DNA from: Escherichia phage JLBYU50
Reading direction: 5' to 3' (one strand)
DNA length: 64,000 nt
Sequence record: OK272470.1
Shown: positions 1 through 64,000 of the stretch, piece by piece
How positions within the stretch are numbered: the stretch's first letter is position 1
How the letters are laid out: every line of letters begins with the position of its first letter
Position numbers and translations under genes: made by a program
Notes under the pieces: generated by a model
The model's input: the letters and a program-made list of their open reading frames with translations, nothing else
Told to the model about the DNA's origin: nothing
Database searches by the model: none

Positions 1-492
1 AACATTCTTTATCTTTCTGTTGGCGGTGGTTTTTTGCAAGACAAGGATGGTAATGATTGGTATCAACTTCAAAAAACCTTGATGGCTGAATATCCCGACG
101 CTTATTTTATTACCTTAGATGATAATAATATTGTACGTGGTGCTACTAAAGATGTTACTACCTATTTCCCTGCCGGACAATCTATTTTAGTTACATATAA
201 TGCACCAGATAAAATAGAAGATGAAAGTAATATTGGCTCTTGGCAATATGTTAAAGGTAAATTTGTTCCTCACAATAGTCTTGCTATTGAAGATGCTACT
301 CTTAAGTTAGAAAAGGAGTTAACTTGGGCTACGAATCAAGTGTCTGCGATTCAAGATTTAGAGGAATTACAAGGTTTATCTGAAGAACAAAAAGATTGGT
401 TAGGAAAAGTTAAACTCTATCGTGCAACATTAATTCAAATTAACGTTGAAGATGCACCTAATATAACTTGGCCTACAAGACCTAAGAAATAG
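1..492 (+). CDS. Tail fibre assembly chaperone (lambda Tfa / T4 gp38-like), 5' partial at window edge
   Basis: Frame is open from position 1. C-terminal ...LGKVKLYRATLIQINVEDAPNITWPTRP resembles the conserved Tfa C-terminus (W..YR..L..VD....I.WP..P). Confidence 0.55.
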   Translation, partial: NILYLSVGGGFLQDKDGNDWYQLQKTLMAEYPDAYFITLDDNNIVRGATKDVTTYFPAGQSILVTYNAPDKIEDESNIGSWQYVKGKFVPHNSLAIEDATLKLEKELTWATNQVSAIQDLEELQGLSEEQKDWLGKVKLYRATLIQINVEDAPNITWPTRPKK

Positions 493-501
493 GGGCAATG
501 T

Positions 502-843
502 ATGGAGCTAACAGAAGTATGGGATATCGCTAAAGAGGCGATTATCCCTCTTATTGGCGTAATCTGGGTGGTCTTCAAACAGAAGATAGATGATATGGCA
601 AGTGATTTGGATAAAATGGAAGACAAATACCGCGAACTAGAAAAGAAGTTGGTGTTTGTTGAATCCACTTATGCTACCAAAGCGGAACTTGCTCAAATGC
701 TTAACCAGATCAACTCTACATTAATGGCAAATAACACTGCCTTAGAACAGAAGATTGAAAAAATAATGGATTTAAAAAATGCTCCTGTTCAATTAATGTT
801 AGAGGAGATTACGAAGCGCACACAAAGTAAGGACAAAAATTAA
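502..843 (+). CDS. Hypothetical small protein with N-terminal hydrophobic helix and coiled-coil
   Basis: 113 aa ORF between tail genes, ends immediately before the next start (ATG overlap at 843). Hydrophobic stretch IIPLIGVIWVVF, then charged heptad-like region. Confidence 0.4.
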   Translation: MELTEVWDIAKEAIIPLIGVIWVVFKQKIDDMASDLDKMEDKYRELEKKLVFVESTYATKAELAQMLNQINSTLMANNTALEQKIEKIMDLKNAPVQLMLEEITKRTQSKDKN

Positions 844-3257
844 TGGCGAATTTTCCAACATATCCTGCTACGACACTAGAACAAGGTGTTGATCTGGTTA
901 TATTCTCGTCTAACCAGATGCATGATGTTATTAATGGGGATGCTACAGCAACTGTAGAAACCGAAACAGGTTTAATACCTACACTGCGTAAAGCACTTGT
1001 TGATAACTTCTTCTTTAAGAGTCCTGTTGCTTGGTCAGCAGGATCAACTGAAACTGTATTTAACCAGTTACGTTATTTTGAAAACGGTATCTTGAGTGGG
1101 TACTATTATGCCCCATCTGCCACTACTGCGAACCCTGTACCTATGCAGGGAACACCTGTAGGAGACAGTAACTGGACTCTGTACGCTCTTAAAACTGAAC
1201 AGTTAGCTTCAGATGTGTATCCTTGGTATTTTAAAGGTGCTACAGGATATGAAACAGAAATCAGTCCTCCTTATATCTTTGATAATGCTATTGTCACCAT
1301 TAACGGTGTAATTCAGATTCAAGGTGAAGCATTTACTATCAAAGATAGTAAAATTATTCTGGCAGAACCATTAGGTTTAGATCCGTCTACTGGTCTACCT
1401 AACAAATTGTTTGCTTTTATTGGTAAAACAACAGCCTCTACTTCTTACGTAGAGAAAAACCTTTTGTCATCCACCACTGGTGCAGCAATGGTTGGTCTTC
1501 CATCTGGAGGCAACCTGTTACAAGCTCAATACTTTGTAACGCCTGAGCAGTTTGGTGCAATTGGTGATGGAGTTACCGATGATACTCAAGCAATTTTAAA
1601 AACCATTACTTTCGCTAACACGAATAACATTCAAGTACGTGCAGATAAGAATTATAGATTCACAAGCTCAATTGCTATGTCTGGTATTCGTTGGTATGGT
1701 GGTACATTCACTGGTAACGGTGGAACAATGATTTCTACTGTGTCCTGTTGGATGGAAAACGTTCGCTTTGAAAAATGTTATGTTAAGATGTTAGGTGGTG
1801 ATTGCCGATTCTATCGTAATATCTTCTCCAATGCAACATCTACAGCAGCATTCTTAATGCAAGCAATGACAAGTGAAGGTACGTTGGACTTCAGTTACAA
1901 CGAAATGTATGGTTGTAAATATGCGATCCTGCAACAAGGTACTGGAGAAGTAATGACCTACGGGCGTTACTCTAACAACTATATTCACGATATTAAAGGT
2001 GATGCTATTGAACTTAACGTAGTTCAAAAACACTACACTGAAGGTTTGATTATCGAGAATAACCACATTGCTAACGTAGATGCTTCTGGACAAGGGGCAA
2101 ACTGGGGTATTGGTATTGGTGTAGCAGGTAGTGGCCCATATGGTGTTGATGTTCCTGATTCACAATATGTACGTAATTTCAGTATCGTTGGGAATAGGGT
2201 TTACAATTGCCGTCAATGTTTACACGTTGAAATGGGTAAAAACTTCACAATACGTGATAATGAAGTTTATCCTAACACAGCAGTTTCAACAGGTACAGGT
2301 TTAACTACTTGTGGTGTTGCATTATACGGATGCCAAGATTTTGAAGTTGATGGTTTAACTGGTTATCTGCTTAATGATCCATCTGTTTCAACACGCATGG
2401 TCTTTATTGACTGGGGTGTTAACAGTGGAAGATATGCGGGGCCACCAATTAACTTTACAATTAAGAATTTGGATATTCCAGAATCTTCAATTGAGATTGC
2501 AACATCTGGATCAGATGACTGGGAAAACTCTACAATTGTTAGTAATATCAATTGTAATGTTTTTAAATGGCGTGGGCTACCATCTAGCTCTACCTTTAAT
2601 AATATTCGTTGCCGTAGTATTGACTTTATTGGTCAACACGGAAGCGGAGAAGGAAGTGGTGGCGGTTTCTATACTCGCAGCCAATTCACGTATATGAAGT
2701 GGGTAGGATGTACAGCACTTAGCGGAGATGAAACAACAGTTTCTTTTGCTAAAATCTACACTGATCGTTGCGATCAGGTTGGAAATAACTTTGGTGTTCC
2801 AACTGCTGTTGATGGTACAGGTCATCGTGGGCCAGTTTTAACTACTATTTCTGAACAATATTTTACAGCTTATGATGAATTCCCAGGTGGGCGTGAATTC
2901 CCTACTGGAACAGTTATTCATTGTGCAAGCGGTAAAAAACATGTTGTTACAGTAGGTGGTGCTTTCTTTAGTGCCAACGAGAAAATAAAAGCAACTGTTA
3001 CAGGTCAAACCTATCTACAGTCTAATGCTTTAAACTGGGCTAGTAATGGCTACGCTAAAGCAGCAGGTACTAAGATTGTTATTCCAGGTGCAGGTGCAAA
3101 TGGCGGCGATCTTGTGACAACTATAGCACGTGCTACATATGTGACAAATAGTTTGTACACAATAGATATTGCAGATCCAATTGTAACACCTACAGCAGAG
3201 AATACACAAATTAAAGCTCTGAACCCTGTTACTTTTGTTACTGTCAATAATGCTTAA
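843..3257 (+). CDS. Tailspike / tail fibre with right-handed beta-helix (pectate-lyase fold) depolymerase domain
   Basis: 804 aa. Motif PEQFGAIGDGVTDDTQAI is typical of pectate-lyase-3/beta-helix tailspikes. Gly/Asn-rich repetitive beta-helix-like sequence. Followed by terminator hairpin at 3262-3284. Confidence 0.7.
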   Translation: MANFPTYPATTLEQGVDLVIFSSNQMHDVINGDATATVETETGLIPTLRKALVDNFFFKSPVAWSAGSTETVFNQLRYFENGILSGYYYAPSATTANPVPMQGTPVGDSNWTLYALKTEQLASDVYPWYFKGATGYETEISPPYIFDNAIVTINGVIQIQGEAFTIKDSKIILAEPLGLDPSTGLPNKLFAFIGKTTASTSYVEKNLLSSTTGAAMVGLPSGGNLLQAQYFVTPEQFGAIGDGVTDDTQAILKTITFANTNNIQVRADKNYRFTSSIAMSGIRWYGGTFTGNGGTMISTVSCWMENVRFEKCYVKMLGGDCRFYRNIFSNATSTAAFLMQAMTSEGTLDFSYNEMYGCKYAILQQGTGEVMTYGRYSNNYIHDIKGDAIELNVVQKHYTEGLIIENNHIANVDASGQGANWGIGIGVAGSGPYGVDVPDSQYVRNFSIVGNRVYNCRQCLHVEMGKNFTIRDNEVYPNTAVSTGTGLTTCGVALYGCQDFEVDGLTGYLLNDPSVSTRMVFIDWGVNSGRYAGPPINFTIKNLDIPESSIEIATSGSDDWENSTIVSNINCNVFKWRGLPSSSTFNNIRCRSIDFIGQHGSGEGSGGGFYTRSQFTYMKWVGCTALSGDETTVSFAKIYTDRCDQVGNNFGVPTAVDGTGHRGPVLTTISEQYFTAYDEFPGGREFPTGTVIHCASGKKHVVTVGGAFFSANEKIKATVTGQTYLQSNALNWASNGYAKAAGTKIVIPGAGANGGDLVTTIARATYVTNSLYTIDIADPIVTPTAENTQIKALNPVTFVTVNNA

Positions 3258-3261
3258 TTAA

Positions 3262-3284
3262 AAAGGGGCGAAAGCCCCTTTATA
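3262..3284 (+). terminator. Rho-independent terminator after tailspike gene
   Basis: AGGGGC-GAAA-GCCCCT followed by TTATAAAA. Confidence 0.55.
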
Positions 3285-3298
3285 AAAGGAGTAGTAAA

Positions 3299-5260
3299 GT
3301 GATTTTAACACGTCCAAATAGTGCCATTGCAGACATGGTAGAGTCTCGCTATAGAAAGCGTAGAAGTTTTGCAAGTGGTTTTACCTTAAGAGATGCTCGT
3401 GAAGCATTGCTCTTTGAAGCTGACGGTAACTACTATCAGTGGAAAGGTTCTCTACCTAAAGTTGTACCTGCTAACTCTACTCCTACATCTACTGGAGGGA
3501 TTTCAGATACAGCTTGGAAAAATGTGGGTAATGCAGATGACATTGCTCAAATAGAATCAGAATTAGATGCTATTGAAGCTGAAATTGAAGATCTTAGAGA
3601 ATCCATTCCAGAAGCTGGTAAATCAGCTTACCAGATTGCCGTAGACAATGGTTTCCAAGGTACTGAGACAGACTGGTTGGCTTCTTTAAAAGGTGATCCA
3701 GGTGCTCCATTAAAGCTGCTAGGGACGCTATCTAATACCAACCAATTACCTACAACTGGAAACAATGCAGGAGATGCATGGATTGTAGGCGAGAATATGT
3801 ATGCTTGGGATGGTACTGCTTGGAGAAAAGTAAACTCACAGGGGCCAGAAGGTAAATCAGCTTATCAAGTTTGGCTTGCAGCAGGAAACCAAGGTACAGA
3901 ACTAGATTATCTTGCTTCAATTAAAGGTGATAAAGGGGAACCTGGCCCAGAGGGGCCACAAGGTGTGCCAGGTAACAATGCTAATGGTTTTGATTACCAA
4001 GGTGCAGCTAATTCCGTTTCAGATCTTCCTTCTGCATCTCCTGGAAACACATCTCAAGCATGGAGTATTGGTACATATCTATACGTGTCAAACGGTGTAG
4101 AATGGATCAATATGGGCGCTATAGTGGGGCCAAAAGGAGATAAAGGCGACAAAGGAGATAAGGGTAACACTGGTGATTCTGCTTATCAAGTCTGGTTAAA
4201 TGCTGGTAACGTTGGTACTATTGACGAATATATTGCCTCTCTGAAAGGAGAAAAAGGTGATAAGGGAGACAAGGGTGATCAAGGTGAGCAGGGTATACAA
4301 GGCTTGACGGGGCCAACTGGTGCAGGGTTGACAATTATTGATATTCTGACTGACACTTCTGAACTACCACAAACTGGAGAAGATGGTGATGGTTATCTGA
4401 TCAATAATGAACTTTGGGTTTGGTTGCAAGGAGCCACACAGTGGACAAATGTTGGTCGTTTAGCTGGTACTCCAATCACTGCAAAAGGACACGTTGCGTC
4501 TGCAAGTGCACTTCCTCCTACAGCCAATTACGGTGATGCTTATCTGACGGAAGATACAGGTCATCTTTACATTTACACCTATGATGAACAAACTCAAACT
4601 GCTGAATATGTAGATATGGGTAGTTTGAAAGGTGATAAGGGTGAAAAAGGTGACGCTGGTACTAACGGTACAGACGGTGCAACTTGGATTGTTAAAACAA
4701 CAGATCCAATCTCTAGTGATGGTAAACAAGGTGATTATGCCTTTAATATCTCCACTGGCGAGGTGTTCTTAAAAACATCTGCAACTGCCTGGACTTCTCA
4801 AGGTACACTGCCTAGCATCACAGATGCACCTAGTGACGGTAAAATTTATGCTCGTAAAGATGGAGCATGGGAAGAACTCACTAGTTCTGTAGATGGTCAA
4901 GATATAGTTCCAACAAAAGTAACAGCTAATTTTATAGAGGTTACAGCATACACCAACAACTCTGTTACAGGTGACTGGACACCTCCAGGAACACATAACA
5001 TGAATGTGTTGAATCTTACTGGTAACGCTACTATAAAAGCATGGCCTGGTGTCGAAGATAGCACAAAACCTAAACCATTCTCTGCAATAGTTTATCTTAT
5101 CCAAGATGCCACTGGGGGTCATACTGTTACTTTAGATCCATCTTACAAAGTAATTGGTTCTAGTGATATTAATACAGATCCTAACGGAGTAACAATACTA
5201 CAACTAACATATTGTGGTATTGGCGATTACGTGGATGCTATTGTTGCTAAACGCACATAA
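3299..5260 (+). CDS. Tail fibre protein with collagen-like G-X-Y repeats
   Basis: 653 aa, GTG start after RBS aaaggag. Collagen-like tracts (GDKGEPGPEGPQGVPG; GPKGDKGDKGDKGNTG; GEKGDKGDKGDQGEQGIQGLTGPTG). Module KSAYQ(V/I)..AGNQGTE.DYLAS(L/I)KG repeated 3 times. Terminator at 5264-5288. Confidence 0.7.
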   Translation: MILTRPNSAIADMVESRYRKRRSFASGFTLRDAREALLFEADGNYYQWKGSLPKVVPANSTPTSTGGISDTAWKNVGNADDIAQIESELDAIEAEIEDLRESIPEAGKSAYQIAVDNGFQGTETDWLASLKGDPGAPLKLLGTLSNTNQLPTTGNNAGDAWIVGENMYAWDGTAWRKVNSQGPEGKSAYQVWLAAGNQGTELDYLASIKGDKGEPGPEGPQGVPGNNANGFDYQGAANSVSDLPSASPGNTSQAWSIGTYLYVSNGVEWINMGAIVGPKGDKGDKGDKGNTGDSAYQVWLNAGNVGTIDEYIASLKGEKGDKGDKGDQGEQGIQGLTGPTGAGLTIIDILTDTSELPQTGEDGDGYLINNELWVWLQGATQWTNVGRLAGTPITAKGHVASASALPPTANYGDAYLTEDTGHLYIYTYDEQTQTAEYVDMGSLKGDKGEKGDAGTNGTDGATWIVKTTDPISSDGKQGDYAFNISTGEVFLKTSATAWTSQGTLPSITDAPSDGKIYARKDGAWEELTSSVDGQDIVPTKVTANFIEVTAYTNNSVTGDWTPPGTHNMNVLNLTGNATIKAWPGVEDSTKPKPFSAIVYLIQDATGGHTVTLDPSYKVIGSSDINTDPNGVTILQLTYCGIGDYVDAIVAKRT

Positions 5261-5263
5261 TCA

Positions 5264-5288
5264 AAGCCCCTTCGGGGGCTTATTGTTT
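5264..5288 (+). terminator. Rho-independent terminator after collagen-like fibre gene
   Basis: AGCCCC-TTCG-GGGGCT followed by TATTGTTT. Confidence 0.55.
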
Positions 5289-5299
5289 AAGGAGATTAA

Positions 5300-8119
5300 A
5301 TGTATCCTATTCCTTTATTTATGTCAACAACATCAGCTTCAGTAGTAACAGCTACATCTATAACCACTTCCTCTATTGGTATTGCAATAGTTGGTAGTAA
5401 AAAGCAACTGACATACACAGTTTCACCGGAAGATGGTGCGTTATTTGATATAGCTTTTTCATCTTCAGATAATACCAAAATGGTTATAGATAATAGTGGT
5501 ATGATGGAGTTTGTTGCCGAAGGTGGTTTTGATGCAATAATGACAGCTAAAAATAATTTAGGTGCTGTCTTAACTGATCAATCTGGTGGTTATGCTTCAG
5601 AATTAAGCGTGTACACTGAAAGTCTATCAGCTATGGATGTAGGCACTACTCAACAGTTGGTTGCTACAATCAGTCCAGAAGGTGCTAAAGATCTTCCAGA
5701 CATGGTAATTACGTACACCACAACAGATCCAGAAGTAGCTACTGTAAGCCCTACAGGATTAATAACTGCTCTTAAAGATGGTAATTGCCGTATAGGTTGT
5801 ACTGCAACTTATCAAGGAACAGTGGTGGCCTCTGATAGTTCTTATTTAGGTGTTAATGCTATTCCTGTTATTTCTAATGTAACAGCCGTGGCAAACAGCT
5901 ATGGAGACGTTCGTGTTGCTTGGGATGTAGCTGATCCGCTAGATGGTGATACTTATACTGTAGAAGTATTAGATTTAAGTAATAATAGTGTTCAGTGGAC
6001 TACAACAACCACGAATACTTACGCTTACTTTGATATCTCTGACTCTATTCCTCTTTATGGGTTTGCTCCAACATACCTTAAAATTAGCGTTAAGAGCACC
6101 AAAGCAGCAGCCGTTATCTTTAATAACTCAATAGCTACAGATGATTCGTTCATTAAAGAAGTTATTGTTTTTGCTGGACAAGATAACGTAAATGCACACT
6201 TTACAGAACTATCTGGTGCAAATAAAGCAGCAATGAGTAGCACAACAGCCCGTAATGCATATGCTACGCAACGTGGTTTAGCAAATGCTGAAGTTCTTCC
6301 GTTAAATACAGCTTCTGGATCATCAGCAGCAGATAAATATGCTGACGATAAAGCTGGAACAGGTACACCAGACAACTACTGGTATGATCTGGATAACACA
6401 GCAGATGGGCCATGCTTAACTAACTTTATCACTAAAGTCACACCTTATGCAAGTAAGGTTAAAGCCATTATTTGGGGACAAGGTGAAAATGATGCTGTAT
6501 CATCATCTTCAACTGTTGCAGGTAGATACAGTAACACTACACGTTACCATGATGCTACGATAGCTATCTTTGATAAGATGCGTACAATAGTTCCTGCTTC
6601 TCAAGCAAAAATTGTTTGGCAGATCCTGGGACGTTCTTATTTATATGGTGTAGAAGTTAATGGTGTGGATTGGCAGAAGTACAGAAATGTACAAAGAACC
6701 ATCTCTACAGCACGTGATGATGTTATCATTGGTTCTTGGGTAGATGGTGCTGAACGTTACAGTGGTTATGTTTATGAAGAAGGTATTGATGGTCGTATCC
6801 ATTATATTTCTTCTGTATACCAAACAGCAGCTACAAAACTTGCTAAATCAGCAGCAGACGGTACAGACCTAACATCAACGTCACCTGTTTGGGTTGATAT
6901 GGCTGTTCCAACTGGAGCAACAGCTACTTCCCAATCTAATCAAGATACAATTTTAGTATGGGATGCTCAAGGCTATAGTAAACACTACTTCCGTAATATT
7001 AACGTCTTAACAGCATCTGTATTAACTGAACAAACGCTTAATACGAACAGCTATACGTTTACCTATGCAGATCAAGTAGAACAATATGGTTTTGCAGCAG
7101 GAACTACTATATTTGATGTTGCATATTATGATGAAGCAAATGATGTGTTATCTCCTTTAGTACGTTTTAATGTTAACGTTACAGCAGGAACCGTAGAAGA
7201 TAAACCTGTAGTGATGGATTATGATTTAACACAAGAAACTCTTCCATCAGATGTTAAGGTTAATGGTGGGAACTCTTTTGCTCGTGCTTCTGGAGATACA
7301 CTTGTAGCCACTAACACCTTGGTTGCTCCGTTGGAGTATGTTGGCACTACCCCTGTAGGTAGACGTGTAACAGCTAACACAGCTACACAAATTTTTGTCA
7401 ACAACGCCTTAACAAGCGCAAGCCCGTGGGTAAAGACCAACTTAACTGTTTCAACTTCATCTGATAAATCTCCGGCTGGAACTACTGCCAATGTATTCAA
7501 ATTAACTCCGACTACAACATCTGGTAGTCATATCTTAACTGCAACATATACTAACGCGTACAACATATATGCCGGACGTAACTGGTCTGCCTCTGTTTTC
7601 TTGAAAGCGAACGGGATTACTAAGGCCAAACTAAGATTAAAAGCAGGAACTGAAGTTAATGAGGGTACTTTTGATTTAGCAGCAGGTACATTTACAGGAA
7701 GTGAAGCTAATATTATATCTATGGGTAACGGTTGGTATCGTGCTATTCTGCATAAAACAGGGATAGCCAAACAGTCCTCCATAAGTTTTGAAATAATTGC
7801 CTTGGATGCAACTGGTGCGGAGATTTTCGCTGGGGATGGTACTAGTAACCTTGCAGTTTGGTTGCCACAGCTTGAAGGTGCTCCTACAGGAGAAACATCA
7901 AAAGCTGGAGCGCCTTATGTCTGCACATATCCTGGAAGTTTAGGAGGAGTATCCTTCACTATACCAAGGAACGGACATACTGGTGTGGATGTTTACTATT
8001 CCAACGGGGACGTTGTTCGTGACGTATTCTCTGGTACGGCATCTACTTGGACAATAAACTACTCCAGCTTGTACGATTGGGGATCAGTCTTTATTACAGG
8101 TTTGAAATATTACGACTAA
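5300..8119 (+). CDS. Tail fibre / adhesin with Big_2 (bacterial Ig-like) domain and possible degenerate SASA/SGNH-esterase-like region
   Basis: 939 aa. Big_2-like segment (VITYTTTDPEVATVSPTGLITALKDGNCRIGCTATYQG). Motifs FAGQDNV and IIWGQGENDA resemble GQSN / QGE(S/N)D blocks of sialate-O-acetylesterase-type domains. Terminator at 8124-8151. Confidence 0.6.
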   Translation: MYPIPLFMSTTSASVVTATSITTSSIGIAIVGSKKQLTYTVSPEDGALFDIAFSSSDNTKMVIDNSGMMEFVAEGGFDAIMTAKNNLGAVLTDQSGGYASELSVYTESLSAMDVGTTQQLVATISPEGAKDLPDMVITYTTTDPEVATVSPTGLITALKDGNCRIGCTATYQGTVVASDSSYLGVNAIPVISNVTAVANSYGDVRVAWDVADPLDGDTYTVEVLDLSNNSVQWTTTTTNTYAYFDISDSIPLYGFAPTYLKISVKSTKAAAVIFNNSIATDDSFIKEVIVFAGQDNVNAHFTELSGANKAAMSSTTARNAYATQRGLANAEVLPLNTASGSSAADKYADDKAGTGTPDNYWYDLDNTADGPCLTNFITKVTPYASKVKAIIWGQGENDAVSSSSTVAGRYSNTTRYHDATIAIFDKMRTIVPASQAKIVWQILGRSYLYGVEVNGVDWQKYRNVQRTISTARDDVIIGSWVDGAERYSGYVYEEGIDGRIHYISSVYQTAATKLAKSAADGTDLTSTSPVWVDMAVPTGATATSQSNQDTILVWDAQGYSKHYFRNINVLTASVLTEQTLNTNSYTFTYADQVEQYGFAAGTTIFDVAYYDEANDVLSPLVRFNVNVTAGTVEDKPVVMDYDLTQETLPSDVKVNGGNSFARASGDTLVATNTLVAPLEYVGTTPVGRRVTANTATQIFVNNALTSASPWVKTNLTVSTSSDKSPAGTTANVFKLTPTTTSGSHILTATYTNAYNIYAGRNWSASVFLKANGITKAKLRLKAGTEVNEGTFDLAAGTFTGSEANIISMGNGWYRAILHKTGIAKQSSISFEIIALDATGAEIFAGDGTSNLAVWLPQLEGAPTGETSKAGAPYVCTYPGSLGGVSFTIPRNGHTGVDVYYSNGDVVRDVFSGTASTWTINYSSLYDWGSVFITGLKYYD

Positions 8120-8123
8120 TAAA

Positions 8124-8151
8124 AAAGGAGCCTAATGGCTCCTTTTCTTTT
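8124..8151. terminator. Bidirectional terminator at convergence of + late genes and - strand block
   Basis: AGGAGCC-TAAT-GGCTCCT flanked by A-run upstream and TTTTCTTTT downstream. Confidence 0.6.
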
Positions 8152-8154
8152 ATC

Positions 8155-8586
8155 TTAATCAGTGAAAATTACGCTTACATCTTCTTTAGAAAAGAGTTTA
8201 TGATCTTCACCTTTTGTCTCAAGAGTTTCATACAGGTTAAGAAGTTCTGAAACATCTTTCTCTACCAGTTTCTTCAATGTTGCAATTTTCTGTTTGCGAT
8301 TCTTAATACGTTCAGCTACAACCTTACGTTGGTATCCAGCAGTACGATAACCTGAGAAAGTTACACCAGTGAGACTTGCAGTTACAGGATCGTAATGACG
8401 TTCAATCTGAAATTTATTAAAAGGTACAGCGTCATCACGAATAATCTTCCCGCCATTACTTACTTGACGAAGACCAGTAACTTGTTCTAGTCGTGCCATA
8501 GAAATCTTTGGAGACAGACCAGAGTCTAGGTTCATACCATTGTTAATCAGTGCTTTCAGGGTGATTTTGCTGTTCAGTGTACTCAT
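8155..8586 (-). CDS. Hypothetical protein (start uncertain; overlaps upstream methyltransferase 3' end)
   Basis: 143 aa ORF on the - strand downstream of the MTase. Basic C-terminal region. No motif recognised. Confidence 0.4.
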   Translation of the reverse strand: MSTLNSKITLKALINNGMNLDSGLSPKISMARLEQVTGLRQVSNGGKIIRDDAVPFNKFQIERHYDPVTASLTGVTFSGYRTAGYQRKVVAERIKNRKQKIATLKKLVEKDVSELLNLYETLETKGEDHKLFSKEDVSVIFTD

Positions 8587-9274
8587 TTAGTCGTTCCTCC
8601 GCTTGCTTAAAAATATTTACATCGGCTTCACAGCCTAAGTATTCTCTACCTGTTAAAAGTGCCGCAACTTGTGTTGTTGCACTTCCAGAGAAGAAGTCTA
8701 AGACTACATCTCCTTCGTTGGTGTGTATATTAATAAGGTCACAAAACAAAGTCAAGTGTTTTTGTGTTGGATGAAAACGATCTGCTCCTTGATAGATAGG
8801 ATACTCAAACACACCCTTATGGTAGGAAGCATTGAAGGTTGGCTTAGAACCTTTAACACAAACAATAGCCATTTCTTTAGCGTTACTAAGGTAGTTAACA
8901 CCACTGTTGATGGGTACAGGGTTTGTTTTAATCCATTCAATAGTACGGAACATACGAAAACCAAGCGGTTCAAGGATTTCACGTAGCTCCTGGATCTTCC
9001 AGATATCATACCAAACTATGCAAGTACCACCTTTTCTAAGCACCCTGTAGGCTTCTTTGAATACTTCTTTAAAGTAAGGAATATCTACAACATCCCAATC
9101 ACCAAAGTTGTAAGATACACGGAATCTATCCGTATCTTTTCCAGTAGGCTCTCCAGATTGAAAATTTGTGTCACGAGAAATAGCATATGGTGGGTCAGTA
9201 AGAATCAAATCTACACTATTGCTTTCGAGGGTTTGCAGGTAGTTTAATGCGGTGTTGTTTACAAATTCGCTCAT
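8543..9274 (-). CDS. DNA methyltransferase (amino-MTase: N6-adenine or N4-cytosine), orphan
   Basis: 243 aa. Motif IV DPPY near N-terminus (ILTDPPYAISRD) and motif I FxGSxTT near C-terminus (LDFFSGSATT). No adjacent restriction endonuclease candidate. Confidence 0.8.
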   Translation of the reverse strand: MSEFVNNTALNYLQTLESNSVDLILTDPPYAISRDTNFQSGEPTGKDTDRFRVSYNFGDWDVVDIPYFKEVFKEAYRVLRKGGTCIVWYDIWKIQELREILEPLGFRMFRTIEWIKTNPVPINSGVNYLSNAKEMAIVCVKGSKPTFNASYHKGVFEYPIYQGADRFHPTQKHLTLFCDLINIHTNEGDVVLDFFSGSATTQVAALLTGREYLGCEADVNIFKQAEERLNEYTEQQNHPESTD

Positions 9275-9293
9275 TATATCTCCTTCAAAGAAA

Positions 9294-9311
9294 AGGAGCC
9301 GTTAGGCTCCT
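9294..9311 (-). terminator. Terminator-like hairpin between SSB-like gene and methyltransferase
   Basis: AGGAGCC-GTTA-GGCTCCT; on the - strand it is followed by TTTCTTT. Confidence 0.45.
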
Positions 9312-9334
9312 TATATTCACACAATATTTAACTA

Positions 9335-10282
9335 TTAGAAACAGTGCAGGAAGTTTCGACCATACTGCAAACCAATAGGAGCAAATGGGATATCATCATC
9401 GAAATCTTGAACAACAGGTTCTGGTTCTTTCGGTGCTGGCTCTTTCTTCTCTACTTTTTTAGTTTCTTTCTTAACTTCTTGTACTGGGGTAGACATTCCA
9501 CGGATAGCAGCAGCTACTTTATCAGACAAAGCAAGAACTTCACGAGCAGCTTCAATAATCTCTTCTGCCGTTACAGTTTTACCTGTATGATCACGACAAG
9601 CGTTAAGAATTGCGTGTCCAACTGAAGCACCAAGATCATAATCAGTCACATCAACGCCACGATCTTTAGCAATTTCTGCTTTCAGAGTAACAGTTGCAGA
9701 TTGTACCACACCAGCCAAGTCGAAAGCATCACCTTTCACACCAGCACGTAGAAGCTCCAGAGCGCCGTTTACAGCGTGTCCTGTTTCAATCCCTACGGTA
9801 TCACGTTTTTTGTAGTTAGGCTTGCTACCTTCGTTATTAGATGGCTTATTTCCACCTTTTGAAGAAGATTGTGCTTGCTGAACACCTTCTGTTGAAAGAA
9901 TAGTGATTTTACCTTTAGAGGAATTGTAGTATGTTTTGCCATTCCATTCAGAAGGTTTAACATCCATAGTTAGTTCTACACCTTTTTCGATAGTAACCCA
10001 CTTGTCACCATCTTTAACTTGCAGGTTTTCATGTTCTGGATGCAGTTTAACTTCACCTAGGCTAACCCAAACACCTTTATCATCAGCACTAGCACCTTTC
10101 TCTTTAATAAGCAGAGATGCTTTGTGAGTTGATTCAATTTTCTTATCTGGCTGACCTGCAACCTTAATATAAGAGACTTTCATTTCATCAAACTTATCCA
10201 GTTTGACATATTCAACGATACCTTCAGCCCAGAATGCTTCTTTTTTAGTACGACGGTCGATTTCAGAATTAATTACTGGCAT
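9335..10282 (-). CDS. Putative single-stranded DNA-binding protein with SSB-like acidic DFDDDIPF motif
   Basis: 315 aa in the replication module. Contains the exact SSB tail motif DFDDDIPF, but followed by 15 further residues. N-terminal half is K/W-rich and beta-rich (OB-fold-like). Terminator hairpin downstream at 9294-9311. Confidence 0.5.
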   Translation of the reverse strand: MPVINSEIDRRTKKEAFWAEGIVEYVKLDKFDEMKVSYIKVAGQPDKKIESTHKASLLIKEKGASADDKGVWVSLGEVKLHPEHENLQVKDGDKWVTIEKGVELTMDVKPSEWNGKTYYNSSKGKITILSTEGVQQAQSSSKGGNKPSNNEGSKPNYKKRDTVGIETGHAVNGALELLRAGVKGDAFDLAGVVQSATVTLKAEIAKDRGVDVTDYDLGASVGHAILNACRDHTGKTVTAEEIIEAAREVLALSDKVAAAIRGMSTPVQEVKKETKKVEKKEPAPKEPEPVVQDFDDDIPFAPIGLQYGRNFLHCF

Positions 10283-10298
10283 AAATTCTCCTCTATAA

Positions 10299-10697
10299 TT
10301 ACATTACTTTAACACAAAACTCTCGTAAAAGAGTAGCGTCAGTTTCTTCCAACAGGTATTTACCAAGACCAATACCAAATCCTATTTCACCACTTTCAAA
10401 ATGGAGGATTTGTATCTTTTCTCCACCAAGATTAATTACTTTTGCTTTTCCAGGATTATCCAAAACATCTCGTATTGTATCCTGTAGTAGCATAAGCTCA
10501 CGTTTTGTGATAGTGGTTTCAGATATCTCTTTGTTTTCTACTCTCACTGTTAAACGATTGTATCCACCAAAGAGACATAGTATTTGAATAAAAAAGGTAT
10601 TATCTTGAGGTTCAACATCTTTTTTGGTTAGCTCAAGACGATTAGTTTCTCTACTGTAGAACGTCTCGACTAAGATTTTAGAACGATTATCTGTCAT
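10299..10697 (-). CDS. Hypothetical protein
   Basis: 132 aa ORF in the - strand operon. No motif recognised. Confidence 0.4.
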   Translation of the reverse strand: MTDNRSKILVETFYSRETNRLELTKKDVEPQDNTFFIQILCLFGGYNRLTVRVENKEISETTITKRELMLLQDTIRDVLDNPGKAKVINLGGEKIQILHFESGEIGFGIGLGKYLLEETDATLLREFCVKVM

Positions 10698-10740
10698 TCA
10701 AGTCCTCATAATAACACATAATTATAATGTTTGTCAACAC

Positions 10741-11334
10741 TTAAATCTTAAATTCTTCGTTGTTAAATGAATCTAGTGTACGTACTTCTGGCTCTTTGGG
10801 AATGAAAACGTCTTTTACAAAGCGGAACATAGGGAAACGTTCTGCCATTTTACGGACGTGTGCTTCTTTACCTGTGTATCGGTGATTAATAGTACAAATA
10901 TTAGTTTTCAGTGCAAATTCAAAATCTGGATGATATACATAATTTTGACCATCCCAGTAACACAAGCAAATAGCTACATCAAAGTTCCATACGATTTCAC
11001 TGCGTACACCTTCTTCCATGATCATAAAGTTAAACTTAAGATCTTTATAGTATGCTTCAAATACCCATTTCAAATGTGGTAGTTCGGCATAAGTGTGTTC
11101 TGTTTGCTTAGTAAGTTGTTTAACATTACGTGCACCAACACCCAACATCAAAAATTTCTCTACTAGTACGATTGTATTGTGGTTAGGCATACGCAAGTAA
11201 ATATCAATATCTTGCGCAGGTTTCTCTAATCGCCAATCACGTACAGCGCCGCCAGCTACAATTGCAAACGGATCTACCAGTTGGCACATACGTAACACTT
11301 CTAAAGCTCGTACTTTTTGATCTTCAATATTCAT
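10741..11334 (-). CDS. Pol-beta superfamily nucleotidyltransferase (CCA-adding enzyme / poly(A) polymerase head-domain-like)
   Basis: 197 aa. Motif VAGGAVRDWRLEKPAQDIDIYL matches the GG(A/S)VRD....D.D signature of tRNA nucleotidyltransferase-family head domains. Confidence 0.6.
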   Translation of the reverse strand: MNIEDQKVRALEVLRMCQLVDPFAIVAGGAVRDWRLEKPAQDIDIYLRMPNHNTIVLVEKFLMLGVGARNVKQLTKQTEHTYAELPHLKWVFEAYYKDLKFNFMIMEEGVRSEIVWNFDVAICLCYWDGQNYVYHPDFEFALKTNICTINHRYTGKEAHVRKMAERFPMFRFVKDVFIPKEPEVRTLDSFNNEEFKI

Positions 11335-11471
11335 ATTTTCTCCTATCTCTTATGGTCTTTGCGTTATTCTAGATGTTCAAACATCTAATTATGAAATGGT
11401 TTAAAAGTGTGGAACAACCTTGGCAATAATAGGTTGTCCCACATAAAAACTCCTTTAAAATCAAAGAGATG

Positions 11472-14051
11472 TCAGTGACAACTAGCCCATGAGTTACCAA
11501 CATCGTAACCAGCAGTGAGAGGTACATTAAGATTGTAATACTCACCAGCTTTATTAACAGCAATAGATGCTAATTCTCCAGCACGACTGTAGGCTGTAAA
11601 CCAACCACCTTTCGGAGATTCATGTACGTTAGCCCAAATCTTGCCAGTACGTTTCTCTTCCTCTTCTTTCCAGGTATTAACTTTATCCAAACATTCTTTA
11701 TCAATTTTCTTTTGTTCTTCTGGATCATCAACTTGAGTCCAACCTAAAGATTCTTTAGAGAACCATTTAAAATGCACCAGATCACGAGTTACTTCAAGCT
11801 GTGCTTCATCGTGGTATGCAATCATTTGTTGAACGAATGACTTATTTTTCCAGTCATCAACAAAAAAGTCAACAGCTAATCCTTCTTCTTCGATAAGATC
11901 ATCGTAGATAACCATTGCTCTTTTTGCACAAATAACACCACCACTCTGGAACAGAGAGTTAAGTATTGCGTGTGCAGATCGTGTAGGTACTTTCCTTCCA
12001 TCAATACCAAGAATGTATTTCTTACCTGTTTTAACCCAAAAATCATGCAGACGTTCTTTAAGAAGAGCAAGAGGTTTTGCAGCTTCCCAGAAAGCATCGT
12101 ATACAAGCTGTCCTGTATACATATCACTACCAATGGTTTTTGCTACTTTTGCAGCTTGAGCACCATAAGTAATACCATACTTAACAGATTTAGCAGGGCT
12201 TCGTTCAAACTTACGACCAATAGTATCAGAAATACGTCGAGCCATCATTGTATGAACATCATTAGGTTTTTCCAACAATAGAGCATTACAATATTCGTGT
12301 GGTTCCTGCTCGTACCGCCAACAGTAGTGTGATTCTATTTTTGCCTCAAGAGAATCAAAGTCATAACCAATTTGGAAGTATTTTGGAACTTCTACACCAA
12401 ATAAGTTACGCATTTCATATCCGTACAGAGATGTTACACGTGGGATATTTGCTACTAACCTATGTTTCATACGAGATGTAGCTGCATCACACGTTGCAGC
12501 AGGAGTTGGTATACGACCATCAGCCCTTACTGCTGCCAGATAACCTTTATCGTAATCCTCTTCATCTTCTTCCCAATCAGCACCACCCCCTAAAATAGAG
12601 TTCCTACGGTGTTTATACGTAAGATACTGCACAATCTGCGTAGCATAAGGAAACTTTTCACCTAGTGCTTCCAAGTTAGGACAAATATCTTTCTCTTGCC
12701 CTTTTGTAAAGGAAGGGTTAGTAAGCACTTTAACACCACGACCTTTAGCTTTAGCAATACGATCTCTTAGTTTCCATTCCAAAGTTTCTGGTGTGCACTC
12801 CAGATGATCACATCTGTCCTGGCAGAAGTTAGATGCTAATGTTTGATCAACGTAGTCACGAATAGCTTTCTCCATTTGTGCTTCATCTTTCTTAATCTTA
12901 GTGCCAGATTTAAGAGTGATATCTTTATCTTTATATTCAGATGGACTCCAACCTAAACCAACTAACCAGTTTTTAATATGTGTAGTGTCATCTAAAGTAG
13001 CAGGTACTGTAGGATCACAAATAGGTTCTTCTGCTGGAATAGGGAGTTTAAACTCTTTACCTAATGCAAATAACCACCAACCATCTTCTTTTTGTACAAG
13101 TTCACCAGAATGTTTCTCTGCAAACTTTATCATGTTACTTGAAGGTTCACCATTCTTTTTAAACTGTAGTTTAGGTGGAATGAATGATTTCAAATAACCT
13201 TTAGTAGCAGGTTTGGGAGGTAGTACAGGTTCTGCCTCTAAACGACATGCTTCCATTCGAGCATCCAGATCACGAATATTATCTTCTGCTTGTTTCATAT
13301 TGAAAGCAAAGCCACGGTGCTCTTGACGTGTAATAATATCAGCTACACGTTGTTCTAAGTTAAATGGTTCAGACCACTTATTATAATCACCCCACTCTTC
13401 CATCAAATAACGGAACACTGCGGTGTTAGCTTTGTTATCGTAAATACAGTAATACAGCATATCTGCTGCAAATGTTTTAAATCTTTCAGTTTCAGGAATG
13501 TTTTTTCTAAAATCAATTTTAACATCCCCTCCAGCTTTCTTAGATAACTCTGCCAGACTATGACCACCGAAGCGATCAGGGTTTAGTGTCTTACTTAAGA
13601 TCATAGTATCACAAATTTCAATGTTACTATTACCCCAAGTATTGTACTTAATACTATAGTTGAGTTTAAAAAATAATTTAATTGCCAGTAAGTCGAAGTT
13701 AATGATGTTGTGTCCAACTACTTTGGTAATTTTATAGTTTGAATTACCTTTAAATTTACCTGTTCCATTTACAAAATCAGGAAAATCTTTAAGAGGGAAA
13801 TGGGTATATTCTAAATGCTCATATTCCTCCAGTCGGTATTCATACTTTCCGTCAGTCTCAATATACGGACGACCATCGAAAAGATATTTATCACCATCAT
13901 GGAAAGCAATAATCTCTCCAGTATCATGACTTTCGCACACAATACAGTGCATTGCAAAACTATCTTTTAAACGATATGGACTTGCCAAGTAATCTACACT
14001 TTCGTCATTAAGCAAGTTGTTACTTTCAATGTCGAAAGTAAAAGCTCCCAT
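11472..14051 (-). CDS. DNA polymerase, family A (with 3'-5' exonuclease domain)
   Basis: 859 aa. Exo I motif FDIES at N-terminus. Pol A motif B (KSVKYGITYGAQA) and motif C (YHDEAQLEV). Confidence 0.9.
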   Translation of the reverse strand: MGAFTFDIESNNLLNDESVDYLASPYRLKDSFAMHCIVCESHDTGEIIAFHDGDKYLFDGRPYIETDGKYEYRLEEYEHLEYTHFPLKDFPDFVNGTGKFKGNSNYKITKVVGHNIINFDLLAIKLFFKLNYSIKYNTWGNSNIEICDTMILSKTLNPDRFGGHSLAELSKKAGGDVKIDFRKNIPETERFKTFAADMLYYCIYDNKANTAVFRYLMEEWGDYNKWSEPFNLEQRVADIITRQEHRGFAFNMKQAEDNIRDLDARMEACRLEAEPVLPPKPATKGYLKSFIPPKLQFKKNGEPSSNMIKFAEKHSGELVQKEDGWWLFALGKEFKLPIPAEEPICDPTVPATLDDTTHIKNWLVGLGWSPSEYKDKDITLKSGTKIKKDEAQMEKAIRDYVDQTLASNFCQDRCDHLECTPETLEWKLRDRIAKAKGRGVKVLTNPSFTKGQEKDICPNLEALGEKFPYATQIVQYLTYKHRRNSILGGGADWEEDEEDYDKGYLAAVRADGRIPTPAATCDAATSRMKHRLVANIPRVTSLYGYEMRNLFGVEVPKYFQIGYDFDSLEAKIESHYCWRYEQEPHEYCNALLLEKPNDVHTMMARRISDTIGRKFERSPAKSVKYGITYGAQAAKVAKTIGSDMYTGQLVYDAFWEAAKPLALLKERLHDFWVKTGKKYILGIDGRKVPTRSAHAILNSLFQSGGVICAKRAMVIYDDLIEEEGLAVDFFVDDWKNKSFVQQMIAYHDEAQLEVTRDLVHFKWFSKESLGWTQVDDPEEQKKIDKECLDKVNTWKEEEEKRTGKIWANVHESPKGGWFTAYSRAGELASIAVNKAGEYYNLNVPLTAGYDVGNSWASCH

Positions 14052-14119
14052 TCTCCCTCCTTAAAATATTTCTAAAGTCTTAATTTGTTAATACTGTACC
14101 ATAAATTAATTGTTTTGTA

Positions 14120-14137
14120 AAGGGGCTTTCGCCCCTT
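14120..14137 (-). terminator. Terminator/attenuator-like hairpin upstream of DNA polymerase gene
   Basis: AAGGGGC-TTTC-GCCCCTT, with T-rich tract on the - strand. Confidence 0.45.
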
Positions 14138-14141
14138 CTTG

Positions 14142-14537
14142 TTATTTATTGTCAGCACTTAATTGTACTTTAATAAGGCAATTAGGGACACCATTGGTAT
14201 TTCTCAAGCCTACACGTTCAATTTTAACTGTCCCTGTTAAGCCACTAAAAGTGGAAACAATGTTATTAATGTTTTCATCCTTACTAGCGATATCAAGAAC
14301 AACTTTATCACTAACATTTTTCAACATACGATCTACAAGCTCTCCCACAAAACCACTGGTAGTTTGAATGAGAAGGTATAGACAACCATCCTCAAACCAC
14401 AAATGTTCACCATAAGCATAACCGTATGGTTCTAACTCCGATCCATCTTGAAATTTAAACTTAGCAATAGTTTTCGTATAATCATACCCTAACGCAGAAG
14501 GGGATACCCCATAGAGGATATTTTCGTTGTCTTTCAT
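14142..14537 (-). CDS. Hypothetical protein
   Basis: Start reassigned to internal ATG (MKDNENIL...) preceded by RBS aaggagag. The longer ORF-track version would overlap the primase-helicase 3' end. Confidence 0.4.
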   Translation of the reverse strand: MKDNENILYGVSPSALGYDYTKTIAKFKFQDGSELEPYGYAYGEHLWFEDGCLYLLIQTTSGFVGELVDRMLKNVSDKVVLDIASKDENINNIVSTFSGLTGTVKIERVGLRNTNGVPNCLIKVQLSADNK

Positions 14538-14547
14538 ATTTCTCTCC

Positions 14548-16320
14548 TTAATAAGAACCATCAGGAATATTCTCTGGGTTACTTGTGTATTGATCGTAAT
14601 CGTGAAGTGTAGCTGTTTTAATCTCATAGAAGAAACTACCTGCTGCACCAGTCTCTGAGAACTCACGGTTCTTTAGAATGTAGCAATATGTGCGGTTACG
14701 TTCCATAGGATCTTCAGCTTGTTTATCACGCTCCAGCGCAATTGTGATACCAGCACCTTTAGCAAGGAAGCTACTACCCATTGCATCATCTTCTACAATA
14801 TGTTCATTACTATTGTTAGAAGACTTTTTAACGTGTGAAATTACAACAATGGTAATTGCGTACTCTTTCATAATGCGTTTGAGCCACGTCGCAAGTTCCT
14901 CTTGTTGTGACACGTCCATACCAGAAAGCAAGTCAGAATAAGGGTCGATAACAAGAATGGTTACTCCGAAATAAATAATCATTTCCAGAACCTTCTCTTT
15001 AATCACATCTACGTTAGCTCCACGATCATCACAAACATAGAAACGTGGTGTTCCATCTTCTCGTTCGTAAAAATCACGAATCTTTTCTTCATTATCTTTT
15101 AAAATCTTTTCCTTCTCTTCTTTCGTTTTACGGTGAAGAGGGATATGCAAGAATGAAGACAGTAAGTTACGAGAATACTTCTTATACGTTGCCTCCAAAG
15201 ATAAAATACCAAGAGTATGTTCTGGGTGTGCAAGAATAATGTGCTTCGTAATCTCGTTAACCAACAGTGTTTTACCGATACTTGTTTTTGCAAGTATAAC
15301 AGTAATTTCTTCTTCTACCAAGCCTCCACCTAACATATTAGAAGCAACACGCATGAATGGAGGAAGGGTGATCATTTTAGCTTCCAGGCATTCCAAGGCT
15401 GCTTCATACAGTACGTTAGAAGCGTAAACACCAGCAGGTGTGTACAGTTTAGCTTTGAAAAAGCGATCAATAAAATGATCAATTTTTCCTTCTACTAGTG
15501 CCTGGTTAGGATCTTTAACATCAGTTAGTTCCATCACGTAAACTTTATTACGTGGTAAGATTTTAACACATTTCTCAACTGCTGCACGTCCAGCGTCATC
15601 ATTGTCCATACATAGAACAATCTTTTTAAATTGGTCTAAGAATTTATAACGATGTTGAAGCTGCTTATGCAGAGATGTTTCGCCACAAGTACCAGATACT
15701 ACAGCAGGAACAGGATATTTACCACCCTTGTTATAATCTTTTAGCATCTGTGTTGCAGCCAGCATATCGTGTTCACCACCAACGATTAGAATAGTACCGC
15801 TGTGGTTACGATATTTAAACTCCCCAAAAAGATCACAATCCTTTCCTGTTTCACCGATAGGATGTGAGAAATCTTTTGGATCGATACGTTGTTTATACCC
15901 CGCAATATTGTAATCTTTAGTTGTAGGGTATAGTGTTGAAATTACTTCGCCAGTAGCTTCATCGTACATATAACGTACACCGAAAGGCTTAGAGATATCT
16001 TCACGAATACCGCGATAACCTTTTGGATTAGTTCCAGTGCTGGCTTTTAGTTTATCATGTACTTCTGGATTAAACTCACTACCCAAGATATCCTCCTCTT
16101 CAATTTCTTCGCCGTGTGCATTTAACCATTTTTGATCAGGGATAGTAAAGCCACAAGAAAAACAATGTGCGCCTCGATGGTCTTCATCGGCATCTAAGCC
16201 ATATACCATCAAATTGTTTTGTGATCGATCACGCCCTCCTTTCATACAACGAGGACACCCAGTATGTCCTTCTTGACTTAGATCAATGTTATACCCATAT
16301 TTATTTACAACATAAGACAC
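14548..16320 (-). CDS. Bifunctional DNA primase / replicative helicase (T7 gp4-like)
   Basis: 590 aa. N-terminal Zn-ribbon (CPRC...CFSC), central TOPRIM-like region (MDNDDAG), C-terminal DnaB-like helicase with Walker A (AKTSIGKT) and Walker B-like (LVIDPYSDL). Confidence 0.85.
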   Translation of the reverse strand: MSYVVNKYGYNIDLSQEGHTGCPRCMKGGRDRSQNNLMVYGLDADEDHRGAHCFSCGFTIPDQKWLNAHGEEIEEEDILGSEFNPEVHDKLKASTGTNPKGYRGIREDISKPFGVRYMYDEATGEVISTLYPTTKDYNIAGYKQRIDPKDFSHPIGETGKDCDLFGEFKYRNHSGTILIVGGEHDMLAATQMLKDYNKGGKYPVPAVVSGTCGETSLHKQLQHRYKFLDQFKKIVLCMDNDDAGRAAVEKCVKILPRNKVYVMELTDVKDPNQALVEGKIDHFIDRFFKAKLYTPAGVYASNVLYEAALECLEAKMITLPPFMRVASNMLGGGLVEEEITVILAKTSIGKTLLVNEITKHIILAHPEHTLGILSLEATYKKYSRNLLSSFLHIPLHRKTKEEKEKILKDNEEKIRDFYEREDGTPRFYVCDDRGANVDVIKEKVLEMIIYFGVTILVIDPYSDLLSGMDVSQQEELATWLKRIMKEYAITIVVISHVKKSSNNSNEHIVEDDAMGSSFLAKGAGITIALERDKQAEDPMERNRTYCYILKNREFSETGAAGSFFYEIKTATLHDYDQYTSNPENIPDGSY

Positions 16321-16332
16321 ATGATTCTCCTA

Positions 16333-16602
16333 CTAAAATGATTCGTTTGTCTCCATAATATATTGCATTTCCAAATCTTCCATATGTTTCTTAAATTGGT
16401 AAACAATTTCCGATGGGGAAATATCTATATCAAAAAGTTCTTTTGTACCAGAATAAAATCTAATACCATCAACAATAAGACCACCATAATAATCCCAATC
16501 ACTTTCTCGTGAGAAAGGGTTAGGTTCTTCATAATAGTAATCTACTTCAACAATAATAGGTTCTTTATTATCTTGTTTATACTCAAAATCAAAAGTGTTC
16601 AT
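16333..16602 (-). CDS. Hypothetical protein
   Basis: 89 aa acidic ORF between primase-helicase and glycosyltransferase genes. Confidence 0.4.
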   Translation of the reverse strand: MNTFDFEYKQDNKEPIIVEVDYYYEEPNPFSRESDWDYYGGLIVDGIRFYSGTKELFDIDISPSEIVYQFKKHMEDLEMQYIMETNESF

Positions 16603-17546
16603 TATAAATCCTCGATAAGCAGTCTGCGGGTTTCATTTAAATCATCAATATTGTAGTTATCTCTTACATACTTAGCAAGAGCCAATCCTTTCTCAATACA
16701 AACATCAGGGGATTCGATTAAGTATTCTACAATATCTTTCCACTCTTTAACTGAATCAGCAAAGAAGATTAGATCTTTAAATTCTTCAGTATAGTAGTTC
16801 TCTCGTGGTGAACAAACGAGTGGCAAACCTTTAGCACCAGCTTCAAGAATTTTTAAATTACTTTTGGCATTATTAAAATGATTATTTACTAACGGAGCTA
16901 TGGAGATTTGATGACCATCGTATGCTTCCATATAGCACTCATAAGGACGAATACCTTCATAAACACAATTTGGTTGAATATCTTCTTTAATTTGCAACCA
17001 TTGAGCACTACTTAACTCTTCGTGATCTCTACGAAATCCACATAAAGTTAAATCTTTACCAAAACTAGGAAGAATAGCTAAATCATGTTTATGTGTTTCA
17101 CTTCCCGCCCAAACCAGTGGACTTTTAGAATAACGATCTTTAGTAAGAACAAACTGTCCTTCATCAAAAGGTAGTCCGTTAGGCACAATATGTACATTAT
17201 CATTGTATTGGCTTAATTCAACCTTTAATGCTGGAGTTGTTGTAGTTACAAGATCGCTTCTTTCAAGGAACCATTTTAGGTCATCTCGGATTTGATTTTC
17301 AAATAATCCTTCCAGCATATGCCCTTCAGGAATAATTAAAGAATCATCCAGATCCATTACCAATTTAAACCCAAGTTGTTTAAGAGCCAGGAAACCTGGC
17401 TTTCCACGGGTTGGTACTCCATTGAACACAAAAATATTATGCTTAGGATTAATGGTCAGTTTGCGTTTATATGGCAAAATGATTCTGTGAAAATCACATA
17501 CACTATACTTTTCATTTCCGCGTGTGTCAAGAATAATATTAGGCAT
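16602..17546 (-). CDS. Glycosyltransferase-like protein (paralog 1)
   Basis: 314 aa. Shares long colinear motifs with the next gene (VWAGSETH.HDL; ISIAPLVNNHFNNAKSNLKILEAGAKGLPLVCSP). Pattern resembles GT-B sugar-nucleotide-binding C-terminal domains. Confidence 0.45.
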   Translation of the reverse strand: MPNIILDTRGNEKYSVCDFHRIILPYKRKLTINPKHNIFVFNGVPTRGKPGFLALKQLGFKLVMDLDDSLIIPEGHMLEGLFENQIRDDLKWFLERSDLVTTTTPALKVELSQYNDNVHIVPNGLPFDEGQFVLTKDRYSKSPLVWAGSETHKHDLAILPSFGKDLTLCGFRRDHEELSSAQWLQIKEDIQPNCVYEGIRPYECYMEAYDGHQISIAPLVNNHFNNAKSNLKILEAGAKGLPLVCSPRENYYTEEFKDLIFFADSVKEWKDIVEYLIESPDVCIEKGLALAKYVRDNYNIDDLNETRRLLIEDL

Positions 17547-17557
17547 ATCGCTCCTTA

Positions 17558-18532
17558 TTAAAGACTTTCAATAACTTGACGACGCAGTTCATTGGCATCT
17601 GCAAGATTATAATTAAGACGAACGTGTTCTGCAAGCATCATACCACGATCTTCTGTGTATCTAGGGTTCCTCATTAGCTTGACAACTTCATAATGCCAAG
17701 ATGCTTTAGAGTCTGCATAGATAACAGCCTTTGCATCTACCGGATTGAAGTACGGCAGCACAGGAGAACAGATAATAGGAAGACCCTTTGCACCTGCTTC
17801 CAAAATCTTCAAATTGCTTTTACAGTTGTTGAAGTCATTATCTACCAGAGGAGCAATTGCAATACTGTGACCGTCATACACAGACATATACTCACCTAAA
17901 TTTTTAATAGCTGGTTTATACTGTGCATTTGGAATTTTACGTTTTACTTTAACCCACTCCGCAGTAGTTAGATACTGACTATTATTTCCAACAGGTGCAG
18001 AAGGATACACTTCATACCCTGCAATTGTCAATAGTGTATCATCAAATGTATTAGCTACAAGAGATAAATCAGGCTCATGGCTTGCTCCTCCAGCCCAAAC
18101 AATAGGCGTGTCAGAATAACGGTCTTTTGTTAAAGTAAATTGACCTTCGTCGTAAGGCAGTGCGTTTCTAATAACGACAACATTACGATTTAAATGACGA
18201 ATTTTGTAAGCTAGGTATTCTGTTGTTACTGTAACAACATCTGCTAACTTAACCATCTCTACAATAGTCTTTGAGTGATTAGTAAATACGCCAGCCATAT
18301 AATGTTCAGGATTAAGCGAATAAAAATCATCTAAATCAACAATAATCTTAACACCTTGTGCCTTCAGGCGTTTAACTTCGTCTGATCCACGAGAATACAC
18401 TCTATTAAAAACTAAAACGTCTTTCTTAGGCTTAAACGTATTTCCCGCAAATGGCATTACAATACGATGGTAATCACAACCACTGCCTAACTTATTATCA
18501 CACTTAAGTACAGGAGTATTAGGATTTACCAT
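17558..18532 (-). CDS. Glycosyltransferase-like protein (paralog 2)
   Basis: Start set at internal ATG (MVNPNTPVLKCDN...) to match paralog 1 N-terminus and avoid overlap. Conserved block IAIAPLVDNDFNNCKSNLKILEAGAKGLPIICSP. Confidence 0.45.
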   Translation of the reverse strand: MVNPNTPVLKCDNKLGSGCDYHRIVMPFAGNTFKPKKDVLVFNRVYSRGSDEVKRLKAQGVKIIVDLDDFYSLNPEHYMAGVFTNHSKTIVEMVKLADVVTVTTEYLAYKIRHLNRNVVVIRNALPYDEGQFTLTKDRYSDTPIVWAGGASHEPDLSLVANTFDDTLLTIAGYEVYPSAPVGNNSQYLTTAEWVKVKRKIPNAQYKPAIKNLGEYMSVYDGHSIAIAPLVDNDFNNCKSNLKILEAGAKGLPIICSPVLPYFNPVDAKAVIYADSKASWHYEVVKLMRNPRYTEDRGMMLAEHVRLNYNLADANELRRQVIESL

Positions 18533-19205
18533 ATTTTTGAGCCTCCTCATAAGAGATAAAAGTTTTACCATTGCGAAGATCCTCCAGTGATTGTTTATAT
18601 TGTTCCCAGTTTACACCAATCCCCTGTTCTTTCTCTTCTTTTGACAGATTCGCAAAAGGTAAAGGATTATCTCCAAACACATCGTCAGGATGGATAAACG
18701 CCATAATTCGAATAGGACATGGTACGCCGTGAATACCTCGATTCAAACCTGCCAGTGGAACACGCTGAATCCACTCTGCATCCTCATATCCATAACCGTG
18801 AGTGTATGAGCGGAAATAGCCAGCTTTCTCAATAACTGCACGGGAATACATACCAAACTGGCACATGCCTAGCTCCCAAATAACCACTTCTCCTTCAATA
18901 CCTTTTACTTTATCTTTAAAATATTCAGGCATACCAAAGAAATCCCAACCGTTTTCCTTCGCCTGTTTTACAAAGTATGTTTCCCAACCTGGTACAACCG
19001 GATAGCAATCATCATCAAAAATAAACCAGTAGTCATACCCTTCATCATAAAACTTTTTCATCAGTTCATTACGGGCATATGCAACACCTTTTCGTTCACG
19101 ATCATACTGTACAACAAAAGTAGCATTAGGATCAGTTACAAGATAATCTTTAAGAGGACGCTTACCTACAGTAATAACACCAACACCAATTTTTGTATTT
19201 TCCAA
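18519..19205 (-). CDS. Glycosyltransferase family 2-like protein (GT-A fold)
   Basis: 228 aa. N-terminal GVGVITVGKR nucleotide-binding-like strand and DxD-type motif (WFIFDDDCYP). Confidence 0.5.
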   Translation of the reverse strand: MENTKIGVGVITVGKRPLKDYLVTDPNATFVVQYDRERKGVAYARNELMKKFYDEGYDYWFIFDDDCYPVVPGWETYFVKQAKENGWDFFGMPEYFKDKVKGIEGEVVIWELGMCQFGMYSRAVIEKAGYFRSYTHGYGYEDAEWIQRVPLAGLNRGIHGVPCPIRIMAFIHPDDVFGDNPLPFANLSKEEKEQGIGVNWEQYKQSLEDLRNGKTFISYEEAQKYGKS

Positions 19206-19214
19206 AATAACTCC

Positions 19215-19778
19215 TTAAATAATTTTATTCATGTCTTGACAATGTAAAAGGTGTGAAACAGCTTTTCTAGGATCATCATTACCTAAACGGTATGTGTGAA
19301 ATAAATATAACCCACGTAGTAAACCTAGCCTTTTATTGTTAGCGTGCAATGCTTTAGAGAAAATTATATCAAACTGTATTGATCTTTCCTCAAAAGGAAT
19401 TTCATTCCACAGACTCTTACGAAAGAGAAGAAAGAATCCTGCTAAGATAGCATCTGTAGGTACTTCCTCTATTGAGTTTCCCCATTCTAGATGTGCTCTT
19501 TTTGCAATCTCAATGTGGTGTAATATATTCGGATCTTCACTTCTTTCATTATTAAATAATTGATATGTTGATCCCAATCTGTTACAAGATGCACCAAGAA
19601 CATCAAAATCAGGATTTGAACGGACTATTGATTCCAGCCAAGCAGGTTGTTCTGGAAGAAGAAACATTGTATCAATGTCTCTTAGGCAAATCCAACTATC
19701 TTCTGGTAAGACACTTATTGTGTCATTGATACCTTTTCCAATATCTCCAGAAAGATAGGGAGTTATGTGAAATATCAT
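19215..19778 (-). CDS. Hypothetical protein, possible fourth glycosyltransferase-like gene
   Basis: 187 aa in the same operon as the GT genes. Weak DxD-like motif (CLRDIDTMF). Assignment tentative. Confidence 0.35.
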   Translation of the reverse strand: MIFHITPYLSGDIGKGINDTISVLPEDSWICLRDIDTMFLLPEQPAWLESIVRSNPDFDVLGASCNRLGSTYQLFNNERSEDPNILHHIEIAKRAHLEWGNSIEEVPTDAILAGFFLLFRKSLWNEIPFEERSIQFDIIFSKALHANNKRLGLLRGLYLFHTYRLGNDDPRKAVSHLLHCQDMNKII

Positions 19779-19835
19779 ACTCCCTCCGTATTATTACTTT
19801 AGCATTTTTAGACTAAAAAGTCCAAATGGTTTTAC

Positions 19836-20030
19836 CTATTGATTACGTTTTGCGAGTTCCATTTGGATAGCTAAACTGTGATCTCGTGCTTCCATATACT
19901 CTTTATATGTTTCATTAAGATGATCACGACAAACATCACGCAGTTTAATCAGTTTATCTGTAGGGATACCACTAAGATCATCCCAAGATTTTACAACTTC
20001 ACCAGTATCATTGATCCCAATGGTTTTCAT
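19836..20030 (-). CDS. Hypothetical small protein
   Basis: 64 aa ORF. No motif recognised. Confidence 0.35.
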   Translation of the reverse strand: MKTIGINDTGEVVKSWDDLSGIPTDKLIKLRDVCRDHLNETYKEYMEARDHSLAIQMELAKRNQ

Positions 20031-20238
20031 CTACAACCTCCTTAATTGCTACAGCACAGTTTTTGCAGATACACTGCCCTTTACCTTTAGAAATCTGGAT
20101 GTAAGGTTCATTTTCATTTTCGCCCTTACGTGAGTCATATATTACAGAATTGAAGCACACAACGCAAATATTTTTTAATATTGTATACTTATCAACTTTC
20201 TTTTTTGTTTTAAAGTTAACTTCAATAACATCAGCCAT
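20008..20238 (-). CDS. Small Zn-ribbon protein (start uncertain)
   Basis: Two CxxC pairs (CVVCFN...CICKNC). Start placed at internal ATG forming an ATGA overlap with the upstream stop; the longer form to 20286 is possible. Confidence 0.35.
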   Translation of the reverse strand: MADVIEVNFKTKKKVDKYTILKNICVVCFNSVIYDSRKGENENEPYIQISKGKGQCICKNCAVAIKEVVDENHWDQ

Positions 20239-20516
20239 CAGTGTAACACTCCCAGTATGTTGCTTTGTGACATAACCATAGAACATTCAACATTATCGTG
20301 ACTACGTGAAAAACGTTCCCAAACATCTTCATCGACTCGTAAAGCTATACAAGGATAGACGTTATCATTGATCATTTCAATTGAATAAACATCTACATTG
20401 TCTTCGTCTTCGATGAACATCATTGCAAACTGTTCTAAATGTTTCCTAATGTAATGTACATCCTCTTCTGTAAGACCAATAACAAGATAACTTGCAACGA
20501 TAACGCCCTCTTTCAT
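20238..20516 (-). CDS. Hypothetical protein
   Basis: 92 aa acidic ORF. No motif recognised. Confidence 0.4.
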   Translation of the reverse strand: MKEGVIVASYLVIGLTEEDVHYIRKHLEQFAMMFIEDEDNVDVYSIEMINDNVYPCIALRVDEDVWERFSRSHDNVECSMVMSQSNILGVLH

Positions 20517-20526
20517 CTATATCTCC

Positions 20527-21036
20527 TTAGCGATAGAATTGATGTTCTTTGTAGCGGTACACTAGAACCATATCTTTTTCCCAGTGTGCTCTTATTGTAG
20601 ATTTTTTAAAGTATAATGCTCCTTTTGTAATATCTAATGCAATTCGTAATTCTGGAAAATGCGTATCGAGATAAAGTAGACGTTCTGCTATAGCCTTAGC
20701 TTCCTTCCACTTATCACGTTCCATAACGTTGAATGTCTTTGTGTAAGAGAATTGTCCTTTTTGAAACAAAACTTCTTTTATAGTATCAGGGAAATATGAA
20801 TCTCTAGCCCTATTCAATACTACATTACCAACAGCAGACATACCGCGCTTTCCTTGATTACGACTTTCTGCATAGATTGCACAAGCTAATAGATTTTCTT
20901 TACTATCACGCTTTGTACACTTGTGAACTACTTTAGCAGTTTTTACGTTTGCAGCTTCGGCTTGCGCCACAACAGGTGTAAATGTAAAAGCAGTTAAGGA
21001 TAGTAACGCAATTGCGACAAAGGTTTTTATTGACAA
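20527..21036 (-). CDS. Secreted cell-wall hydrolase, SleB-like (Hydrolase_2 family)
   Basis: 169 aa. N-terminal signal peptide (MSIKTFVAIALLSLTAFTFTPVVAQA). Motif ACAIYAESRNQGKRGMSAVGNVVLNRA resembles the SleB/CwlJ catalytic domain. Confidence 0.6.
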   Translation of the reverse strand: MSIKTFVAIALLSLTAFTFTPVVAQAEAANVKTAKVVHKCTKRDSKENLLACAIYAESRNQGKRGMSAVGNVVLNRARDSYFPDTIKEVLFQKGQFSYTKTFNVMERDKWKEAKAIAERLLYLDTHFPELRIALDITKGALYFKKSTIRAHWEKDMVLVYRYKEHQFYR

Positions 21037-21128
21037 ACTTGCCTCCTATTTTGTTAAACGAACTTTTATTGTAACACAGAAGAGGCTGTTTTGCAAGTGG
21101 AGGGGGATTATCCCCCTCTTAGACTCTG

Positions 21129-21731
21129 TTAGATATTGTAAACCTTTGTATGAGTTACTACACCATCTTCTACAAAATCAACACGTTCTTGATCCGTAAC
21201 TAGTGCAGACAATACTTTAAATTTAATTTTTACACGTTCAAAAGCTGGTTGACCATCTTTAAGATAATTATGTTCAGTTGTCACTGTCTTGTTTACAAAA
21301 TCAACTTTTGCTTTACCGTTTTCGCGTAAATGGAATGTTTTTCCTGCTTTATACACAATTTCAACATTGCCTTCGAGAGTAATTCCTTCAAAAAGTTCAC
21401 CCTCTTCTTCATTTTCTTCACTTTTGAACAGACGACGAAACTCTTCCATATCAAGATAAACAACATCTTCAGAATAACTATCAGTAAGGTATGTCTTACC
21501 ATCCATTAACCCGAAATATTGCCAGATCGCAGAATAAACATCACTGGTTGATCCAAGGGTTTCTCTGAGTTTAGTTCCACGGATTACTTCATAAACTTCA
21601 AAATTGAAACCAGACTGCAAAGCATTAAACAGTACATCACTAACTTCTAAAGCATAATCTTCATTGTTGTCAATATCCACAAGAAAATTACCGCTACGAA
21701 TAAGTTTTTGACCTTCTAAAGTAATACCCAT
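21129..21731 (-). CDS. Hypothetical protein
   Basis: 200 aa ORF upstream of the SleB-like gene in the Ter-like cluster. No motif recognised. Confidence 0.45.
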   Translation of the reverse strand: MGITLEGQKLIRSGNFLVDIDNNEDYALEVSDVLFNALQSGFNFEVYEVIRGTKLRETLGSTSDVYSAIWQYFGLMDGKTYLTDSYSEDVVYLDMEEFRRLFKSEENEEEGELFEGITLEGNVEIVYKAGKTFHLRENGKAKVDFVNKTVTTEHNYLKDGQPAFERVKIKFKVLSALVTDQERVDFVEDGVVTHTKVYNI

Positions 21732-21783
21732 TGTTTTCTCCTCTTTTATTTAAAATATGCGCCCCGAAGGGCGCTATGATTTA

Positions 21784-22380
21784 TTACTCGAACCAATCGT
21801 CGCCAGCGCCAAACGCTTTAACTACATCGTAAATGTCAAGCCCAGCTTTACCTACACCATATGCTTTCAGTTTCCATTCGTTATCTTCTCGCACCAGGGA
21901 GGCAACGTGGCAAATGGTATTACCTGCAAGTTCTGGAGCCAAGAAGTCAAAATCCAGCAGTTCAACGTTACGTTCATCATCGAAGATTTTAAGGAAACCT
22001 TCGGTAGCGTGACCAAGGCGTTTCTTACCCGTTTCGTCATCAATAGTAATTACGAATGCAATTTCCTGTGCTTCAGCAGAGATATTATCCAGTGTAACAT
22101 CAATCTGCTCCATTTGTCCTACACCATCACGAACATCTTCACCTGCAAAAGTAGAACGTTCAGGATCAAATTTCTGCGCGTAGCACACCAGGTGACGAGG
22201 AGACAACAGTTCCGGCAGACCAGATGCATTGTGTCGGCAAATCAGAGCACTAACATCCAGATCCAGTTTTTCGTTAGATTTCCAAGAGAATTCCAGACGA
22301 ATGCGTTTCAGTGCTGGTGCAATCTTTTTCAGAGAAACTTTTTCGCTAGAACCTTTTTTCAGGGAAATTTTCTGAGTCAT
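21784..22380 (-). CDS. terD: TerD-family protein (tellurite-resistance TerD/TerE/TerZ-like)
   Basis: 198 aa. N-terminal duplicated ISLKKG...VSLKK, IRLEFSWKS and LDLDVSALI blocks match the TerD fold signature. Acidic Ca-binding-like patch (TIDDETGKK). Confidence 0.7.
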   Translation of the reverse strand: MTQKISLKKGSSEKVSLKKIAPALKRIRLEFSWKSNEKLDLDVSALICRHNASGLPELLSPRHLVCYAQKFDPERSTFAGEDVRDGVGQMEQIDVTLDNISAEAQEIAFVITIDDETGKKRLGHATEGFLKIFDDERNVELLDFDFLAPELAGNTICHVASLVREDNEWKLKAYGVGKAGLDIYDVVKAFGAGDDWFE

Positions 22381-22452
22381 AATTTATTATCTCCTTTGTT
22401 GTTAATTTACGTTGTCTATTTTACTAATCTTTTCTACAAAGTCAAGCGTTTT

Positions 22453-23247
22453 TTACGCTTTTGCTCCAAATTTTTTAACCCACTCACCAAACTCTTCGGA
22501 TAACAGTTTATCGTAAAGTTCTTCATCAGACAAGGACAAATCTGCAATACCGATAAAATCAACATTATCGTATTCTTTTGCCAAGTCTTTCAGGAATTTA
22601 AAGTTTGCATTACCTACACCAACCATAAACCAGTAAACAGGTGTATTGCGGTGTTTGTTCAGTAAGCTACGTACTGCTGAAGTATCCATGTTCTCCCCGT
22701 CAGTTTGGAAGAAAATCATTGCAGGAGTACGATCAACTTGTGCATCAGTATCTACAACCTGTTCTACAACAGTACGTGTTACTTCTACAAGTTCTTTTTT
22801 ACCAGTTAGTTTAGCAAGGAAACCTTTAGCTGGAACTTCTTCATACTCAACGACTTCGCGTGTAATATTTTTCATAGGTACACTACCGAAGTATGTATCA
22901 TAAATGTCTTGCATTACTGGAGCATAAGCTGTACCACCATTGATGCAAACATTAGACATACAAGAGCCGACATAATCATCATATACATCAGCCGTTGCAG
23001 GAGGCAGTTCAAAAGAAGAACTATTGAAAGCCCACATGTCAATCTGCGCATTATCATCAAACTTCATACCAAACGGCAGCAGCTTACCTACAAAATCACT
23101 AACAGTGCCATCACGATATAGCTCACACATACTACCCGAAATATCTAAGGCGCTACCGACACGAAGAACAACATCGTTAATCTTTTTCTTACGCAGAGAT
23201 ACAGTAAGAGTTTCTTGACGTTTTTTAAGACTGATTTTATTGGACAT
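22453..23247 (-). CDS. von Willebrand factor A (vWA) domain protein, TerY-like
   Basis: 264 aa. N-terminal ISLKK motif then MIDAS-like DxSxS (VGSALDISGSM) and vWA beta-strands (MIFFQTDGEN; VYWFMVGVG). Confidence 0.6.
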   Translation of the reverse strand: MSNKISLKKRQETLTVSLRKKKINDVVLRVGSALDISGSMCELYRDGTVSDFVGKLLPFGMKFDDNAQIDMWAFNSSSFELPPATADVYDDYVGSCMSNVCINGGTAYAPVMQDIYDTYFGSVPMKNITREVVEYEEVPAKGFLAKLTGKKELVEVTRTVVEQVVDTDAQVDRTPAMIFFQTDGENMDTSAVRSLLNKHRNTPVYWFMVGVGNANFKFLKDLAKEYDNVDFIGIADLSLSDEELYDKLLSEEFGEWVKKFGAKA

Positions 23248-23248
23248 A

Positions 23249-23518
23249 TTATTTCTCCTTTCTGACTGTAATGTTAGTAACTTCTAAATCCACTTCTACC
23301 ACTTCTGTATCATATAAAATACAGTTAAGTTGACCTCTTTGTGAACCGTTCAGACACATTGCTTGGTTTGTATTAACCTTAATAAACACTAAGTTTATGA
23401 ACGTATCTAAACCAGAATCTTGATAGGCAACATAATATACAAATGTATCACCTGTGTCAAGTTCTCCAAAACATTTAGGTTCATCTGATTTGTCGTCTTT
23501 GATATTAAATTTAAGCAC
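23249..23518 (-). CDS. Hypothetical protein
   Basis: 89 aa ORF in the Ter-like cluster. Confidence 0.4.
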   Translation of the reverse strand: MLKFNIKDDKSDEPKCFGELDTGDTFVYYVAYQDSGLDTFINLVFIKVNTNQAMCLNGSQRGQLNCILYDTEVVEVDLEVTNITVRKEK

Positions 23519-24074
23519 TGTCTTCTCCTTTACCTGCTCTCAAGCCTAAATAGAAAGCCTCTCTGGTGATTTTTTGCAACTCGTTTAAAGAGATAGTTAC
23601 AACTAAATCATCTTCAATTTCTAGCTTTGAGTCTTCTTCTGTCTCAATGCAAGTATTATGCACTTTGTGGTAAGGATTGTCAACACGTTTAAATTTATTA
23701 TTTTCAGTGCTGAAGAAGCAATCTGGATCTTCTTCTCCATCACCCCAACCCTGGTTAGGGTCTTCTTCAGATCTTTCTGTTGGGATCTCACCTGTAAAGT
23801 GCTCTTCTAATACCAGAGCAATCCCATCTCCAAGATCGGAAGAGAACATCAAATTACAAACTTCTTCCCAAGGCATAGACCACTTAAATCTTTTACGATT
23901 GCCATGTTTATCTTCTTCGTTAGAGAAAACACTACCATAGCTATCATAATTGCCATACATCTCTTCAACAACTTTACCACCTTTCAAAAGAAATAGGTAG
24001 CAAGGAGAGCCATCGAAAGAGGTAGAAAGAGCAGCATTACCAGACTCTTTGCACAAGAAACTAAAACACCCCAT
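23511..24074 (-). CDS. Hypothetical acidic protein
   Basis: 187 aa, Cys/acidic-rich. No motif recognised. Confidence 0.45.
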   Translation of the reverse strand: MGCFSFLCKESGNAALSTSFDGSPCYLFLLKGGKVVEEMYGNYDSYGSVFSNEEDKHGNRKRFKWSMPWEEVCNLMFSSDLGDGIALVLEEHFTGEIPTERSEEDPNQGWGDGEEDPDCFFSTENNKFKRVDNPYHKVHNTCIETEEDSKLEIEDDLVVTISLNELQKITREAFYLGLRAGKGEDSA

Positions 24075-24274
24075 TATACACCAACCTTAAGATCAATTAT
24101 AGCCAAAGTGGTTTCAGAGTGTGTTTGCTCGTCTACAGGTGCAGTCATGTGATAATACAAAAAATCTTCGGCATCATACCAATCTGACTCTTGACCTTGT
24201 TTCCAACCATCAATGAAAGCATCTTCCATAATTGTTTGTAACTCTTCACGAGTTAAGTGAATATCTTTACTCAT
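24074..24274 (-). CDS. Hypothetical small acidic protein
   Basis: 66 aa ORF, ATGA-type coupling to neighbours. Confidence 0.35.
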   Translation of the reverse strand: MSKDIHLTREELQTIMEDAFIDGWKQGQESDWYDAEDFLYYHMTAPVDEQTHSETTLAIIDLKVGV

Positions 24275-24507
24275 TACACATTCTCCTCTTTTACCAATTC
24301 CATCGTTGAACTATCAAAACCATCTTTAGAAGAATAGGTATAGACAGAACGTAGTTCTCGCAGGACAGTGAATACATTGGGATCATCTAACCAAGCATCC
24401 TGGAGGAGAACATAACGATCTTCATTGTCGTACTGGACAGCAATCATAGAACCAGACAGTTTGTAAATTTTAATATTCATAATATATTTCTCCTTAAAGT
24501 AGACCAC
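24274..24507 (-). CDS. Hypothetical small protein (start uncertain)
   Basis: 77 aa ORF overlapping the TelA-like gene 3' end; an internal start is possible. Confidence 0.35.
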   Translation of the reverse strand: MVYFKEKYIMNIKIYKLSGSMIAVQYDNEDRYVLLQDAWLDDPNVFTVLRELRSVYTYSSKDGFDSSTMELVKEENV

Positions 24508-25597
24508 GTTTAACAGTTTGAATCATACCATCTTCAAGAGATTGCACTTCTTGAATGTAATCAATACGCGCAGCACGGGCTTCAGTGTTGATTCGGTTAG
24601 TTTCTTCCAACATTTTAACTAAGTTTTCTTGATCGCGACGTAATGTCTCAATATCCAATACTTGACGATTAGCAAGTTGTGTAGCTTCAATTTGGTTTTG
24701 TGCCGCCAGATCACTACCCATTGCAATAGCAGCATTAAATTCATTCAGCACATTGTTCTGTGTATCGGCTGCTTTCTTCTGGCGTAGACTTTCAATATAC
24801 ATAGAAAAGTTTGCAGAGTAAGCAGGGATAACATTATTCACAATATTACGGGCTGATCGCATCAAACTTGCAGATACTTTCTGCATACTTTGTACACGTG
24901 GCCCCATCTGAACACACAGTAAGCGTAGGGCTTTCAGGTCTGCAATACGAATTTCAAGCAGATCCATAGTATCACGAGTACGTTGACGCTCTTCTACCTC
25001 ATTTTCAGGCAGTGTATTAAGGCGAACTTCTTCTTTTTCATACGTAGCTGTTAGAAGCTCTATATCTCTGTTTAAGCTAAGAGCATATTTGGCAATAGCC
25101 TCTTCTAAACGTTGCAGATATCGTAAAGAATCTTCTTCTTTTTTCAAGTCTGTTTGGAGTGTCTTTACCAAACCTTCAATACGATTATTGATGGTGTCAA
25201 ATTCTCCAAACAAATCTTCTTTCATACCTAATACTTTCTTAACTAGTTTACCTAAGCCTTTAGATTGCTTAATAGAGTTAGGATCAAGTTGCTTTGCTTG
25301 CTTAATAAGTGCAGTTAAACGTTCACTCATTTCATCCCCCTGAGATGAACGCTGGTGTTTAAGCACTTCAGCATTAAGGTTACGAAGAGTAAGTCCTGCA
25401 TCAGCACCAACTTGTTCAATCTCTTCACGAGACATTGGAGGCAGCATTTGTACAGGTCGTGCAACAGCAGGGGCATATACAGGGCTTGCATCCATAGCAC
25501 TTGGAGCAAATAAAGACTTACTTTTTTCTGTTGTTGCCGTGAATACACTCATTTCAGACGGTTTGCTTTTTACGGCACTGATAAAAGGACTGGACAT
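24494..25597 (-). CDS. telA: TelA-like toxic-anion-resistance family protein
   Basis: 367 aa, largely coiled-coil. C-terminal block QVLDIETLRRDQENLVKMLEE...AARIDYIQE resembles the conserved TelA/KlaB region. Confidence 0.55.
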   Translation of the reverse strand: MSSPFISAVKSKPSEMSVFTATTEKSKSLFAPSAMDASPVYAPAVARPVQMLPPMSREEIEQVGADAGLTLRNLNAEVLKHQRSSQGDEMSERLTALIKQAKQLDPNSIKQSKGLGKLVKKVLGMKEDLFGEFDTINNRIEGLVKTLQTDLKKEEDSLRYLQRLEEAIAKYALSLNRDIELLTATYEKEEVRLNTLPENEVEERQRTRDTMDLLEIRIADLKALRLLCVQMGPRVQSMQKVSASLMRSARNIVNNVIPAYSANFSMYIESLRQKKAADTQNNVLNEFNAAIAMGSDLAAQNQIEATQLANRQVLDIETLRRDQENLVKMLEETNRINTEARAARIDYIQEVQSLEDGMIQTVKRGLL

Positions 25598-25665
25598 TCA
25601 ATTTCCTCCATATTCTTTAGTAGATGGTGATACCTCTGTACCACCATCATAACACAAATTAAGTA

Positions 25666-26517
25666 TTAAACAAACATATCTAAATAATTTGTAGTAATAA
25701 ACGCCCCATCTGCTTCCAGATTAACATAACCAGTAGCATTAGTGGTTAAGAAATCCAGATCGAAGGACTCTTTAACACCCCGTACCTCAACACGAGAGAT
25801 ATCGAATACAGGTAGTGTAACAGCCTCTTCGTGCAATACCGTACCTTTGTAGGTTGCCTTAATGATAAACTTGATATTACCCGTTCCAGCATCATACAAA
25901 ACACTTTCAAACCCTTTGAGAGTATATTTATCACCAGAAGTGAAGTGCAAAGTTGCTTTGTTTACAGTACGTTTTTTACGAGGAGTTCCTTTCACACGTT
26001 TATGATCACTACGTTTTTTGTACTTAGGAATGAATACAAACGATACATTCTGAAGAAAGGTATCAACATCAAGGATTTTAATATCCTCTGTTGCAGCAAA
26101 TTTTGAAGTCGTTGCATCAAAATGCTTTTCCCTGCGATCATACATAAAGATATCAAACCGATCTTCTAAATCAAACAAATTATGTATTTTAATTTCAGAA
26201 TGCTTGCGCATTGCAGCAACCTTGAACTCTTCAAAACGTGGGTGTTCTACAAGTTCTTCAAGTTTTACACCAAAGACAGTATATTGCTTCGGAGTTTTTT
26301 CTGGTGTTGGCATTACAGAAGCATAATCCCCGATTGCGCTCTTAAAGCAAAATTGTTCTTGACCTGTATTTTTACCAACGAATTTACAGTATTCATCATT
26401 GTGCATACTTTCCTTAGTAGTACCAACAAACTCAAAACCATCTTTATTCTTCTCAAGAATTTCTTGATTAAAGATCCAACCTTCCAGGCGATACACTTTA
26501 CCAACTTCTAGTTTCAT
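25666..26517 (-). CDS. Hypothetical protein
   Basis: 283 aa with a basic patch (KKRSDHKRVKGTPRKKRT). No motif recognised. Confidence 0.45.
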   Translation of the reverse strand: MKLEVGKVYRLEGWIFNQEILEKNKDGFEFVGTTKESMHNDEYCKFVGKNTGQEQFCFKSAIGDYASVMPTPEKTPKQYTVFGVKLEELVEHPRFEEFKVAAMRKHSEIKIHNLFDLEDRFDIFMYDRREKHFDATTSKFAATEDIKILDVDTFLQNVSFVFIPKYKKRSDHKRVKGTPRKKRTVNKATLHFTSGDKYTLKGFESVLYDAGTGNIKFIIKATYKGTVLHEEAVTLPVFDISRVEVRGVKESFDLDFLTTNATGYVNLEADGAFITTNYLDMFV

Positions 26518-26552
26518 CTGTTTCTCCTTCTTATTTAATCTGTATTAAATTA

Positions 26553-27143
26553 TTAACGACGACGTGAGCTACTAAAACTACGTTTCGACGAAGAATAACT
26601 TTTCGAAGACTTACTATAAGAGCTAATAGGACTTGAGTAAGACTTACGAGCAGAGTAATCACTATTCACTTTTGTTGTTGATGGGCGTGAATACGTTTGT
26701 ACACTTTGCTGCTTAATTGTGTTTTGTTTAGTGGTTGTATATGTATTTCCTTGTTTATCATAAAAACTATGCTTTTGTGTTGTATATGCTTTGCTATTAG
26801 TTGTAGGAGCAGCGTTGTTATTGATAATTGTTGTATTGCTACCGCCATCTCTATAACCACCACCGCCACTATTACCACTCAACATATGACCAAGAAGCAT
26901 ACCTGTAGCAAACTCACCTACACCAGAAGAACCACTGCCGCCTCCTTGCACAACAACTGTTGAAGGTTGTGCAGGTGCTGCTTGAACAACTTGAGGTGCA
27001 GGTTGATTTACATATTGTTCATCTACCATCTGATTTGGTGTTTGTTGGTAACGTTGATTTTGTACATTTTCAGAATCATCACAACCTACCAGCAATACAC
27101 TACCTAAAACAACTGCAACAATAAAAGATTTAATGTTTTTCAT
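26553..27143 (-). CDS. Lipoprotein with Gly-rich and Ser/Tyr-rich low-complexity regions
   Basis: Start at MKNIKSF after RBS gagggt. Signal peptide with lipobox (LLVGC). Gly-zipper-like segment and Ser-rich basic C-terminus. Confidence 0.5.
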   Translation of the reverse strand: MKNIKSFIVAVVLGSVLLVGCDDSENVQNQRYQQTPNQMVDEQYVNQPAPQVVQAAPAQPSTVVVQGGGSGSSGVGEFATGMLLGHMLSGNSGGGGYRDGGSNTTIINNNAAPTTNSKAYTTQKHSFYDKQGNTYTTTKQNTIKQQSVQTYSRPSTTKVNSDYSARKSYSSPISSYSKSSKSYSSSKRSFSSSRRR

Positions 27144-27336
27144 TTGTAACCCTCTCATTTAAAGTCTCAACACAATTTTTAAAATCCCTAGAGAAACAAT
27201 ACATCTGTTCTCCGTTCCTGTTGATAGTAATTGTATGGTTATCAATATATGTTGTCAAGATAAAAATCAAACAAAACAACCCTAGAGCAAAACAAATATT
27301 TTCAAACAGAATCCAAAGAACACGTAAAACCACCAT
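27130..27336 (-). CDS. Small membrane protein
   Basis: 68 aa with one strongly hydrophobic helix (ICFALGLFCLIFILTTYI). Confidence 0.35.
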   Translation of the reverse strand: MVVLRVLWILFENICFALGLFCLIFILTTYIDNHTITINRNGEQMYCFSRDFKNCVETLNERVTNEKH

Positions 27337-27375
27337 CAGATCACCTCAATAAAGCCCCCGAAGGGGCTTAATGAA

Positions 27376-28353
27376 TTAAGCAACAGCCTGGTCTTCTTTT
27401 TCAGGGAAGATTAAACTTGCAATAACACCCAACCCAAGAGTACCTAACACAATATACATACTGATCGTCGGATCAATGTGTGCTGGTAGGAAACTCACTT
27501 TTGCGTGCAGAGTTTCTGCAAACGGGTGATACATCAGTTTTACACCCACAAATACCAGGACTACGATAACTGCTTTCTCCAGATGAACCAAATACTTCAG
27601 TGCAACACTAAGAACAAAGAACAGAGCGCGTAAACCTAAGATTGCACAGAGCATCGAAGAGAACACCAGCAGAGGTTCTTGTGTCACTGCAATTACTGCT
27701 GGAACAGAGTCTACTGCAAAGATTACGTCAACCATTTCCATTACAAACACACAAACCAGAGCCGGAGTTGCTACACGAACACCATTTTTGATTGTGAAGA
27801 ACTTCTCACCATCCATCTGATCAGATACAGGGAACAGCTTACGAACAATGCGAGTAGCCCAGTGTTTAGAGTAATCAACTTCTGCATCATTATCTCCAGC
27901 GAATACCATTTTAGCCGCACAGAAAAGGATGACAGCACCGAAGAAGATATTAACATACCAGCCCAAACTCAACAAGTAAGTACCTACTGCTACAAACACA
28001 CCTCGGAAGACAATCGCACCTGCAATACCCCAAAGTAGAATCTTGTGTTGCAAGTGTGTGCTTTTAATACCAAAACTTGCGAATACTGCCACAAATACTA
28101 CTAAGTTATCTACAGAAAGAGATTTCTCCAACACATACCCACTCAAGAACAAACTCGCAAAATCAGCACCGTGTTGGAAGTATACAAAACCATAGTAGGC
28201 TAATGATACCCCAATCCAGAAAATTGACCAACCAACTGCCGATTTAAATGAAATCTCTTTGTTTTCTCTGTGTCCAAAGAAATCAATACAAATCGACAAC
28301 ACTAAAATACCCACTAAAACAACCACATCAATAATTGGGAAACCCAGTTGCAT
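27376..28353 (-). CDS. terC: TerC-family integral membrane protein
   Basis: 325 aa polytopic membrane protein. Signature motif EKSLSVDN and several further TM helices. Terminator-like hairpin upstream at 28372-28390. Confidence 0.8.
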   Translation of the reverse strand: MQLGFPIIDVVVLVGILVLSICIDFFGHRENKEISFKSAVGWSIFWIGVSLAYYGFVYFQHGADFASLFLSGYVLEKSLSVDNLVVFVAVFASFGIKSTHLQHKILLWGIAGAIVFRGVFVAVGTYLLSLGWYVNIFFGAVILFCAAKMVFAGDNDAEVDYSKHWATRIVRKLFPVSDQMDGEKFFTIKNGVRVATPALVCVFVMEMVDVIFAVDSVPAVIAVTQEPLLVFSSMLCAILGLRALFFVLSVALKYLVHLEKAVIVVLVFVGVKLMYHPFAETLHAKVSFLPAHIDPTISMYIVLGTLGLGVIASLIFPEKEDQAVA

Positions 28354-28430
28354 TCTTTTCTCCTCTTTAATGCGGAGGACAATCCTCCGCTCTATGTCTT
28401 ATACTATAAACTGTTTTTAAAGAAAGTCAA

Positions 28431-28679
28431 CTAGTTCAGTTCTGTAATTTTAAGTTTATCTTCTTTGTTAATGATAGGGAAAGCTACAGCATCACCTACG
28501 TCATCAATAAAGCAAATAGCAAGGCCACCTTCCACTTTGCTAATCTGACCATTAAAGGCGTGATACGGGGCAGGAACTTGATCTCCATCTTCAAGGAGAA
28601 TAGCCTCGTAAACCTTGCCGATAGTACAATCACGAGTGTTTCTAAATTTTTCAAGCACTTCAACATTTACTTTACGCAT
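28431..28679 (-). CDS. Hypothetical protein
   Basis: Start set to internal ATG (MRKVNVEV...) to avoid overlapping the upstream gene stop. Confidence 0.35.
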   Translation of the reverse strand: MRKVNVEVLEKFRNTRDCTIGKVYEAILLEDGDQVPAPYHAFNGQISKVEGGLAICFIDDVGDAVAFPIINKEDKLKITELN

Positions 28680-28692
28680 ATAAAATCCTCTC

Positions 28693-28899
28693 TTATTTGT
28701 TAGATTGAAAGATACCACGGAGTACCGCAAGAATGAACGTCACACAGACTACACTCCAAAACGTTACAGGAACATGATGCCAGTCTAAGCCGATAATGTC
28801 AATCATATAATTGTATGCTAAAAGCAGTAGCCAACTAGGGATTAACACAATCAAGAACACAACAATAAAACAACCTAATACTGCTAAAACACCTGCCAT
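28693..28899 (-). CDS. Small membrane protein (two predicted TM helices)
   Basis: 68 aa with two hydrophobic segments; holin-like topology cannot be excluded. Confidence 0.4.
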   Translation of the reverse strand: MAGVLAVLGCFIVVFLIVLIPSWLLLLAYNYMIDIIGLDWHHVPVTFWSVVCVTFILAVLRGIFQSNK

Positions 28900-28908
28900 A
28901 CTTTCTCC

Positions 28909-29286
28909 TTATTTCAGTTTGTAAACAATTACATTTAAACCTTTGTTTACTAGAGTTTCTTCGATCATAAGTTTTACAATATTCCAAGAACCTCCAGCCA
29001 AACCACAACCAAGCATTGGTAAACCTACAATTTTACCGCCTGAAGATACAACATCGTCTCCCATACTATCTAGCGCATTGTAGATAGCTTCATAATTCAG
29101 GTCACGCTTACCTTCCTCACGACGACTATAACCATATTGTCCATATAAATTATAAATTGTCAAATTGTTTTCTGTATATTTGGTAAACGTACCTAATTTT
29201 TTATAATCACCACGTTTAGTGGCACAATCTGCTTTAAACGCACCAGGCCACTTGCTTTTAATTTTTGGTGCAATACCACTACCCAT
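28909..29286 (-). CDS. Hypothetical protein with weak macro-domain-like Gly-rich motifs
   Basis: 125 aa. MGSGIAPKI and GCGLAGGSW loosely resemble the phosphate-binding loops of macro (ADP-ribose-binding) domains. Shorter than a canonical macro domain; tentative. Confidence 0.3.
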   Translation of the reverse strand: MGSGIAPKIKSKWPGAFKADCATKRGDYKKLGTFTKYTENNLTIYNLYGQYGYSRREEGKRDLNYEAIYNALDSMGDDVVSSGGKIVGLPMLGCGLAGGSWNIVKLMIEETLVNKGLNVIVYKLK

Positions 29287-30232
29287 AGTGCAAAAACAGT
29301 TGAAGATGCTCTTCTCCTGACTTATGGTCTACAGCTACAACATAACGATTACCGCTAAACAAACCTTGTGCTGTCATACCGTCAATATCGGTATCTGCCG
29401 AAACATCTCCTGTACGATCTACACCGTTAACTTTCAGGAGTTTAACTTCTTTTGCAGCATAGCGGTGTTCAGTAATACTGATACCCATTAATGCAAGTGC
29501 ATCAGAGAATTTGTCATTAGGGTAACGGTTAAGTTCTTCTACTAGTGACTGAACAATATCAAAGTTCAAGTCCACGGAAAGATTATAAAGCGTTTCAAAA
29601 TCTGGTAAAAAGGCTTTGTTCTCCAGATTTTTAGCCAGATAGTCATCCATAGTAGCTTTAGGTAGTTTCTTATAGCTAAAGCTGTAGAAAATACGGCTAG
29701 GACGATTACGCAAAAATTCTGATACATAACCATCATTTTTAGTCAATACAAACAGCTTGTCATAGCCACCAACACCATCCAGCAGGGTAAGCAAACCATC
29801 CTGTGCATCTTTTTCAGCATACAGTTTATCAAATTCATCGATCATAATCATCACAGGTTGTGTGATTTTAGACATAAAATTGATAAAGCCTTCACCATTA
29901 AAAGCACTACCGATAGAAATAGTAGGAATACCCATTTCACGAAGAGCAGAAGATAGCATTTTAGCTTGCAAAGTTTTACCGCTACCCTTCGTACCCTCAA
30001 GGAGAACACCTGTGTTTTTACCTTTGCGGCTAAGGAACGTCTTGATAATACGTTCTGATTTATCATCAGTATCACCGTATGTTACTGAAGGGACTTCCAT
30101 ATCGTTTTTAGGATACAGGAAGAACTCACCACTTTGAGTAACACCTACACCAAAAGTTCCTGCTGGAATTTCTTCAATATCTGTACCAGACTTCTGACGC
30201 AGGAAGATTTGATTGCCGAATACTGTAAACAT
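29279..30232 (-). CDS. AAA-family ATPase (paralog A)
   Basis: 317 aa. Walker A GTKGSGKT, Walker B MIMIDEFDK, classical-AAA second region LLTLLDG and NRPSR. About 45% identical by eye to 44210-45337. Confidence 0.7.
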   Translation of the reverse strand: MFTVFGNQIFLRQKSGTDIEEIPAGTFGVGVTQSGEFFLYPKNDMEVPSVTYGDTDDKSERIIKTFLSRKGKNTGVLLEGTKGSGKTLQAKMLSSALREMGIPTISIGSAFNGEGFINFMSKITQPVMIMIDEFDKLYAEKDAQDGLLTLLDGVGGYDKLFVLTKNDGYVSEFLRNRPSRIFYSFSYKKLPKATMDDYLAKNLENKAFLPDFETLYNLSVDLNFDIVQSLVEELNRYPNDKFSDALALMGISITEHRYAAKEVKLLKVNGVDRTGDVSADTDIDGMTAQGLFSGNRYVVAVDHKSGEEHLQLFLHYG

Positions 30233-30252
30233 AGTTTTCTCCTCTATTTAAT

Positions 30253-30723
30253 TTAGTCAGATTCCCAAATGTTGTCTTTCTTAACCCACATTCGTTGATT
30301 ATCTGAACCTCTATAACGTTTCGTTGTTGGTTGATTCATATCATACTTACCATCTATCACTATGTCAACCAGTTTTTTAATTTTTTCTGGAATTTCTTCA
30401 AAAAGATATCCTGTATATAAGACAATATCTTTTTTGTTTCCAAAACAATCTCTTACCTTTTCAAGAACATACTCTACAGTATCAATGTTCTCTTTGTCAA
30501 GAGGTTCACCACCTAAAACTGTTAATCCTTTAATGAAAGGTCGAGATAAATCTTTCAAGATAAGATCTAATGTTTCAGTAGTGAACTCTTGTCCGTAGTT
30601 ATACGACCAGGCTTTCTGGTTAAAGCAGCCACGGCAACCGTGGCTACAACCGCTCACCCACAAAGAGCATCTTACACCGTCACCGTTGAGCATGTCAACA
30701 GGTTCATATCCGGCGTAATTCAA
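30253..30723 (-). CDS. nrdG: Anaerobic ribonucleotide reductase activating protein (radical SAM)
   Basis: 156 aa. Radical-SAM CxxxCxxC cluster (CSHGCRGC). Directly downstream of the NrdD-like gene with a 4-nt overlap. Confidence 0.85.
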   Translation of the reverse strand: MNYAGYEPVDMLNGDGVRCSLWVSGCSHGCRGCFNQKAWSYNYGQEFTTETLDLILKDLSRPFIKGLTVLGGEPLDKENIDTVEYVLEKVRDCFGNKKDIVLYTGYLFEEIPEKIKKLVDIVIDGKYDMNQPTTKRYRGSDNQRMWVKKDNIWESD

Positions 30724-32519
30724 AAATGTTTCTCCCTTTCTAATACTTCTTGCATTTTACCTTTATTATAAGGGCGAGAGTTAGGGGCAGAAAGGTATCC
30801 TGACACTCTTCTGATCACAGATATGGATTCTTCTTCATGATTACCGCAACTTGGACACTCGAAGCCTTTAGCCGTTGCTTTAAATTCACCATGAAAACCA
30901 CATTTGAAACACTGATCTACAGGTTGGTTCACGCCAAAATAAGGAATTTTATTGTAGGCATAATCTACAAGAGTTTCCAGTGCTTGCAAGTTATTTTTAA
31001 GGTTTGGTGTTTCTACATAACCTATGTTCCCACCATTACTAATTTGTGCAAAACCTTCCTCATAATCCCACTTTTGGAACGGGGTAGTGTGCATCCACAC
31101 AGGTTGATGGAAAGAGTTTGTCAAGTAGTCACGATCAATAGAACCAGGATAGCGATCATTTAATGCTTTGGCAAATTTATAGCACAAGGATTCTGCTGGT
31201 GTTCCATACAAACTAAAAGCTAAACCAGAACGTTCTTTAAATGTGCCACAGATATCCTTCATATATTGAAGGATGTTTTTACCCATTGCTTTTGGATTGG
31301 TGTTACCTGGGTATAAAATCTCCATAGCTTCTGCTAAACCTACGTAACCGATACTAATAGAGGCATAACCACCTTCGAATAGTTTACCAATCTCTTCATT
31401 AGCTTCTAGTCGAGCTAAAGCCCCTTCCATAAACAATGTAGGGTTTTGAGATGCTTTGGTATGTCTAATACGGTTAACACGTAGCATATGTGCCTTATAC
31501 GCCATCTCCATATGTTGTTCCAACAGTTCAGTAAATAAGATGCCCTTTTCACGGGACTCTGCTGCAATGATAGGTAAGTTTAAAGAAACTACGCCTAAGT
31601 TGAAACGACCATCATATTTTTCACCTTGCTCTGTTGCATAGTATGACAAGAAGCTACGGCAACCCATGCTTGTGACGCGACCATCTGAAGATCCTGTAAC
31701 CTCTTTGTTTAAAGGTACAGAGATAAAATCAGGATAAATGCGTTCAGCACAACACTCCATTGCCAGTTGCTTCAAATCATAGTTTGGATCGCCAGCTTTC
31801 ATGTTAACACCATCTTCCAAGAAGAAGATAACTTTAGGAAACACAGGAGTTACTCTATCTTTTCCCAACCCTTGTTTGTGCACCATTAGGTAGTTTTTAG
31901 TGATCATTCTACCAAAAGCAGAGGTATCCAAGCCTAAACTAATTGTTATAAAAGGTGACTGACCATTTACACTCATTAGAGTGTTCACCTGGTAGATTAA
32001 AGTTTGCATTGCATCATAGACCTGTTTATCTACCATACGCATAGCAATATCATAATCACCAACATCAGCATATATTTTATTAAAACTTGCTTTAACGTAT
32101 TGACTAAGCCCAGTATCAACATGTGCACAAGTTTGTCCACCATATTGGCTAGAAGCTACTGCTTGAATAATTTGAGTTAGGACAGTAGTCGCTACACCGA
32201 TAGATTTTGGTTTTTCAATATGTGCATTACCAATACGGAAACCGTTCTCAAGCATATCTTGGTAATTTACCAGGCAACAATTAGTTAAAGGTGAGAGTAA
32301 ATAATCTAAATCGTGGATGTGACCATACCCACTTTTATGCCATTCTGCTAAATCTTCAGGTAAAATATGGGTCATTGCCATGTGCTTGCTTAGGATACCT
32401 GCTAGTAAATCTCGGTGAGTATTAACAATCATTGCAGGTTTGTTTGCATTTTCACGAGTAAATTCTTCGGATGTTTGTTCGAGGAATCCGATTACATCCT
32501 CATATAGTTTTTGGGTCAT
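30720..32519 (-). CDS. nrdD: Anaerobic ribonucleoside-triphosphate reductase (class III RNR)
   Basis: 599 aa. C-terminal Zn-ribbon (CFKC...CPSC) followed by the glycyl-radical motif RRVSGY. Confidence 0.9.
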   Translation of the reverse strand: MTQKLYEDVIGFLEQTSEEFTRENANKPAMIVNTHRDLLAGILSKHMAMTHILPEDLAEWHKSGYGHIHDLDYLLSPLTNCCLVNYQDMLENGFRIGNAHIEKPKSIGVATTVLTQIIQAVASSQYGGQTCAHVDTGLSQYVKASFNKIYADVGDYDIAMRMVDKQVYDAMQTLIYQVNTLMSVNGQSPFITISLGLDTSAFGRMITKNYLMVHKQGLGKDRVTPVFPKVIFFLEDGVNMKAGDPNYDLKQLAMECCAERIYPDFISVPLNKEVTGSSDGRVTSMGCRSFLSYYATEQGEKYDGRFNLGVVSLNLPIIAAESREKGILFTELLEQHMEMAYKAHMLRVNRIRHTKASQNPTLFMEGALARLEANEEIGKLFEGGYASISIGYVGLAEAMEILYPGNTNPKAMGKNILQYMKDICGTFKERSGLAFSLYGTPAESLCYKFAKALNDRYPGSIDRDYLTNSFHQPVWMHTTPFQKWDYEEGFAQISNGGNIGYVETPNLKNNLQALETLVDYAYNKIPYFGVNQPVDQCFKCGFHGEFKATAKGFECPSCGNHEEESISVIRRVSGYLSAPNSRPYNKGKMQEVLEREKHF

Positions 32520-32608
32520 TAATCCTCCGTGGAAAATAAAAGCCAGCTTAATGCTGGCTTTAGGGTGGATCTTTATTTTAAATCTTTTTCGTAAGATTGT
32601 CCTTGATC

Positions 32609-33559
32609 TTAGTCAAGGTTTTTGGTAATACGTGTACAACCGTCAGAAGTCAAACCGTCAACTTGAGTTTCCCAAGTACCATGAATATTTCGGAACAATG
32701 TTGTTACACCTTTTGGTTCATTAATAATGATTGCCATAACAAGTTTAGGATCGATAACAGACATAATCTTTTCCTCAATACCCTCTGTAATAACATTATT
32801 GCGCACAATATTAATTGCATCTTCTTGTACAGTAAGAGCACTTACGTTCTTAAGAGTATATACCTGCTGCGTAGTGTAAATGATACGAACATAGCTTACA
32901 GAACGAGTAGGCACAGGTTTACGCGGTCGGCGAAAACGTGGTTTTGGTGAAGATTCAGTCTTACTTTCATTTTTTGAATAATACTCCTCAAACAGTTTAG
33001 TAAATGTTTTTACATCAACTACAAATCGATCTTTCCTATATGGAGAATTCTTATGTGCACCATTAATACCACTGTTTTCATCGAAGAAAGTAATGTTTTC
33101 TTCAGTTGAATACATTAGATAATGATCTGCATTTTTCCAATGTGGTTGTGGACAATGAGGATTACAAACGGAAAGCAAGTAATTAATATTTTCTTCCGTG
33201 GCCTCAGTATCCAGGAAACACGTATTATGCACAGTCAGTTGTACTTTTTCAGCCATATCTTTTTCTTTATCCTCTTTAGCAAGATATTCAGTACGAATAA
33301 TCTCCAGAAAACCTTCAGGTGTTACTTCCATAAATTTATATTCAGGATGAAGCTCCATATATTCAAATCCACAACCATCTAATTGCTGTAGAAAGTTAGG
33401 GTAGAAGAACAAGTCATTAACACTATGAATCAGATCATTGATTTCTGCTTCAGATGTGTAACCAAAACTTTTGTGAATTGCTTCGTTAAGAATATGCAGG
33501 ATACCCATCTCTTCTGCTGCTTTTTTAACTTCCAGTTTATTAGCGTAAAATGCAATCAT
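32609..33559 (-). CDS. Hypothetical protein
   Basis: 316 aa ORF. No motif recognised. Confidence 0.45.
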   Translation of the reverse strand: MIAFYANKLEVKKAAEEMGILHILNEAIHKSFGYTSEAEINDLIHSVNDLFFYPNFLQQLDGCGFEYMELHPEYKFMEVTPEGFLEIIRTEYLAKEDKEKDMAEKVQLTVHNTCFLDTEATEENINYLLSVCNPHCPQPHWKNADHYLMYSTEENITFFDENSGINGAHKNSPYRKDRFVVDVKTFTKLFEEYYSKNESKTESSPKPRFRRPRKPVPTRSVSYVRIIYTTQQVYTLKNVSALTVQEDAINIVRNNVITEGIEEKIMSVIDPKLVMAIIINEPKGVTTLFRNIHGTWETQVDGLTSDGCTRITKNLD

Positions 33560-33576
33560 TATGTTCTCCTTCTAAA

Positions 33577-34011
33577 TTAGTTTAAAATTTCTTTTGCAAT
33601 GGTAGAAGCAAGTTTTCCATCATATTGATTCGGATACTCTGCTTTAAGGTGTTTCATCATATCTGGCATTTTCTTGCCTGTCAAGGCAAATTCTTCAGCA
33701 ATAGCTCGAAGATCATCTTCAGATAGCATTTCTGGCAAATATTTTTCCAGAGTGGTGATATCACGCATAGCTCGCTCACATTTGCTAATGGAGGCATTAA
33801 CTTTCTTAAGCGAGTCTAGTTCCTCTTTAGCGTGTGCAATACCAATCTTAACAATGTTAATCATAATATCGTCTTCTGATTTATTCAGATTTACCTTTTG
33901 AGTACGAGCAAGGTCAAACTCACCAATAATATTAGTTAACAAAGCAAAAGCACCCTTATCGGTTGTACGTGCTAAGATACGATCTGCTTTCATTTGTGTC
34001 ACAATAGACAT
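33577..34011 (-). CDS. GatB/YqeY-domain protein
   Basis: 144 aa. C-terminal LEKYLPEMLSEDDLRAIAEEFA...GKLASTIAKEILN matches the YqeY pattern (EEYLP..LSE.E...V..A... G.....K). Confidence 0.55.
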   Translation of the reverse strand: MSIVTQMKADRILARTTDKGAFALLTNIIGEFDLARTQKVNLNKSEDDIMINIVKIGIAHAKEELDSLKKVNASISKCERAMRDITTLEKYLPEMLSEDDLRAIAEEFALTGKKMPDMMKHLKAEYPNQYDGKLASTIAKEILN

Positions 34012-34023
34012 TCTATTCTCCTC

Positions 34024-34596
34024 TTATTCGCTAATGCTTTGAATCTTATTTACAACACGGTTTATTGCCAGTGAAGCCCTAGGCTCCGCAATACCTGTTG
34101 CATAGATATAAGGATGACCTTTTGGAGACTCCCTCATACCGAATGAACCTAATTCTAAACCATATTCATCCTCTACGTCAACCCCCATATTAGTGGGTAC
34201 TAAATATGTTTTAACTCCATAATAAGTAGAGAAGAAACAGCGCATAGCGTTAGCATACTCTTCAATTGTAGCATCAGGGTAGAACTCAATCAACTCCAAT
34301 TTCAAGAAAATATTAAAATGAGTATCATCTAAATTTTCTTCTGTGCGGTAACATGGTGTTAGTGCCATATACGGATTACCTACTGCAAATTCAAAACCAT
34401 CCTTCTCCATTTGCAGGAAAGATTGTTCTGCACTAGCTACATAGTATTTACCGTTAGGATGCCCTAATGGGCGATCCTCTTTATTTTCTGGTAGTGTATA
34501 CGCCAGTATATCAGCATCCACGAGATATGGAACTTCTAACATTTGTGCAAATCGACCATAGTAATCAATAGCTTGAGCTATTACTGCAACATTCAT
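34024..34596 (-). CDS. Hypothetical protein
   Basis: 190 aa. Operonic with the YqeY-like gene. No motif recognised. Confidence 0.45.
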   Translation of the reverse strand: MNVAVIAQAIDYYGRFAQMLEVPYLVDADILAYTLPENKEDRPLGHPNGKYYVASAEQSFLQMEKDGFEFAVGNPYMALTPCYRTEENLDDTHFNIFLKLELIEFYPDATIEEYANAMRCFFSTYYGVKTYLVPTNMGVDVEDEYGLELGSFGMRESPKGHPYIYATGIAEPRASLAINRVVNKIQSISE

Positions 34597-34844
34597 GATC
34601 GACCTCCATTGCGGAATGCACGTTTAGTAATGTTTGACATAGTGATCAAATCTTGAAGCGTCATACCAGGAAAATGCTGTTCAAGAACACCTTCAACAGC
34701 GCCTACAATATCTGACAACTCAATAAGTTGCATCAGCTTGCAATCTTGATCAATAGCATCTTGAAGTTCATAAAGCTCTTCTTGAATCTTAGCAACAGAA
34801 CCATACTCCTCTTTGCTAATCTCCTTCAAATGATACCCTGCCAC
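34593..34844 (-). CDS. Putative MazG-like all-alpha NTP pyrophosphohydrolase
   Basis: 83 aa. EE/acidic helix pattern (IQEELYELQDAIDQD...LIELSDIVGAV) resembles the MazG/HisE-type metal-binding helices. Tentative. Confidence 0.4.
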   Translation of the reverse strand: MAGYHLKEISKEEYGSVAKIQEELYELQDAIDQDCKLMQLIELSDIVGAVEGVLEQHFPGMTLQDLITMSNITKRAFRNGGRS

Positions 34845-34854
34845 TTTAACCCCC

Positions 34855-36591
34855 TTAGTTTACCAGTTTATTTATGTCTGGTAAAAGATTTATTTCACCT
34901 AAGAAATCACCTTCACCTTCCTCTAGCCAACTCTCATATGCTTGTGCATGATTATAGTTACCATCAAAAGAATCTGCAACAAATTTTTCTACAGTTTTTC
35001 GAGATGTGCCAGCGCCAAATACACCAAGTTTAATACCATTGATCGGTAAAGTGGTGCTTGTTGGTACTTTCTCTGTTGCAACACGGTTGATATCTATAAT
35101 CTCCTGTACGGTTGTGTTCCATTGTAAGCATTTAACACAACGGGTATGCGCTACATACAGTAGGTTTCGCTCTGCCTCTTCCAGTCCTACCCATTCACCA
35201 GTCTTTTTATCATAGTTGGAAGGAAAATCATTAGCAACAATAACCTGATCCCACTCCAAACCTTTAGACTTGTGTGCTGTAGTCAGTGTGACTTTTGCTG
35301 TAGGAGAATTTCTATGCGTTCTAAGTGTATGTGCTATGGTGTTCGCCTTACCAGAAACTACGATGTTTAACAAGCGTTTAGCATCTGGATCAGCCTCTGC
35401 ACACTCAACAAATTCATCCCAGTCTGCGTAAGGTAATACAGTTTCATGTTTTACTTTCTCAATATCTCCTCTACGAAGAGCATTAACACTATCTACCATA
35501 GAGATAAAATCCCTGGTATCTACGTTAATAATAATTTCTTCCCCATCTGCAATACGATCCATTGCCTCCATAAGCAAGGTTAAATTCTTGCGAAAGATGA
35601 TAGTGTAAGGTTTTGTATAGTCTACAACATCTGATTTGTAGCTACCTACTACAGTATCAAAGCCTTTACCAACCAAAGGATGACGCAAAGGTTCTTTATC
35701 GCTTAAAATCATATTGGCAATGTTTGCCACTTTGGGGCCAAAACGGAAGCAAGCAGTTAATGGAAGCTCTGCCCCATATGTAGATGTTTCCTTCATCATA
35801 TTTTGGCTTCCACGGAACTGGTAGATGCTCTGATATTCGTCACCCACCACTACTACTTGTTTTGCAGATTTAGCATTTCGCAGAATAGACAAGAATGCAG
35901 GGTTAACATCCTGGAATTCATCACCAAAAATAATATCATAACCAAGATCAGCACCAGACAATTCAAACAATTTTACATAGGTGTCATGCGTCATCAAAGT
36001 ATCTGTGTTAGGATCGATGCGCTCTCGCCACAATTGTTTTGCATACTTAACTACTTCTGTAATTAGTTTGTGTTCGTTAATACCTTTTCTTTTAATATCT
36101 GCAAGATGTACACCAGGAAAATGTTTACGGCTAATAAAAGGATCATCCGAAAATTCAAACTTACCTACGGTTTGCTTGATCATTAAACCAATCATAGCAC
36201 GAGTTAAAAGTGTTTTCCCTCGTTTATCAATAAGATTATTAATCTTAAATTTCTTTGCTATCTCGCTACCTGTACCTGCAACGTTAACATACTGTCCTTC
36301 TGGTCGTGACAGTTTTGCACGTAAACGATGATCCAGGAATTGATAGCAAATAGAATGCAATGTACGGCATTCTACATTTAGTGGCATCTTACGTCGTGCT
36401 TCTTCTGCCATGCTTTTATTGAAAGCTAAGTAAAGAATGCGATCTTCTGTACTGTTAGCCAGCAAATAAAGTGTTGACGTTTTGCCTGATCCAGATTTAG
36501 CTTGGATAGTTAAAAAACGATGGTCTGGAAAAGCCTCCTTAATAGCTGTTTGCTCTTCTGTTGGAGTAAAACTCAACTCTTTCTTAGCCAT
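34855..36591 (-). CDS. UvrD/PcrA-like superfamily-1 DNA helicase
   Basis: Start at MAKKELSF after RBS GAGG. Walker A AKSGSGKT, motif II GDEFQD, motif III VVVGDEYQSIYQFRG. Confidence 0.85.
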   Translation of the reverse strand: MAKKELSFTPTEEQTAIKEAFPDHRFLTIQAKSGSGKTSTLYLLANSTEDRILYLAFNKSMAEEARRKMPLNVECRTLHSICYQFLDHRLRAKLSRPEGQYVNVAGTGSEIAKKFKINNLIDKRGKTLLTRAMIGLMIKQTVGKFEFSDDPFISRKHFPGVHLADIKRKGINEHKLITEVVKYAKQLWRERIDPNTDTLMTHDTYVKLFELSGADLGYDIIFGDEFQDVNPAFLSILRNAKSAKQVVVVGDEYQSIYQFRGSQNMMKETSTYGAELPLTACFRFGPKVANIANMILSDKEPLRHPLVGKGFDTVVGSYKSDVVDYTKPYTIIFRKNLTLLMEAMDRIADGEEIIINVDTRDFISMVDSVNALRRGDIEKVKHETVLPYADWDEFVECAEADPDAKRLLNIVVSGKANTIAHTLRTHRNSPTAKVTLTTAHKSKGLEWDQVIVANDFPSNYDKKTGEWVGLEEAERNLLYVAHTRCVKCLQWNTTVQEIIDINRVATEKVPTSTTLPINGIKLGVFGAGTSRKTVEKFVADSFDGNYNHAQAYESWLEEGEGDFLGEINLLPDINKLVN

Positions 36592-36592
36592 T

Positions 36593-37069
36593 TCAACCTC
36601 TCTTAATTTGTTTAACAAGCATAGGAACAAAATCTCGTTTTAAAATTTGTTCAATAATATGATCAGGTAGCTGTTGGAAATTATAATTAAAAGCTACTGT
36701 CTCACCTTTAGGTGTTTCTACCCGCACATATAACATGTTACGAAGTTTATCCACTTGTGCTGTGTATTCTAAACCATGTAATTGATGTAATGCAAACATC
36801 AAATCATCAGTTTCAGTTTGGAATCTATCCCTTCCCTGCATCAAGGACAAGGAAAAAGGTAGATTTTCCCTAAGAGCCACCTTCTTAGGCACTAGTGAAG
36901 GGAAATACTCCCCAATAACTTCCTGTGTAAGCTGAATACACTCTTTTTCAAGCTGGTTTTGTTCCTTGAGTTCACAAACACTCTTTTGTAAAGTATTAAC
37001 CTCTTTTTGCAAAGCTGCTAGTTGAGCACTTAACTTTCTTTTTTGATTACGACCAAAACGTTTAGACAT
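36593..37069 (-). CDS. Hypothetical protein
   Basis: 158 aa. Basic N-terminus and coiled-coil. Confidence 0.45.
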   Translation of the reverse strand: MSKRFGRNQKRKLSAQLAALQKEVNTLQKSVCELKEQNQLEKECIQLTQEVIGEYFPSLVPKKVALRENLPFSLSLMQGRDRFQTETDDLMFALHQLHGLEYTAQVDKLRNMLYVRVETPKGETVAFNYNFQQLPDHIIEQILKRDFVPMLVKQIKRG

Positions 37070-37183
37070 ATTTCCCCCTAGTAAAACCCCTTAACAATTT
37101 GTATTAACTCGGCACAACGGTTGACCAACTTTTCCTCACACAGTACACGTTGTGGCATATGTTGTATAATATACTCCATTTGC

Positions 37184-37594
37184 TCATGCCATGTCCACTT
37201 TTCTTTTTTTGTCCGGGATAACATCACTAGCACGAGAATTATCTTTTAATGTTTGTATAATCCAATTGCTTGGAAAGTGCTCTCCACCTTTCTTAAATGG
37301 TTTATAGTGGCCTAGAGTGAATTGAGAATCCCCTGTTAGAGCACCCAATTTATTTAGATGGATAATCAAACTACGAAACACATAGTATTCATAGATGTTA
37401 TCCACCGTATAGCAAGCATAATATTTCAAGATGCCCTTATCTCGCGGATACTTACCAACATCCAGATTGCACCAGTTGACATTTTCTGGATCATAGTGGT
37501 GTTCCTTAAGCCATATTTCTCTTTCATCAAAGTCTGGATATATTACCGCTCTGCTTACAGAGTCAACAAGTGGAGATTGAGCATCAAAAAACAT
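37184..37594 (-). CDS. Hypothetical protein
   Basis: 136 aa ORF. Confidence 0.45.
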   Translation of the reverse strand: MFFDAQSPLVDSVSRAVIYPDFDEREIWLKEHHYDPENVNWCNLDVGKYPRDKGILKYYACYTVDNIYEYYVFRSLIIHLNKLGALTGDSQFTLGHYKPFKKGGEHFPSNWIIQTLKDNSRASDVIPDKKRKVDMA

Positions 37595-37615
37595 TATATT
37601 TTCCTTATTGGTTTG

Positions 37616-37981
37616 TTAAACGTTTTCTAAATCTTTTAAGGCATTACCCAACGTTAGAACAATAACATCGTTTGCTGCCTCTTCCCCATTGATATTGGTG
37701 AAATTTGGTGTTACAAAAGTAACCATATAAAACTCGTCCACCTGGAAGATAGCAATAACACCATCCATCTTAACATCTTGACGAAAGGAAAAACCAATCA
37801 TCTTCTCTTGCAAAGGCATATCCCCTTCCTTCATTACCGCTAGGGAGTTTTCAGGAATGTTATATTTATCTGCTCCAATGTAGATGTACGTAATGTTATC
37901 TTTATCGTGATGATACAGGGTTGCTTTTTCCATATCTAAACCTGACAGATCAAATACGTTAATTTCTTGTGTAGTCTTCAT
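37616..37981 (-). CDS. Hypothetical protein
   Basis: Start set at internal ATG (MKTTQEINVF) after RBS GGAGG. Confidence 0.4.
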   Translation of the reverse strand: MKTTQEINVFDLSGLDMEKATLYHHDKDNITYIYIGADKYNIPENSLAVMKEGDMPLQEKMIGFSFRQDVKMDGVIAIFQVDEFYMVTFVTPNFTNINGEEAANDVIVLTLGNALKDLENV

Positions 37982-38369
37982 AAATATCCTCCCAAATCCA
38001 ATAATCATCTGTGTAAGTAGGATGCCTTTTATCCCACTCTGTTCTAGCCCAAGCAACCGCTGCTACCAACACATCACCATGACAAGGTTGAGGTGAGCAG
38101 AAGCAAACTAAGTCTTTCCCTTCTAATTCTAACAAATCCTCAAGAGTGATTTTACCACAACGAATTTGTTCCCACAACCACTCTTTATATCTTTGTATAG
38201 TTGACCCTCGTGGTTCATCATCCTTTAACTTAAAAGGATTTGCAAACTTTGAGGCTTTTAACCCCATATGAGGCATAGCTCTGCCAATGTAAACTGCACC
38301 TTCAGGTATTACTTTACCTAAGTGGTAGAAATTCAATACTCTCATATTAACCCAAACACATTTGTGCAA
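37959..38369 (-). CDS. DUF4326-like protein
   Basis: 136 aa. Motif YIGRAMPHMGLKASKFANPF resembles the DUF4326 signature (YIGR...S.WGNPF). Start may be the internal Met at 38345. Confidence 0.45.
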   Translation of the reverse strand: MHKCVWVNMRVLNFYHLGKVIPEGAVYIGRAMPHMGLKASKFANPFKLKDDEPRGSTIQRYKEWLWEQIRCGKITLEDLLELEGKDLVCFCSPQPCHGDVLVAAVAWARTEWDKRHPTYTDDYWIWEDIYEDYTRN

Positions 38370-38697
38370 TCAAGCCCTGTATAAATTTATTAGCTTCTTT
38401 ACTGTCGTAGTCAGTTTCTTCTGGATATCCATCTTCATCGTACACAACTGTACCTTCAATATACCCTGCCTCAATTAAGGCGCGGATCATATCAAATTGC
38501 CAGCATGAGTTACCAAATGGACGTTTACCATTAAAACACTCTTCTTCTTTCCATAACGTAGAGAGTAGTTGTCGGAAATATTCCCGTACAGTGACAGTAC
38601 CAAGATCTGAATCCTCAAACATAACATCCAGGGCATCAGGATTGCTTTTCTCTACATAAGGGATATATTTAACACCATTAATAGTTACATCAAGCAC
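38347..38697 (-). CDS. Hypothetical acidic protein
   Basis: 116 aa ORF. Confidence 0.4.
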   Translation of the reverse strand: MLDVTINGVKYIPYVEKSNPDALDVMFEDSDLGTVTVREYFRQLLSTLWKEEECFNGKRPFGNSCWQFDMIRALIEAGYIEGTVVYDEDGYPEETDYDSKEANKFIQGLIAQMCLG

Positions 38698-39060
38698 TTA
38701 TTTCTCCTTATCATCATATTCTAGGAACATATCTGCACGATATGCTTTACGCTCTTCAAACTTAGCAGGATCTACAACAATAAGCAATACAAGGTTAACA
38801 TCTAAATACTTCTTAACAAATAGAAATAAATCTTTTCCACAGTTAAAACCTATACCAGTATAGGCATCCCCATATTGATCTACTGATTTGATCTTCTTAC
38901 TAACCGTACACTCTATGCTATTCTTTTCTTCTTGGTATAAGGCTTTCCCACCCCAATATGTAAAGAATTTAGTACCGTCAGCACCAAGTTTAAAACCCTC
39001 TGTTGCATGTCCCGCAAATGAAAGTAAGCATAACCAAGTGATCATCAGGTACTTTAGCAT
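38698..39060 (-). CDS. Secreted hypothetical protein
   Basis: Start at MLKYLMITWLCLLSFAGHA (signal peptide) after RBS GGTGG. Confidence 0.4.
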   Translation of the reverse strand: MLKYLMITWLCLLSFAGHATEGFKLGADGTKFFTYWGGKALYQEEKNSIECTVSKKIKSVDQYGDAYTGIGFNCGKDLFLFVKKYLDVNLVLLIVVDPAKFEERKAYRADMFLEYDDKEK

Positions 39061-39061
39061 T

Positions 39062-39544
39062 TTAACCACCCAATTGCAAATGTTTAGAAAGAACAATATC
39101 CCACTGATCACCACAACCGTTATCTATGCGGAACATAATGTACGTATCATCTTCTTCTACGACATATAATACTTCATAGGAATTACAACAGCCTTCCCAA
39201 TTTTTAACAGCCTCTGGTGTATCATGTGTAAAAATTTCATTACCATCATATGACCAAAACAAAGGGGTAAGGTTTTCGAAGGTCAGTGAAGTAGGGTTTA
39301 CTTCATCTTTAACTGCTTCCTCATATTCTTTATGCGTTTGTACTGCTTTAGTTAGTGTACTCATGTCTATCTCCTTTTCTCCTTCTTGACTATGGAGGAT
39401 AGCAAACTCTCTAAACTCCACTTCACGCCACGTTTTTAGGTAGTGCTTTATAATTTTATCAACATCTGCCTGTTCAACATTACTTTTCAAGCAATAGTAA
39501 TCATGGTCTTCGCCCATTCTACCCCATATGCTATACATTGTCAT
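39062..39544 (-). CDS. Hypothetical protein
   Basis: 160 aa ORF. Confidence 0.45.
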   Translation of the reverse strand: MTMYSIWGRMGEDHDYYCLKSNVEQADVDKIIKHYLKTWREVEFREFAILHSQEGEKEIDMSTLTKAVQTHKEYEEAVKDEVNPTSLTFENLTPLFWSYDGNEIFTHDTPEAVKNWEGCCNSYEVLYVVEEDDTYIMFRIDNGCGDQWDIVLSKHLQLGG

Positions 39545-39812
39545 CTGATTGATCCTTTACATTGTTCTTGGCATACACAGGAATAACATCATTATGATCT
39601 TTATTACTTTCATCTGTTAAAGCCCAAAACAACTTACCTGCTGGATGTTTAAAGATGTAAGCAATAGGTTCCTCTTCCTGGGCTTCTTTGCTACGGATAC
39701 CATCCCGCCAGGCAAGCCAAGTGTAGATCATCACTTCTTGACGTTCTTCTTCGTTAGGCCACATATGTGATGGAAAGTTTTTATCAAACCATTGCTTAAA
39801 TTCTTCAGTCAT
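39531..39812 (-). CDS. Hypothetical protein
   Basis: 93 aa ORF. Confidence 0.4.
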   Translation of the reverse strand: MTEEFKQWFDKNFPSHMWPNEEERQEVMIYTWLAWRDGIRSKEAQEEEPIAYIFKHPAGKLFWALTDESNKDHNDVIPVYAKNNVKDQSDDNV

Positions 39813-40047
39813 AGTCTACTCCTTAGCGTACAAAGTTAACTTCTGCTTCTTTCAGCTTTGACACTTCTACATAACCACCATGATCATCTTTAATCCATTC
39901 TTTTCCTTTACGGATGATAACAGGATATGTAGAGTGAGTAAGTTTAGGTACAGATCTTTTTGTTTTAGTGATAGAAATGTTTTGCATAGTAGTCTCCTTA
40001 GTAAATTTTACATAGAGTCTAGATTATTTAGTAGATAGAGTCAATAA

Positions 40048-40314
40048 CTAATTACTGTTAGATCTGTATTCTGTCTTCCATTCACAATGGTAAACTTCAA
40101 CAGGTTCTAACTTCCAATGTTCAGGAACTAATTCAGGGCAATATCTACAAAAGAGAAATAGATAGATAACTAAGACAGGTATTAAATAGTAAAATGGTAT
40201 ACGATCATAACCATACTTACGAGATAACATGTAGACATATAGATAGGGTATAACAATTAATCCTATAACTATAAGTAAGAAGAGAAGTATAAACCTTAGT
40301 GTAGTAACATCCAT
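40048..40314 (-). CDS. Small membrane protein
   Basis: 88 aa with two hydrophobic helices. Confidence 0.4.
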   Translation of the reverse strand: MDVTTLRFILLFLLIVIGLIVIPYLYVYMLSRKYGYDRIPFYYLIPVLVIYLFLFCRYCPELVPEHWKLEPVEVYHCEWKTEYRSNSN

Positions 40315-40477
40315 AGTATTCTCCTATACAGTAATATACTCTGTTCCTGCCCCTCCATGAGTGACAGGAACAATATCTATAGAGAATACTAACTCGCTTC
40401 GCTCGTCACCTTTCAGGTTTAGGGTAGCATGTTTTTCTGAAAAAGTCAATACTCTCCACAAAACTTTACAAAATACT

Positions 40478-40750
40478 TTACATAGGTACAACAGAGTCTG
40501 TTTTGAAGTCGTACATATGATTTACACCTGTGATTTTTGACATAGAGATTGCACGTTTAGCACCTGCAATTACCTGGTCTGTCTTCTTAATCTCTTCACG
40601 GAACTTACGTACAGTTAAAGAGAAGAAACGATGATCCATCCATTGACGATTCACACGATCACGCTTGAAGTGACGGAAATCTTCAATCTGTTTATTGCGC
40701 AATCGGCGCAGTACATGCAATAGTTGATAGTAAGGGTGTTTATTTTTCAT
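40478..40750 (-). CDS. Hypothetical basic protein
   Basis: 90 aa, Arg/Lys-rich. Confidence 0.4.
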   Translation of the reverse strand: MKNKHPYYQLLHVLRRLRNKQIEDFRHFKRDRVNRQWMDHRFFSLTVRKFREEIKKTDQVIAGAKRAISMSKITGVNHMYDFKTDSVVPM

Positions 40751-40753
40751 AAA

Positions 40754-41182
40754 TTATTCTCCAAATCGAAAATCGTCAATATCATCAAACCATACACAAT
40801 GGCGAGTCCTTTCTTTTTCTGTTGCAGACATTGTTTCAACAGCTTTAGGACTAAGCACAACAGGAATGTAACGAACAGGTCGTTCATAATAGTAGCCATA
40901 CTTTTCTGTATTAGCTGCCTCAAAGACTTTACGGCGTTCTTCAAGATCTTCTATGGTGAATCCTACCATATAACCATCATGTTTGCTACCCCATCCTTCC
41001 TCACTTTCAACAATCGGGATATAAAAGCCGTTACGCGTCCCTGACACTGGTTTTTCTTGAGCCTGAAGGCAAGCCTCCCATCCTGCTTTAAAGACGTTAT
41101 AGAGCGATTTACGCACGTTATGAGTGCCGCTTTCGCTTGCTGGATAGAGTTCATTAAATTTGTCTTGAATTTGTTGTGTCAT
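40754..41182 (-). CDS. Hypothetical protein
   Basis: 142 aa ORF. Confidence 0.45.
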   Translation of the reverse strand: MTQQIQDKFNELYPASESGTHNVRKSLYNVFKAGWEACLQAQEKPVSGTRNGFYIPIVESEEGWGSKHDGYMVGFTIEDLEERRKVFEAANTEKYGYYYERPVRYIPVVLSPKAVETMSATEKERTRHCVWFDDIDDFRFGE

Positions 41183-41689
41183 ACTCGCCCCTTAGTGATT
41201 ATTTGACCAGCTAAACAAATAGCTTGTAGTACAATAAAGAAGTAGCCTAATTTTACACTACCCGATACCCAGAATGCAATGTTTGCAAACAAACAAAAAG
41301 CAATATTAAGTCTAAAGAATAACATTTAATCCCCTTCATATTTAGGTAAAGGCATATATGCCACAATAGGAGGGTAATCAAAGTGAAAATGATGGTTCAC
41401 CACGATAATCTTACCCGACATACTTTTATGCACTTCACAATACCCTTTTCACCATCTTCCATTACCACCACATACTCACCTAGTGGAATATCGTATGGAT
41501 CTTCTACTTTTACCCATTCTGTCATTTTGTAAACTCCTCATAGTAAGGTAAAGCCTTGATCAGTTGTTCTGAAGTGCCATTTTGTACCCACGTAACACCA
41601 TTGTCAACAGAAACATACCCTTTTTTGTCAATAAATTTACGCAGACAGCCCGTGAACTTATTTTTGTAGATAACCATGTTTACTCCTTG

Positions 41690-42046
41690 TTACATCCACA
41701 GGTTATGAAAATACTTAGCAAACAAAATGCGACCTTCTAAACGATCTTGCCGCTGTTTTTCATTAACTTCTTCTGGTGGAGTTGAGTCCTTAAAAGAAGA
41801 CTCCATTTTTTCAAGAATTTCTAACCAGTGTTCTGCTGCTCGTTCTTCCATATAAGGTAGATAGTCACCTTTAGCGTGTGGGTACATCCGACGAAGTAAC
41901 CCGCTAGGAATTTTAACATTGTTTGTGGCTATCACTTTTGCACGATATGCAGAAAGTGCATTGTAGATCAGTTTACTTAGTGTCACATCTAGATCAAGAA
42001 GATCACTCTCTTCAAATTGAATTTCATCGTGTACAATTTTCATCAT
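41690..42046 (-). CDS. Hypothetical protein
   Basis: 118 aa ORF. Confidence 0.45.
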   Translation of the reverse strand: MMKIVHDEIQFEESDLLDLDVTLSKLIYNALSAYRAKVIATNNVKIPSGLLRRMYPHAKGDYLPYMEERAAEHWLEILEKMESSFKDSTPPEEVNEKQRQDRLEGRILFAKYFHNLWM

Positions 42047-42327
42047 GCTTTCTCCCGATCTGCCTCTAATTTCAATAAGAAAGCTGTATACTCTTCCGAG
42101 CCTTGGTGTAAAAACATGCGATAAGAGCTTACTAGTTTCTTCGTTGTCGTATAACGTTCCATTTCCCCAACAACACCTCCACCCAAGGTGTAGAGCACAA
42201 CACCCTCAAACCCAACATGAGTTACTACTTCAATCAAATCTGTGTTATCCCAATGGTAGTTAGGTGACACAATAAGATCGCCAACTGCCAATTTAATGTT
42301 TGCTGCTTCGTTTTGTGAATAATACAT
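42043..42327 (-). CDS. Hypothetical protein
   Basis: 94 aa ORF with 4-nt overlap to the downstream gene. Confidence 0.4.
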   Translation of the reverse strand: MYYSQNEAANIKLAVGDLIVSPNYHWDNTDLIEVVTHVGFEGVVLYTLGGGVVGEMERYTTTKKLVSSYRMFLHQGSEEYTAFLLKLEADREKA

Positions 42328-42339
42328 TTGGTTCTCCTC

Positions 42340-42630
42340 TCACATTAAAACACGTTTTGCATTGCTTGGTGCATTGTCGAACATGTTTATCACTTTGTCA
42401 AGTTTGTGTATTAACTCGTTCGTAATGTTCCACTCTTTGTATGATCTCCATTGTTTCTTATTCTCACCTACCTGGTGTAAAACTTTGATGGGTGCATTCA
42501 AACGTACATTGCGTTCTTTGTCCTCTTCAAAAGAGGCTAACCATTTTTCGTTATGTCCATGAACAGCAATAATAATGCCAAAACCATCAAAAGTTTCTGT
42601 AATATTCTTAGTTGCTAGTGTGATGTTCAT
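42340..42630 (-). CDS. Hypothetical protein (first gene of - strand block)
   Basis: 96 aa ORF immediately downstream of the divergent promoter region. Confidence 0.4.
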   Translation of the reverse strand: MNITLATKNITETFDGFGIIIAVHGHNEKWLASFEEDKERNVRLNAPIKVLHQVGENKKQWRSYKEWNITNELIHKLDKVINMFDNAPSNAKRVLM

Positions 42631-42689
42631 ATCTAACCTCTTTTGTTACGATACACACAGAGTACCAGAAATTAATTTCAGATCAAGTA

Positions 42690-42717
42690 TTGACATACTG
42701 TTTTATTGTGCTAATCT
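42690..42717 (+). promoter_or_regulatory. Sigma70-type promoter (TTGACA-16-TAATCT) in divergent intergenic region
   Basis: TTGACA at 42690-42695, 16-nt spacer, TAATCT at 42712-42717. Upstream of the 42750 ORF (RBS gagaggag). Confidence 0.45.
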
Positions 42718-42749
42718 TAATGCATACACAAATGAGAGGAGATAAACGA

Positions 42750-43301
42750 ATGCAAAACATCGATCTTACTTGGATAGAAGCCAAAGAAGCAATGTTAAAA
42801 GGCAAACGCGTTAAACATAAATACTTTTGCGAAGGAGAATGGTTTGAAATGCGTAACCGATCCATTGTAGATGAAAAAGGGAATGACATGCAACAATGGT
42901 TCAAAAATGAAATTTGGCAGGGAACAGGTTGGTCTGTAGTTGAAGAGCAGCCTAGCTCAATCGCACTGTTTAGCCCTATTATGTATCGCGTTATCGGTGC
43001 TTTAGTTGTTGATCACGGGATTGCAGTGGAAAAAGAATACTGGGAAGAGGTATCTTTTTTCAACCTGGCTTCTTATGCAAAAAGCCATATGCACTTGTTT
43101 GAAGAAGGGGATGAATTTGTTCTTCGTATGCGATATGGCAAAGAATTCAGATTACCACTTGATAACGATGTAGACACTGTTGTAAAATGGTTAGCAGAGC
43201 ATTATGCTTACGATGCAATTTGTGGTCGCAGCTTCGGCAACGAACGCTGGGACATGATTTGTGAAAAATATGATTTTGAGCCGGAATACGGAGTTTTATA
43301 A
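42750..43301 (+). CDS. Hypothetical protein (first gene of + strand block)
   Basis: Start at MQNIDLTW after RBS gagaggag. Confidence 0.45.
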   Translation: MQNIDLTWIEAKEAMLKGKRVKHKYFCEGEWFEMRNRSIVDEKGNDMQQWFKNEIWQGTGWSVVEEQPSSIALFSPIMYRVIGALVVDHGIAVEKEYWEEVSFFNLASYAKSHMHLFEEGDEFVLRMRYGKEFRLPLDNDVDTVVKWLAEHYAYDAICGRSFGNERWDMICEKYDFEPEYGVL

Positions 43302-43552
43302 TGTTAAGTATCAAACCTAAAATGATAACAGCAGATGAAGCAGACTTTATTTTCAAATGTGGACATGTATGGAGAGAATTCACAAAAGGGAATGAAGTGG
43401 TGGTTGTTGTCGAACACAAGATATCTATCCAGGATCTGTTTGGACAATATGTTGATGTTATTAAATTAGGTATTGACAAGGGTTTAGTTGAGGTGTTAAC
43501 ATTAGATCAAGTTGAAGCAGAGCACCTCGATAAAGTAGTGGTTGAATTTTAA
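43301..43552 (+). CDS. Hypothetical protein
   Basis: 83 aa, ATG overlaps upstream stop. Confidence 0.4.
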   Translation: MLSIKPKMITADEADFIFKCGHVWREFTKGNEVVVVVEHKISIQDLFGQYVDVIKLGIDKGLVEVLTLDQVEAEHLDKVVVEF

Positions 43553-43760
43553 AATACAGACGGGAGAAAGGTATGAGTTTCTTTGTTACAGTATTTATGG
43601 CTATCTGGATTGTAGTCTCACTCGTTCTTTTCCTGGTGGGTTGTCTGGAAGAGATTAAGAAAGCGGTTATTTGCGGTTTCTTTGGCTTTATTATCTCTCC
43701 TGCCTGGATGTGGTTCTTCATTATGATTGGTTTCCTTAAAAGGTAAGTGAGGAATAAAGA

Positions 43761-44198
43761 ATGAGTAAAACAAACGCAATCGCAGATAAAGCAACTGATG
43801 TACTTCTGAACATGGTTAACGTCACTATTCAAACAATGAGTGATGTTGTGGAGTTTGGAAAACAACAAATTCCAGAAGTAATCCATCAATTATTAGTGTG
43901 GAAAGCAGTATCCGCAGGTTTATGGCAACTTTTTGGTATTTGCTTTATGTTTATTACTTTTATTGCTGTGCGGAACCTCGTAAAAGCAATTAAAGATAAA
44001 GAATGCCTGTGGTCACGAGATCGCTATGGTGAAGTATCTGCTTTACCTATTGTTGGTCTTGTTGTCTGTGCTTTCTTTTTCTTTTTAGGATTTGTTATTT
44101 TCTTTTCGAATTTTGATTGGCTAAAAATCATTATTGCACCAAAAGTGTATCTGATTGAATTTGCTGCTGATTTAATTCGTTCATCTCAACAAAAATAA
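43761..44198 (+). CDS. Membrane protein
   Basis: 145 aa with several hydrophobic helices. Confidence 0.45.
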   Translation: MSKTNAIADKATDVLLNMVNVTIQTMSDVVEFGKQQIPEVIHQLLVWKAVSAGLWQLFGICFMFITFIAVRNLVKAIKDKECLWSRDRYGEVSALPIVGLVVCAFFFFLGFVIFFSNFDWLKIIIAPKVYLIEFAADLIRSSQQK

Positions 44199-44209
44199 AA
44201 GGGGTTAAA

Positions 44210-45337
44210 ATGAAATACACGATTTATGGTGATATTGTAAGTGTAAATAAAGATATGGGCGTGGAATCTAACTATCTTCCACCTGGATTCTATACTGTTA
44301 GTCGTGATCCCCTTGGCAATTATTTTTTAAGCCGTGGTAATCTGACAGGTGTACCGGATGTTTTGTATGGTGAAACAGAAAAACGAGCAAATCACGTTAT
44401 CCGTACATTCCATCGCCGGAGTGCACAAGGTAAAAACACAGGCTTGCTTCTGACAGGAACTAAGGGCAGTGGTAAAACTATGTTAGCCAAACTCATTAGT
44501 CGTGACCTTGTAGAAGAAGGTATTCCAACTATTATGGTTACTCAAGCCTACAGTGATGCTAATTTCATTGAACTTATTAGCAAGATCACCGACAAAGCAG
44601 TGATTATTTTTGACGAGTTTGATAAAGTGTATGAGAAGAAACAAGATCAAGAAGCACTTCTCACTTTGTTAGATGGTACTGGCAGTGGTAATAAACTGTT
44701 TATTCTGACTAAAAACAGTGGTTTTATTTCTGAATTCTTTTTAAATCGTCCTAGTCGTGTGTTTTATAATTTTAATTATGATAAAATCTCACTAGAAACT
44801 ATGATTGACTATTTAGATAAAAACCTAGATAACAAAGCACACTTTGATAATTTCCAAAGACTTTGGGATGTAAGTTTAGAGTTGTCCTTTGATGTGATCC
44901 AAGGTATAGTAGAAGAACTTAATTTCTACCCTGATTTATCCTTTAAAGAATGCATCTCTATGATGGGCGTTTCTTTAGGTGGTGGTAATAAATGGGATAT
45001 CAGCAGTGTTGTTATTAATGGGAAACTTCAGAAAGTTAGCTGGGTATCTAGTTGGCATAACTTTACACCTGCAATCTTTTTAGGTGGCTCGTGCACACTA
45101 GACGTGTACTTGTCATCTCCAAGTGATGCAGACTCTAAAGAAGCCCTTGCTAATAGCTCTTACGTGGTTTTTGATGATGAAGGAGATGCTCGAATTCCAT
45201 TGAATGCGACAAAAATGAAAGCAGATCTTATTACAGGCGGTAAAATCGTTGTGTTTAGTGATGATCCAGAAGATTCTTTCCGTATTGTTCTGGAGCCAAC
45301 TATCACCAATGGTGCAACTTTGGCAAGTGTGTTTTAA
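44210..45337 (+). CDS. AAA-family ATPase (paralog B)
   Basis: 375 aa. Walker A GTKGSGKT, Walker B IIFDEFDK, LLTLLDG, NRPSR; colinear with the - strand paralog at 29279-30232. Terminator at 45353-45378. Confidence 0.7.
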   Translation: MKYTIYGDIVSVNKDMGVESNYLPPGFYTVSRDPLGNYFLSRGNLTGVPDVLYGETEKRANHVIRTFHRRSAQGKNTGLLLTGTKGSGKTMLAKLISRDLVEEGIPTIMVTQAYSDANFIELISKITDKAVIIFDEFDKVYEKKQDQEALLTLLDGTGSGNKLFILTKNSGFISEFFLNRPSRVFYNFNYDKISLETMIDYLDKNLDNKAHFDNFQRLWDVSLELSFDVIQGIVEELNFYPDLSFKECISMMGVSLGGGNKWDISSVVINGKLQKVSWVSSWHNFTPAIFLGGSCTLDVYLSSPSDADSKEALANSSYVVFDDEGDARIPLNATKMKADLITGGKIVVFSDDPEDSFRIVLEPTITNGATLASVF

Positions 45338-45352
45338 GTAAGCCAGCAAATA

Positions 45353-45378
45353 AAAACCCGCTTCGGCGGGTTTTCTTG
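45353..45378 (+). terminator. Rho-independent terminator after AAA ATPase paralog B
   Basis: AACCCGC-TTCG-GCGGGTT followed by TTCTTG. Confidence 0.55.
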
Positions 45379-45411
45379 TATTAATACCAGATTTAATAAA
45401 AGGAGTAGTAG

Positions 45412-46404
45412 ATGGGAACACCAAAATCATGGGAACAATATAAAGAAGAATTAACACCTCTTGCTAAAAATCGCAATATTCAAATCCTGGGTTATGTTGG
45501 TGAATGGAAAGGGAATAAAACAAAACTTGATTTGTTGTGTCATTGTGGGTATAGATGGCAAAGTACAGCTATTACGGACTTTAAACGTGGTGGTGGTTGC
45601 CCCAGTTGTAATTTAGATAGCTTACGCAAACGTATAATCATCCCTGACGATCAACACATACAAGATTTCATGAATACTGGCGCTTTCCAACCAGGAACCA
45701 TCTTCATCAATACAGGGGAACGTACTGGAAATAGTGACAGTATTTGGTGTATAAAATGTCCTATTTGCTCATACGACGAATATGTACAAGCTGGAGTATG
45801 TGATGGTAAGTTTTATTCTACAAAGAGTAGTCTTAAAAACGGGAGTCTCGCTTGTCGTTGTTCTACACGTTATGTGTTTAGCGATCAGCAGTTAACATAC
45901 CGCATGAGAAAGGAGTTGCAGAAAAAAGATTTGATTTTTATTGAATGGGTAGGCAAACCTTCTGTAAGATTAGGTAAGTTTAAATATCTTTGTCTTGTAC
46001 ATGGGGAGCAGATAGGGAGTGCTAGTAACTTATTAAGCCACGGTCGAGGTTGTCCTATGTGTGCTGGTCATAGTCAGCAGCAGTTATATATTAATATTGT
46101 TAAGGATGATAATATTATAGTTGCTCTTAAGTTTGGTATAGCTAAAGATAGTGATAGGCGATTAAACATTCAAAATAGCCGTAATCTGTTTTTTATGGAA
46201 CGTATTTGTTTATATGATTTTAGCACAGTGAAACAGTGTAAGGCTGCTGAAAGAGCTATAAAGAAAAAATTAAAAACTGGTATTTTAACAGCAAGAGAGT
46301 TGAAAGACGGTCATACAGAAACAGTAAGTGTTTCTGATTTGGAAAATCTTCAAAAAATTATTACACAATATGGTGGCAAATTAGTATATAGTAAGGAGGT
46401 GTAA
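45412..46404 (+). CDS. Zn-ribbon repeat protein with C-terminal T5orf172/GIY-YIG-like domain
   Basis: 330 aa. Three Cys clusters (CHCGYRW...CPSC; CIKCPIC; GRGCPMC). C-terminal FGIAKDSDRRLNIQNSRNL resembles the T5orf172 motif (IGRT.N...RL...). Tentative. Confidence 0.45.
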   Translation: MGTPKSWEQYKEELTPLAKNRNIQILGYVGEWKGNKTKLDLLCHCGYRWQSTAITDFKRGGGCPSCNLDSLRKRIIIPDDQHIQDFMNTGAFQPGTIFINTGERTGNSDSIWCIKCPICSYDEYVQAGVCDGKFYSTKSSLKNGSLACRCSTRYVFSDQQLTYRMRKELQKKDLIFIEWVGKPSVRLGKFKYLCLVHGEQIGSASNLLSHGRGCPMCAGHSQQQLYINIVKDDNIIVALKFGIAKDSDRRLNIQNSRNLFFMERICLYDFSTVKQCKAAERAIKKKLKTGILTARELKDGHTETVSVSDLENLQKIITQYGGKLVYSKEV

Positions 46405-46956
46405 ATGCGGATTACTGATAAGTATGTGTTCTTCTTTTCAGCAAAAGATGAATTTAGCAACTGGTATCTATCATCTTTTATTGAACCTTTAGCTCCCAAG
46501 TATAATAATTCTATTACAAGTTCTGTTGAATTTACTTGTGTGGAACAATATATGATGTGGAGAAAAGCATGTTTATTTTATGATTACAACATTGCATCTT
46601 CTATTTTAACCGGAGATCTAAGATATACAGGAGAAAAAGAACAAGCATATTATAAGCGACTAGGCAGATTAGTTAAAGATTATGATGAAGATACCTGGAC
46701 TTCTTTACGGGAGAAGATTGTCAAACGTGGTTTGTATCTTAAATACACACAAAATGAAGATCTCAAAAATAAACTTATAGCCTACGCAGATAAGGAGTTC
46801 GTAGAGGCAAGCCCTTATGATTCTATTTATGGTATCAAAATGGGGATGTGGGATCGGGACGTGGAAAATAAGGATTGTTGGAAAGGACAAAATCTTTTAG
46901 GAAAATGGCATACAGACCTTGCTGTTTATCTAAAAGCACAATCTGATATTTCCTGA
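46405..46956 (+). CDS. NADAR-family protein (YbiA-like)
   Basis: 183 aa. Blocks YVFFFSAKDEFSNWY, CVEQYMMWRKACLF, EASPYDSIYGI match NADAR/DUF1768 (F..FSNFY ... EQ.YM..KA ... EASP.D.IWGIG). Confidence 0.7.
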   Translation: MRITDKYVFFFSAKDEFSNWYLSSFIEPLAPKYNNSITSSVEFTCVEQYMMWRKACLFYDYNIASSILTGDLRYTGEKEQAYYKRLGRLVKDYDEDTWTSLREKIVKRGLYLKYTQNEDLKNKLIAYADKEFVEASPYDSIYGIKMGMWDRDVENKDCWKGQNLLGKWHTDLAVYLKAQSDIS

Positions 46957-47174
46957 TATTTTGAAAATTTTTATTTTTATAAAAAGGGGTGTGGGTTTCA
47001 TGTACGGAAATTCACCCTCTGCACAGTATATCCAGAGTAAGTAGTATTCTATACCCTGTTAATAAAGTATTTAATTTGTTTGTTGGACTATGGTATCTGA
47101 TCTTTAAAAGGCATACTATCTCTTAACTACTACTTATAACAGAACAGTAAAATCATTTTTATAAAAAGTACAAA

Positions 47175-47372
47175 ATTATTTAAAGTTTTTACAGATTTTT
47201 GGGTACAAATTTTGAAAATGAAAAGTTCAAGTTTGGTCAAAATTATTTAAAGTTTTTGTACGTATTTCTATTCAGATTTTGAAAATGAAAACTTCAATTT
47301 TTTAAAAATTCCCCAGTTTATTTAAAGTTTTTTTGCCTTTTTCCGTAGAAAAATCAAAAATGAAAAGTTCAA
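47175..47372. repeat. Three tandem ~65-bp direct repeats (iteron-like)
   Basis: Unit = ATTTAAAGTTTTT + ~20 nt + TTTGAAAATGAAAAGTTCAA, at 47175-47230, 47241-47297 and 47318-47372. Confidence 0.6.
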
Positions 47373-47395
47373 TTTCGTGTTTTTATAGGTGTGTT

Positions 47396-47455
47396 AATGA
47401 GAATCATTTTCGTTTGTAAATGAGAATCATTAGCAAATGAGAATTTTCTCATTTA
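47396..47455. promoter_or_regulatory. Three tandem Fur-box-like sites (AATGAGAATCATT)
   Basis: AATGAGAATCATT at 47396-47408 and 47419-47431, and palindromic AAATGAGAATTTTCTCATTT at 47436-47455. One mismatch from the GATAATCATT core of the enterobacterial Fur box. Confidence 0.4.
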
Positions 47456-47715
47456 GAGAATAACGCGCAGGGGTGGTGTTTGTCTCGCGCTCCCGTGTCC
47501 CCTCGCCATACAATAAGAATAGCATAACCAACAACAAAAGCAAGCGATTATTTTTATCTTTACATTTCTTTACAAATTTATTTTGGACGAGCTACCGGCG
47601 ATCAACCTTCCAACCAGTGCCCCCTGGTATGTTAGCCCCGCCTTTACGCCGTGGGGGTGGCGTTTCCTCTTCTGTATGTAAAACAGTATAAGCCCGATCC
47701 CTGGGCTTGTCAATA

Positions 47716-47982
47716 TTATTTTTTGTTTTCTTGCCAGGATAGGACACCTAACCAAAAATACATGTCGCCCCGCGCCCCTGGCGGGATCTTGCTTTCCCCG
47801 CCGCCACTGCAAGCCCATAGATAACCATTTACGAACGTATCAAAGTGATCTATCTCTTCCACCTTATGATCGCCCAGGTTGAGAACGGTTTCAACCTTTA
47901 AGCCCGTTGCGCTTGCTACCTGGTGCACCGTGCCGCCTTGCCAGCCCAATGAGTGCATGAGATGTAAAGGAGTATTTGTCAT
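47716..47982 (-). CDS. Hypothetical small protein in GC-rich segment (possible HTH regulator)
   Basis: 88 aa ORF, only candidate on the - strand in the early region. Segment GWQGGTVHQVASATGLKVETV is HTH-like. Could instead be non-coding. Confidence 0.25.
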   Translation of the reverse strand: MTNTPLHLMHSLGWQGGTVHQVASATGLKVETVLNLGDHKVEEIDHFDTFVNGYLWACSGGGESKIPPGARGDMYFWLGVLSWQENKK

Positions 47983-48093
47983 GGTATCGCCCTTTCTTTG
48001 ATGTGCGCCCTGGTTGGCGCGGTAGAAAGATAATAGCCGTTTCCTTTATAGATAGCAAGCAAAAAAGAAATGAAAAAAAGATTAAAAAAAATG

Positions 48094-48152
48094 GTTGACG
48101 TTCCTCACCTGGTAGCGTAGTATTCATCTTGTCGAGGGGGCAATAGTGCCGC
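48094..48152 (+). promoter_or_regulatory. Early promoter cassette 1 (TTGACG-17-TAGTAT) with imperfect GC hairpin
   Basis: -35 at 48094-48099, -10 at 48117-48122, imperfect palindrome GGGGCAATAGTGCCGC at about 48136-48152, then RBS and ATG 48177. Confidence 0.5.
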
Positions 48153-48176
48153 TCATAACAGAAGAGAGAAATAATC

Positions 48177-48449
48177 ATGGCATCATATAGCGCATCAATG
48201 ATCGTAACGGGTATCACTGGTAAACCTATGCGCGGTGGCGGATCTTTCGCTAACATCAACATTGACGGGCGTTTATCCCTGGACGCAGCGATCACAGTGG
48301 CACGGGAAACATTTAAAAAAGAATGTAATTTCAATAAACAAGATTATCTCGGTTTCGCTATTGAAAAAACCGCGCGCTTTGTGGATTATAAAAGCCCGAA
48401 AATGATCGACACTACACTAAAAGCGCAAGATGTAGCGTTTTTGCTTTAA
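48177..48449 (+). CDS. Hypothetical early protein
   Basis: 90 aa, preceded by cassette 1 and RBS agagag. Confidence 0.45.
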   Translation: MASYSASMIVTGITGKPMRGGGSFANINIDGRLSLDAAITVARETFKKECNFNKQDYLGFAIEKTARFVDYKSPKMIDTTLKAQDVAFLL

Positions 48450-48452
48450 GGT

Positions 48453-48513
48453 TTGACACTGAAAAATAATTGGGTAATATATACGACATAAGGCGGGGAA
48501 ATGGTTTCCCGCC
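48453..48513 (+). promoter_or_regulatory. Early promoter cassette 2 with palindrome GGCGGGGAAATGGTTTCCCGCC
   Basis: TTGACA 48453-48458, -10 TAATAT 48475-48480, palindrome 48492-48513, then RBS aaagggtaa and ATG 48536. Confidence 0.6.
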
Positions 48514-48535
48514 AAATCAAAGAAAGGGTAATGCA

Positions 48536-48898
48536 ATGAGCAAGCAAATCAATACTATCATGTTTAATCTGGTATCTTTCCGCGATGACGTGAAAAACCT
48601 TTCGCGTGATGCAGTGGATGCACGGATCGAAAGCTATCGCACACAGATCGCAACGTTACCGCTGAAACGTGATCAACATGCCGCTAATATGATGCTGGAT
48701 GCTATGATTAAAAAGATGATTCAGTGTGATATTACCCTGGCTTATGAATATGCTGGCGATCTCTTTGTAACATATAGCAAGCCCGTTCCAGGTATGAGCA
48801 CCACGGAAGAATTGCATGCCTTAAATCTGCGACAAGATGCATGGGATAACATGCGCCGTGTTATGGTATGGGTAGAAAGCGGTAAAATTTACGAATAA
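48536..48898 (+). CDS. Hypothetical early protein
   Basis: Start at MSKQINTIMF, chosen downstream of the promoter and palindrome. Confidence 0.45.
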   Translation: MSKQINTIMFNLVSFRDDVKNLSRDAVDARIESYRTQIATLPLKRDQHAANMMLDAMIKKMIQCDITLAYEYAGDLFVTYSKPVPGMSTTEELHALNLRQDAWDNMRRVMVWVESGKIYE

Positions 48899-48904
48899 AA
48901 ACGG

Positions 48905-48957
48905 TTGACATTGCACTAAAACCTGATAAGCTATCTTAAAGCGGGAACTATTCCCGC
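48905..48957 (+). promoter_or_regulatory. Early promoter cassette 3 with palindrome GCGGGAACTATTCCCGC
   Basis: TTGACA 48905-48910, -10 AAGCTA 48928-48933, palindrome 48941-48957. Confidence 0.55.
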
Positions 48958-48976
48958 TTACATAGGATAAAACTTT

Positions 48977-49123
48977 ATGAAACAATATGTAATGAGTATT
49001 CATACCAAAAACGGCGCTACTGTTACGACTCCGGCACGGTTTGCACTTGTAAACCGTTGCAAGAGACTAAAACGAGAGCTAAAAAATAACCGTGCAACGG
49101 GCTTTAAACGCTGGGGAGGATAA
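48977..49123 (+). CDS. Hypothetical small basic protein (48 aa)
   Basis: ATG 19 nt after the cassette 3 palindrome. Arg/Lys-rich. Not in the ORF track (under 60 aa). Confidence 0.35.
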   Translation: MKQYVMSIHTKNGATVTTPARFALVNRCKRLKRELKNNRATGFKRWGG

Positions 49124-49125
49124 TC

Positions 49126-49386
49126 TTGTTTTTTCTAAAAGTTTTTGATAATGTGATCGCTTTTGAACATGCTACAACGTTCGACCTGGCGAGATACGCT
49201 ATCAGGTTTAAAGATAATGTTTATCCCCGTGCTGGCGGCGGTTACACTATTTTTAATCATCGCAACGCGCAACTGACTGATGTAACTAATCCAGATCCTG
49301 GAGTGTATCGCATAGGCTGGCTACCGTCAAAAGACGCTGCAAGCATGTTTAAGGTGTGTAAACTACTAACAGAAGAGGCGAACTAG
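49126..49386 (+). CDS. Hypothetical early protein (TTG start)
   Basis: TTG start 5 nt after RBS GGAGGA. 86 aa. Confidence 0.35.
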   Translation: MFFLKVFDNVIAFEHATTFDLARYAIRFKDNVYPRAGGGYTIFNHRNAQLTDVTNPDPGVYRIGWLPSKDAASMFKVCKLLTEEAN

Positions 49387-49387
49387 C

Positions 49388-49942
49388 ATGGGGCGTGAAT
49401 ATGTGATCCAGTCCTGGGTAAAGCATGATGCTAATGATCCGCGCATAATACCAGATGACATGATCGATCACATGGTAGGGTATAGCGGGGAGCAGATAGG
49501 AAATCGAGCGGCAAAGAGCAACGGCAACACCAGGACGCGATCCGTTCGTCCTGGATGGCTGGCGAATGGTAACGCTGACATTGCAAGCGCCGCAGATCCA
49601 AGCGATGACGCTAAAAATAATCCCTTGTACAGCATTGATCCGGCTTTTAAGGTGTTGGAAGAGTATCCCGCTAAATTAGCCGCACTAGATAAGGCATACG
49701 AAGAAAAGCGCATGGCCTGGACTGTATACAACACCGCTAAAATGGTGCTAGATGCAAAACTAATTAAAGCCCAGGAGAAGATCAATAAACTTGTTACCAT
49801 AGCGCAAGAGGAAGACCAGGGCGACCAGGAGGAAGAGGAAGAAATCATGCCTACCCTGGAAGAGGAAGAGATCCAGCCATACATGCCGACGGAAGAGGAA
49901 AAAAGACAAGCCTTAAAAAATTATGAAAATTGCATTGTGTAA
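49388..49942 (+). CDS. Hypothetical protein with highly acidic C-terminal region
   Basis: 184 aa. C-terminal EEDQGDQEEEEEIMPTLEEEEIQPYMPTEEEK. Confidence 0.45.
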   Translation: MGREYVIQSWVKHDANDPRIIPDDMIDHMVGYSGEQIGNRAAKSNGNTRTRSVRPGWLANGNADIASAADPSDDAKNNPLYSIDPAFKVLEEYPAKLAALDKAYEEKRMAWTVYNTAKMVLDAKLIKAQEKINKLVTIAQEEDQGDQEEEEEIMPTLEEEEIQPYMPTEEEKRQALKNYENCIV

Positions 49943-49944
49943 GG

Positions 49945-50050
49945 GTTGACATATGCAAACAAGCCCCGTAATATGTACCACATAGAGCGGGGCAACTTCT
50001 CAAAGGTGAAATAAAAAATCAGTTGACACCTGAAATCAGTAAGCTATAAT
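49945..50050 (+). promoter_or_regulatory. Tandem early promoters 4a/4b
   Basis: TTGACA 49945-49950 with TAATAT 49969-49974; TTGACA 50023-50028 with TATAAT 50045-50050. GCCCCG/CGGGGC inverted repeat flanks the first -10. Confidence 0.5.
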
Positions 50051-50087
50051 GCTTATATAGATTGAAACATTACTAAGGAATAAAAGC

Positions 50088-50267
50088 ATGGCTATTATTG
50101 CGAAGACTGAGATCGTAGGTTTAAATTCTATCCTCCTGGCATATGAGGAAGCTATAGAAATGTATGTGGTTTCCTATGGTGATTATATCCGTGAATATAA
50201 TTCTATTGATCTAGCTTTTGAATGCTATATTCGCCAGGTAAATAAAGCATACGATGATTATCGTTAA
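50088..50267 (+). CDS. Hypothetical small early protein (59 aa)
   Basis: ATG after RBS aaggaataaaagc. Not in the ORF track (under 60 aa). Confidence 0.4.
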   Translation: MAIIAKTEIVGLNSILLAYEEAIEMYVVSYGDYIREYNSIDLAFECYIRQVNKAYDDYR

Positions 50268-50286
50268 AAGTTTTAGTCTTGTGCTA

Positions 50287-50315
50287 TTGACAACGAACGA
50301 TAGTACAAGCATAAT
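50287..50315 (+). promoter_or_regulatory. Early promoter 5 (TTGACA-17-CATAAT)
   Basis: TTGACA 50287-50292, -10 50310-50315; no palindrome. Confidence 0.45.
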
Positions 50316-50362
50316 AACTTTTATCGGGAACACTCCTAACTAATCAAAAGAGATTAAAGATT

Positions 50363-50728
50363 ATGGCTAAAAATATTAATGTTTCTGCTTATGCTACCCT
50401 GGCTAACGTTGCTAAAATTGAACTGTCCAGCATTGAAGCGGTACATATTAGCGCCCGTCGCTGGTTTCAAAAGTCTTATGGTAATACTTATTTCTCTTTG
50501 ATGGTTGACGTTGAGATCGGCGGTAAACTGATTGAAGTCGTTAACGTTCCGTTTCAATATGGTTATGGTGATCATTTCGATACCGTTGCCCTGGAAGAGT
50601 TTAGCAAGGTTATCAACCTGGAAGGTAAAGAGTTTTCAAATTATGCTTATCTTTCCCGTTTTTGCCGTGACAATGGGATCGCTGTATACAGTCATGCAAG
50701 CGATGTTAAACGTAAAAAAGATTTATAA
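50363..50728 (+). CDS. Hypothetical early protein
   Basis: 121 aa after RBS aaagagattaaag. Confidence 0.45.
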   Translation: MAKNINVSAYATLANVAKIELSSIEAVHISARRWFQKSYGNTYFSLMVDVEIGGKLIEVVNVPFQYGYGDHFDTVALEEFSKVINLEGKEFSNYAYLSRFCRDNGIAVYSHASDVKRKKDL

Positions 50729-50734
50729 AAAGCA

Positions 50735-50796
50735 TTGACAGCACGAATAAAAAGCGTAAAATGTTTCATATCAGGACGGGGGAATGGTTCCCCCGC
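50735..50796 (+). promoter_or_regulatory. Early promoter cassette 6 with palindrome CGGGGGAATGGTTCCCCCG
   Basis: TTGACA 50735-50740, -10 TAAAAT 50757-50762, palindrome about 50777-50796. Confidence 0.55.
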
Positions 50797-50816
50797 CTAT
50801 AACTAGGTATAATAAA

Positions 50817-51047
50817 ATGGCTAATATGTATATGACCGAAGTTAAAACCGTAAAAGATACTACTACCAATAAAACTACTTACTTACAGCGGATCTGCGGT
50901 GTATGGCAACGTATTAGTAAAGCAAAGTATTATAAATTAACATCATATGCTAATCGTTCGGATTCATTCAGTACTGAAATAAAAGGTAATAAAGTACACC
51001 AATACGGCACTTATTATTATTATAGCCTAGACGCGATTGCAATCTAA
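50817..51047 (+). CDS. Hypothetical early protein
   Basis: Start at MANMYMTE downstream of the palindrome. Tyr-rich C-terminus. Confidence 0.4.
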   Translation: MANMYMTEVKTVKDTTTNKTTYLQRICGVWQRISKAKYYKLTSYANRSDSFSTEIKGNKVHQYGTYYYYSLDAIAI

Positions 51048-51066
51048 GCATATTTTTAAAAAGTAC

Positions 51067-51125
51067 TTGCAAACTAGGTTTAAAGGCGTATAATGTTTTG
51101 CATAGAGAGCGGGAATAGTTCCCGC
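51067..51125 (+). promoter_or_regulatory. Early promoter cassette 7 with palindrome GCGGGAATAGTTCCCGC
   Basis: TTGCAA 51067-51072, TATAAT 51089-51094, palindrome 51109-51125. Confidence 0.6.
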
Positions 51126-51149
51126 CTCACTGAAAAAGAGATTAACATC

Positions 51150-51389
51150 ATGGCTAAATCTAAAATGTACAACGGTCACAAAAACAAAACTCATTGGAAT
51201 GTAAGCCTTTGGATTAATAACGATGAATCGTTATACTTATACGCTGTAGGTTTAATAAATGAGTGTGGCAATAAAGATAAAGCGGCGGATCTAATGTGCT
51301 ACAGATTAAAACAGGATGGGATCACTCATACACCTGATGGTTTCAAGTATAGTAAAACTGCAATCCGTGCCGCTATGGTTGGAATGTAA
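51150..51389 (+). CDS. Hypothetical early protein
   Basis: Start at MAKSKMYNGHK downstream of the palindrome. Confidence 0.45.
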   Translation: MAKSKMYNGHKNKTHWNVSLWINNDESLYLYAVGLINECGNKDKAADLMCYRLKQDGITHTPDGFKYSKTAIRAAMVGM

Positions 51390-51398
51390 TAAAAACAG

Positions 51399-51458
51399 TT
51401 GACAACGTTTTTTAATCTGATAAGATGTATCACATAGGGCGGGAAATGGTTTCCCGCC
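51399..51458 (+). promoter_or_regulatory. Early promoter cassette 8 with palindrome GGCGGGAAATGGTTTCCCGCC
   Basis: TTGACA 51399-51404, TAAGAT 51421-51426, perfect 9-3-9 palindrome 51438-51458. Confidence 0.6.
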
Positions 51459-51480
51459 AAATCAAAGAAAGGTTAACATT

Positions 51481-51708
51481 ATGGCTATCGTTATTGTTCG
51501 CGTATCCGGCACGGTTGGGATCTCCCAGGTAGTAGCAGTTATCACCGAGAAGAAAGGGGATGATCTTCACTCCTCCTTGAATAGCTGGGCGGTCGCTAAC
51601 TTTGGGCAATGGTCGAGCGTTGAGTACATCGAATCCTACCAGGTGCCAACGATTAGCCTAACCGATCTAAATGTTGATCGCTTGTTGTGCCTGGATCAAT
51701 TAAACTAA
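51481..51708 (+). CDS. Hypothetical early protein
   Basis: 75 aa after RBS aaagaaaggt. Confidence 0.45.
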   Translation: MAIVIVRVSGTVGISQVVAVITEKKGDDLHSSLNSWAVANFGQWSSVEYIESYQVPTISLTDLNVDRLLCLDQLN

Positions 51709-51726
51709 AAATAATATTGACAAGAT

Positions 51727-51783
51727 AACTAAAATCAGTAAAATGTAATGCATAGGGCGGCACTATTGCCGCCCCCTAGTGAG
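51727..51783 (+). promoter_or_regulatory. Early promoter cassette 9 with palindrome GGCGGCACTATTGCCGCC
   Basis: TTGACA 51727-51732, TAAAAT 51749-51754, palindrome 51766-51783. Confidence 0.6.
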
Positions 51784-51796
51784 AGAGATTATCAAA

Positions 51797-52012
51797 ATGG
51801 CTAATATCCGCACACTGTTAAAAAATGCAAGTCAAGTTTTATTTTCAGATGACGAGTATTTCAACAAAGACATTACAGGCGTGAAAAATTTAAAAGACGT
51901 GAAGGATGTTATCGGTATCCGTGGATCTTTACGTAAAGGTGACATATACGGTAACAAGGTGCAATATAAATTGTCAAAAGATTATGATTTTACTTTGACA
52001 ATTATTTCATAA
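51797..52012 (+). CDS. Hypothetical early protein
   Basis: Start at MANIRTLLKN after RBS gagagag. Confidence 0.45.
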   Translation: MANIRTLLKNASQVLFSDDEYFNKDITGVKNLKDVKDVIGIRGSLRKGDIYGNKVQYKLSKDYDFTLTIIS

Positions 52013-52018
52013 AACCGC

Positions 52019-52079
52019 TTGCAATACTGCAAAAATAAAGTAAACTGTATTCATTAAGGCGGTGGAATAGCCCACCGCC
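52019..52079 (+). promoter_or_regulatory. Early promoter cassette 10 with palindrome GGCGGTGGAATAGCCCACCGCC
   Basis: TTGCAA 52019-52024, TAAACT 52041-52046, palindrome 52058-52079. Confidence 0.55.
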
Positions 52080-52102
52080 TAACAAAGAGAAGAGGAAACA
52101 TC

Positions 52103-52273
52103 ATGATCACTTTCGCCACCCGTGAAGCCGCTCGCAACGTTGCACGTAAAGTTAACGCCGCCAACCTGGGCGCTACGCTTAAAGCCCCGGTGAAAGATGA
52201 ATCAGGAAAATGGATCTTTCCTGGTCTGCGTCACGCTGATAAGCTGGGAACATTAACGTTAAAAAACAAATAA
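52103..52273 (+). CDS. Hypothetical small early protein (56 aa)
   Basis: ATG after RBS agaggaaaca. Not in the ORF track (under 60 aa). Confidence 0.4.
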   Translation: MITFATREAARNVARKVNAANLGATLKAPVKDESGKWIFPGLRHADKLGTLTLKNK

Positions 52274-52280
52274 TATCCGT

Positions 52281-52339
52281 TTGACAGTAGCATCATTTAT
52301 AAGTAAAGTAACAACAACGGCGGGAAATGGTTTCCCGCC
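52281..52339 (+). promoter_or_regulatory. Early promoter cassette 11 with palindrome GGCGGGAAATGGTTTCCCGCC
   Basis: TTGACA 52281-52286, TAAAGT 52304-52309, palindrome 52319-52339 (identical to cassettes 2 and 8). Confidence 0.6.
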
Positions 52340-52359
52340 ATCAATAAAGAGATAAGATT

Positions 52360-52719
52360 ATGAAATCAGTAAAAGCAATTAAAACTTACATTGTGTCGGC
52401 TATTTCTTTTGATGGTACTACAACCGAAAAAGAAAAGATCACCGAACTGATGCGCCGTTTTAACTCTGAATACTGGTATCCCGATAATCAAAAACGTTAC
52501 AATTATAACGTGATCAAGGCAATAGCCTCATGGTTACAAGGTTTACCGTCAGAAGTCAATATTGCTTTTGATTATAACGAGATCGATCACTTGTTAATTG
52601 AATGGAAGTACATAAAAGAAACAAGCAAAGAAACAACCGTTACCCGTGAGCGGGAAAATTATTGGTTATATATTGCAAGCATGATCGTAACCCTGGCAAA
52701 ACAGCATAACGTGGCGTAA
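52360..52719 (+). CDS. Hypothetical early protein
   Basis: 119 aa after RBS aaagagataag. Confidence 0.45.
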   Translation: MKSVKAIKTYIVSAISFDGTTTEKEKITELMRRFNSEYWYPDNQKRYNYNVIKAIASWLQGLPSEVNIAFDYNEIDHLLIEWKYIKETSKETTVTRERENYWLYIASMIVTLAKQHNVA

Positions 52720-52734
52720 TTAAGAGGAAAAAAC

Positions 52735-52872
52735 ATGAACGCATCACAGCAGATCGAAAAATTCAACCGCAACAAAGCGCGTAAAAATTGGAATGAAGAG
52801 ATCACCAAGAAAGGCGATAAGCGGAACAAAACAAAAAGAGATCGCAGCACAAAAAGACACTGGAACGAATAA
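52735..52872 (+). CDS. Hypothetical small highly basic protein (45 aa)
   Basis: ATG after RBS aagaggaaaaaac. Lys/Arg-rich. Followed by terminator 52877-52900. Confidence 0.3.
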   Translation: MNASQQIEKFNRNKARKNWNEEITKKGDKRNKTKRDRSTKRHWNE

Positions 52873-52876
52873 CAAA

Positions 52877-52900
52877 AAGGGCGCAATAAGCGCCCTTTTA
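52877..52900 (+). terminator. Rho-independent terminator-like hairpin
   Basis: AAGGGCGC-AATAA-GCGCCCTT followed by TTTA. Confidence 0.5.
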
Positions 52901-52990
52901 GCTTATATAGAGGCTTGTTACCCATAGGCAATGGTAACGCCAGGGCAAGCCTATAAATCAACGTTAGACAGCTTTACAGGAGCTTTAAAA

Positions 52991-53173
52991 ATGAAATTAG
53001 ACGAAATAAGCAAGGCACTAGCCCAGGGGCAAAGGTTATGCGCCCGATATCGTGATCAATATGGCTTCATAACTAGCGGCGTGATCCTGGGGATTGAAGG
53101 TAATAAAATTTTTATTGACACGTTGAAAAACGTTGTATATAGTGACAATATAATCTCAATAAAACATATATGA
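52991..53173 (+). CDS. Hypothetical small protein
   Basis: Start at MKLDEISKAL after RBS acaggag. Confidence 0.35.
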   Translation: MKLDEISKALAQGQRLCARYRDQYGFITSGVILGIEGNKIFIDTLKNVVYSDNIISIKHI

Positions 53174-53181
53174 GGCAAGAA

Positions 53182-53583
53182 ATGAAAAAATTATTGATCG
53201 CTGGTTTAATCTCTTTTGGCATGGTTGGAACATCTAGCGCGGCGATATCCTCCACAGTAGCAGAATTAAGCGCCGTTGATGCAATGGAAAACGTCATGAT
53301 CATTAATAACGCGATCCCCGATGAAATCATGGAGGATTCACACATGATCGCTTATGGTGCTGTTACACAATTAACGGCAAAAATAGATAAATCTATTGTT
53401 AATGGCTTAAATGAAGATGTACCATGTGAAATTATTACCAGTGTGCTAACGACTCAAAATTTTACGCCGTGGTTAAAAAGTATTCAAAAGGTACACAGCA
53501 CCGCCGCAGATCGTAGCAATGAAAAACTAGTGTCAGCACTTGCAACGTATACCCTAGCAAAATGCACCGAAATAAAAGATTGA
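53182..53583 (+). CDS. Secreted hypothetical protein
   Basis: Start at MKKLLIAGLISFGMVGTSSAA (signal peptide). Confidence 0.45.
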   Translation: MKKLLIAGLISFGMVGTSSAAISSTVAELSAVDAMENVMIINNAIPDEIMEDSHMIAYGAVTQLTAKIDKSIVNGLNEDVPCEIITSVLTTQNFTPWLKSIQKVHSTAADRSNEKLVSALATYTLAKCTEIKD

Positions 53584-53607
53584 CAATATAGAAAGCACGT
53601 TATAAGA
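53580..53607 (+). promoter_or_regulatory. Promoter 12 (TTGACA-16-TATAAG)
   Basis: TTGACA 53580-53585 overlapping the upstream stop, -10 at 53602-53607. Confidence 0.4.
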
Positions 53608-53630
53608 TACACACAACAAAGGAGAACTAC

Positions 53631-53933
53631 ATGAACGGCATAGCTAAAACGTTTTTTCTTTTTTCTGGTGTAAATGATCCATCAATAAAAGTCGATAGTG
53701 TAAAAGAAAACAATACTATCACCGCTAAATTGTTTCAAGATGAAACAAATAACGTGCTAATCATTAATCTTAAAGAAATAACGAAAGGTTATTATACTAT
53801 TGCTTACCATGCGATCTATCATGCTGGTACTAGCGAGGAAGTGCAAACAAGCAACAACGAAAGCGCGGCGCTACCTGGTGATCTGGTGTTGGGCGTTATC
53901 AGTTTAATTGTCAATGATTTTTTTAAGGAGTAA
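53631..53933 (+). CDS. Hypothetical protein
   Basis: 100 aa after RBS aaaggagaac. Confidence 0.4.
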   Translation: MNGIAKTFFLFSGVNDPSIKVDSVKENNTITAKLFQDETNNVLIINLKEITKGYYTIAYHAIYHAGTSEEVQTSNNESAALPGDLVLGVISLIVNDFFKE

Positions 53934-54116
53934 AACCATGCCCTATTTACATTTATTTTTCGGTATCTTATTGACAGGATCTTTTTTCTTCTGTATGCTT
54001 GTTTCTATTGTAAACCACGTTTTAAGACATTAAGGAAACAGCATGAAAATTATTCCCGTACAGTATAGCGTAATAAATCCAGCATATGAGGAAGGAAGGA
54101 AAACAAGCATGGCTTT

Positions 54117-54461
54117 ATGTTGTATTACTACTATAGCCATGTTATTATACATTGTGTTTTAATAGGTTTTATAGTTGTACGCTTTACAGGCTTTACAATT
54201 TTTTTGTTATGCTTTAAAATATATCTTGAAAACGGCAAAGGCCGCAAACAAAAGGGTAAAACTTATGCGCTGAATCATGCGTTTATCGGCAAGGTTGAAT
54301 ATAGAGAAATGATCGACGAGGAAACAGGGCAAGATTTTAGCGATTATGTTTATATTCGTTCAGAAACATTAGCCGAACGTTTGATCGAGAAAATGAAAGC
54401 AAAAAATAAAATTAATTTAGCTCATTGGATTGATATAACAAACGATTCTGCTTATCAGTAA
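54117..54461 (+). CDS. Hypothetical protein with N-terminal hydrophobic segment (start uncertain)
   Basis: 114 aa ORF ending just before terminator 54478-54504. Overlaps an alternative-frame 39-aa ORF (54043-54162) that has a better RBS. Confidence 0.35.
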   Translation: MLYYYYSHVIIHCVLIGFIVVRFTGFTIFLLCFKIYLENGKGRKQKGKTYALNHAFIGKVEYREMIDEETGQDFSDYVYIRSETLAERLIEKMKAKNKINLAHWIDITNDSAYQ

Positions 54462-54477
54462 ATAACATTTCATACCA

Positions 54478-54504
54478 GGGCGCACAAAGCGCCCTTTCTT
54501 TTTA
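54478..54504 (+). terminator. Rho-independent terminator
   Basis: AGGGCGC-ACAAA-GCGCCCT followed by TTCTTTTT. Confidence 0.6.
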
Positions 54505-54707
54505 CCTAAATAAAGATGATAGCTTTTACCTATCAAAAACGTTCACCGAAAAAAGTGAATAGATCGCGGTATCGAGCTAATCAAGGAGCAGATGAACAAC
54601 CATACCATGAAGATCATAAGGCGCTTACAGCGTGTTTTAGACCGCTTATTTTTAATTTCTTCATGCAACTATCTGGCAAAAACAGCCTTTTTCTCATCTT
54701 TCCTCTT

Positions 54708-54780
54708 AAATGATAATCATTCTTATTTATAGCTGATTATTTATGCAATAAACTGCATAATGCAATAATGATAATCATTC
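54708..54780. promoter_or_regulatory. Two Fur-box-like sites
   Basis: AAATGATAATCATTC at 54708-54722 and AATAATGATAATCATTC at 54764-54780. Each contains the 13-nt core AATGATAATCATT of the GATAATGATAATCATTATC consensus. Confidence 0.45.
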
Positions 54781-55154
54781 TTAACTTATGACCATCTAAC
54801 CTATAAAATAATAAGTTATCTAACTAAATTAAAGCTAACTATTTCACCTTTATTTATAACTTACTGTTACTATCTCATTGATAACCTTATATTAAACAAC
54901 AATAACTAATATAAATCATTATTAAGCTAACTATAATCTATCTAACCTTTAAAACTATAACTATAATCTATCTAATTGTTGCACAAAGTAACTATTAAAT
55001 TGTTAGTAACATTACTAAATAATTAATATCCTATTTATTTATGATCTAATCTTTACCTTCCTATTTATCACCTAACTAATCATTTCATACAATAATTATA
55101 ACAAGAAATATAATTCGCAAGCGTATCATTAGCAGCCTATGCCGGACACATAGG

Positions 55155-55303
55155 CGGCTAATAATAACGCAACTACACACCCCACATAATAACCATCACC
55201 GATAGTTATTATTTGTGCTTATGTAGCTTGCAACAATTGCAAGCGCAACAATATACATGGTATATTGTATCCCTTACATTGTTGCGGTGCGTTATTATTA
55301 GCT
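55155..55303. repeat. Nested inverted repeats in AT-rich non-coding region
   Basis: GCTAATAATAACGC (about 55156-55169) pairs with GCGTTATTATTAGC (about 55285-55298). Inner CGCAACAAT...ATTGTTGCG and CAATATAC-ATG-GTATATTG palindromes. Confidence 0.5.
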
Positions 55304-55602
55304 AATGTTTGGAACATTGGCTATAATATAAGCTATCCAATAATAAACATAGTGGATAATGACACTGATGATCATAATGCGCCACCTTCCAGGGGGCGCT
55401 ATGTGAACACAAAAAATCTTTCTTGTCAAGAAAAATATTACCATTATTGCGCAAAATTATTTATATATGAATAGATGGTTTTTCATACTATTATTGTTAT
55501 TTGTCGGGCATAACTATCCCTATTTGTTGAGCCTACTTTCTTAAAAGCGCAATAAATCAGAATTATCTTGATTTTTAGTGAGTTTTATAGTATAGAAAAT
55601 AT

Positions 55603-55621
55603 GCAAATGATAATCATTATC
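55603..55621. promoter_or_regulatory. Near-consensus Fur box
   Basis: GCAAATGATAATCATTATC matches GATAATGATAATCATTATC at 17 of 19 positions. Confidence 0.5.
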
Positions 55622-55788
55622 AGCTATCTTCCACGGGTGGCACTATTTCACGCCAGATCATTTCATTTGGCAAGGTGTATATAGATGTTTAGACTTGCCA
55701 AGCCATTGATTTACTTAGAATTTATCTGTTTTGTTGTGAGTAGTACCTTTCTTGCTCAGAAAATAATCAAAAGTCTTATAAGTCATTG

Positions 55789-55820
55789 AATGATAATGCA
55801 AATGATAATTATTCTCATTG
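55789..55820. promoter_or_regulatory. Overlapping Fur-box-like repeats
   Basis: GAATGATAATGCAAATGATAATTATTCTCATTG: two AATGATAAT half-sites followed by TCTCATT, the partner of the 47.4 kb boxes. Confidence 0.4.
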
Positions 55821-56111
55821 ATATTTGAGGGGGACGGTCGGCAGAAATCGGGGGCGCTGAAAATCGCGTTAAGCACCTCTCGCAAGCGAGCAGTATTTTG
55901 CGGCAAGTTATTGATATTATTGACTTTACGCTTATGAAAAGGGGGCGTGTCGAAATAAATCGGGTATACCGGAAAATTTTTGTGGCATAGATATTTATTT
56001 GTCTATATTATGTACAAAGGGGTGTGTTAAAAATAATAGGTATATATAGAATAATTGATAGGGAAATCCTATACTAAATCCTTCATTAATGATGTTCCTA
56101 TGTTGCTGTTC

Positions 56112-56140
56112 TTGTAACAGATGAAAAGATGCTATATGAT
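56112..56140 (+). promoter_or_regulatory. Candidate promoter (TTGTAA-17-TATGAT)
   Basis: -35 56112-56117, -10 56135-56140, upstream of RBS aaggag and ATG 56178. Confidence 0.35.
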
Positions 56141-56177
56141 GTGTGGCATGAAACGTAAATTTATAAAGGAGTCTGAT

Positions 56178-56543
56178 ATGTGTGTTCCTCTTAGCAGTCC
56201 ACTGCTGTTAGAATTTTACAAAGCATGGATGGAAGATCATTCCTCAATGCATCGTGAGAATGTTGGTTTGTGTATTTGCCTTATGGATTATCTGGCAACC
56301 ACTATGTCAAAGAAAAAGCCTACGCAAGAAGATATAGAACATTTCAAAATGGTTCGTAGCAAAACGCTGGAAGAGATGAAATGGCAATTCACGTGTGCTG
56401 GGTTATCCTCCTTCCTGCCCTTTAATGATGATCTTCTGTGTTATGAAGATGAAGGTAAGAAACATTCTTGCCATACTAACCAAGGAAGATTGCAGTGGGT
56501 GAAAGACAGAATCGAAGATGCAAATAATGCTTGCATTGAATAG
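56178..56543 (+). CDS. Hypothetical protein, paralog family A (member 1)
   Basis: Start at MCVPLSS after RBS aaggag. Shares LL.FY..W......GLC.CL.D.L ... PFN ... RL.WV.DRI with 58467 and 59459 ORFs. Confidence 0.45.
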   Translation: MCVPLSSPLLLEFYKAWMEDHSSMHRENVGLCICLMDYLATTMSKKKPTQEDIEHFKMVRSKTLEEMKWQFTCAGLSSFLPFNDDLLCYEDEGKKHSCHTNQGRLQWVKDRIEDANNACIE

Positions 56544-56613
56544 AAATGTCTGTACACTGTGTTCCATAAGATATGCAATATCGCGCATAACAAACTACTA
56601 ATGAGAGGTGTAA

Positions 56614-57072
56614 ATGAAAACTGTATCTTTGTATCTTGCTAACACGGAGCGTGTACATAATCTTGTAAAAGAATGCGGTGTGAGTGTTCAATTTAACATA
56701 GGAAAGCCTTCCGTGGTGACAGGCAGTGAGATGTGTGTTATTGATTTCCTCAATGAATATTTTCGTGGAAAACCTATTGCTCGTCACTTCATTCAAGAAA
56801 TGCGAGATGTACTACAGGCTTATGAATTCTACCCAGAAATTTGTGAACGCTATGAAACTATTCTTAGTTCTGTAGAAGATCCAGATACTAGTGAAACAGG
56901 TGTTTCCCACTTACTGTGGATGTTGAATGAAATTCAGGATGGGTGTAATGGTATGTCTGAAACCAAACGCCATCGTTGGCTAGGCTATATTCAGGGTGTT
57001 ATGGTTATGAAAAACCTTATTACCGTTGATGATGAACGTAATGCTACACGCCCCGTCTTTAATGGAGCATAA
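56614..57072 (+). CDS. Hypothetical protein
   Basis: 152 aa after RBS gagagg. Confidence 0.45.
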   Translation: MKTVSLYLANTERVHNLVKECGVSVQFNIGKPSVVTGSEMCVIDFLNEYFRGKPIARHFIQEMRDVLQAYEFYPEICERYETILSSVEDPDTSETGVSHLLWMLNEIQDGCNGMSETKRHRWLGYIQGVMVMKNLITVDDERNATRPVFNGA

Positions 57073-57073
57073 C

Positions 57074-57289
57074 ATGAAAAGCATTCAGGTGTGTATTGAA
57101 AATAATTGTGGTTATCTGGGGTTGACACATGTTGCTTTCCCTCTTATGTTAGATGCTGATATCGCTTACAGCGGAGTTGCTTATGTGTCATTCAAGACAA
57201 TGAGCCAAGTACCTGGCTGGAAGTGGGAAGTAGTTGATGTTGTTGAAGGAGAAGATTATGTTTTCCTTCCACACGAATATACTGTTTAA
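57074..57289 (+). CDS. Hypothetical small protein
   Basis: Start at MKSIQVCIEN after RBS ggag. Confidence 0.4.
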   Translation: MKSIQVCIENNCGYLGLTHVAFPLMLDADIAYSGVAYVSFKTMSQVPGWKWEVVDVVEGEDYVFLPHEYTV

Positions 57290-57304
57290 AGAGAGGAAAA
57301 GAAG

Positions 57305-57481
57305 ATGGATAAACAAACTACTGTGTACTTAGTAACAAAGAATACCCCAGGCTGGAGCCAATGCAGCACTGTACCTTACAAGATCTGTGCAACATTAGAA
57401 CTAGCACAACGCGCAGAAGCAGAAGTGGATGCCATGCAACACAGCTATGGTGAGATCATTCCTTTTACTCTTGAACAATAA
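57305..57481 (+). CDS. Hypothetical small protein (58 aa)
   Basis: ATG after RBS agagaggaaaag. Not in the ORF track (under 60 aa). Confidence 0.35.
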   Translation: MDKQTTVYLVTKNTPGWSQCSTVPYKICATLELAQRAEAEVDAMQHSYGEIIPFTLEQ

Positions 57482-57492
57482 GGAGTTGTGTA

Positions 57493-57945
57493 ATGTTTGA
57501 AATTGGTAAAGTGTATCGTTTTAAAAACCCATCCTATATCCGTAAGTTTGCTAACATGTCTGAGTGCAATAGCAGGATTGCTTCTTTCTTAGGTGATTCC
57601 TATTTCCGTGTATTAGATGTGGATGATTGGTATGGTGTCACTGCTTTGCAATCCTTAGCAGGAGAACAAGAAATTATCGCTCAAAATGAAGGAGACTTTC
57701 TTCAGTGTTACACGTTGCTTGCAAAAAGTGAATTTGAGTATTTTGTAGAAGTCTTAGAGGAAGCACCAAAAAGTAAACACGAAGAGAAATACCTGCTTGT
57801 AGTGGATGGAGTTCCGATCATGGAAACTATCTCCCGTGAGGAAGTTGAAAAAGAGGCGAAACGTTACAAGCTGGATCGTACACAGAGTGTAGTTGAAGTC
57901 TATTCTCTTGTTGGTGTTGCAGATATTAGTGTGAACATCGTATAA
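57493..57945 (+). CDS. Hypothetical protein
   Basis: 150 aa after RBS aaggag. Confidence 0.45.
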   Translation: MFEIGKVYRFKNPSYIRKFANMSECNSRIASFLGDSYFRVLDVDDWYGVTALQSLAGEQEIIAQNEGDFLQCYTLLAKSEFEYFVEVLEEAPKSKHEEKYLLVVDGVPIMETISREEVEKEAKRYKLDRTQSVVEVYSLVGVADISVNIV

Positions 57946-57948
57946 TAT

Positions 57949-58161
57949 ATGTGTAATGACAGATACATTCTTCGTGTATCTGATAAGTCTCCTATGTTTG
58001 ACTGGCGGGGCTGGTGGCTACTAGCTCCGATGCAAGGTCTGACAGACGTGGAAAAGGAGGCTTATGTGTATACAAAAGAAGAGATAGAAGATAGTCTTTA
58101 TTTGACAGATAACATTAAGAATGGTATCTTTGAGTGTAAATTGAAAGGAGAGGAAGAATGA
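57949..58161 (+). CDS. Hypothetical small protein
   Basis: 70 aa, tightly packed. Confidence 0.4.
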   Translation: MCNDRYILRVSDKSPMFDWRGWWLLAPMQGLTDVEKEAYVYTKEEIEDSLYLTDNIKNGIFECKLKGEEE

Positions 58162-58457
58162 CTGTTACAGAAAAACTGCGTTGTATTGCAAAGCAAAGTG
58201 GAGAAGGTTTATGGTTTCCTATTGATGAAGTTATTCAGGACTGTTATGACCAGGCTAAGACTGGCAAATACTCCAAAGCATTTAAACCATCTGTTTTCGG
58301 TTTGGATGACTATCCGACAAATGAACAAGCAAAGAAACGCCAAGTTGATTTGATTGATCTTGCTATGGAAGCACTACGAGAGCGTGGGCTTAGTAAGGTG
58401 TATGCTTTAAACACCAAAGAGGGTTTTGTAGATTCAGTGATCGTAGATTGGCATTAA
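58158..58457 (+). CDS. Hypothetical protein
   Basis: 99 aa, ATGA overlap with upstream gene, RBS aaggagagg. Confidence 0.45.
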   Translation: MTVTEKLRCIAKQSGEGLWFPIDEVIQDCYDQAKTGKYSKAFKPSVFGLDDYPTNEQAKKRQVDLIDLAMEALRERGLSKVYALNTKEGFVDSVIVDWH

Positions 58458-58466
58458 GGAGAAGCC

Positions 58467-58835
58467 ATGCAAGAGAATAATAAAGTGTGTAACATGAAAA
58501 GCAGCCCCTATTTGCTACAATTTTATGAATGGTGGTTAGAACAAGAAGATACAAACTTTAGCAAAAAGCATTATGGTCTTTGCACGTGTCTTGTAGACTT
58601 CTTGTACAATATTGCTTGGATAAAAGATGTTGAGAATGTAGCAAAGCTCCAATCCTCTGTACGAGAGGAAATGAAGGAACAGTTTAAGAAAGCAGGTTTG
58701 AACCATTTACACCCATTTAATACAGATTTCTCACATTACTTTACGGAAACAGAGCTAGGCATTGCACACCTTAATAAAGAACGTGTACAATGGGTGATTG
58801 ATCGTATTCGTGATATGGAGGAATATAATGGTTAA
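58467..58835 (+). CDS. Hypothetical protein, paralog family A (member 2)
   Basis: 122 aa after RBS aaggagaag. Motifs LLQFYEWW, GLCTCLVDFL, HPFN, RVQWVIDRI. Confidence 0.45.
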   Translation: MQENNKVCNMKSSPYLLQFYEWWLEQEDTNFSKKHYGLCTCLVDFLYNIAWIKDVENVAKLQSSVREEMKEQFKKAGLNHLHPFNTDFSHYFTETELGIAHLNKERVQWVIDRIRDMEEYNG

Positions 58836-59046
58836 GTTTAAAACTTTCTGTGCAATCACTGTTTGTCTTATTCTTGCATACGTGTTATTCTCTGGTATCG
58901 TTCGTTTAGGTGAGTATATGGCAAGAGAAGCTCGTGAAAGCGAAGCTAAAAAAGAACAGTGTATTGTGTTAAAGCATCAAAGGGATGCTGAAAAGTTTCT
59001 CGCACTTGATTGCAATCGTTATGTATCTTATCAAATGTATGAGTAA
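58828..59046 (+). CDS. Small membrane-anchored protein, paralog family B (member 1)
   Basis: Start at MVKFKTF after RBS ggagg. TM helix then EQCIVLKHQRDAEKFL, paralogous to 63540-63764. Confidence 0.4.
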   Translation: MVKFKTFCAITVCLILAYVLFSGIVRLGEYMAREARESEAKKEQCIVLKHQRDAEKFLALDCNRYVSYQMYE

Positions 59047-59055
59047 GGAGGATTT

Positions 59056-59280
59056 ATGGTAAAACGTCTGGAATGGGATGCGTGTACTGCTCACGCTTGT
59101 CACTGTGATATTGTGGAAGATCCTAATGGAGAAATGGTGTATTATGAGGATTACGAAGCATTGCATAATGCTGTGATCGCTTTACTGGATGATATTAGCT
59201 CACGCTATCCAGGACAACAGTTTACGTGTCCACATATCCAACTATTAGCCAAACTTACGGAGTATCCAAGTGTTTCATAA
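59056..59280 (+). CDS. Hypothetical small protein
   Basis: 74 aa after RBS aaggagg. Confidence 0.4.
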   Translation: MVKRLEWDACTAHACHCDIVEDPNGEMVYYEDYEALHNAVIALLDDISSRYPGQQFTCPHIQLLAKLTEYPSVS

Positions 59281-59458
59281 TATGGGTGTCCCTGAACAAC
59301 TCCTCTTTATCGTAGGATTAGTAGGCTTACTGGCGGCTGGCGCTAAAGCCGCTTCTCACACGCATCACATAATGTTAAGATTTCTATTCCTACTCCCTTC
59401 TATCCTCGTACTATTAGTCATACTGATCGATAACATTTTGCACAATTAAGGAGAGGTT

Positions 59459-60043
59459 ATGAGTAAAATTATACCAAGCAGTTATGAATTATTGCAGTTT
59501 TATGTATATTATATAGACTGGGTTAATAGATCGAATGTTAAAGACAATGCGATGTTTAGTAAAAACATATGTTTAACAGAAAGTATCTTCCGTTACTGGC
59601 ACACAGGTAGAAAGTGTACACACAGTGAAGCTATGCGCATTGTAGGAGAATATCTGGAGCAATTGCAAAAAGCAGAGCTACCTGTCCTTCACCCATTCAA
59701 CGAATCTAAAGAAGAATTAGAACAAGAATGTAGGGAAGGTAAGTGCCATTTGAATGAAAAACGTATAGAATGGGTGAGGCAACGTTTAGCCGATGCAGGG
59801 AATCCTCCTAGTGACTCTGACTATACGTGGTATGATGTAGAGGGTTTAGTTCAAGGTTTTGAGGCTTGTGCTATAGATAATACCAACTTTGCCAAAGTTT
59901 TATGCGAGGCTTATGACCTGGCAGATAAAATCCGAAATCACGGATGGAAACAAGAGCATAAAGAATCATATGAACGCCTTGACAAGATTTTCAAACAGAT
60001 CTATTCTAACCACAAGAAGATGTTCCAAATGGAGGATGTGTAA
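59459..60043 (+). CDS. Hypothetical protein, paralog family A (member 3, extended)
   Basis: 194 aa after RBS aaggagagg. Motifs LLQFYVYYIDW, HPFN, RIEWVRQRL. Confidence 0.45.
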   Translation: MSKIIPSSYELLQFYVYYIDWVNRSNVKDNAMFSKNICLTESIFRYWHTGRKCTHSEAMRIVGEYLEQLQKAELPVLHPFNESKEELEQECREGKCHLNEKRIEWVRQRLADAGNPPSDSDYTWYDVEGLVQGFEACAIDNTNFAKVLCEAYDLADKIRNHGWKQEHKESYERLDKIFKQIYSNHKKMFQMEDV

Positions 60044-60729
60044 TGAAAGAGATTATGTTTGAAGGTCATCGTTACGAAGTTCCAGATAATGCGAACTTCA
60101 TGGCTCGTGATATCACTGGAGATGTGTTCTGGTTTGAAGATGAACCTGTATTTTCTTCGAACAAACACTGGTTTTCACAACAATCTTCTTCGGAAAATAT
60201 GACTTTTGGTTATGTAGAACCTAAAGTCCGTTGCAGAGCAGCTTCTTCTTTGGTAAAAATTGCGCAGGATGATCAAGAAAATACTCCAGATGTTGTTAGT
60301 GCACTACTGAAGTACATTGCAGAACTTGAAAATAAAATTAAAGAAGCAGAAACTAAGGTGAAAGCACGATCAGCAATCATTGAATCTATGTCTGAACGTA
60401 TTTTAGAACTAGAAGATTTGTGTGGAGAGGCTTATCAAGTGGTTGGTGCACTGGCTTGTGAAGCAGAAATGTTTGAAACTTCAGAACAAGTTTCACATAT
60501 GTTAGATAATTTGAGTGAATGTAAAATGATTCATGATGATGTATTGCCATTTTGTTGCAATGTTAACAAAACAGAGCAAACAGAAGATTCAGAAACAGTT
60601 TATGTTCCGCTAATGTGTGTTCCAGATCATCTAAAAGGTGTATTCTCTTATAAATGGTCACTGTTGAGCGTTAATAATTGTGGTGAAAACTATTCTGCTA
60701 ACATTGAATTGCTAAAACACGTTAAATAA
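60043..60729 (+). CDS. Hypothetical protein
   Basis: 228 aa, ATG overlapping upstream stop. Confidence 0.45.
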   Translation: MKEIMFEGHRYEVPDNANFMARDITGDVFWFEDEPVFSSNKHWFSQQSSSENMTFGYVEPKVRCRAASSLVKIAQDDQENTPDVVSALLKYIAELENKIKEAETKVKARSAIIESMSERILELEDLCGEAYQVVGALACEAEMFETSEQVSHMLDNLSECKMIHDDVLPFCCNVNKTEQTEDSETVYVPLMCVPDHLKGVFSYKWSLLSVNNCGENYSANIELLKHVK

Positions 60730-60739
60730 GGAGAGTAAG

Positions 60740-61144
60740 ATGTGGTCTGTTAAAATCAAATATAATGCGCAGTATTATGGTGGAAAACCTTACGAAGTTG
60801 TTATTTGTGATTGTATCTCTAAAGAAGTTGCACAGCTTTGTGGCGCTGGTGTTAGTGAAGCTATGAACAAAATGCATAATTCTACTGTGCGTTTCCTGGA
60901 TCGGGATATTCCAGAAGATGTAAATGACTATGGTTACGAAGTTATTTACAGTGAAGGTAAGAAGCTCTCTATTGAAGATGCACTTAAAGCACTACCTGCT
61001 ATGTGCAACCCGACACCAGAAGCAGTTAAAGAGATTTTACCAGAATCCAACCCCGATGAATATGCTTCTATGGTTGCTTCAGATATGTGGAATCTCTGTC
61101 GAGAAACTATGATTAAAAATCTTGTGGAAATGGCACATGAGTAA
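60740..61144 (+). CDS. Hypothetical protein
   Basis: 134 aa after RBS aaggagag. Confidence 0.45.
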   Translation: MWSVKIKYNAQYYGGKPYEVVICDCISKEVAQLCGAGVSEAMNKMHNSTVRFLDRDIPEDVNDYGYEVIYSEGKKLSIEDALKALPAMCNPTPEAVKEILPESNPDEYASMVASDMWNLCRETMIKNLVEMAHE

Positions 61145-61355
61145 AACGCACTTTATACATCCGTTTGATCCAAAGAACAAGGCGGTTATACACCGCCGTT
61201 GGACTGAAACGCGCATTACAAAATGTCCTGTGCCAGCAGCACAGGAATATAACAAAACATATAAAGCAGAATTTGTGGAGTATACCTTTGTGAATAACAA
61301 AGGGAAGGAGGTTTATGTTCCAGAATACTGCCTTTGGATAAAATGGGAGGAATAA
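61122..61355 (+). CDS. Hypothetical protein
   Basis: 77 aa ORF overlapping upstream 3' end. Confidence 0.4.
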   Translation: MWKWHMSKTHFIHPFDPKNKAVIHRRWTETRITKCPVPAAQEYNKTYKAEFVEYTFVNNKGKEVYVPEYCLWIKWEE

Positions 61356-61522
61356 TGCAAGCATTTTTTATCGACAAGTTCAACAAAAATATGAACACGT
61401 GGATGGCAACATTCACTATGCAATTTGCGTCGTTTAAAGAAGCTCAAGAATGGTGCGATCAACACAAGGATTTTGATTTTTACTATCAAGTAAATCTAAA
61501 TCTCTCTTCAGAGGAGAAATAA
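61355..61522 (+). CDS. Hypothetical small protein
   Basis: Start at MQAFFIDKF (TAATG overlap) after RBS gggagg. Confidence 0.35.
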   Translation: MQAFFIDKFNKNMNTWMATFTMQFASFKEAQEWCDQHKDFDFYYQVNLNLSSEEK

Positions 61523-61523
61523 T

Positions 61524-61868
61524 ATGTTGGCTGATATTGAAATCCTTATGTACCGACAAGGTATGATCAAAATGTGGCTAGATTCTTTTAGTAACATATA
61601 CTCCACAGTACGATCAGCAGATGAGCGTAAAACGCTTATTTTATCTGCTATTGTTGATAAACAACGTTTCTTCAAGGAAATTTTACAAACAGGCTTCTCC
61701 GATGCAGGAGTAGAGATTGCAACTCTTAGTCTTGGGGTGCTGTCTTACTTGGAATCCGTTGTTTTATATGTCTTCTCTTTAGAAGAACACTTGCAATTTG
61801 AAGCATTAAAACTTATCTTAGATGCTGCAATTGATATAGAACAAAATCGAATTGATTCTTTTGAATAA
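61524..61868 (+). CDS. Hypothetical protein
   Basis: 114 aa after RBS gaggag. Confidence 0.4.
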   Translation: MLADIEILMYRQGMIKMWLDSFSNIYSTVRSADERKTLILSAIVDKQRFFKEILQTGFSDAGVEIATLSLGVLSYLESVVLYVFSLEEHLQFEALKLILDAAIDIEQNRIDSFE

Positions 61869-61884
61869 AGATAAGGAGAAAACT

Positions 61885-62343
61885 ATGCAAGAGGTTAAAC
61901 ATTATCCACATGGTCGTAGTTTTGTAGCTGTATGGCATGTTCCTGCTCGTAATGAACTGTTTTGCGCATCTTTTCATTACAAAGATGGACAATATTTCAC
62001 CTATGACGAGACGATGGATGATTTTATCCCAGAGTGCGATCATGGGTATACACCAATGTTCTTTAAACGTATGAAAGCTCGTTTCTTCGTTACAGATGTT
62101 GATGGTGAACCTACTTGGCATATCGAAGAAGATTGGCAAGATTCTGTGGATATTAAAGAAGCCCCAGAATGGGCTACATTACTGGTACACGTCAAAACCC
62201 CTACTCTTGACGTTATGGCGTGGGTTAATCATGATGATACCCATTACCAATACATAAATGGTAGCACAGAGATTTCTGGTGAGATTATTGGTCGTTGGAA
62301 GCCTACGAATCAGGTTGCTATTGTCGGGTATAAGACAGTATAA
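61885..62343 (+). CDS. Hypothetical protein
   Basis: Start at MQEVKHY after RBS aaggag. Confidence 0.45.
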   Translation: MQEVKHYPHGRSFVAVWHVPARNELFCASFHYKDGQYFTYDETMDDFIPECDHGYTPMFFKRMKARFFVTDVDGEPTWHIEEDWQDSVDIKEAPEWATLLVHVKTPTLDVMAWVNHDDTHYQYINGSTEISGEIIGRWKPTNQVAIVGYKTV

Positions 62344-62344
62344 T

Positions 62345-62539
62345 ATGAAAAATAGTGTAGATTGGGATGATTTATCCGATTTTGAAAAATGGTTCTTAGG
62401 TAGTGGTTGTTATGCAGATGGGGATCTCGAAAGAGATCCCTCTGGAAACTACACTATGCCATTAACCCAAGGTTTTTATGAGTGCTGGTGCGCAGCACAA
62501 AACAACGTACTGAATAAGGAGACAACACAATGCAATTAA
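62345..62539 (+). CDS. Hypothetical small protein
   Basis: Start at MKNSVDWDD (TAATATG junction). Confidence 0.35.
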   Translation: MKNSVDWDDLSDFEKWFLGSGCYADGDLERDPSGNYTMPLTQGFYECWCAAQNNVLNKETTQCN

Positions 62540-62769
62540 ACATCGGACAACCAATTTTTGATGCAGATACTGGTCAATATGCAGTGATTGTTGCTCGTAT
62601 GAGCGGTGATGACCTTATTGTTTCAGAACTACTCGGATCAGATCCGCAACTCCGCGTAGTATGTGACCTATATCTTCGAGACGAAAGTGATCGCATTGCA
62701 CTGAAAGAAGATGGTATGCTCTACTACACCTGGACTAGAGATCCTGGGGTAACGGAGGTAGAGGTATAA
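62530..62769 (+). CDS. Hypothetical small protein
   Basis: 79 aa after RBS aaggag. Confidence 0.4.
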   Translation: MQLNIGQPIFDADTGQYAVIVARMSGDDLIVSELLGSDPQLRVVCDLYLRDESDRIALKEDGMLYYTWTRDPGVTEVEV

Positions 62770-63056
62770 TGGTAAGGAATAGGGGTTTACATAAAAGAAG
62801 ACACCTTACTTACTGGCATCGTAAAGTACATGAACCTGTATCAAAGAAAGAATGGCAATATCTGCCTTATGGGAAGGAGCGAAGAAAGTATCTGTTAGCT
62901 CACTTAAGGGTACATGGTTCTCTTCCTGTTAACAGTAAGTGGCAATTGCAAACAGCTTATGACGAAGATATGAAATATCTGTTAAAGAGAGGCATTATTT
63001 GCCTTGTTAAGATAGGACGATGGAAATCTCGTCAATCTTATATCGTACTTAAATAG
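62769..63056 (+). CDS. Hypothetical basic protein
   Basis: 95 aa, Lys/Arg-rich (HKRRHLTYWHRKVH). Confidence 0.4.
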   Translation: MVRNRGLHKRRHLTYWHRKVHEPVSKKEWQYLPYGKERRKYLLAHLRVHGSLPVNSKWQLQTAYDEDMKYLLKRGIICLVKIGRWKSRQSYIVLK

Positions 63057-63064
63057 GAGAAACC

Positions 63065-63316
63065 ATGAATATCAAAGATGTTGTAGCATACGTAGAAGAT
63101 GAAGTTAAAAAACATACAAGTTTATTGAAAGTAATGGTTGTGGTTAAAGATGGTATTGGACAAGTAAACGTACAACATGTCTTATCTGACACTGTATATA
63201 ATGTGTTTGAATGTAAAGAAACACCTCATGGAGTACGTGTGGTTTATATTGATAACAATTTCAAAGAATGTGTGAGACATACCTTAAAAAATGAACTAAG
63301 GATCACAATCTTATGA
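63065..63316 (+). CDS. Hypothetical protein
   Basis: 83 aa after RBS aggag. Confidence 0.4.
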   Translation: MNIKDVVAYVEDEVKKHTSLLKVMVVVKDGIGQVNVQHVLSDTVYNVFECKETPHGVRVVYIDNNFKECVRHTLKNELRITIL

Positions 63317-63539
63317 GTTATTATGTTGTACCTTATGCCAATAAGTGGAGAGTAAGAGAAACTTGTTTTCTATTCTCCTGGTGGGCTACGTTCGGAGATG
63401 GTTGTGGAAATGATACAGGAAAGCCTGTAGAGTACGACACAAAAGAAGAATGTGAACAGTGGATAAAATTAACACAAAGATGTTGACACGATCTTAACTT
63501 CTTGTTAGTATCAATGTGTACTAACGATAAGGAGGGTTT

Positions 63540-63764
63540 ATGAAGTCTGTAAACAAGTTGCAACAATTTTTGTTATCAACAGCAATCTTTTTGCTTTTGT
63601 TAATTGGTATTCTGTATGGTGCATCTAACTTATACAATCTACATAATGATGTAGAACAGAATAAAGAGAAGTGCATCATTCTAAAACACAAGAAACAAGC
63701 AGAAGATTTCTTAAAGAATAAGTGTTACAACTACATTGATTATGAGGAGACAAACAATGATTAA
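63540..63764 (+). CDS. Small membrane-anchored protein, paralog family B (member 2)
   Basis: 74 aa after RBS aaggagg. TM helix then EKCIILKHKKQAEDFL. Confidence 0.4.
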   Translation: MKSVNKLQQFLLSTAIFLLLLIGILYGASNLYNLHNDVEQNKEKCIILKHKKQAEDFLKNKCYNYIDYEETNND

Positions 63765-63999
63765 AGAATTAGGTATGCGAGTATACAGTGAGTGGACTCC
63801 AAGCAATGGCCCAGGAGTTGTTGCAGCTAAATGTATCAATGGTCGTATTGAGTACCTGGAAGGGTATGAAGATAATGAAGAGTTAGTAGATTATGCTAAA
63901 TCTTTTATTGAAGATGATACAGACTTTATTGTATTATATGACACAGGAGAGTTAGAGTATGGATATGATGGAGATGGGGATATCTTTGAACTTCAGTAA
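63757..63999 (+). CDS. Hypothetical acidic protein
   Basis: Start at MIKELGMRVY after RBS gaggag. Confidence 0.4.
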   Translation: MIKELGMRVYSEWTPSNGPGVVAAKCINGRIEYLEGYEDNEELVDYAKSFIEDDTDFIVLYDTGELEYGYDGDGDIFELQ

Positions 64000-64000
64000 G

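Follow-up and report, generated by a model that had tools for sequence, protein, structure and literature searches.

Paralogous classical-clade AAA ATPases of the phage family PHROG 2376 in the phi92-like coliphage JLBYU50, one of them truncated by a deletion

Introduction

Among the described systems closest to the phage ATPases considered here are the protein unfoldases of the classical AAA clade, namely p97/VCP/Cdc48 (D2 domain), VAT, AFG2/SPATA5 and NVL/Rix7, which gave the best profile matches among PDB entries. The AAA domain of Bcs1, the CBASS-associated bacterial Trip13/Pch2 proteins and the D2 domain of NSF are also counted among the closest systems. FtsH has the classical AAA motifs in common with the phage proteins, and T4 gp44-type clamp loaders and DnaC-like loaders have a common P-loop AAA+ core with them, although as weak profile matches (E 1e-5 to 1e-8).

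In phage phi92, two such proteins are known as gp190 and gp221. Their annotation stops at 'predicted AAA fold; putative ATPase or Zn metalloprotease', and neither is mentioned in a 2026 paper on the structure of the whole phi92 virion. Both have carried the label 'ATPase' in deposited records since the phi92 genome, and their presence is not a discovery in itself. Full-text literature searches returned nothing that characterises their family, PHROG 2376, and no reported function. It is the wider family that is more notable, with at least 3,300 clusters at 50% identity, an invariant catalytic apparatus and two domains without solved relatives.

Here, we analysed 64,000 nucleotides (hereafter the window) of Escherichia phage JLBYU50 (OK272470.1), a phi92-like coliphage of the genus Justusliebigvirus. 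Our best explanation, to which as a whole we would give an even chance, is that its two ATPases, A and B, arose by lineage-specific duplication of a single member of the large phage AAA ATPase family PHROG 2376, and that they are ring-forming, ATP-driven protein remodellers, B being the conserved copy and A a dispensable duplicate.

Results

An initial annotation made from the window alone had proposed two paralogous ATPases on opposite strands, and both genes were found exactly where it placed them. ATPase A (29279-30232, minus strand; 317 aa; deposited as UGL62108.1) is a 3'-truncated ortholog of Phi92_gp190 (386 aa). Its residues 1-310 are native, with two substitutions relative to gp190, the last 76 residues of the phi92 protein are missing, and residues 311-317 are encoded by out-of-frame DNA of a macro-domain gene. 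ATPase B (44210-45337, plus strand; 375 aa) is intact and 100% identical to Phi92_gp221, and this sequence was seen on 323 contigs. A and B are true paralogs with colinear similarity (47% identity over 254 aa, E = 5e-83), and the motifs GTKGSGKT, DEFDK, LLTLLDG and NRPSR occur in both. Their likeness reaches far past the generic P-loop, and neither of them is a clamp loader or a packaging ATPase, the latter being ruled out by the motifs and by scores far under the cut-offs. The Walker A motif had been regarded as unusual; GTKGSGKT fits the canonical GxxxxGK[ST], departs only from the GPPGTGKT of classical AAA proteins and is part of a family-wide signature.

Both proteins matched the PHROG 2376 'ATPase' profile, A with residues 1-286 on profile positions 2-288 of 363 (E = 9.8e-104) and B with residues 1-367 on positions 1-357 of 363 (E = 6.6e-108). 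The family comprises 3,330 clusters at 50% identity (E <= 1e-30), with end-to-end matches and a median length of 371 aa. We found 372 positive phage records, whose hosts range from Escherichia to Enterococcus, Bacillus and Lactococcus, and the family is represented in phages of the therapeutic type that infect E. coli, Klebsiella, Enterococcus, Staphylococcus, Bacillus and Lactococcus. Neither Felixounavirus nor Vequintavirinae was among the tblastn matches for the family; the phages used in PhageMaP (Bas63) and HIDEN-SEQ (Bas54) belong to these two groups, respectively.

In the neighbour-joining tree, the B clade was sister to a node containing the A clade and a third clade, all within one Stephanstirmvirinae-like group. 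Phapecoctavirus genomes carry the B-type copy alone, such as the syntenic single copy of ESCO13, which is 64.5% identical to B. Therefore, A is best read as an accessory, lineage-specific duplicate, and B as the copy conserved in Stephanstirmvirinae.

The architecture of the family is constant: a small N-domain of beta strands is followed by an AAA core of the classical clade, then by a lid and finally by a C-domain rich in beta structure. In the AF2 model of B (pLDDT 88.4), the N-terminal beta domain (44210-44374, plus strand; aa 1-55) has five strands at residues 3-43. This domain is family-specific, with near-invariant residues G7, P24, L40, Y53 and G54, and its profile retrieved nothing from the PDB below E = 0.5. 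A non-ATPase N-terminal domain had been expected to span about 80 aa; it is present, but consists of only about 45-55 aa, in beta strands, since helix 56-72 is already part of the AAA fold. The AAA core (44375-44785, plus strand; aa 56-192) contains Walker A (G83-T90), Y114-x-D116, Walker B (D135/E136), sensor-1 N169 and R180-P-S-R183, and is followed by a lid of four helices (44786-44971, plus strand; aa 193-254) with F227-D228 at the sensor-2 position. The C-terminal beta-rich domain (44972-45334, plus strand; aa 255-375) shows the greatest divergence within the family (mean column conservation 0.25 versus 0.63 for the AAA core) and had no PDB match. With a pI of 4.1-4.9, the N-domain, lid and C-domain are acidic, and both A and B are soluble, acidic proteins with a maximum 19-residue hydropathy of about 1.0 and no hydrophobic segment. 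Matches to the Influenza NS1 effector domain (B residues 201-291, E about 1e-3) were judged spurious; the stretch consists of the AAA lid and the start of the C-domain, and these matches are gone from the top of the profile search.

Among 141 diverse members, K89, E136, N169, R180, P181 and R183 are invariant and D135 is found in 140, and the R-P-x-R of the second region of homology aligns on the 'RPGR' of p97. The alignment shows that the residues predicted to serve ATP binding, hydrolysis and inter-subunit arginine-finger sensing are all kept in A and B. At the position of pore loop 1, an aromatic-x-Gly motif aligns with the 'WFG' of p97 D2; position 114 is F, W, Y or H in 123 members, and 136 have Gly at position 116 (Y114-x-D116 in B). 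In the model of B, only 6 residues lie between beta2 (107-110) and helix 117-125, with no separate helix there. The invariant F227-D228 opens helix 227-239 and presumably corresponds to the 'GAD'-type motif that classical AAA proteins have in place of the sensor-2 'GAR'. R239, the only conserved basic residue of the lid (Arg in 138 of the 141 members, Phe in B), is located at the far end of this helix.

That these are classical AAA proteins was borne out by Pfam PF00004 (30.0 bits for A and 38.9 for B, cut-off 21.2) and by the best 60 PDB profile matches, all of which belong to the classical clade, with p97 D2 first (E = 5e-13). A structure search of BFVD returned phage homologs and then giant-virus Bcs1-like AAA proteins. 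A different reading is that A and B work on nucleic acids, as AAA+ loaders or initiators in the replication or recombination of the phage, like DnaC, Hda or the clamp loaders. Their minimal core and short loops are consistent with it, as are weak HMM matches to the clamp loader phrog_168 (1.2e-8), the DnaC-like phrog_50 (1.2e-6), Hda (3.9e-7) and PRK08116 (1.6e-6), and in Acinetobacter phage Bestia the gene comes directly after primase/helicase and DNA polymerase genes. However, the loader scores are far under the curated cut-offs and about 100 orders of magnitude weaker than those of PHROG 2376, none of the 60 best PDB profile matches is a loader or initiator, and the gene lies outside the replication module in most phages. 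Besides, unlike clamp and helicase loaders, the phage ATPases have R-P-x-R as in classical AAA proteins and not SRC, Asp228 where loaders have the sensor-2 Arg, a beta-rich C-domain, no helical collar and no initiator-specific insert, and the acidity of their N-domain, lid and C-domain also argues against this role, which we consider unlikely. As for the clades themselves, the clamp-loader clade was rejected on the NRPSR motif, D228 at the sensor-2 position and the beta-rich C-domain, with phrog_168 reaching only 2.6e-5 and 1.2e-8, and the initiator/helicase-loader clade on the scores of Hda (29.8 bits, cut-off 194.8) and PRK08116 (27.5 bits, cut-off 189) and the absence of an insert from the model.

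Compared with phi92, the window lacks 2,460 bp. BLAST mapping placed the junction at 29301|29302, where window positions 27001-29301 correspond to 239-2540 of the phi92 segment (L001) and 29302-31000 to 5001-6699. From A the deletion takes the final 76 codons and from the gp185 ortholog the initial ~113; the four genes between them, orthologs of gp186, gp187, gp188 and gp189, are lost entirely. The ends of the deletion show no microhomology. Full-length A (386 aa) is present in all 14 other cluster members among the matches listed. The junction was spanned by none of 54 related phage records and its 27-mer had no match in IMG/VR; the same junction is carried by the Logan assembly SRR25464451. 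The remnant of the macro-domain gene (28909-29286, minus strand) encodes the C-terminal 125 aa of the gp185 ortholog; the ATG of this remnant overlaps the stop codon that A has gained. PF01661 starts on it at profile position 10, and covers residues 106-217 in the 238-aa phi92 protein. Thus, the macro-like ORF noticed beside A does contain macro-domain sequence, but it is a fragment and lies downstream of A, not upstream.

The initial annotation had also credited B with an extra C-terminal domain of about 130 aa. This domain is not extra: A is truncated, and the C-domain of full-length A is homologous to that of B, with hhalign probabilities of 97% for A and 97% for B against the third clade and 75% for A against B. 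On this profile evidence, the C-domain is ancestral to both copies. Although the supposed difference in domain content is an artefact of truncation, the divergence between the copies does sit mainly in the accessory domains (identity of 28% in the N-domain, 56% in the AAA core, 45% in the lid and 15% in the C-domain), which is compatible with differing partner specificity. The deletion removed roughly the C-terminal half of the C-domain of A and has probably crippled this protein. As JLBYU50 carries the truncated form, full-length A seems dispensable for propagation, on the assumption that this phage, deposited as a phage genome, is viable.

The fast evolution of the C-domain, with 15% identity between A and B, also bears on another explanation, possible if doubtful, in which the two proteins are anti-defence or host-takeover effectors whose divergent C-domains seize different host proteins, for example an oligomeric immune complex for ATP-driven dismantling. 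In agreement with it, A is accessory and readily lost (absent from Phapecoctavirus, truncated in JLBYU50), and the genes are found among early-type, auxiliary and ADP-ribose-processing genes (macro, NADAR). A precedent from a different AAA+ family is the MoxR ATPase bas54_0063 of phage Bas54, which HIDEN-SEQ found to be required against DS-28 (preprint 10.1101/2025.11.20.689424). On the other hand, the same conserved N-domain occurs in phages of both Gram-positive and Gram-negative hosts, which speaks for a conserved target and against a strain-specific one. The PADLOC defence models gave no meaningful match (best mad8, E = 8.5e-4, 16.9 bits, P-loop region only), and literature searches gave no escape-mutant or knock-out data.

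With regard to gene neighbourhood, A is preceded on the same strand by nrdG (30253-30723, minus strand), immediately upstream, and beyond it by nrdD (30720-32519, minus strand). Upstream of B are two small membrane-protein ORFs of 57 and 145 aa (43573-44198, plus strand) with hydrophobic segments and no Pfam match; the membrane ORF reported before B (43761-44198) was confirmed, with two hydrophobic segments. A terminator-like GC-rich hairpin (45353-45374, plus strand; 9-bp stem with 5 GC pairs, from a consensus scan only) is located 16 nt past the stop codon of B, and B appears to close a transcription unit, judging from this predicted hairpin. No tRNA genes or Rfam families were detected in the window, and the 'hypothetical tRNA' annotated inside phi92 gene 190 is unsupported here.

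The proposed link between the ATPases and small membrane proteins is not conserved. In phi92, five soluble-protein genes separate A from them, and it is the deletion that brought A close to the small membrane proteins and the macro remnant in JLBYU50. The ORFs upstream of the family gene in ESCO13, SE131 and the loci L008, L009 and L010 differ and are mostly soluble. The surrounding genes are non-structural, including RNR, NAD-salvage, tRNA, replication and small early-type genes. Across 14 inspected loci of different lineages there was no shared partner gene; a Band_7/SPFH protein was found at two loci (adjoining in SE131, nearby in L009) and a DUF2828 or VWA-like protein at two, and neither has a clear homolog beside the ATPase genes of the window. 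No conserved partner gene points to a substrate, an observation that counts against protein remodelling.

The two membrane ORFs immediately before B, the SPFH/Band_7 protein in SE131 and L009, and the GenBank annotations 'FtsH-like protease' and 'ATPase or Zn metalloprotease' might suggest a membrane-associated assembly or extraction machine (FtsH-, Bcs1- or Msp1-like) that works together with neighbouring small membrane proteins. We regard it as very improbable. The ATPases have no TM segment (maximum 19-residue hydropathy 1.0), HExxH motif or detectable peptidase domain, the nearness of A to membrane proteins is a deletion artefact, and most other lineages have no membrane neighbours. The labels of FtsH-like protease and Zn metalloprotease were themselves rejected, given that HExxH and a TM segment are absent and no peptidase family was among the Pfam matches listed.

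Discussion

According to the protein-remodeller explanation that we prefer, A and B would form rings and spend ATP on remodelling or unfolding a protein substrate, in the non-structural (early or middle) phase of infection. The N-domain would serve one function common to the whole family, and the fast-evolving C-domain would set partner specificity, so that A and B would work on different partners. If the family is indeed a phage-encoded protein unfoldase, this would give a function to a 'dark-matter' gene that is common in large lytic phages. JLBYU50, as a natural truncated-A mutant, and Phapecoctavirus, with the B type only, offer a low-cost start for genetics.

A much bolder proposal, rather improbable in our opinion, is that PHROG 2376 represents a near-ubiquitous and so far unrecognised 'viral unfoldase' of large virulent phages, built as a minimal ring of the classical AAA type, whose new-fold C-domain recruits specific targets and whose duplicates in phi92-like phages form hetero-rings or dismantle two different host complexes, such as oligomeric immune sensors. 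If true, it would be a general ATP-driven takeover or anti-defence device with a reach comparable to that of Ocr-type inhibitors.

The comparison with known systems offers both likeness and difference. Both pore loops fall well short of the length seen in proven translocases, and one of the best structural matches to the phage ATPase is NSF D2, a domain that serves oligomerisation and does not translocate; both observations count against a remodeller. FtsH differs by its TM helices, M41 peptidase and HExxH motif, all of which the phage proteins lack. Relative to the p97 group, the phage proteins have a single AAA domain, unrelated N- and C-domains and an identity of ~17-20%, and relative to p97 itself both pore-loop regions are shortened, that of pore loop 2 by about 12 residues. 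Nevertheless, the alignment with p97 stays colinear from Walker A to R-P-G-R, with the pore-loop-1 'WFG' position, Walker B, LLT..DG and sensor 1 in between.

Identity and distribution of the two ATPases

Both ATPase genes proposed in the initial annotation were confirmed, A at 29279-30232 (-; 317 aa) and B at 44210-45337 (+; 375 aa). The two proteins aligned colinearly by BLASTP across 254 residues (47% identity, 70% positives, E = 5e-83), and therefore their similarity is far above chance and extends well past the P-loop, as expected for the paralogs they had been taken to be. Each also carries all four of the motifs quoted for the pair (GTKGSGKT, DEFDK, LLTLLDG and NRPSR). Identity between full-length A and B differed by part, with 28% in the N-domain, 56% in the AAA core, 45% in the lid and 15% in the C-domain. 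Both scored above the 21.2-bit cut-off of Pfam AAA (PF00004; A 30.0 bits, B 38.9 bits) and matched a single viral family, PHROG 2376 "ATPase" (A, E = 9.8e-104; B, E = 6.6e-108).

Relative to phi92-like coliphages (genus Justusliebigvirus, subfamily Stephanstirmvirinae), the window shows 98-99% identity. B is identical at every residue to Phi92_gp221, and its protein sequence is recorded on 323 contigs. The exact 317-aa A is GenBank UGL62108.1, its ortholog is Phi92_gp190 (386 aa), and the same arrangement was also found in one Logan assembly, SRR25464451. Thus, A and B are already deposited, annotated as ATPases and included in a catalogued PHROG; the paralogous pair is genuine but unremarkable.

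Searched against 50%-identity clusters, the family profile matched 8,570 representatives at a threshold of E <= 1e-3, of which 3,330 reached E <= 1e-30; the best matches covered the whole profile. Homologs were detected by tblastn in 372 phage records, from Stephanstirmvirinae, Herelleviridae (EF24C, Brochothrix A9 and Bacillus BCP8-2), Lactococcus 949-like phages, phages of Aeromonas, Acinetobacter and Proteus, and jumbo phages of Erwinia and Yersinia. Foldseek searches of BFVD returned solely unnamed phage homologs, including that of Agrobacterium Atu_ph07 and, more distantly, those of crAss-like phages. Two copies were present in Justusliebigvirus genomes and one Klebsiella phage, and Phapecoctavirus genomes had the syntenic B-type copy only. 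In a neighbor-joining tree built on the N-domain, core and lid, the A clade grouped with a third clade (the P0024 group) and the B clade was sister to that pair, all inside one group, which supports duplication inside the lineage. B may be ancestral or indispensable, with A as an accessory copy.

A strain-specific deletion in A

Comparison with the phi92 locus (L001) showed that window 27001-29301 corresponds to L001 239-2540 and window 29302-31000 to L001 5001-6699; hence 2,460 bp are absent from the window at 29301/29302. According to the phi92 annotation, gene 190 lost its final 76 codons to this deletion and gene 185 (macro-domain) its first ~113, and four genes are gone entirely: 189 (helix-turn-helix), 188 (51-aa ORF), 187 (hydrolase) and 186 (putative phosphoribosyltransferase). 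Residues 1-310 of A equal gp190 except for two substitutions and are followed by seven out-of-frame codons from the macro gene and a stop. The deletion is strain-specific: its junction was spanned by none of 54 related phage records and had no match in IMG/VR, and all 14 other listed members of the 90% cluster of A have 386 aa. No microhomology was found at the deletion ends.

The initial annotation had assigned an extra C-terminal domain to B, which was not borne out. The C-domains of A and B align colinearly, and in hhalign comparisons the A-type and B-type domains each matched the third clade with 97% probability and each other directly with 75% probability (E = 2.6e-5). The two domains are homologous, so that B has no extra domain and A is short of about half its own. 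The part lost is probably one helix plus the last four strands, as read from the A/B alignment and the model of B. From this loss in JLBYU50, it would seem that the phage can propagate without full-length A.

The reported placement of A beside a macro-like ORF and small membrane proteins likewise proved to be a product of the deletion, which brought A close to the macro remnant, a 68-aa membrane ORF and a TerC-like protein. The macro ORF (28909-29286) consists of 125 C-terminal residues of gp185 (238 aa), and its macro-domain match begins at profile position 10. The TerC-family integral membrane protein (27376-28353, -; 325 aa), downstream past the deletion, is the ortholog of phi92 gp182, annotated "tellurium resistance", and is an unusual auxiliary gene in a lytic phage.

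Gene neighborhoods and other features of the window

In every neighborhood compared, family genes lay in non-structural regions, and no partner gene was shared across them. A adjoins nrdDG in the window; the neighbors are class I RNR and tRNA genes in EF24C, tRNAs in phage 949, NAD-salvage genes and an SPFH protein in Salmonella phage SE131 and locus L009, primase/helicase and DNA polymerase in Bestia, and runs of small unknown genes at other loci. The SPFH/Band_7 membrane protein was next to or near a family member in these two unrelated phages (L003 6280-7200 in SE131; L009 4358-5152), and a protein of ~495 aa, annotated as DUF2828 or faintly matching VWA_CoxE, occurred next to or near one in two others (L013 6693-8189 in Aeromonas LAh_8; L010 10485-11972). 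Both proximities could be due to chance, and the window had no clear Band_7 homolog (best tblastn E = 0.008, 12864-13169).

Consensus scans identified a strong terminator-like hairpin 3' of B (45353-45374) and a sigma-70-like site with 11/12 matches (TTGACA, 17 nt spacer, TATGAT; 30340-30368, -). The latter lies in the 3'-terminal part of nrdG, with the A start ~110 nt downstream of it, and may give A a promoter of its own; promoter-like sites in the A region were not clearly more numerous than shuffled expectation.

nrdD (30720-32519) is one uninterrupted 599-aa ORF in the window. phi92 nrdD has an extra ~288 bp (L001 7352-7639) at the point matching window 31653-31661 and is annotated as two joined pieces, a "spliced variant"; the intervening sequence is therefore absent from the window, where an Rfam scan of the whole length found no family and no intron model. 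phi92 also has a "hypothetical tRNA" (L001 5203-5290) annotated within gene 190 on the opposite strand. ARAGORN detected no tRNA over window 1-64000, and this assignment is therefore unsupported by the near-identical window sequence.

Directly downstream of B are a CapR-homology and T5orf172 (GIY-YIG-like) endonuclease (45412-46404) and then a NADAR-domain protein (46405-46956), so that the region, with the macro remnant beside A, contains two genes for ADP-ribose-processing enzymes. The endonuclease region is ~90.6% identical to phage VivaForever with ~160 bp missing, against ~98% in its surroundings, which suggests CapR-repeat number variation or a mobile gene.

Domain architecture and possible function

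The AlphaFold2 model of B (54 homologs, mean pLDDT 88.4) comprised a five-stranded N-domain (residues 3-43), an AAA alpha/beta core (helix 56-72 to strand 186-190), a four-helix lid (195-252) and a beta-rich C-domain (262-363). The N-domain, lid and C-domain are all acidic (pI 4.1-4.9), and the N-domain profile had no match in the PDB. Among 141 mutually diverse family members (B numbering), K89, E136, N169, R180, P181 and R183 were invariant and D135 was kept in 140. F227-D228 was also invariant, at the site of the sensor-2 arginine in other AAA+ clades. Lid helix alpha7 ends with position 239 (motif EELN-R-Y), which was Arg in 138/141 members and in A; it is Phe in B (window 44924-44926) and Phe or Ala throughout the B-type clade. 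An aromatic-x-Gly motif was conserved directly after beta2 (position 114: F46, W34, Y24, H19; position 116: Gly in 136/141). A and B are soluble, catalytically complete, classical-type AAA proteins with trans-acting arginines, and they retain an aromatic loop that aligns with the pore position.

The HMM searches suggested in the initial annotation led to the classical AAA clade: the best 60 PDB matches of the family profile were classical-clade proteins only, including p97/Cdc48 D2 (E = 5e-13), VAT, AFG2, NVL/Rix7 and Bcs1. We assign the family to this clade, in which it represents a minimal variant with short loops. Clamp-loader, DnaC and Hda models matched weakly, well under their cut-offs; clamp-loader and packaging ATPase identities were rejected, and a replication-type loader appears improbable. 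FtsH was rejected as well, as neither protein has an HExxH motif or a hydrophobic segment. That A and B serve a membrane-associated machine is very improbable, the membrane-protein neighbors not being conserved across the lineages compared.

We propose that A/B-type proteins form rings that would remodel a protein substrate at the expense of ATP. The conserved N-domain might serve a function common to the whole family and the fast-evolving C-domain might set specificity, in which case the partners of A and B would differ. The descriptive part of this reading is nearly certain and the remodeling part moderately supported; taken whole, its chances are about even.

A specialization of the same ATP-driven mechanism, with A and B as anti-defense or takeover effectors, is a weaker possibility. 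Its precedent is a MoxR-type ATPase required against defense system DS-28 in Bas54, a Vequintavirinae member subjected to a genome-wide essentiality screen (bioRxiv 10.1101/2025.11.20.689424); however, that ATPase is from another AAA+ family. PADLOC defense models gave no meaningful match to the family. Neither Bas54 nor Bas63, a Felixounavirus screened similarly (PMC11482910), was among the 372 homolog-bearing tblastn records, and full-text searches turned up no paper on the function of gp190, gp221 or their family. The remaining interest lies in a large, conserved and entirely uncharacterized phage AAA family, for which the natural A-truncated genotype of JLBYU50 offers a genetic handle.

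For the proposed ring remodeler, HMMER aligned the family aromatic-x-Gly with the pore-loop-1 "WFG" of p97 D2. We remain cautious about true substrate threading, chiefly because the pore loops are short, the pore-loop-1 and pore-loop-2 regions of p97 being far longer than those of the phage family, and because the family resembles NSF D2.

Follow-up and report, generated by a model that had tools for sequence, protein, structure and literature searches.

Gene content of the locus

The 64,000 nucleotides analysed here (hereafter the window; record OK272470.1, Escherichia phage JLBYU50) come from a phi92-like (Justusliebigvirus) E. coli phage which is 98-99% identical to VivaForever, inny, alia, phi92 and others, and the features discussed below are collected in Table 1. 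The ORF of interest encodes 125 aa on the minus strand from an ATG start, which is an internal Met codon of the native gene, and it overlaps the stop of the ORF for AAA ATPase paralog A by 8 nt. This bears out what an earlier reading made from the letters alone (the sequence-only reading) had described, namely an ORF with two Gly-rich loops next to ATPase paralog A; the loops were located at residues 2-9 (GSGIAPKI) and 93-101 (GCGLAGGSW). Directly downstream of the ORF lies a tellurite-resistance-like set of genes (22453-28353, minus strand) which is conserved in phi92-like phages.

Table 1. Features of the macro-domain locus, of the DNA missing from it and of the NADAR locus in the window
Feature	Coordinates	Strand	Evidence or remark
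vWA-TerF-like ORF	22453-23247	-	
TelA-like ORF	24494-25597	-	
TerC	27376-28353	-	
3' remnant of macro-domain gene	28909-29286	-	Native codons 114-238; profile searches, identity to relatives
Five surviving native macro codons, N-C-F-C-T (native residues 109-113)	29287-29301	-	Frame translations
Deletion junction	29301-29302	.	blastn against phage inny and junction alignment; 2,460 bp missing
Chimeric, shortened AAA ATPase paralog A	29279-30232	-	310 native codons plus 7 out-of-frame codons (QLFLHYG), then stop
Missing: last 76 codons of 386-aa AAA ATPase paralog A (phi92 gene_190)			
Missing: two small ORFs (phi92 genes 189 and 188)			
Missing: HAD-type hydrolase (gene 187)			PF00702, 26.3 bits, just under the 26.4-bit cutoff; phrog_14393 'hydrolase', 1.2e-118
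Missing: ComF-like phosphoribosyltransferase (gene 186)			PRTase_3, PF15610, 1.3e-41
Missing: first 108 codons of macro protein (phi92 gene_185, 'phosphatase / Tk.4-like')			
AAA ATPase paralog B, 375 aa	44210-45337	+	47% identical to paralog A over the first 254 residues
Intact NADAR-domain gene, 183 aa	46405-46956	+	PF08719, E 2.5e-36, 125.8 bits against a cutoff of 35.1

The likeness to macro domains that had been proposed for the ORF held up in profile searches. Its score against Pfam PF01661 (Macro) was 24.5 bits, above the gathering cutoff of 22, in a match that spans profile positions 10-114 of 118, compared to 31.3 bits over positions 2-114 for a full-length relative, and against phrog_335 (a phage macro family labelled 'phosphatase') the ORF gave an E value of 2.4e-38 in a match beginning at column 85. 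The N-terminal block that had seemed to be lacking is indeed absent, as the Pfam match starts from profile position 10 and that to the DarG profile from position 26-27. A tblastn search with the ORF returned matches in 1,681 phage records. The resemblance is well above chance and, going by these matches, the ORF is a true macro-domain homolog. It retains the GSGIA loop (residues 2-6), Gln50 and the phosphate-binding loop GCGLAGG (residues 93-99). In the homolog alignment G4, A6 and further loop positions were invariant or nearly so, and Gln50 (in NLYGQ) was invariant, being the Gln of SCO6735-type proteins and not a Lys.

Every one of the 125 residues is also found at the C-terminus of inny_154, of the VivaForever 'phosphatase' (CDS0246) and of phi92 gene_185 (YP_009012517.1), an identity of 100%; these proteins together represent a cluster of 160 member sequences (P0102). 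The phi92-type macro gene and the ORF also occupy the same place, upstream of the gp184/gp183/TerC homologs. The phi92-type protein has 238 aa (244 aa with an alternative upstream start) and a complete macro domain, whereas the window copy is without the first 113 residues. The sequence-only reading had hesitated between a truncated and a novel minimal form, and finding this longer, 238-aa ortholog in relatives settles the question: the truncated reading holds, with the 238-aa form intact in 54 close relatives and a deletion of 2,460 bp in the window.

A deletion joins the AAA ATPase and macro-domain genes

When the inny locus (L001) was compared with the window by blastn, its positions 1-2525 aligned with window positions 31826-29302 and its positions 4986-10375 with 29301-23913, at 98-99% identity, and L001 2526-4985 had no counterpart in the window. 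VivaForever showed the same pattern, this being the sole kb-scale difference over about 47 kb compared. The lost DNA begins at codon 311 of the ATPase and ends with codon 108 of the macro gene, and its content (Table 1) was read from the annotations of inny, VivaForever and phi92. Downstream of nrdD-nrdG, phi92-like phages normally have the AAA ATPase (386 aa) first, then two small ORFs, next the HAD hydrolase and the ComF-like PRTase, and last the macro gene. The junction alignment revealed no microhomology between the two ends, suggestive of illegitimate recombination. The deletion length of 2,460 bp is a multiple of three and the breakpoints are blunt, lying inside two genes and off the gene borders; blunt ends within two genes, without microhomology, argue against a designed knockout and again for illegitimate recombination. 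It is likely that a single event of this kind removed the 2,460 bp in the phage genome.

The deletion has left a shortened ATPase whose QLFLHYG tail is read out of frame from the macro gene, the native ATPase having 386 aa. Against phrog_2376 the window ATPase covers profile positions 2-288 of 363, compared to 2-359 for the full-length protein of inny. On the macro side, the conserved Asn codon persists in the DNA at 29299-29301, upstream of the sole start and hence outside the ORF; there is no in-frame ATG, GTG or TTG between the upstream stop and the ATG of the ORF. An in-frame ATPase-macro fusion was considered and rejected, since the two ORFs are in different frames and a deletion divisible by three leaves this unchanged. 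In principle, ribosomes slipping by +1 at the T5 run (CTG TTT TTG C) just before the ATG might yield a fusion, since the macro gene is read in the +1 frame with respect to the ATPase and the T-run lies within a 15-nt stretch that is open in both. The two frames were brought together by the deletion, though, so that the site cannot have evolved for recoding; neither a stimulatory element nor a rare A-site codon can be seen, and the fusion would still miss beta1, beta2 and the motif His. We regard recoding here as extremely improbable.

The reverse event, an insertion in the relatives with the window as the ancestral state, was rejected because both flanking ORFs are incomplete compared to their wider families. 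A contiguous match across the junction was found in 0 of 54 near-identical phage records (0 of 58 in another search), and all 54 closely related phages keep the macro gene intact, with the two halves matching at separate places. The exact junction k-mer was absent from the viral, metagenome and species-representative genome contig collections, suggesting that the variant is not widespread. The junction does occur in Logan contig SRR25464451_3 (6,173 bp), which passes through it without branching and agrees with the window at every position (100% identity), and a Logan contig of run SRR25464451 also carries the chimeric 317-aa ATPase. A single sequencing run is the only source for the deletion, a point against it. 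That the junction could be an assembly artefact, or belong to a minor defective sub-population of a phage whose true locus is intact, is very unlikely. The zero microhomology at the breakpoints and the tracing of the junction to data from one run speak for such an artefact, but the Logan contig was separately built, there is no breakpoint repeat able to collapse an assembly and both flanks are otherwise perfectly collinear with the relatives. At the nucleotide level the remnant differs by 2 nt from inny and by 6 nt from VivaForever; all of these differences are synonymous, so the deletion looks recent and the gene appears to have been under purifying selection beforehand.

Parts of the macro domain missing from the ORF

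Complete homologs from phages and bacteria have 145-195 aa and phi92-type full-length proteins 230-244 aa. The N-terminal sequence 'GDL...IAHCCNCFxTMGSGIA' was present in all homologs except P0015 (an independent truncation, described below) and a few products of 101-140 aa from contigs shorter than about 1.2 kb. Alignments of 47-50 homologs gave the consensus N-terminus 'M..Y..GDL......vD.IAHCCNCF.TMGSGIAP', in which the His, Asn and Cys are at least 90% conserved across homologs, and all three precede the Met at which the window ORF begins.

In an AlphaFold2 model of full-length P0102 (244 aa, from the alternative start) the macro domain had a pLDDT above 90, and the TM-score normalised to the target was 0.88-0.91 against TARG1 and 0.80 against DarG. 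The model of the fragment alone is also macro-like (pLDDT 88.5) and, in agreement with the earlier suggestion, resembles the macro domains of TARG1, BT1257 and DarG; its TM-scores normalised to the target reach only 0.65-0.69. The best Foldseek matches were the same for the fragment and the full-length protein (TARG1, BT1257, DarG and SCO6735). The confident fragment model mirrors the alignment and does not test stability with strands missing. The elements lost before M120 of P0102, which corresponds to Met1 of the ORF, are a strand at 91-95, a helix at 98-104 and a strand at 109-114, that is beta1 with its GD motif, alpha1, and beta2 with the H-x-x-N-C motif. In the macro fold the strand that ends in H-x-x-N (beta2) is central in the sheet, and the beta1 GD strand bears the Asp that contacts adenine. 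The ORF does not encode the complete three-layer alpha/beta/alpha macro fold, nor does it contain the conserved Asn/His block ('NAAN' or H-x-x-N) and the beta1 GD, and the idea that it might be a novel minimal fold was abandoned, as two of six core strands and the His/Asn motif are missing.

Comparison with SCO6735 (5E3B) places the loss at functional residues. His24, Val25 and Asn27 of that protein align with native His106, Cys107 and Asn109, which lie upstream of the ORF's Met, so that the window ORF is without their equivalents. SCO6735 needs Asn27, Gln85 and Gly128 for activity, with Asn27 reported as important for turnover and mutation of Gln85 abolishing activity (PMC9411070), and Asn22 of DarG is likewise reported to be important for turnover (PMC13309987). 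A product without two core strands and the key active-site Asn is expected to be unfolded or inactive. Judged from its sequence, the 125-aa remnant is most likely inactive and would represent a loss of function.

Translation and status of the fragment

No Shine-Dalgarno core was found in the 25 nt before the ATG of the ORF (GAGCATCTTCAACTGTTTTTGCACT); an SD-like motif stands ahead of 43 of the 63 window ORFs of at least 100 aa, both neighbours included. The ATG overlaps the stop codon of the ATPase (ATGGGTAG), and reinitiation at this stop, giving weak translation at most, is the only plausible route to a product. With the motif, the strands and the ribosome-binding site missing, it is unlikely that the ORF provides a working second ADP-ribose-processing function beside the NADAR gene, as the sequence-only reading had entertained.

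Some protein could nevertheless be made by translational coupling, given the 8-nt overlap of the ATG with the upstream stop, and catalytically dead SCO6735 still inhibits DarT through interaction (PMC9411070). The fragment might accordingly be a functional minimal macro module, made by termination-reinitiation, which binds ADP-ribose or binds and inhibits a DarT-like toxin without catalysis. Both glycine loops and Gln50 are kept, making residual ADP-ribose or DarT binding conceivable, the AlphaFold2 model of the fragment is confident and macro-like, and the remnant shows zero nonsynonymous changes and no decay, which is compatible with continued selection; these points all count against reading the ORF as a remnant. 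On the other side, every complete homolog has the N-terminal 25-45 residues with the near-invariant His, Asn and Cys, the start is exactly the first Met past a breakpoint that also cuts the neighbouring gene, no SD precedes the ATG, the established topology makes beta2 central and gives beta1 the adenine-contacting Asp, and the 125-aa form is known from one sample only. We consider a functional minimal module to be very unlikely. Selection may instead have acted on the deletion, as an escape from a host defence that senses the lost module (ATPase C-terminus, HTH-like ORF, HAD, ComF-like PRTase and macro), or the fragment made by coupling may bind a partner such as a DarT-like toxin without any catalysis; such an account, in either form, is very improbable.

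The ORF is very probably a pseudogene-like remnant of the 238-aa macro gene, cut by the 2.46-kb deletion, and not a minimal fold. That the remnant opens at an internal Met directly ahead of the first glycine loop would be a matter of chance, and such a start after the breakpoint explains why the ORF resembles a short macro domain that has lost its N-terminal block. The description that fits it best is that of a truncated allele of a known gene rather than a member of a new minimal class. For annotation this means that the ORF should be marked as a macro-domain gene truncated at its 5' end, and the ATPase upstream of it as truncated at the C-terminus. From this natural isolate it also follows that the phage can grow on its host without six genes, namely those for the C-terminus of ATPase paralog A, for two small ORFs, for the HAD hydrolase and the ComF-like PRTase, and for the macro protein.

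The native protein and its relation to known macro domains

The native 238-aa protein appears to consist of an N-terminal extension of about 85 aa followed by an ALC1-like macro domain. Sequence searches with the full-length protein against solved structures matched SCO6735 (3.2e-15), BT1257 (4.2e-15), human TARG1 (3.5e-10) and the Thermus DarG macro domain (9e-4), the structures concerned being 5E3B, 2FG1, 2AFC, 4J5Q and 5M31, and the best structural matches of the full-length model were TARG1/C6orf130 (4J5S) and the DarG macro domain (5M3E). Among ALC1-like macro domains the native protein falls into the SCO6735/BT1257 type, within the TARG1/DarG class. The position of the catalytic Lys (K84 in TARG1, K80 in DarG) is equivalent to Q85 of SCO6735 and Gln50 of the ORF, and Gln at this position marks the SCO6735/BT1257 subclass. 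SCO6735 (5E3B) and BT1257 (2FG1/2AFC), like the phage protein, have Gln at this site (NLYGQ compared to NMIGQ), and they share with it the H-x-C-N motif and the GCGLAGG loop, but identity to the native phage protein is only about 28% and the phage protein has the extra N-terminal extension. This extension (residues 1-88 of P0102) is beta-rich and was modelled with a pLDDT of about 50-78, with no Pfam match and no structural match reported; it is common to P0103 (230 aa, 53% identity) and to a MazG fusion described below. An older, putative label for the native protein is 'Appr-1''-p phosphatase'.

DarG was the only match in PADLOC (2.8e-13 for the full-length protein) and in NCBIfam, where the DarG model NF048014 scored 39.6 bits with the ORF and 47.3 bits with the full-length protein against a cutoff of 250, over profile positions 4-147 of 338. 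The phage protein differs from DarG in having Gln for Lys, in having no C-terminal DarT-binding domain and in having no adjacent darT; no darT-like neighbour of the macro locus was found in the window or in the annotations of its relatives. An identity of the ORF as DarG was rejected on these grounds, the score being below cutoff and both the DarT-binding domain and a darT neighbour being absent.

SCO6735 strips ADP-ribose from thymidine in DNA and so shields cells from DarT (PMC9411070). DarG-like macro domains of phages, such as AdfM (PhiKZ gp104), counter DarTG2 (PMC13309987), and phage NADARs (AdfN) counter DarTG1 (PMC11825919). AdfM, a stand-alone phage DarG-like macro domain, probably corresponds in function to the intact phi92-type protein, although it is only 24% identical to P0102 (pairwise E 0.004, over 131 columns with 21% gaps) and retains the DarG-type Lys where P0102 has Gln. 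The intact protein probably removes ADP-ribose from DNA (thymidine) to counter DarT2-type defence. Its HAD hydrolase and PRTase neighbours could instead mean small-molecule ADP-ribose or nucleotide chemistry; nothing specific to a HAD-PRTase-macro module was found in a survey of NAD and ADPr functions in viruses (PMC9503650) or in the phi92/Justusliebigvirus literature. AdfB (Gp145) of ICP1 was considered as a macro relative and rejected, as it is an unrelated 77-aa, non-enzymatic DarT binder. A comparable case is the RB69 allele of AdfN, which carries a premature stop (PMC11825919): in this lytic coliphage a counter-defence gene that removes ADP-ribose occurs naturally in a truncated form, presumably without activity. 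That allele has the NADAR fold and its C-terminal part is cut off by the stop codon, whereas the window ORF has lost its N-terminal part by deletion.

The NADAR locus and variation at the macro locus

The NADAR gene of the window is intact. It was located by a Pfam scan; a regular expression for the NADAR motif gave no match in the six frames of the window. We infer that phi92-like phages normally carry both types of ADP-ribose eraser and that the macro type has been lost in the window phage. Since NADAR (possibly anti-DarT1) is kept and the macro protein (possibly anti-DarT2) is lost, the phage offers a ready-made knockout for probing the role of the phi92-type macro protein.

Both ATPase paralogs head clusters that end in an ADP-ribose glycohydrolase gene (44210-46956 on the plus strand and 28909-30232 on the minus strand). 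Paralog B is followed by an endonuclease and then NADAR, and native paralog A by the HAD, PRTase_3 and macro genes; the C-termini of the two paralogs are unrelated. The endonuclease gene (45412-46404, plus strand) is the most divergent stretch relative to VivaForever, at about 90.6% compared to about 98.8% elsewhere, and its product is shorter (330 aa, compared to 390 aa annotated), which suggests a variable or mobile cassette.

A second, independent 5' truncation of the macro gene was found in another phi92-like contig (Logan SRR14739079_756, 139.7 kb; locus L003, 4025-5345). Here the remnant P0015 has 114 aa, starts at '..ADCATKRGD' and is without even the GSGIA loop. Upstream of it lies a 187-aa ORF in which a homolog of the N-terminal extension (31% identity to residues 16-94 of P0102, E 1e-8) is joined to a MazG-like pyrophosphatase (phrog_1247, 1.1e-21). 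This fusion suggests that the extension of about 85 aa is a portable module for different nucleotide-processing enzymes, and the macro locus looks like a hotspot for cassette exchange.

Follow-up and report, generated by a model that had tools for sequence, protein, structure and literature searches.

An orphan NADAR gene of the probable anti-DarT1 type adjoining a homing-endonuclease-type gene in Escherichia phage JLBYU50

Two genes lying side by side in Escherichia phage JLBYU50 (sequence record OK272470.1) are probably functionally independent of each other: an orphan anti-DarT1 NADAR gene and a free-standing gene of the homing-endonuclease type. We estimate the probability of this reading at about 0.78. 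The whole stretch of 64,000 nucleotides that was analyzed is further referred to as the window; its source genus is Justusliebigvirus (the phi92/phAPEC8 group). The idea of a counter-defense function for NADAR, put forward in the earlier note on this DNA, is right and is already known: a report of 2025 describes it for a protein of this genus that is essentially identical. Therefore the window is another carrier of this function and not a new mechanism. The features of the locus are as follows.

45353–45374, plus strand: intrinsic terminator that follows the AAA ATPase gene and precedes the endonuclease-type gene
45400–45405, plus strand: Shine-Dalgarno sequence AAGGAG of the endonuclease-type gene, 6 nt 5' of its ATG (read directly)
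45412–46404, plus strand: CapR-zinc-finger/T5orf172 (GIY-YIG superfamily) endonuclease gene of the homing-endonuclease type, 330 aa
45469–46071, plus strand: DNA-binding region with three zinc modules (approximately aa 20–70, 84–151 and 172–220), a hypervariable island
45502–45515, plus strand: 14-bp repeat GAATGGAAAGGGAA, one copy left as a deletion scar (from pairwise DNA alignment)
46072–46401, plus strand: T5orf172 nuclease domain, aa 221–330, with conserved Y226, K240, G242, R250, E280 and E303
46393–46399, plus strand: Shine-Dalgarno sequence AAGGAGG for NADAR, located within the final codons of the endonuclease gene (read directly)
46405–46956, plus strand: adfN-type NADAR gene, 183 aa, assigned by Pfam, 99% identity to the Bas60/Bas62 copies and catalytic residues

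Both open reading frames are genuine, each starting with ATG and encoding 330 aa and 183 aa, respectively. The tight coupling described earlier is exact: the TAA stop codon (46402–46404) is directly followed by the ATG at 46405. The pair was also thought to stand at the start of the early block; instead, it forms the 3' end of a 4.3-kb rightward gene group which begins at about 42.7 kb, past a divergent switch. The upstream AAA ATPase gene is split from the pair by the terminator, which reads AAAACCCGC-TTCG-GCGGGTTTT with a T-rich tail. It is a strong one (a 9-bp stem with five GC pairs in the terminator scan), and its conservation among relatives is 97–100%. The interval from the terminator to the start of the endonuclease gene contains no convincing σ70 promoter. 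In the gene-poor stretch 3' of NADAR, Rfam (evalue mode) and RNA folding yielded only chance-level signals (z-scores −1.2 and −0.4). No paralogs of either gene were detected within the window by tblastn and HMM searches. The macrodomain partner annotated in Bas60 was also sought in the window, which has a deletion at that place.

The NADAR assignment was confirmed by Pfam (PF08719, E = 2.5e-36, 125.8 bits with the cut-off of 35.1, residues 13–168), and phmmer matched the protein to PnNADAR 8BAU with E = 9.5e-13. In the alignment to 8BAU, residues E47, K54 and E134 correspond to E43, K50 and E125, the catalytic residues of PnNADAR (Schuller 2023, PMC11543638); hence the catalytic residues are all present. 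Together with K84 they are invariant in 23 homologs having 35–60% identity. Its identity to both bas60_0111 and bas62_0106 is 99%; the NADAR protein differs from the former in two of 183 residues (N62S and A178T, both conservative and non-catalytic) and from the latter in one. Across 55 records the nucleotide identity of the gene is 96.7–99.5%, and dN equals 0.005. A match to the PADLOC candidate PDC-M42C (E = 1.8e-34) reflects the common domain only. In public records the gene is labeled variously as "hypothetical", "GTP cyclohydrolase II", "DNA methyltransferase" and "YbiA-like N-glycosidase".

The function of this protein is best seen from AdfN^Bas60 (BASEL phages Bas60/61/62), which we infer to be bas60_0111, given that the HMM scan of Bas60 (positions 1–148000) finds a single NADAR. 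Expressed alone in uninfected cells, AdfN^Bas60 neutralized the DarT1 toxin (Johannesman et al., Nat Commun 2025, PMC11825919). The plating-rescue experiment suggested in the earlier note is also already published for this protein, with a divided outcome: on DarTG1 hosts the plating of RB69, T5 and Bas25 was restored, whereas T5 was not rescued on DarTG2 (PMC11825919). All these data come from ectopic expression (PMC11825919), and none is reported from a native deletion in a Justusliebigvirus. Since rescue is seen on DarTG1 and not on DarTG2, the target is guanine ADP-ribosylation by DarT1. Thus the proposed anti-ADP-ribosylation role holds for DarT1 and guanine but not for DarT-type systems in general. 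The window protein and AdfN^Bas60 have the same locus, genus and neighbors, both are orphans, and both retain the intact E/K/E set. Judging from the identity and the conserved catalytic residues, the window NADAR is probably the AdfN^Bas60 ortholog and would have the same activity.

Comparison with other NADAR proteins is consistent with this assignment. AdfN^T4 (T4 gp30.3) and the T4-type phage NADARs belong to the same superfamily and share the proposed removal of DarT1 guanine ADP-ribose. However, they have His instead of the second catalytic Glu and are fully active only with a T-even factor, whereas the window protein has E134, which places it outside the T4-type subgroup, and its ortholog AdfN^Bas60 works without phage factors (PMC11825919). 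DarG1 and DarT1-associated NADAR antitoxins (E. coli C7, Geobacter lovleyi) have the fold family, the chemistry and the guanine-ADPr substrate in common with the window protein. Unlike DarG1, the window protein has neither an adjacent DarT1 nor the typical N-terminal extension, its domain beginning at about residue 8–13. Pfam scans of the NADAR neighbors (the AAA ATPase, the CapR/T5orf172 gene and small hypothetical ORFs) revealed no ART domain of a cognate DarT.

E. coli YbiA suggests a different function, in which NADAR would primarily be a metabolic N-glycosidase acting on riboflavin-pathway intermediates rather than an anti-defense protein. The window protein does pass the cut-off of NCBIfam TIGR02464, "riboflavin biosynthesis intermediates N-glycosidase" (109.8 bits with the cut-off of 73.7), an "equivalog_domain" model under which metabolic and de-ADP-ribosylating roles are not distinguished. 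Its residue 134 is the YbiA-type Glu in place of the T4-type His, and the BASEL annotation of this gene is "putative YbiA-like N-glycosidase". On the other hand, guanine ADP-ribose is removed in vitro by YbiA itself (PMC11125620), and because of this the TIGR02464 match cannot tell the two roles apart. Moreover, the 99% identical AdfN^Bas60 neutralizes DarT1 in vivo and was grouped by the authors with non-YbiA, non-DarG1 bacterial-type NADARs (PMC11825919). DarT1 rescue of cells is provided by AdfN^Bas60 and not by YbiA. Finally, the window NADAR is phage-borne, and no riboflavin genes are fused to it or located nearby. We consider a primarily metabolic role very improbable.

Under the preferred reading, the NADAR protein would act as follows. 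In a DarTG1 host, DarT1 would move ADP-ribose from NAD+ to guanine N2 in phage DNA, so that replication is blocked. NADAR, acting through K54 at the phosphates and through E47 and E134 at the distal ribose, would hydrolyze the N-glycosidic link, so that replicable phage DNA is restored. No partner protein should be required, and thymine ADP-ribosylation by DarT2 should stay untouched.

The upstream gene is most likely a free-standing gene of the homing-endonuclease type, selfish and mobile. Three stretches of its product match the CapR homology domain PF21817 (Pfam, E = 6.5e-30; the best one at residues 84–151), and PHROG 681, "endonuclease", matches with E = 6.5e-65. The C-terminal T5orf172 domain suspected earlier was recovered by its HMM, if marginally (PF10544, E = 3.8e-4, 21.4 bits with the cut-off of 20, residues 232–318); its fold is GIY-YIG-like, and the Tyr, Lys/Gly, Arg and Glu residues are conserved. 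Of the three Cys4 Zn-ribbons claimed for this protein, all three zinc modules are present, but the third one is probably not Cys4. The likely ligands, as judged from Cys and His positions, are C43/C45/C63/C66 in module 1, C116/C119/C148/C150 in module 2 (the CapR motif CxxC...CxC), and C194/H197/C214/C217, that is Cys3His, in module 3. No match was found among PDB sequences at E ≤ 1 (phmmer), nor in NCBIfam or PADLOC. Cleavage and homing are suggested by the fold and the conserved residues, together with the mosaicism and the patchy distribution described below.

The closest parallel is provided by the T5orf172 homing endonucleases gp165/gp174 of ICP1 (Barth et al. 2023; Netter et al. 2021), in which N-terminal CapR repeats are likewise followed by a C-terminal T5orf172 domain; the identity to ICP1 ORF165 is 31% (E ~1e-25). 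Published work on this family describes CapR modules in several copies as well as in-frame deletions of repeats (PMC10448857, PMC8096241), and the window allele resembles ICP1 gp174* in having an in-frame deletion between intragenic repeats. Unlike gp165/gp174, the endonuclease gene is fixed in the genus and single-copy both in the window and in the Bas60 genome, and its homing is presumed. Overall, homologs occur at 639 places in 341 phage records, often in several copies, and their lengths group at approximately 330, 395–430, 465 and 560 aa. PLE CapR shares the CapR zinc-finger module but has no nuclease domain, and ICP1 Odn shares the T5orf172 nuclease domain; both are domesticated derivatives, whereas the window protein retains the full homing-endonuclease architecture. 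Identity to the GIY-YIG nucleases Slx1, At-HIGLE and I-TevI is only 14–17%, and their DNA-binding apparatus differs.

The zinc modules form an island of divergence. Compared to Bas60, Bas62 and PHB05, the module region has 70% nucleotide identity with flanks at 97–99%, and its dS is 0.6–2.0 with the background of 0.07–0.12. We rejected in-situ positive selection as the sole cause of this divergence, dS being 15–20 times the background. Rather, such values point to probable exchange of alleles. The closest allele is that of Serratia phage KKP_3264, relative to which an in-frame deletion of 201 bp (67 codons) at GAATGGAAAGGGAA has removed one zinc module. The alignment to this allele contains a single clean, repeat-flanked 201-bp gap and otherwise 2 mismatches in 993 nt. 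With its three modules the window allele thus stands beside alleles of four modules (KKP_3264, Bas62) and of five (Bas60).

The endonuclease gene is adjacent to NADAR in all 55 Justusliebigvirus records. A synthetic "empty-site" query, with the 3' end of the ATPase gene joined to the 5' end of NADAR, detected no endonuclease-free Justusliebigvirus; empty sites were found only in more distant contigs. One of them, L026, lacks the endonuclease gene although it is collinear with the window (amino acid identity 74% for the ATPase and 56% for NADAR). The phage contig L015, otherwise unrelated, has only these two genes in common with the Bas60 genome; there they lie within 750 bp of each other in the reversed order. 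L024 is collinear with L015 yet lacks its endonuclease gene. This presence/absence polymorphism at collinear loci, together with the spread over unrelated phages, fits mobility of the endonuclease gene. In both genera of Stephanstirmvirinae the two genes are neighbors, while the abutting junction is genus-specific, and in phAPEC8 two ORFs separate them. The linkage in Stephanstirmvirinae and in L015 exceeds the expectation for random insertion.

These data bear on the suggestion, made in the earlier note, that the two genes are a functional anti-defense or DNA-repair pair, in which, for example, the zinc-finger nuclease would recognize or process ADP-ribosylated DNA or bring NADAR to DNA. Such cooperation would agree with the invariable adjacency in Justusliebigvirus, the abutting stop and start codons with the NADAR Shine-Dalgarno sequence inside the nuclease gene, the retention of both genes in the sister genus, and their proximity in L015. 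In addition, the NADAR gene of Vequintavirinae adjoins genes of an HNH endonuclease, an exonuclease, a ligase and endonuclease VII. However, each gene is found without the other. Phage records that bear a NADAR number 716. NADAR stands without the nuclease gene at four metagenomic loci (L024–L027, including a syntenic relative), and in six annotated NADAR phage lineages no CapR/T5orf172 gene is present within 4 kb. Conversely, seven of the eight distant endonuclease loci (L016–L023) have no NADAR within 5–6 kb; one of these seven adjoins a NUMOD4/HNH homing endonuclease gene and DNA polymerase A, and the surroundings differ across the eight loci. The order and spacing of the two genes vary as well. 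AdfN^Bas60 alone was sufficient in uninfected cells and for three unrelated phages (PMC11825919). Finally, the DNA-binding region of the nuclease evolves as a specificity domain of a homing endonuclease, while NADAR is nearly invariant. Given the membership in a homing-endonuclease family, the independent occurrence and the variable arrangement, the functional pair is not supported, and we regard it as quite improbable. As the stop and start codons abut, the dependency of NADAR on the endonuclease gene is architectural rather than biochemical.

Functionally independent genes could have come together as follows. A string of CapR-type zinc modules would read a long DNA site, and the C-terminal T5orf172 domain of the GIY-YIG fold would cut it. 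In the ancestor of Justusliebigvirus, a member of this family, which would travel among unrelated phages, may have reached fixation at the place between the genes of the AAA ATPase and NADAR. Later it would have been diversified by swaps of DNA-binding modules of ancient divergence and by loss or gain of modules through repeats. Translation of NADAR would now initiate from the ribosome-binding site that the inserted gene supplies at its 3' end.

A purely selfish element should decay once it is fixed, and since the endonuclease gene is fixed and intact with conserved catalytic residues, the phage may derive some benefit from it. It is conceivable, although we think it unlikely, that the upstream gene is not an actively homing element but a domesticated nuclease or DNA-binding protein, either an Odn-like exclusion nuclease directed against co-infecting relatives or satellites, or a repressor similar to CapR or I-TevI, which provide the regulatory precedents. 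Apart from the intact state of the gene in 55 of 55 genomes, purifying selection on the catalytic residues agrees with domestication, and the contrast between the conserved nuclease domain and the hypervariable recognition region has the pattern of an arms race. Moreover, the Justusliebigviruses inny and muut have Odn-like RepA_N-T5orf172 genes, for which a role as anti-satellite nucleases has been proposed (PMC10448857). Yet an active homing endonuclease with shifting specificity predicts the same signatures, and the protein has neither a PADLOC match nor a known target. The presence/absence polymorphism and the spread over unrelated phages fit mobility, and the high dS of the modules suggests exchange of alleles instead of in-situ positive selection alone.

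A more specific form of mobility, which we hold to be rather doubtful, is that the endonuclease recognizes a site located within the conserved NADAR gene or beside it, and co-conversion during homing carries the anti-DarT1 gene between co-infecting phages. The linkage would then not be accidental, and recognition of such a site would explain why related copies precede NADAR in Stephanstirmvirinae but follow it in the unrelated L015 lineage. In that case the hypervariable zinc modules would track escape of the target site.

For annotation, the analysis allows one to name the NADAR gene adfN and its neighbor a T5orf172/CapR homing-endonuclease-type gene. Two observations are modestly new. Firstly, the neighbor is fixed in the genus, yet its DNA-binding modules form an island of deep divergence with repeat-mediated module loss. 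Secondly, related endonuclease copies stand on either side of NADAR in unrelated phages. If the endonuclease indeed targets or mobilizes the NADAR locus, this would be a concrete case of homing endonucleases spreading anti-defense genes; with homing at the NADAR site, a selfish nuclease would serve as the vehicle that spreads a counter-defense gene.

The window was assigned to Justusliebigvirus (Stephanstirmvirinae, phi92/phAPEC8 group) by megablast; the nearest record is Serratia phage KKP_3264 (98.6% over 4 kb). The studied locus contains the following features.

45353–45374: canonical intrinsic terminator in the 74-bp spacer 5' of the endonuclease-type gene
45412–46404, plus strand: endonuclease-type ORF, 330 aa
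46393–46399, plus strand: strong Shine-Dalgarno sequence AAGGAGG within the final codons of the endonuclease-type gene, preceding NADAR
46405–46956, plus strand: NADAR ORF, 183 aa, abutting the endonuclease-type ORF

The 74-bp spacer also contains the AAGGAG of the endonuclease-type gene. The tight coupling reported in the earlier note (stop 46404, start 46405) was confirmed by reading the sequence: the TAA at 46402–46404 is directly adjacent to the NADAR ATG, and the Shine-Dalgarno sequence lies inside the upstream gene. The pair is not, as had been proposed, at the start of an early block. It forms the 3'-end of a rightward gene group that starts at about 42.7 kb, past a divergent strand switch, and no convincing plus-strand ORF was found in the ~1.2 kb 3' of it. 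A GC-rich stretch 3' of NADAR (47435–48155, together with the ORF 48177–48449) has GC content up to 0.57 versus 0.37 in the genome. The 47435–48155 segment is 92% identical to phAPEC8, a sister-genus phage, at the nucleotide level, while neighboring protein genes are only about 68–71% identical between the genera, and the proteins only about 60–70%. It contains no convincing plus-strand ORF and has no Rfam match, and the RNA folding z-scores (−1.2 and −0.4) give no signal. An 88-aa minus-strand ORF (47716–47982) is intact in both genomes, its amino acid identity equaling the nucleotide identity (92%). A regulatory or ori-like function may account for this segment, as may recent transfer.

The assignment of 46405–46956 to the NADAR family passed the HMM check, with a Pfam match well over the threshold (E=2.5e-36). 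The protein differs in two of 183 residues from bas60_0111 of the BASEL phage Bas60 (PaulScherrer) and in one residue from the copy in Bas62, another BASEL phage; the gene is 96.7–99.5% identical across 55 records (dN=0.005). Residues were mapped by alignment with the crystallised Phytophthora NADAR 8BAU, with roles taken from Schuller et al. 2023. The equivalents E47, K54, K84 and E134 (E43, K50, K75 and E125 in 8BAU) are unchanged in 23 of 23 homologs with identity of only 35–60%. An HMM scan of Bas60 positions 1–148000 revealed exactly one NADAR, and therefore we infer that bas60_0111 is the anti-DarT factor AdfN^Bas60 of Johannesman et al. E134 is the YbiA-type Glu, whereas the T4-type AdfN has His at this position. 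This agrees with Johannesman et al., who do not group AdfN^Bas60 with the T4 cluster (PMC11825919).

In uninfected E. coli, expression of AdfN^Bas60 by itself is enough to neutralise DarT1 toxin (Johannesman et al., Nat Commun 2025, PMC11825919). On DarTG1 hosts the protein allows RB69, T5 and Bas25 to plate again, and it leaves the thymine-specific DarTG2 defence unaffected (PMC11825919). Hence the suggested role of NADAR in ADP-ribosylation counter-defence is already known, having been published for a 99% identical ortholog, and the window protein is predicted to be such a factor specific to DarT1 and guanine. It also passes the cut-off of NCBIfam TIGR02464 ("riboflavin intermediates N-glycosidase"), which explains the labels "GTP cyclohydrolase II" and "YbiA-like" in public records. 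This match is no argument against the counter-defence role, since YbiA, too, cleaves ADP-ribose from guanine in vitro (PMC11125620). Labels of the 97–99% identical gene vary between "hypothetical protein", "GTP cyclohydrolase II", "DNA methyltransferase", "N-glycosidase" and "NADAR family protein". Four "Campylobacter phage" records (A145, A150, A110a, C3) are ~98% identical to these coliphages at the NADAR gene, and thus their host label looks doubtful. In PADLOC, the window NADAR hits the candidate-defence component PDC-M42C (E=1.8e-34), and in NCBIfam, weakly, the "DS32_2 NADAR family anti-phage protein" (26 bits versus a cut-off of 240), so that NADAR domains appear on the defence and counter-defence sides alike.

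Compared to Bas60 and the related phage PHB05, the window has a unique 2,459-bp deletion (28909–30232, minus strand, junction 29301/29302); this junction was found in none of 54 related phage records. All 54 relatives have a Macro-PRTase-HAD module, most of which the deletion has taken out: the N-terminal 114 aa of the macrodomain protein, the whole ComF-like PRTase_3 gene, the HAD hydrolase gene and two small ORFs are missing. An AAA ATPase has also lost its C-terminal 76 aa. A truncated ATPase ORF of 317 aa and an overlapping 125-aa ORF still covering most of the Macro domain remain. Therefore a second ADP-ribose/NAD-related module of this phage is gone or disabled, while NADAR has been kept. 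The truncated ATPase (29279–30232) is a 47% identical paralog, ~15 kb away, of the AAA ATPase at 44210–45337, just 5' of the endonuclease-type gene. Both have only generic AAA/P-loop matches in Pfam and weak P-loop matches in PADLOC, and labels in public records include "FtsH-like protease", "ATPase or Zn metalloprotease" and "ATPase". Bas60 (MZ501100) further encodes a sirtuin-family protein, PRPP synthetase and nicotinamide phosphoribosyltransferase (107000–107812 and 143141–145839, outside the span of the window); thus, in addition to NADAR and the macrodomain gene, the lineage has several others related to NAD or ADP-ribose.

In the upstream ORF, Pfam identifies three stretches of CapR homology (E=6.5e-30). 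All three zinc modules expected from the earlier note are present, but one is Cys3His rather than Cys4. The T5orf172-like C-terminal domain was recovered as well, by a marginal Pfam match, and PHROG 681 "endonuclease" matches at E=6.5e-65. This architecture is exactly that published for putative homing endonucleases of the ICP1 type, with repeated CapR zinc-finger DNA-binding modules (CxxC...CxC motif) and a C-terminal T5orf172 domain of the GIY-YIG superfamily (Netter 2021, Barth 2023). Homologs were found by tblastn at 639 places in 341 phage records, including ICP1 ORF165, a T5orf172 "putative homing endonuclease" (31% identity). The AF2 model, for which 20 homologs were used, has high confidence (mean pLDDT 90), and Y226, K240, G242, R250, E280 and E303 show little or no variation among homologs down to 26% identity. 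The gene is a further member of an already known family.

The window allele is distinguished from the closest one (KKP_3264) by two point mutations and a single clean deletion of 201 bp (67 codons), which lies between two copies of GAATGGAAAGGGAA and removes exactly one module. In-frame deletions between intragenic repeats are known in this family (Netter 2021, Barth 2023). The protein has 390 aa in Bas62 and 467 aa in Bas60, and lengths of database homologs group at about 330, 395–430, 465 and 560 aa. Identity to Bas60, Bas62 and PHB05 is 97–99% in the flanking genes and ~70% in the central DNA-binding region, no higher than to the sister genus. The dS values versus Bas60/Bas62 are 1.5–2.0 for residues 76–155 and 0.17 for the nuclease domain, against the background of 0.07–0.12 for the ATPase and NADAR. 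Therefore the modules derive from anciently diverged alleles exchanged by recombination; on this difference in dS, local positive selection was rejected as the sole source of their divergence.

The endonuclease-type gene is fixed within Justusliebigvirus (55 of 55 records): the halves of a synthetic empty-site query were far apart in all records and contiguous in none. The sister genus (phAPEC8) retains both genes (49% and 59% amino acid identity) with two small ORFs between them. No CapR/T5orf172 gene was found within 4 kb of NADAR in six annotated NADAR lineages (Seunavirus, Mydovirus, Certrevirus, Kayvirus, Pecentumvirus, Pamexvirus), and NADAR was absent within 5–6 kb of the distant endonuclease homolog at seven of eight loci on metagenomic contigs. 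In Salmonella SSE121, Klebsiella KpS8 and Cronobacter CR8 (L005–L007, about 4001–6100), the NADAR homolog directly precedes genes for a small HNH endonuclease and for an exonuclease, and this Vequintavirinae block also holds DNA ligase, endonuclease VII and DNA polymerase subunits, a nuclease-rich neighborhood different from that in the window. A 157-kb contig (L026) is collinear with the window (ATPase 74%, NADAR 56% amino acid identity) and has three tiny ORFs instead of the endonuclease gene between them. An otherwise unrelated phage contig (L015) is the exception: NADAR and the endonuclease gene are all that it has in common with the entire Bas60 genome, and they stand in reversed order (NADAR, two ORFs, endonuclease gene). 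A contig collinear with it (L024) has NADAR and lacks the endonuclease gene. At one of the seven loci lacking NADAR, on the metagenomic contig SRR13494270_106 (L023:5271–7218), a 37% identical CapR/T5orf172 homolog adjoins a NUMOD4/HNH_3 homing-endonuclease gene and is next to DNA polymerase A; this typical homing-endonuclease island supports mobility of the family.

Two unrelated backgrounds thus have related endonuclease copies flanking NADAR, upstream of it in one and downstream in the other. We consider it improbable that the endonuclease has its target in the NADAR region or mobilises the NADAR gene along with itself. Patchy presence at collinear loci, spread over unrelated genomes and multi-copy occurrence are typical of a mobile homing-endonuclease gene; these features and the activity of AdfN^Bas60 on its own argue against a biochemical partnership. 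Of the anti-defence or repair pair initially proposed, the NADAR counter-defence part stands; the partnership does not, as the linkage dissolves beyond Stephanstirmvirinae and AdfN^Bas60 acts alone. The gene at 45412–46404 is most likely of homing-endonuclease type and not a partner of NADAR.
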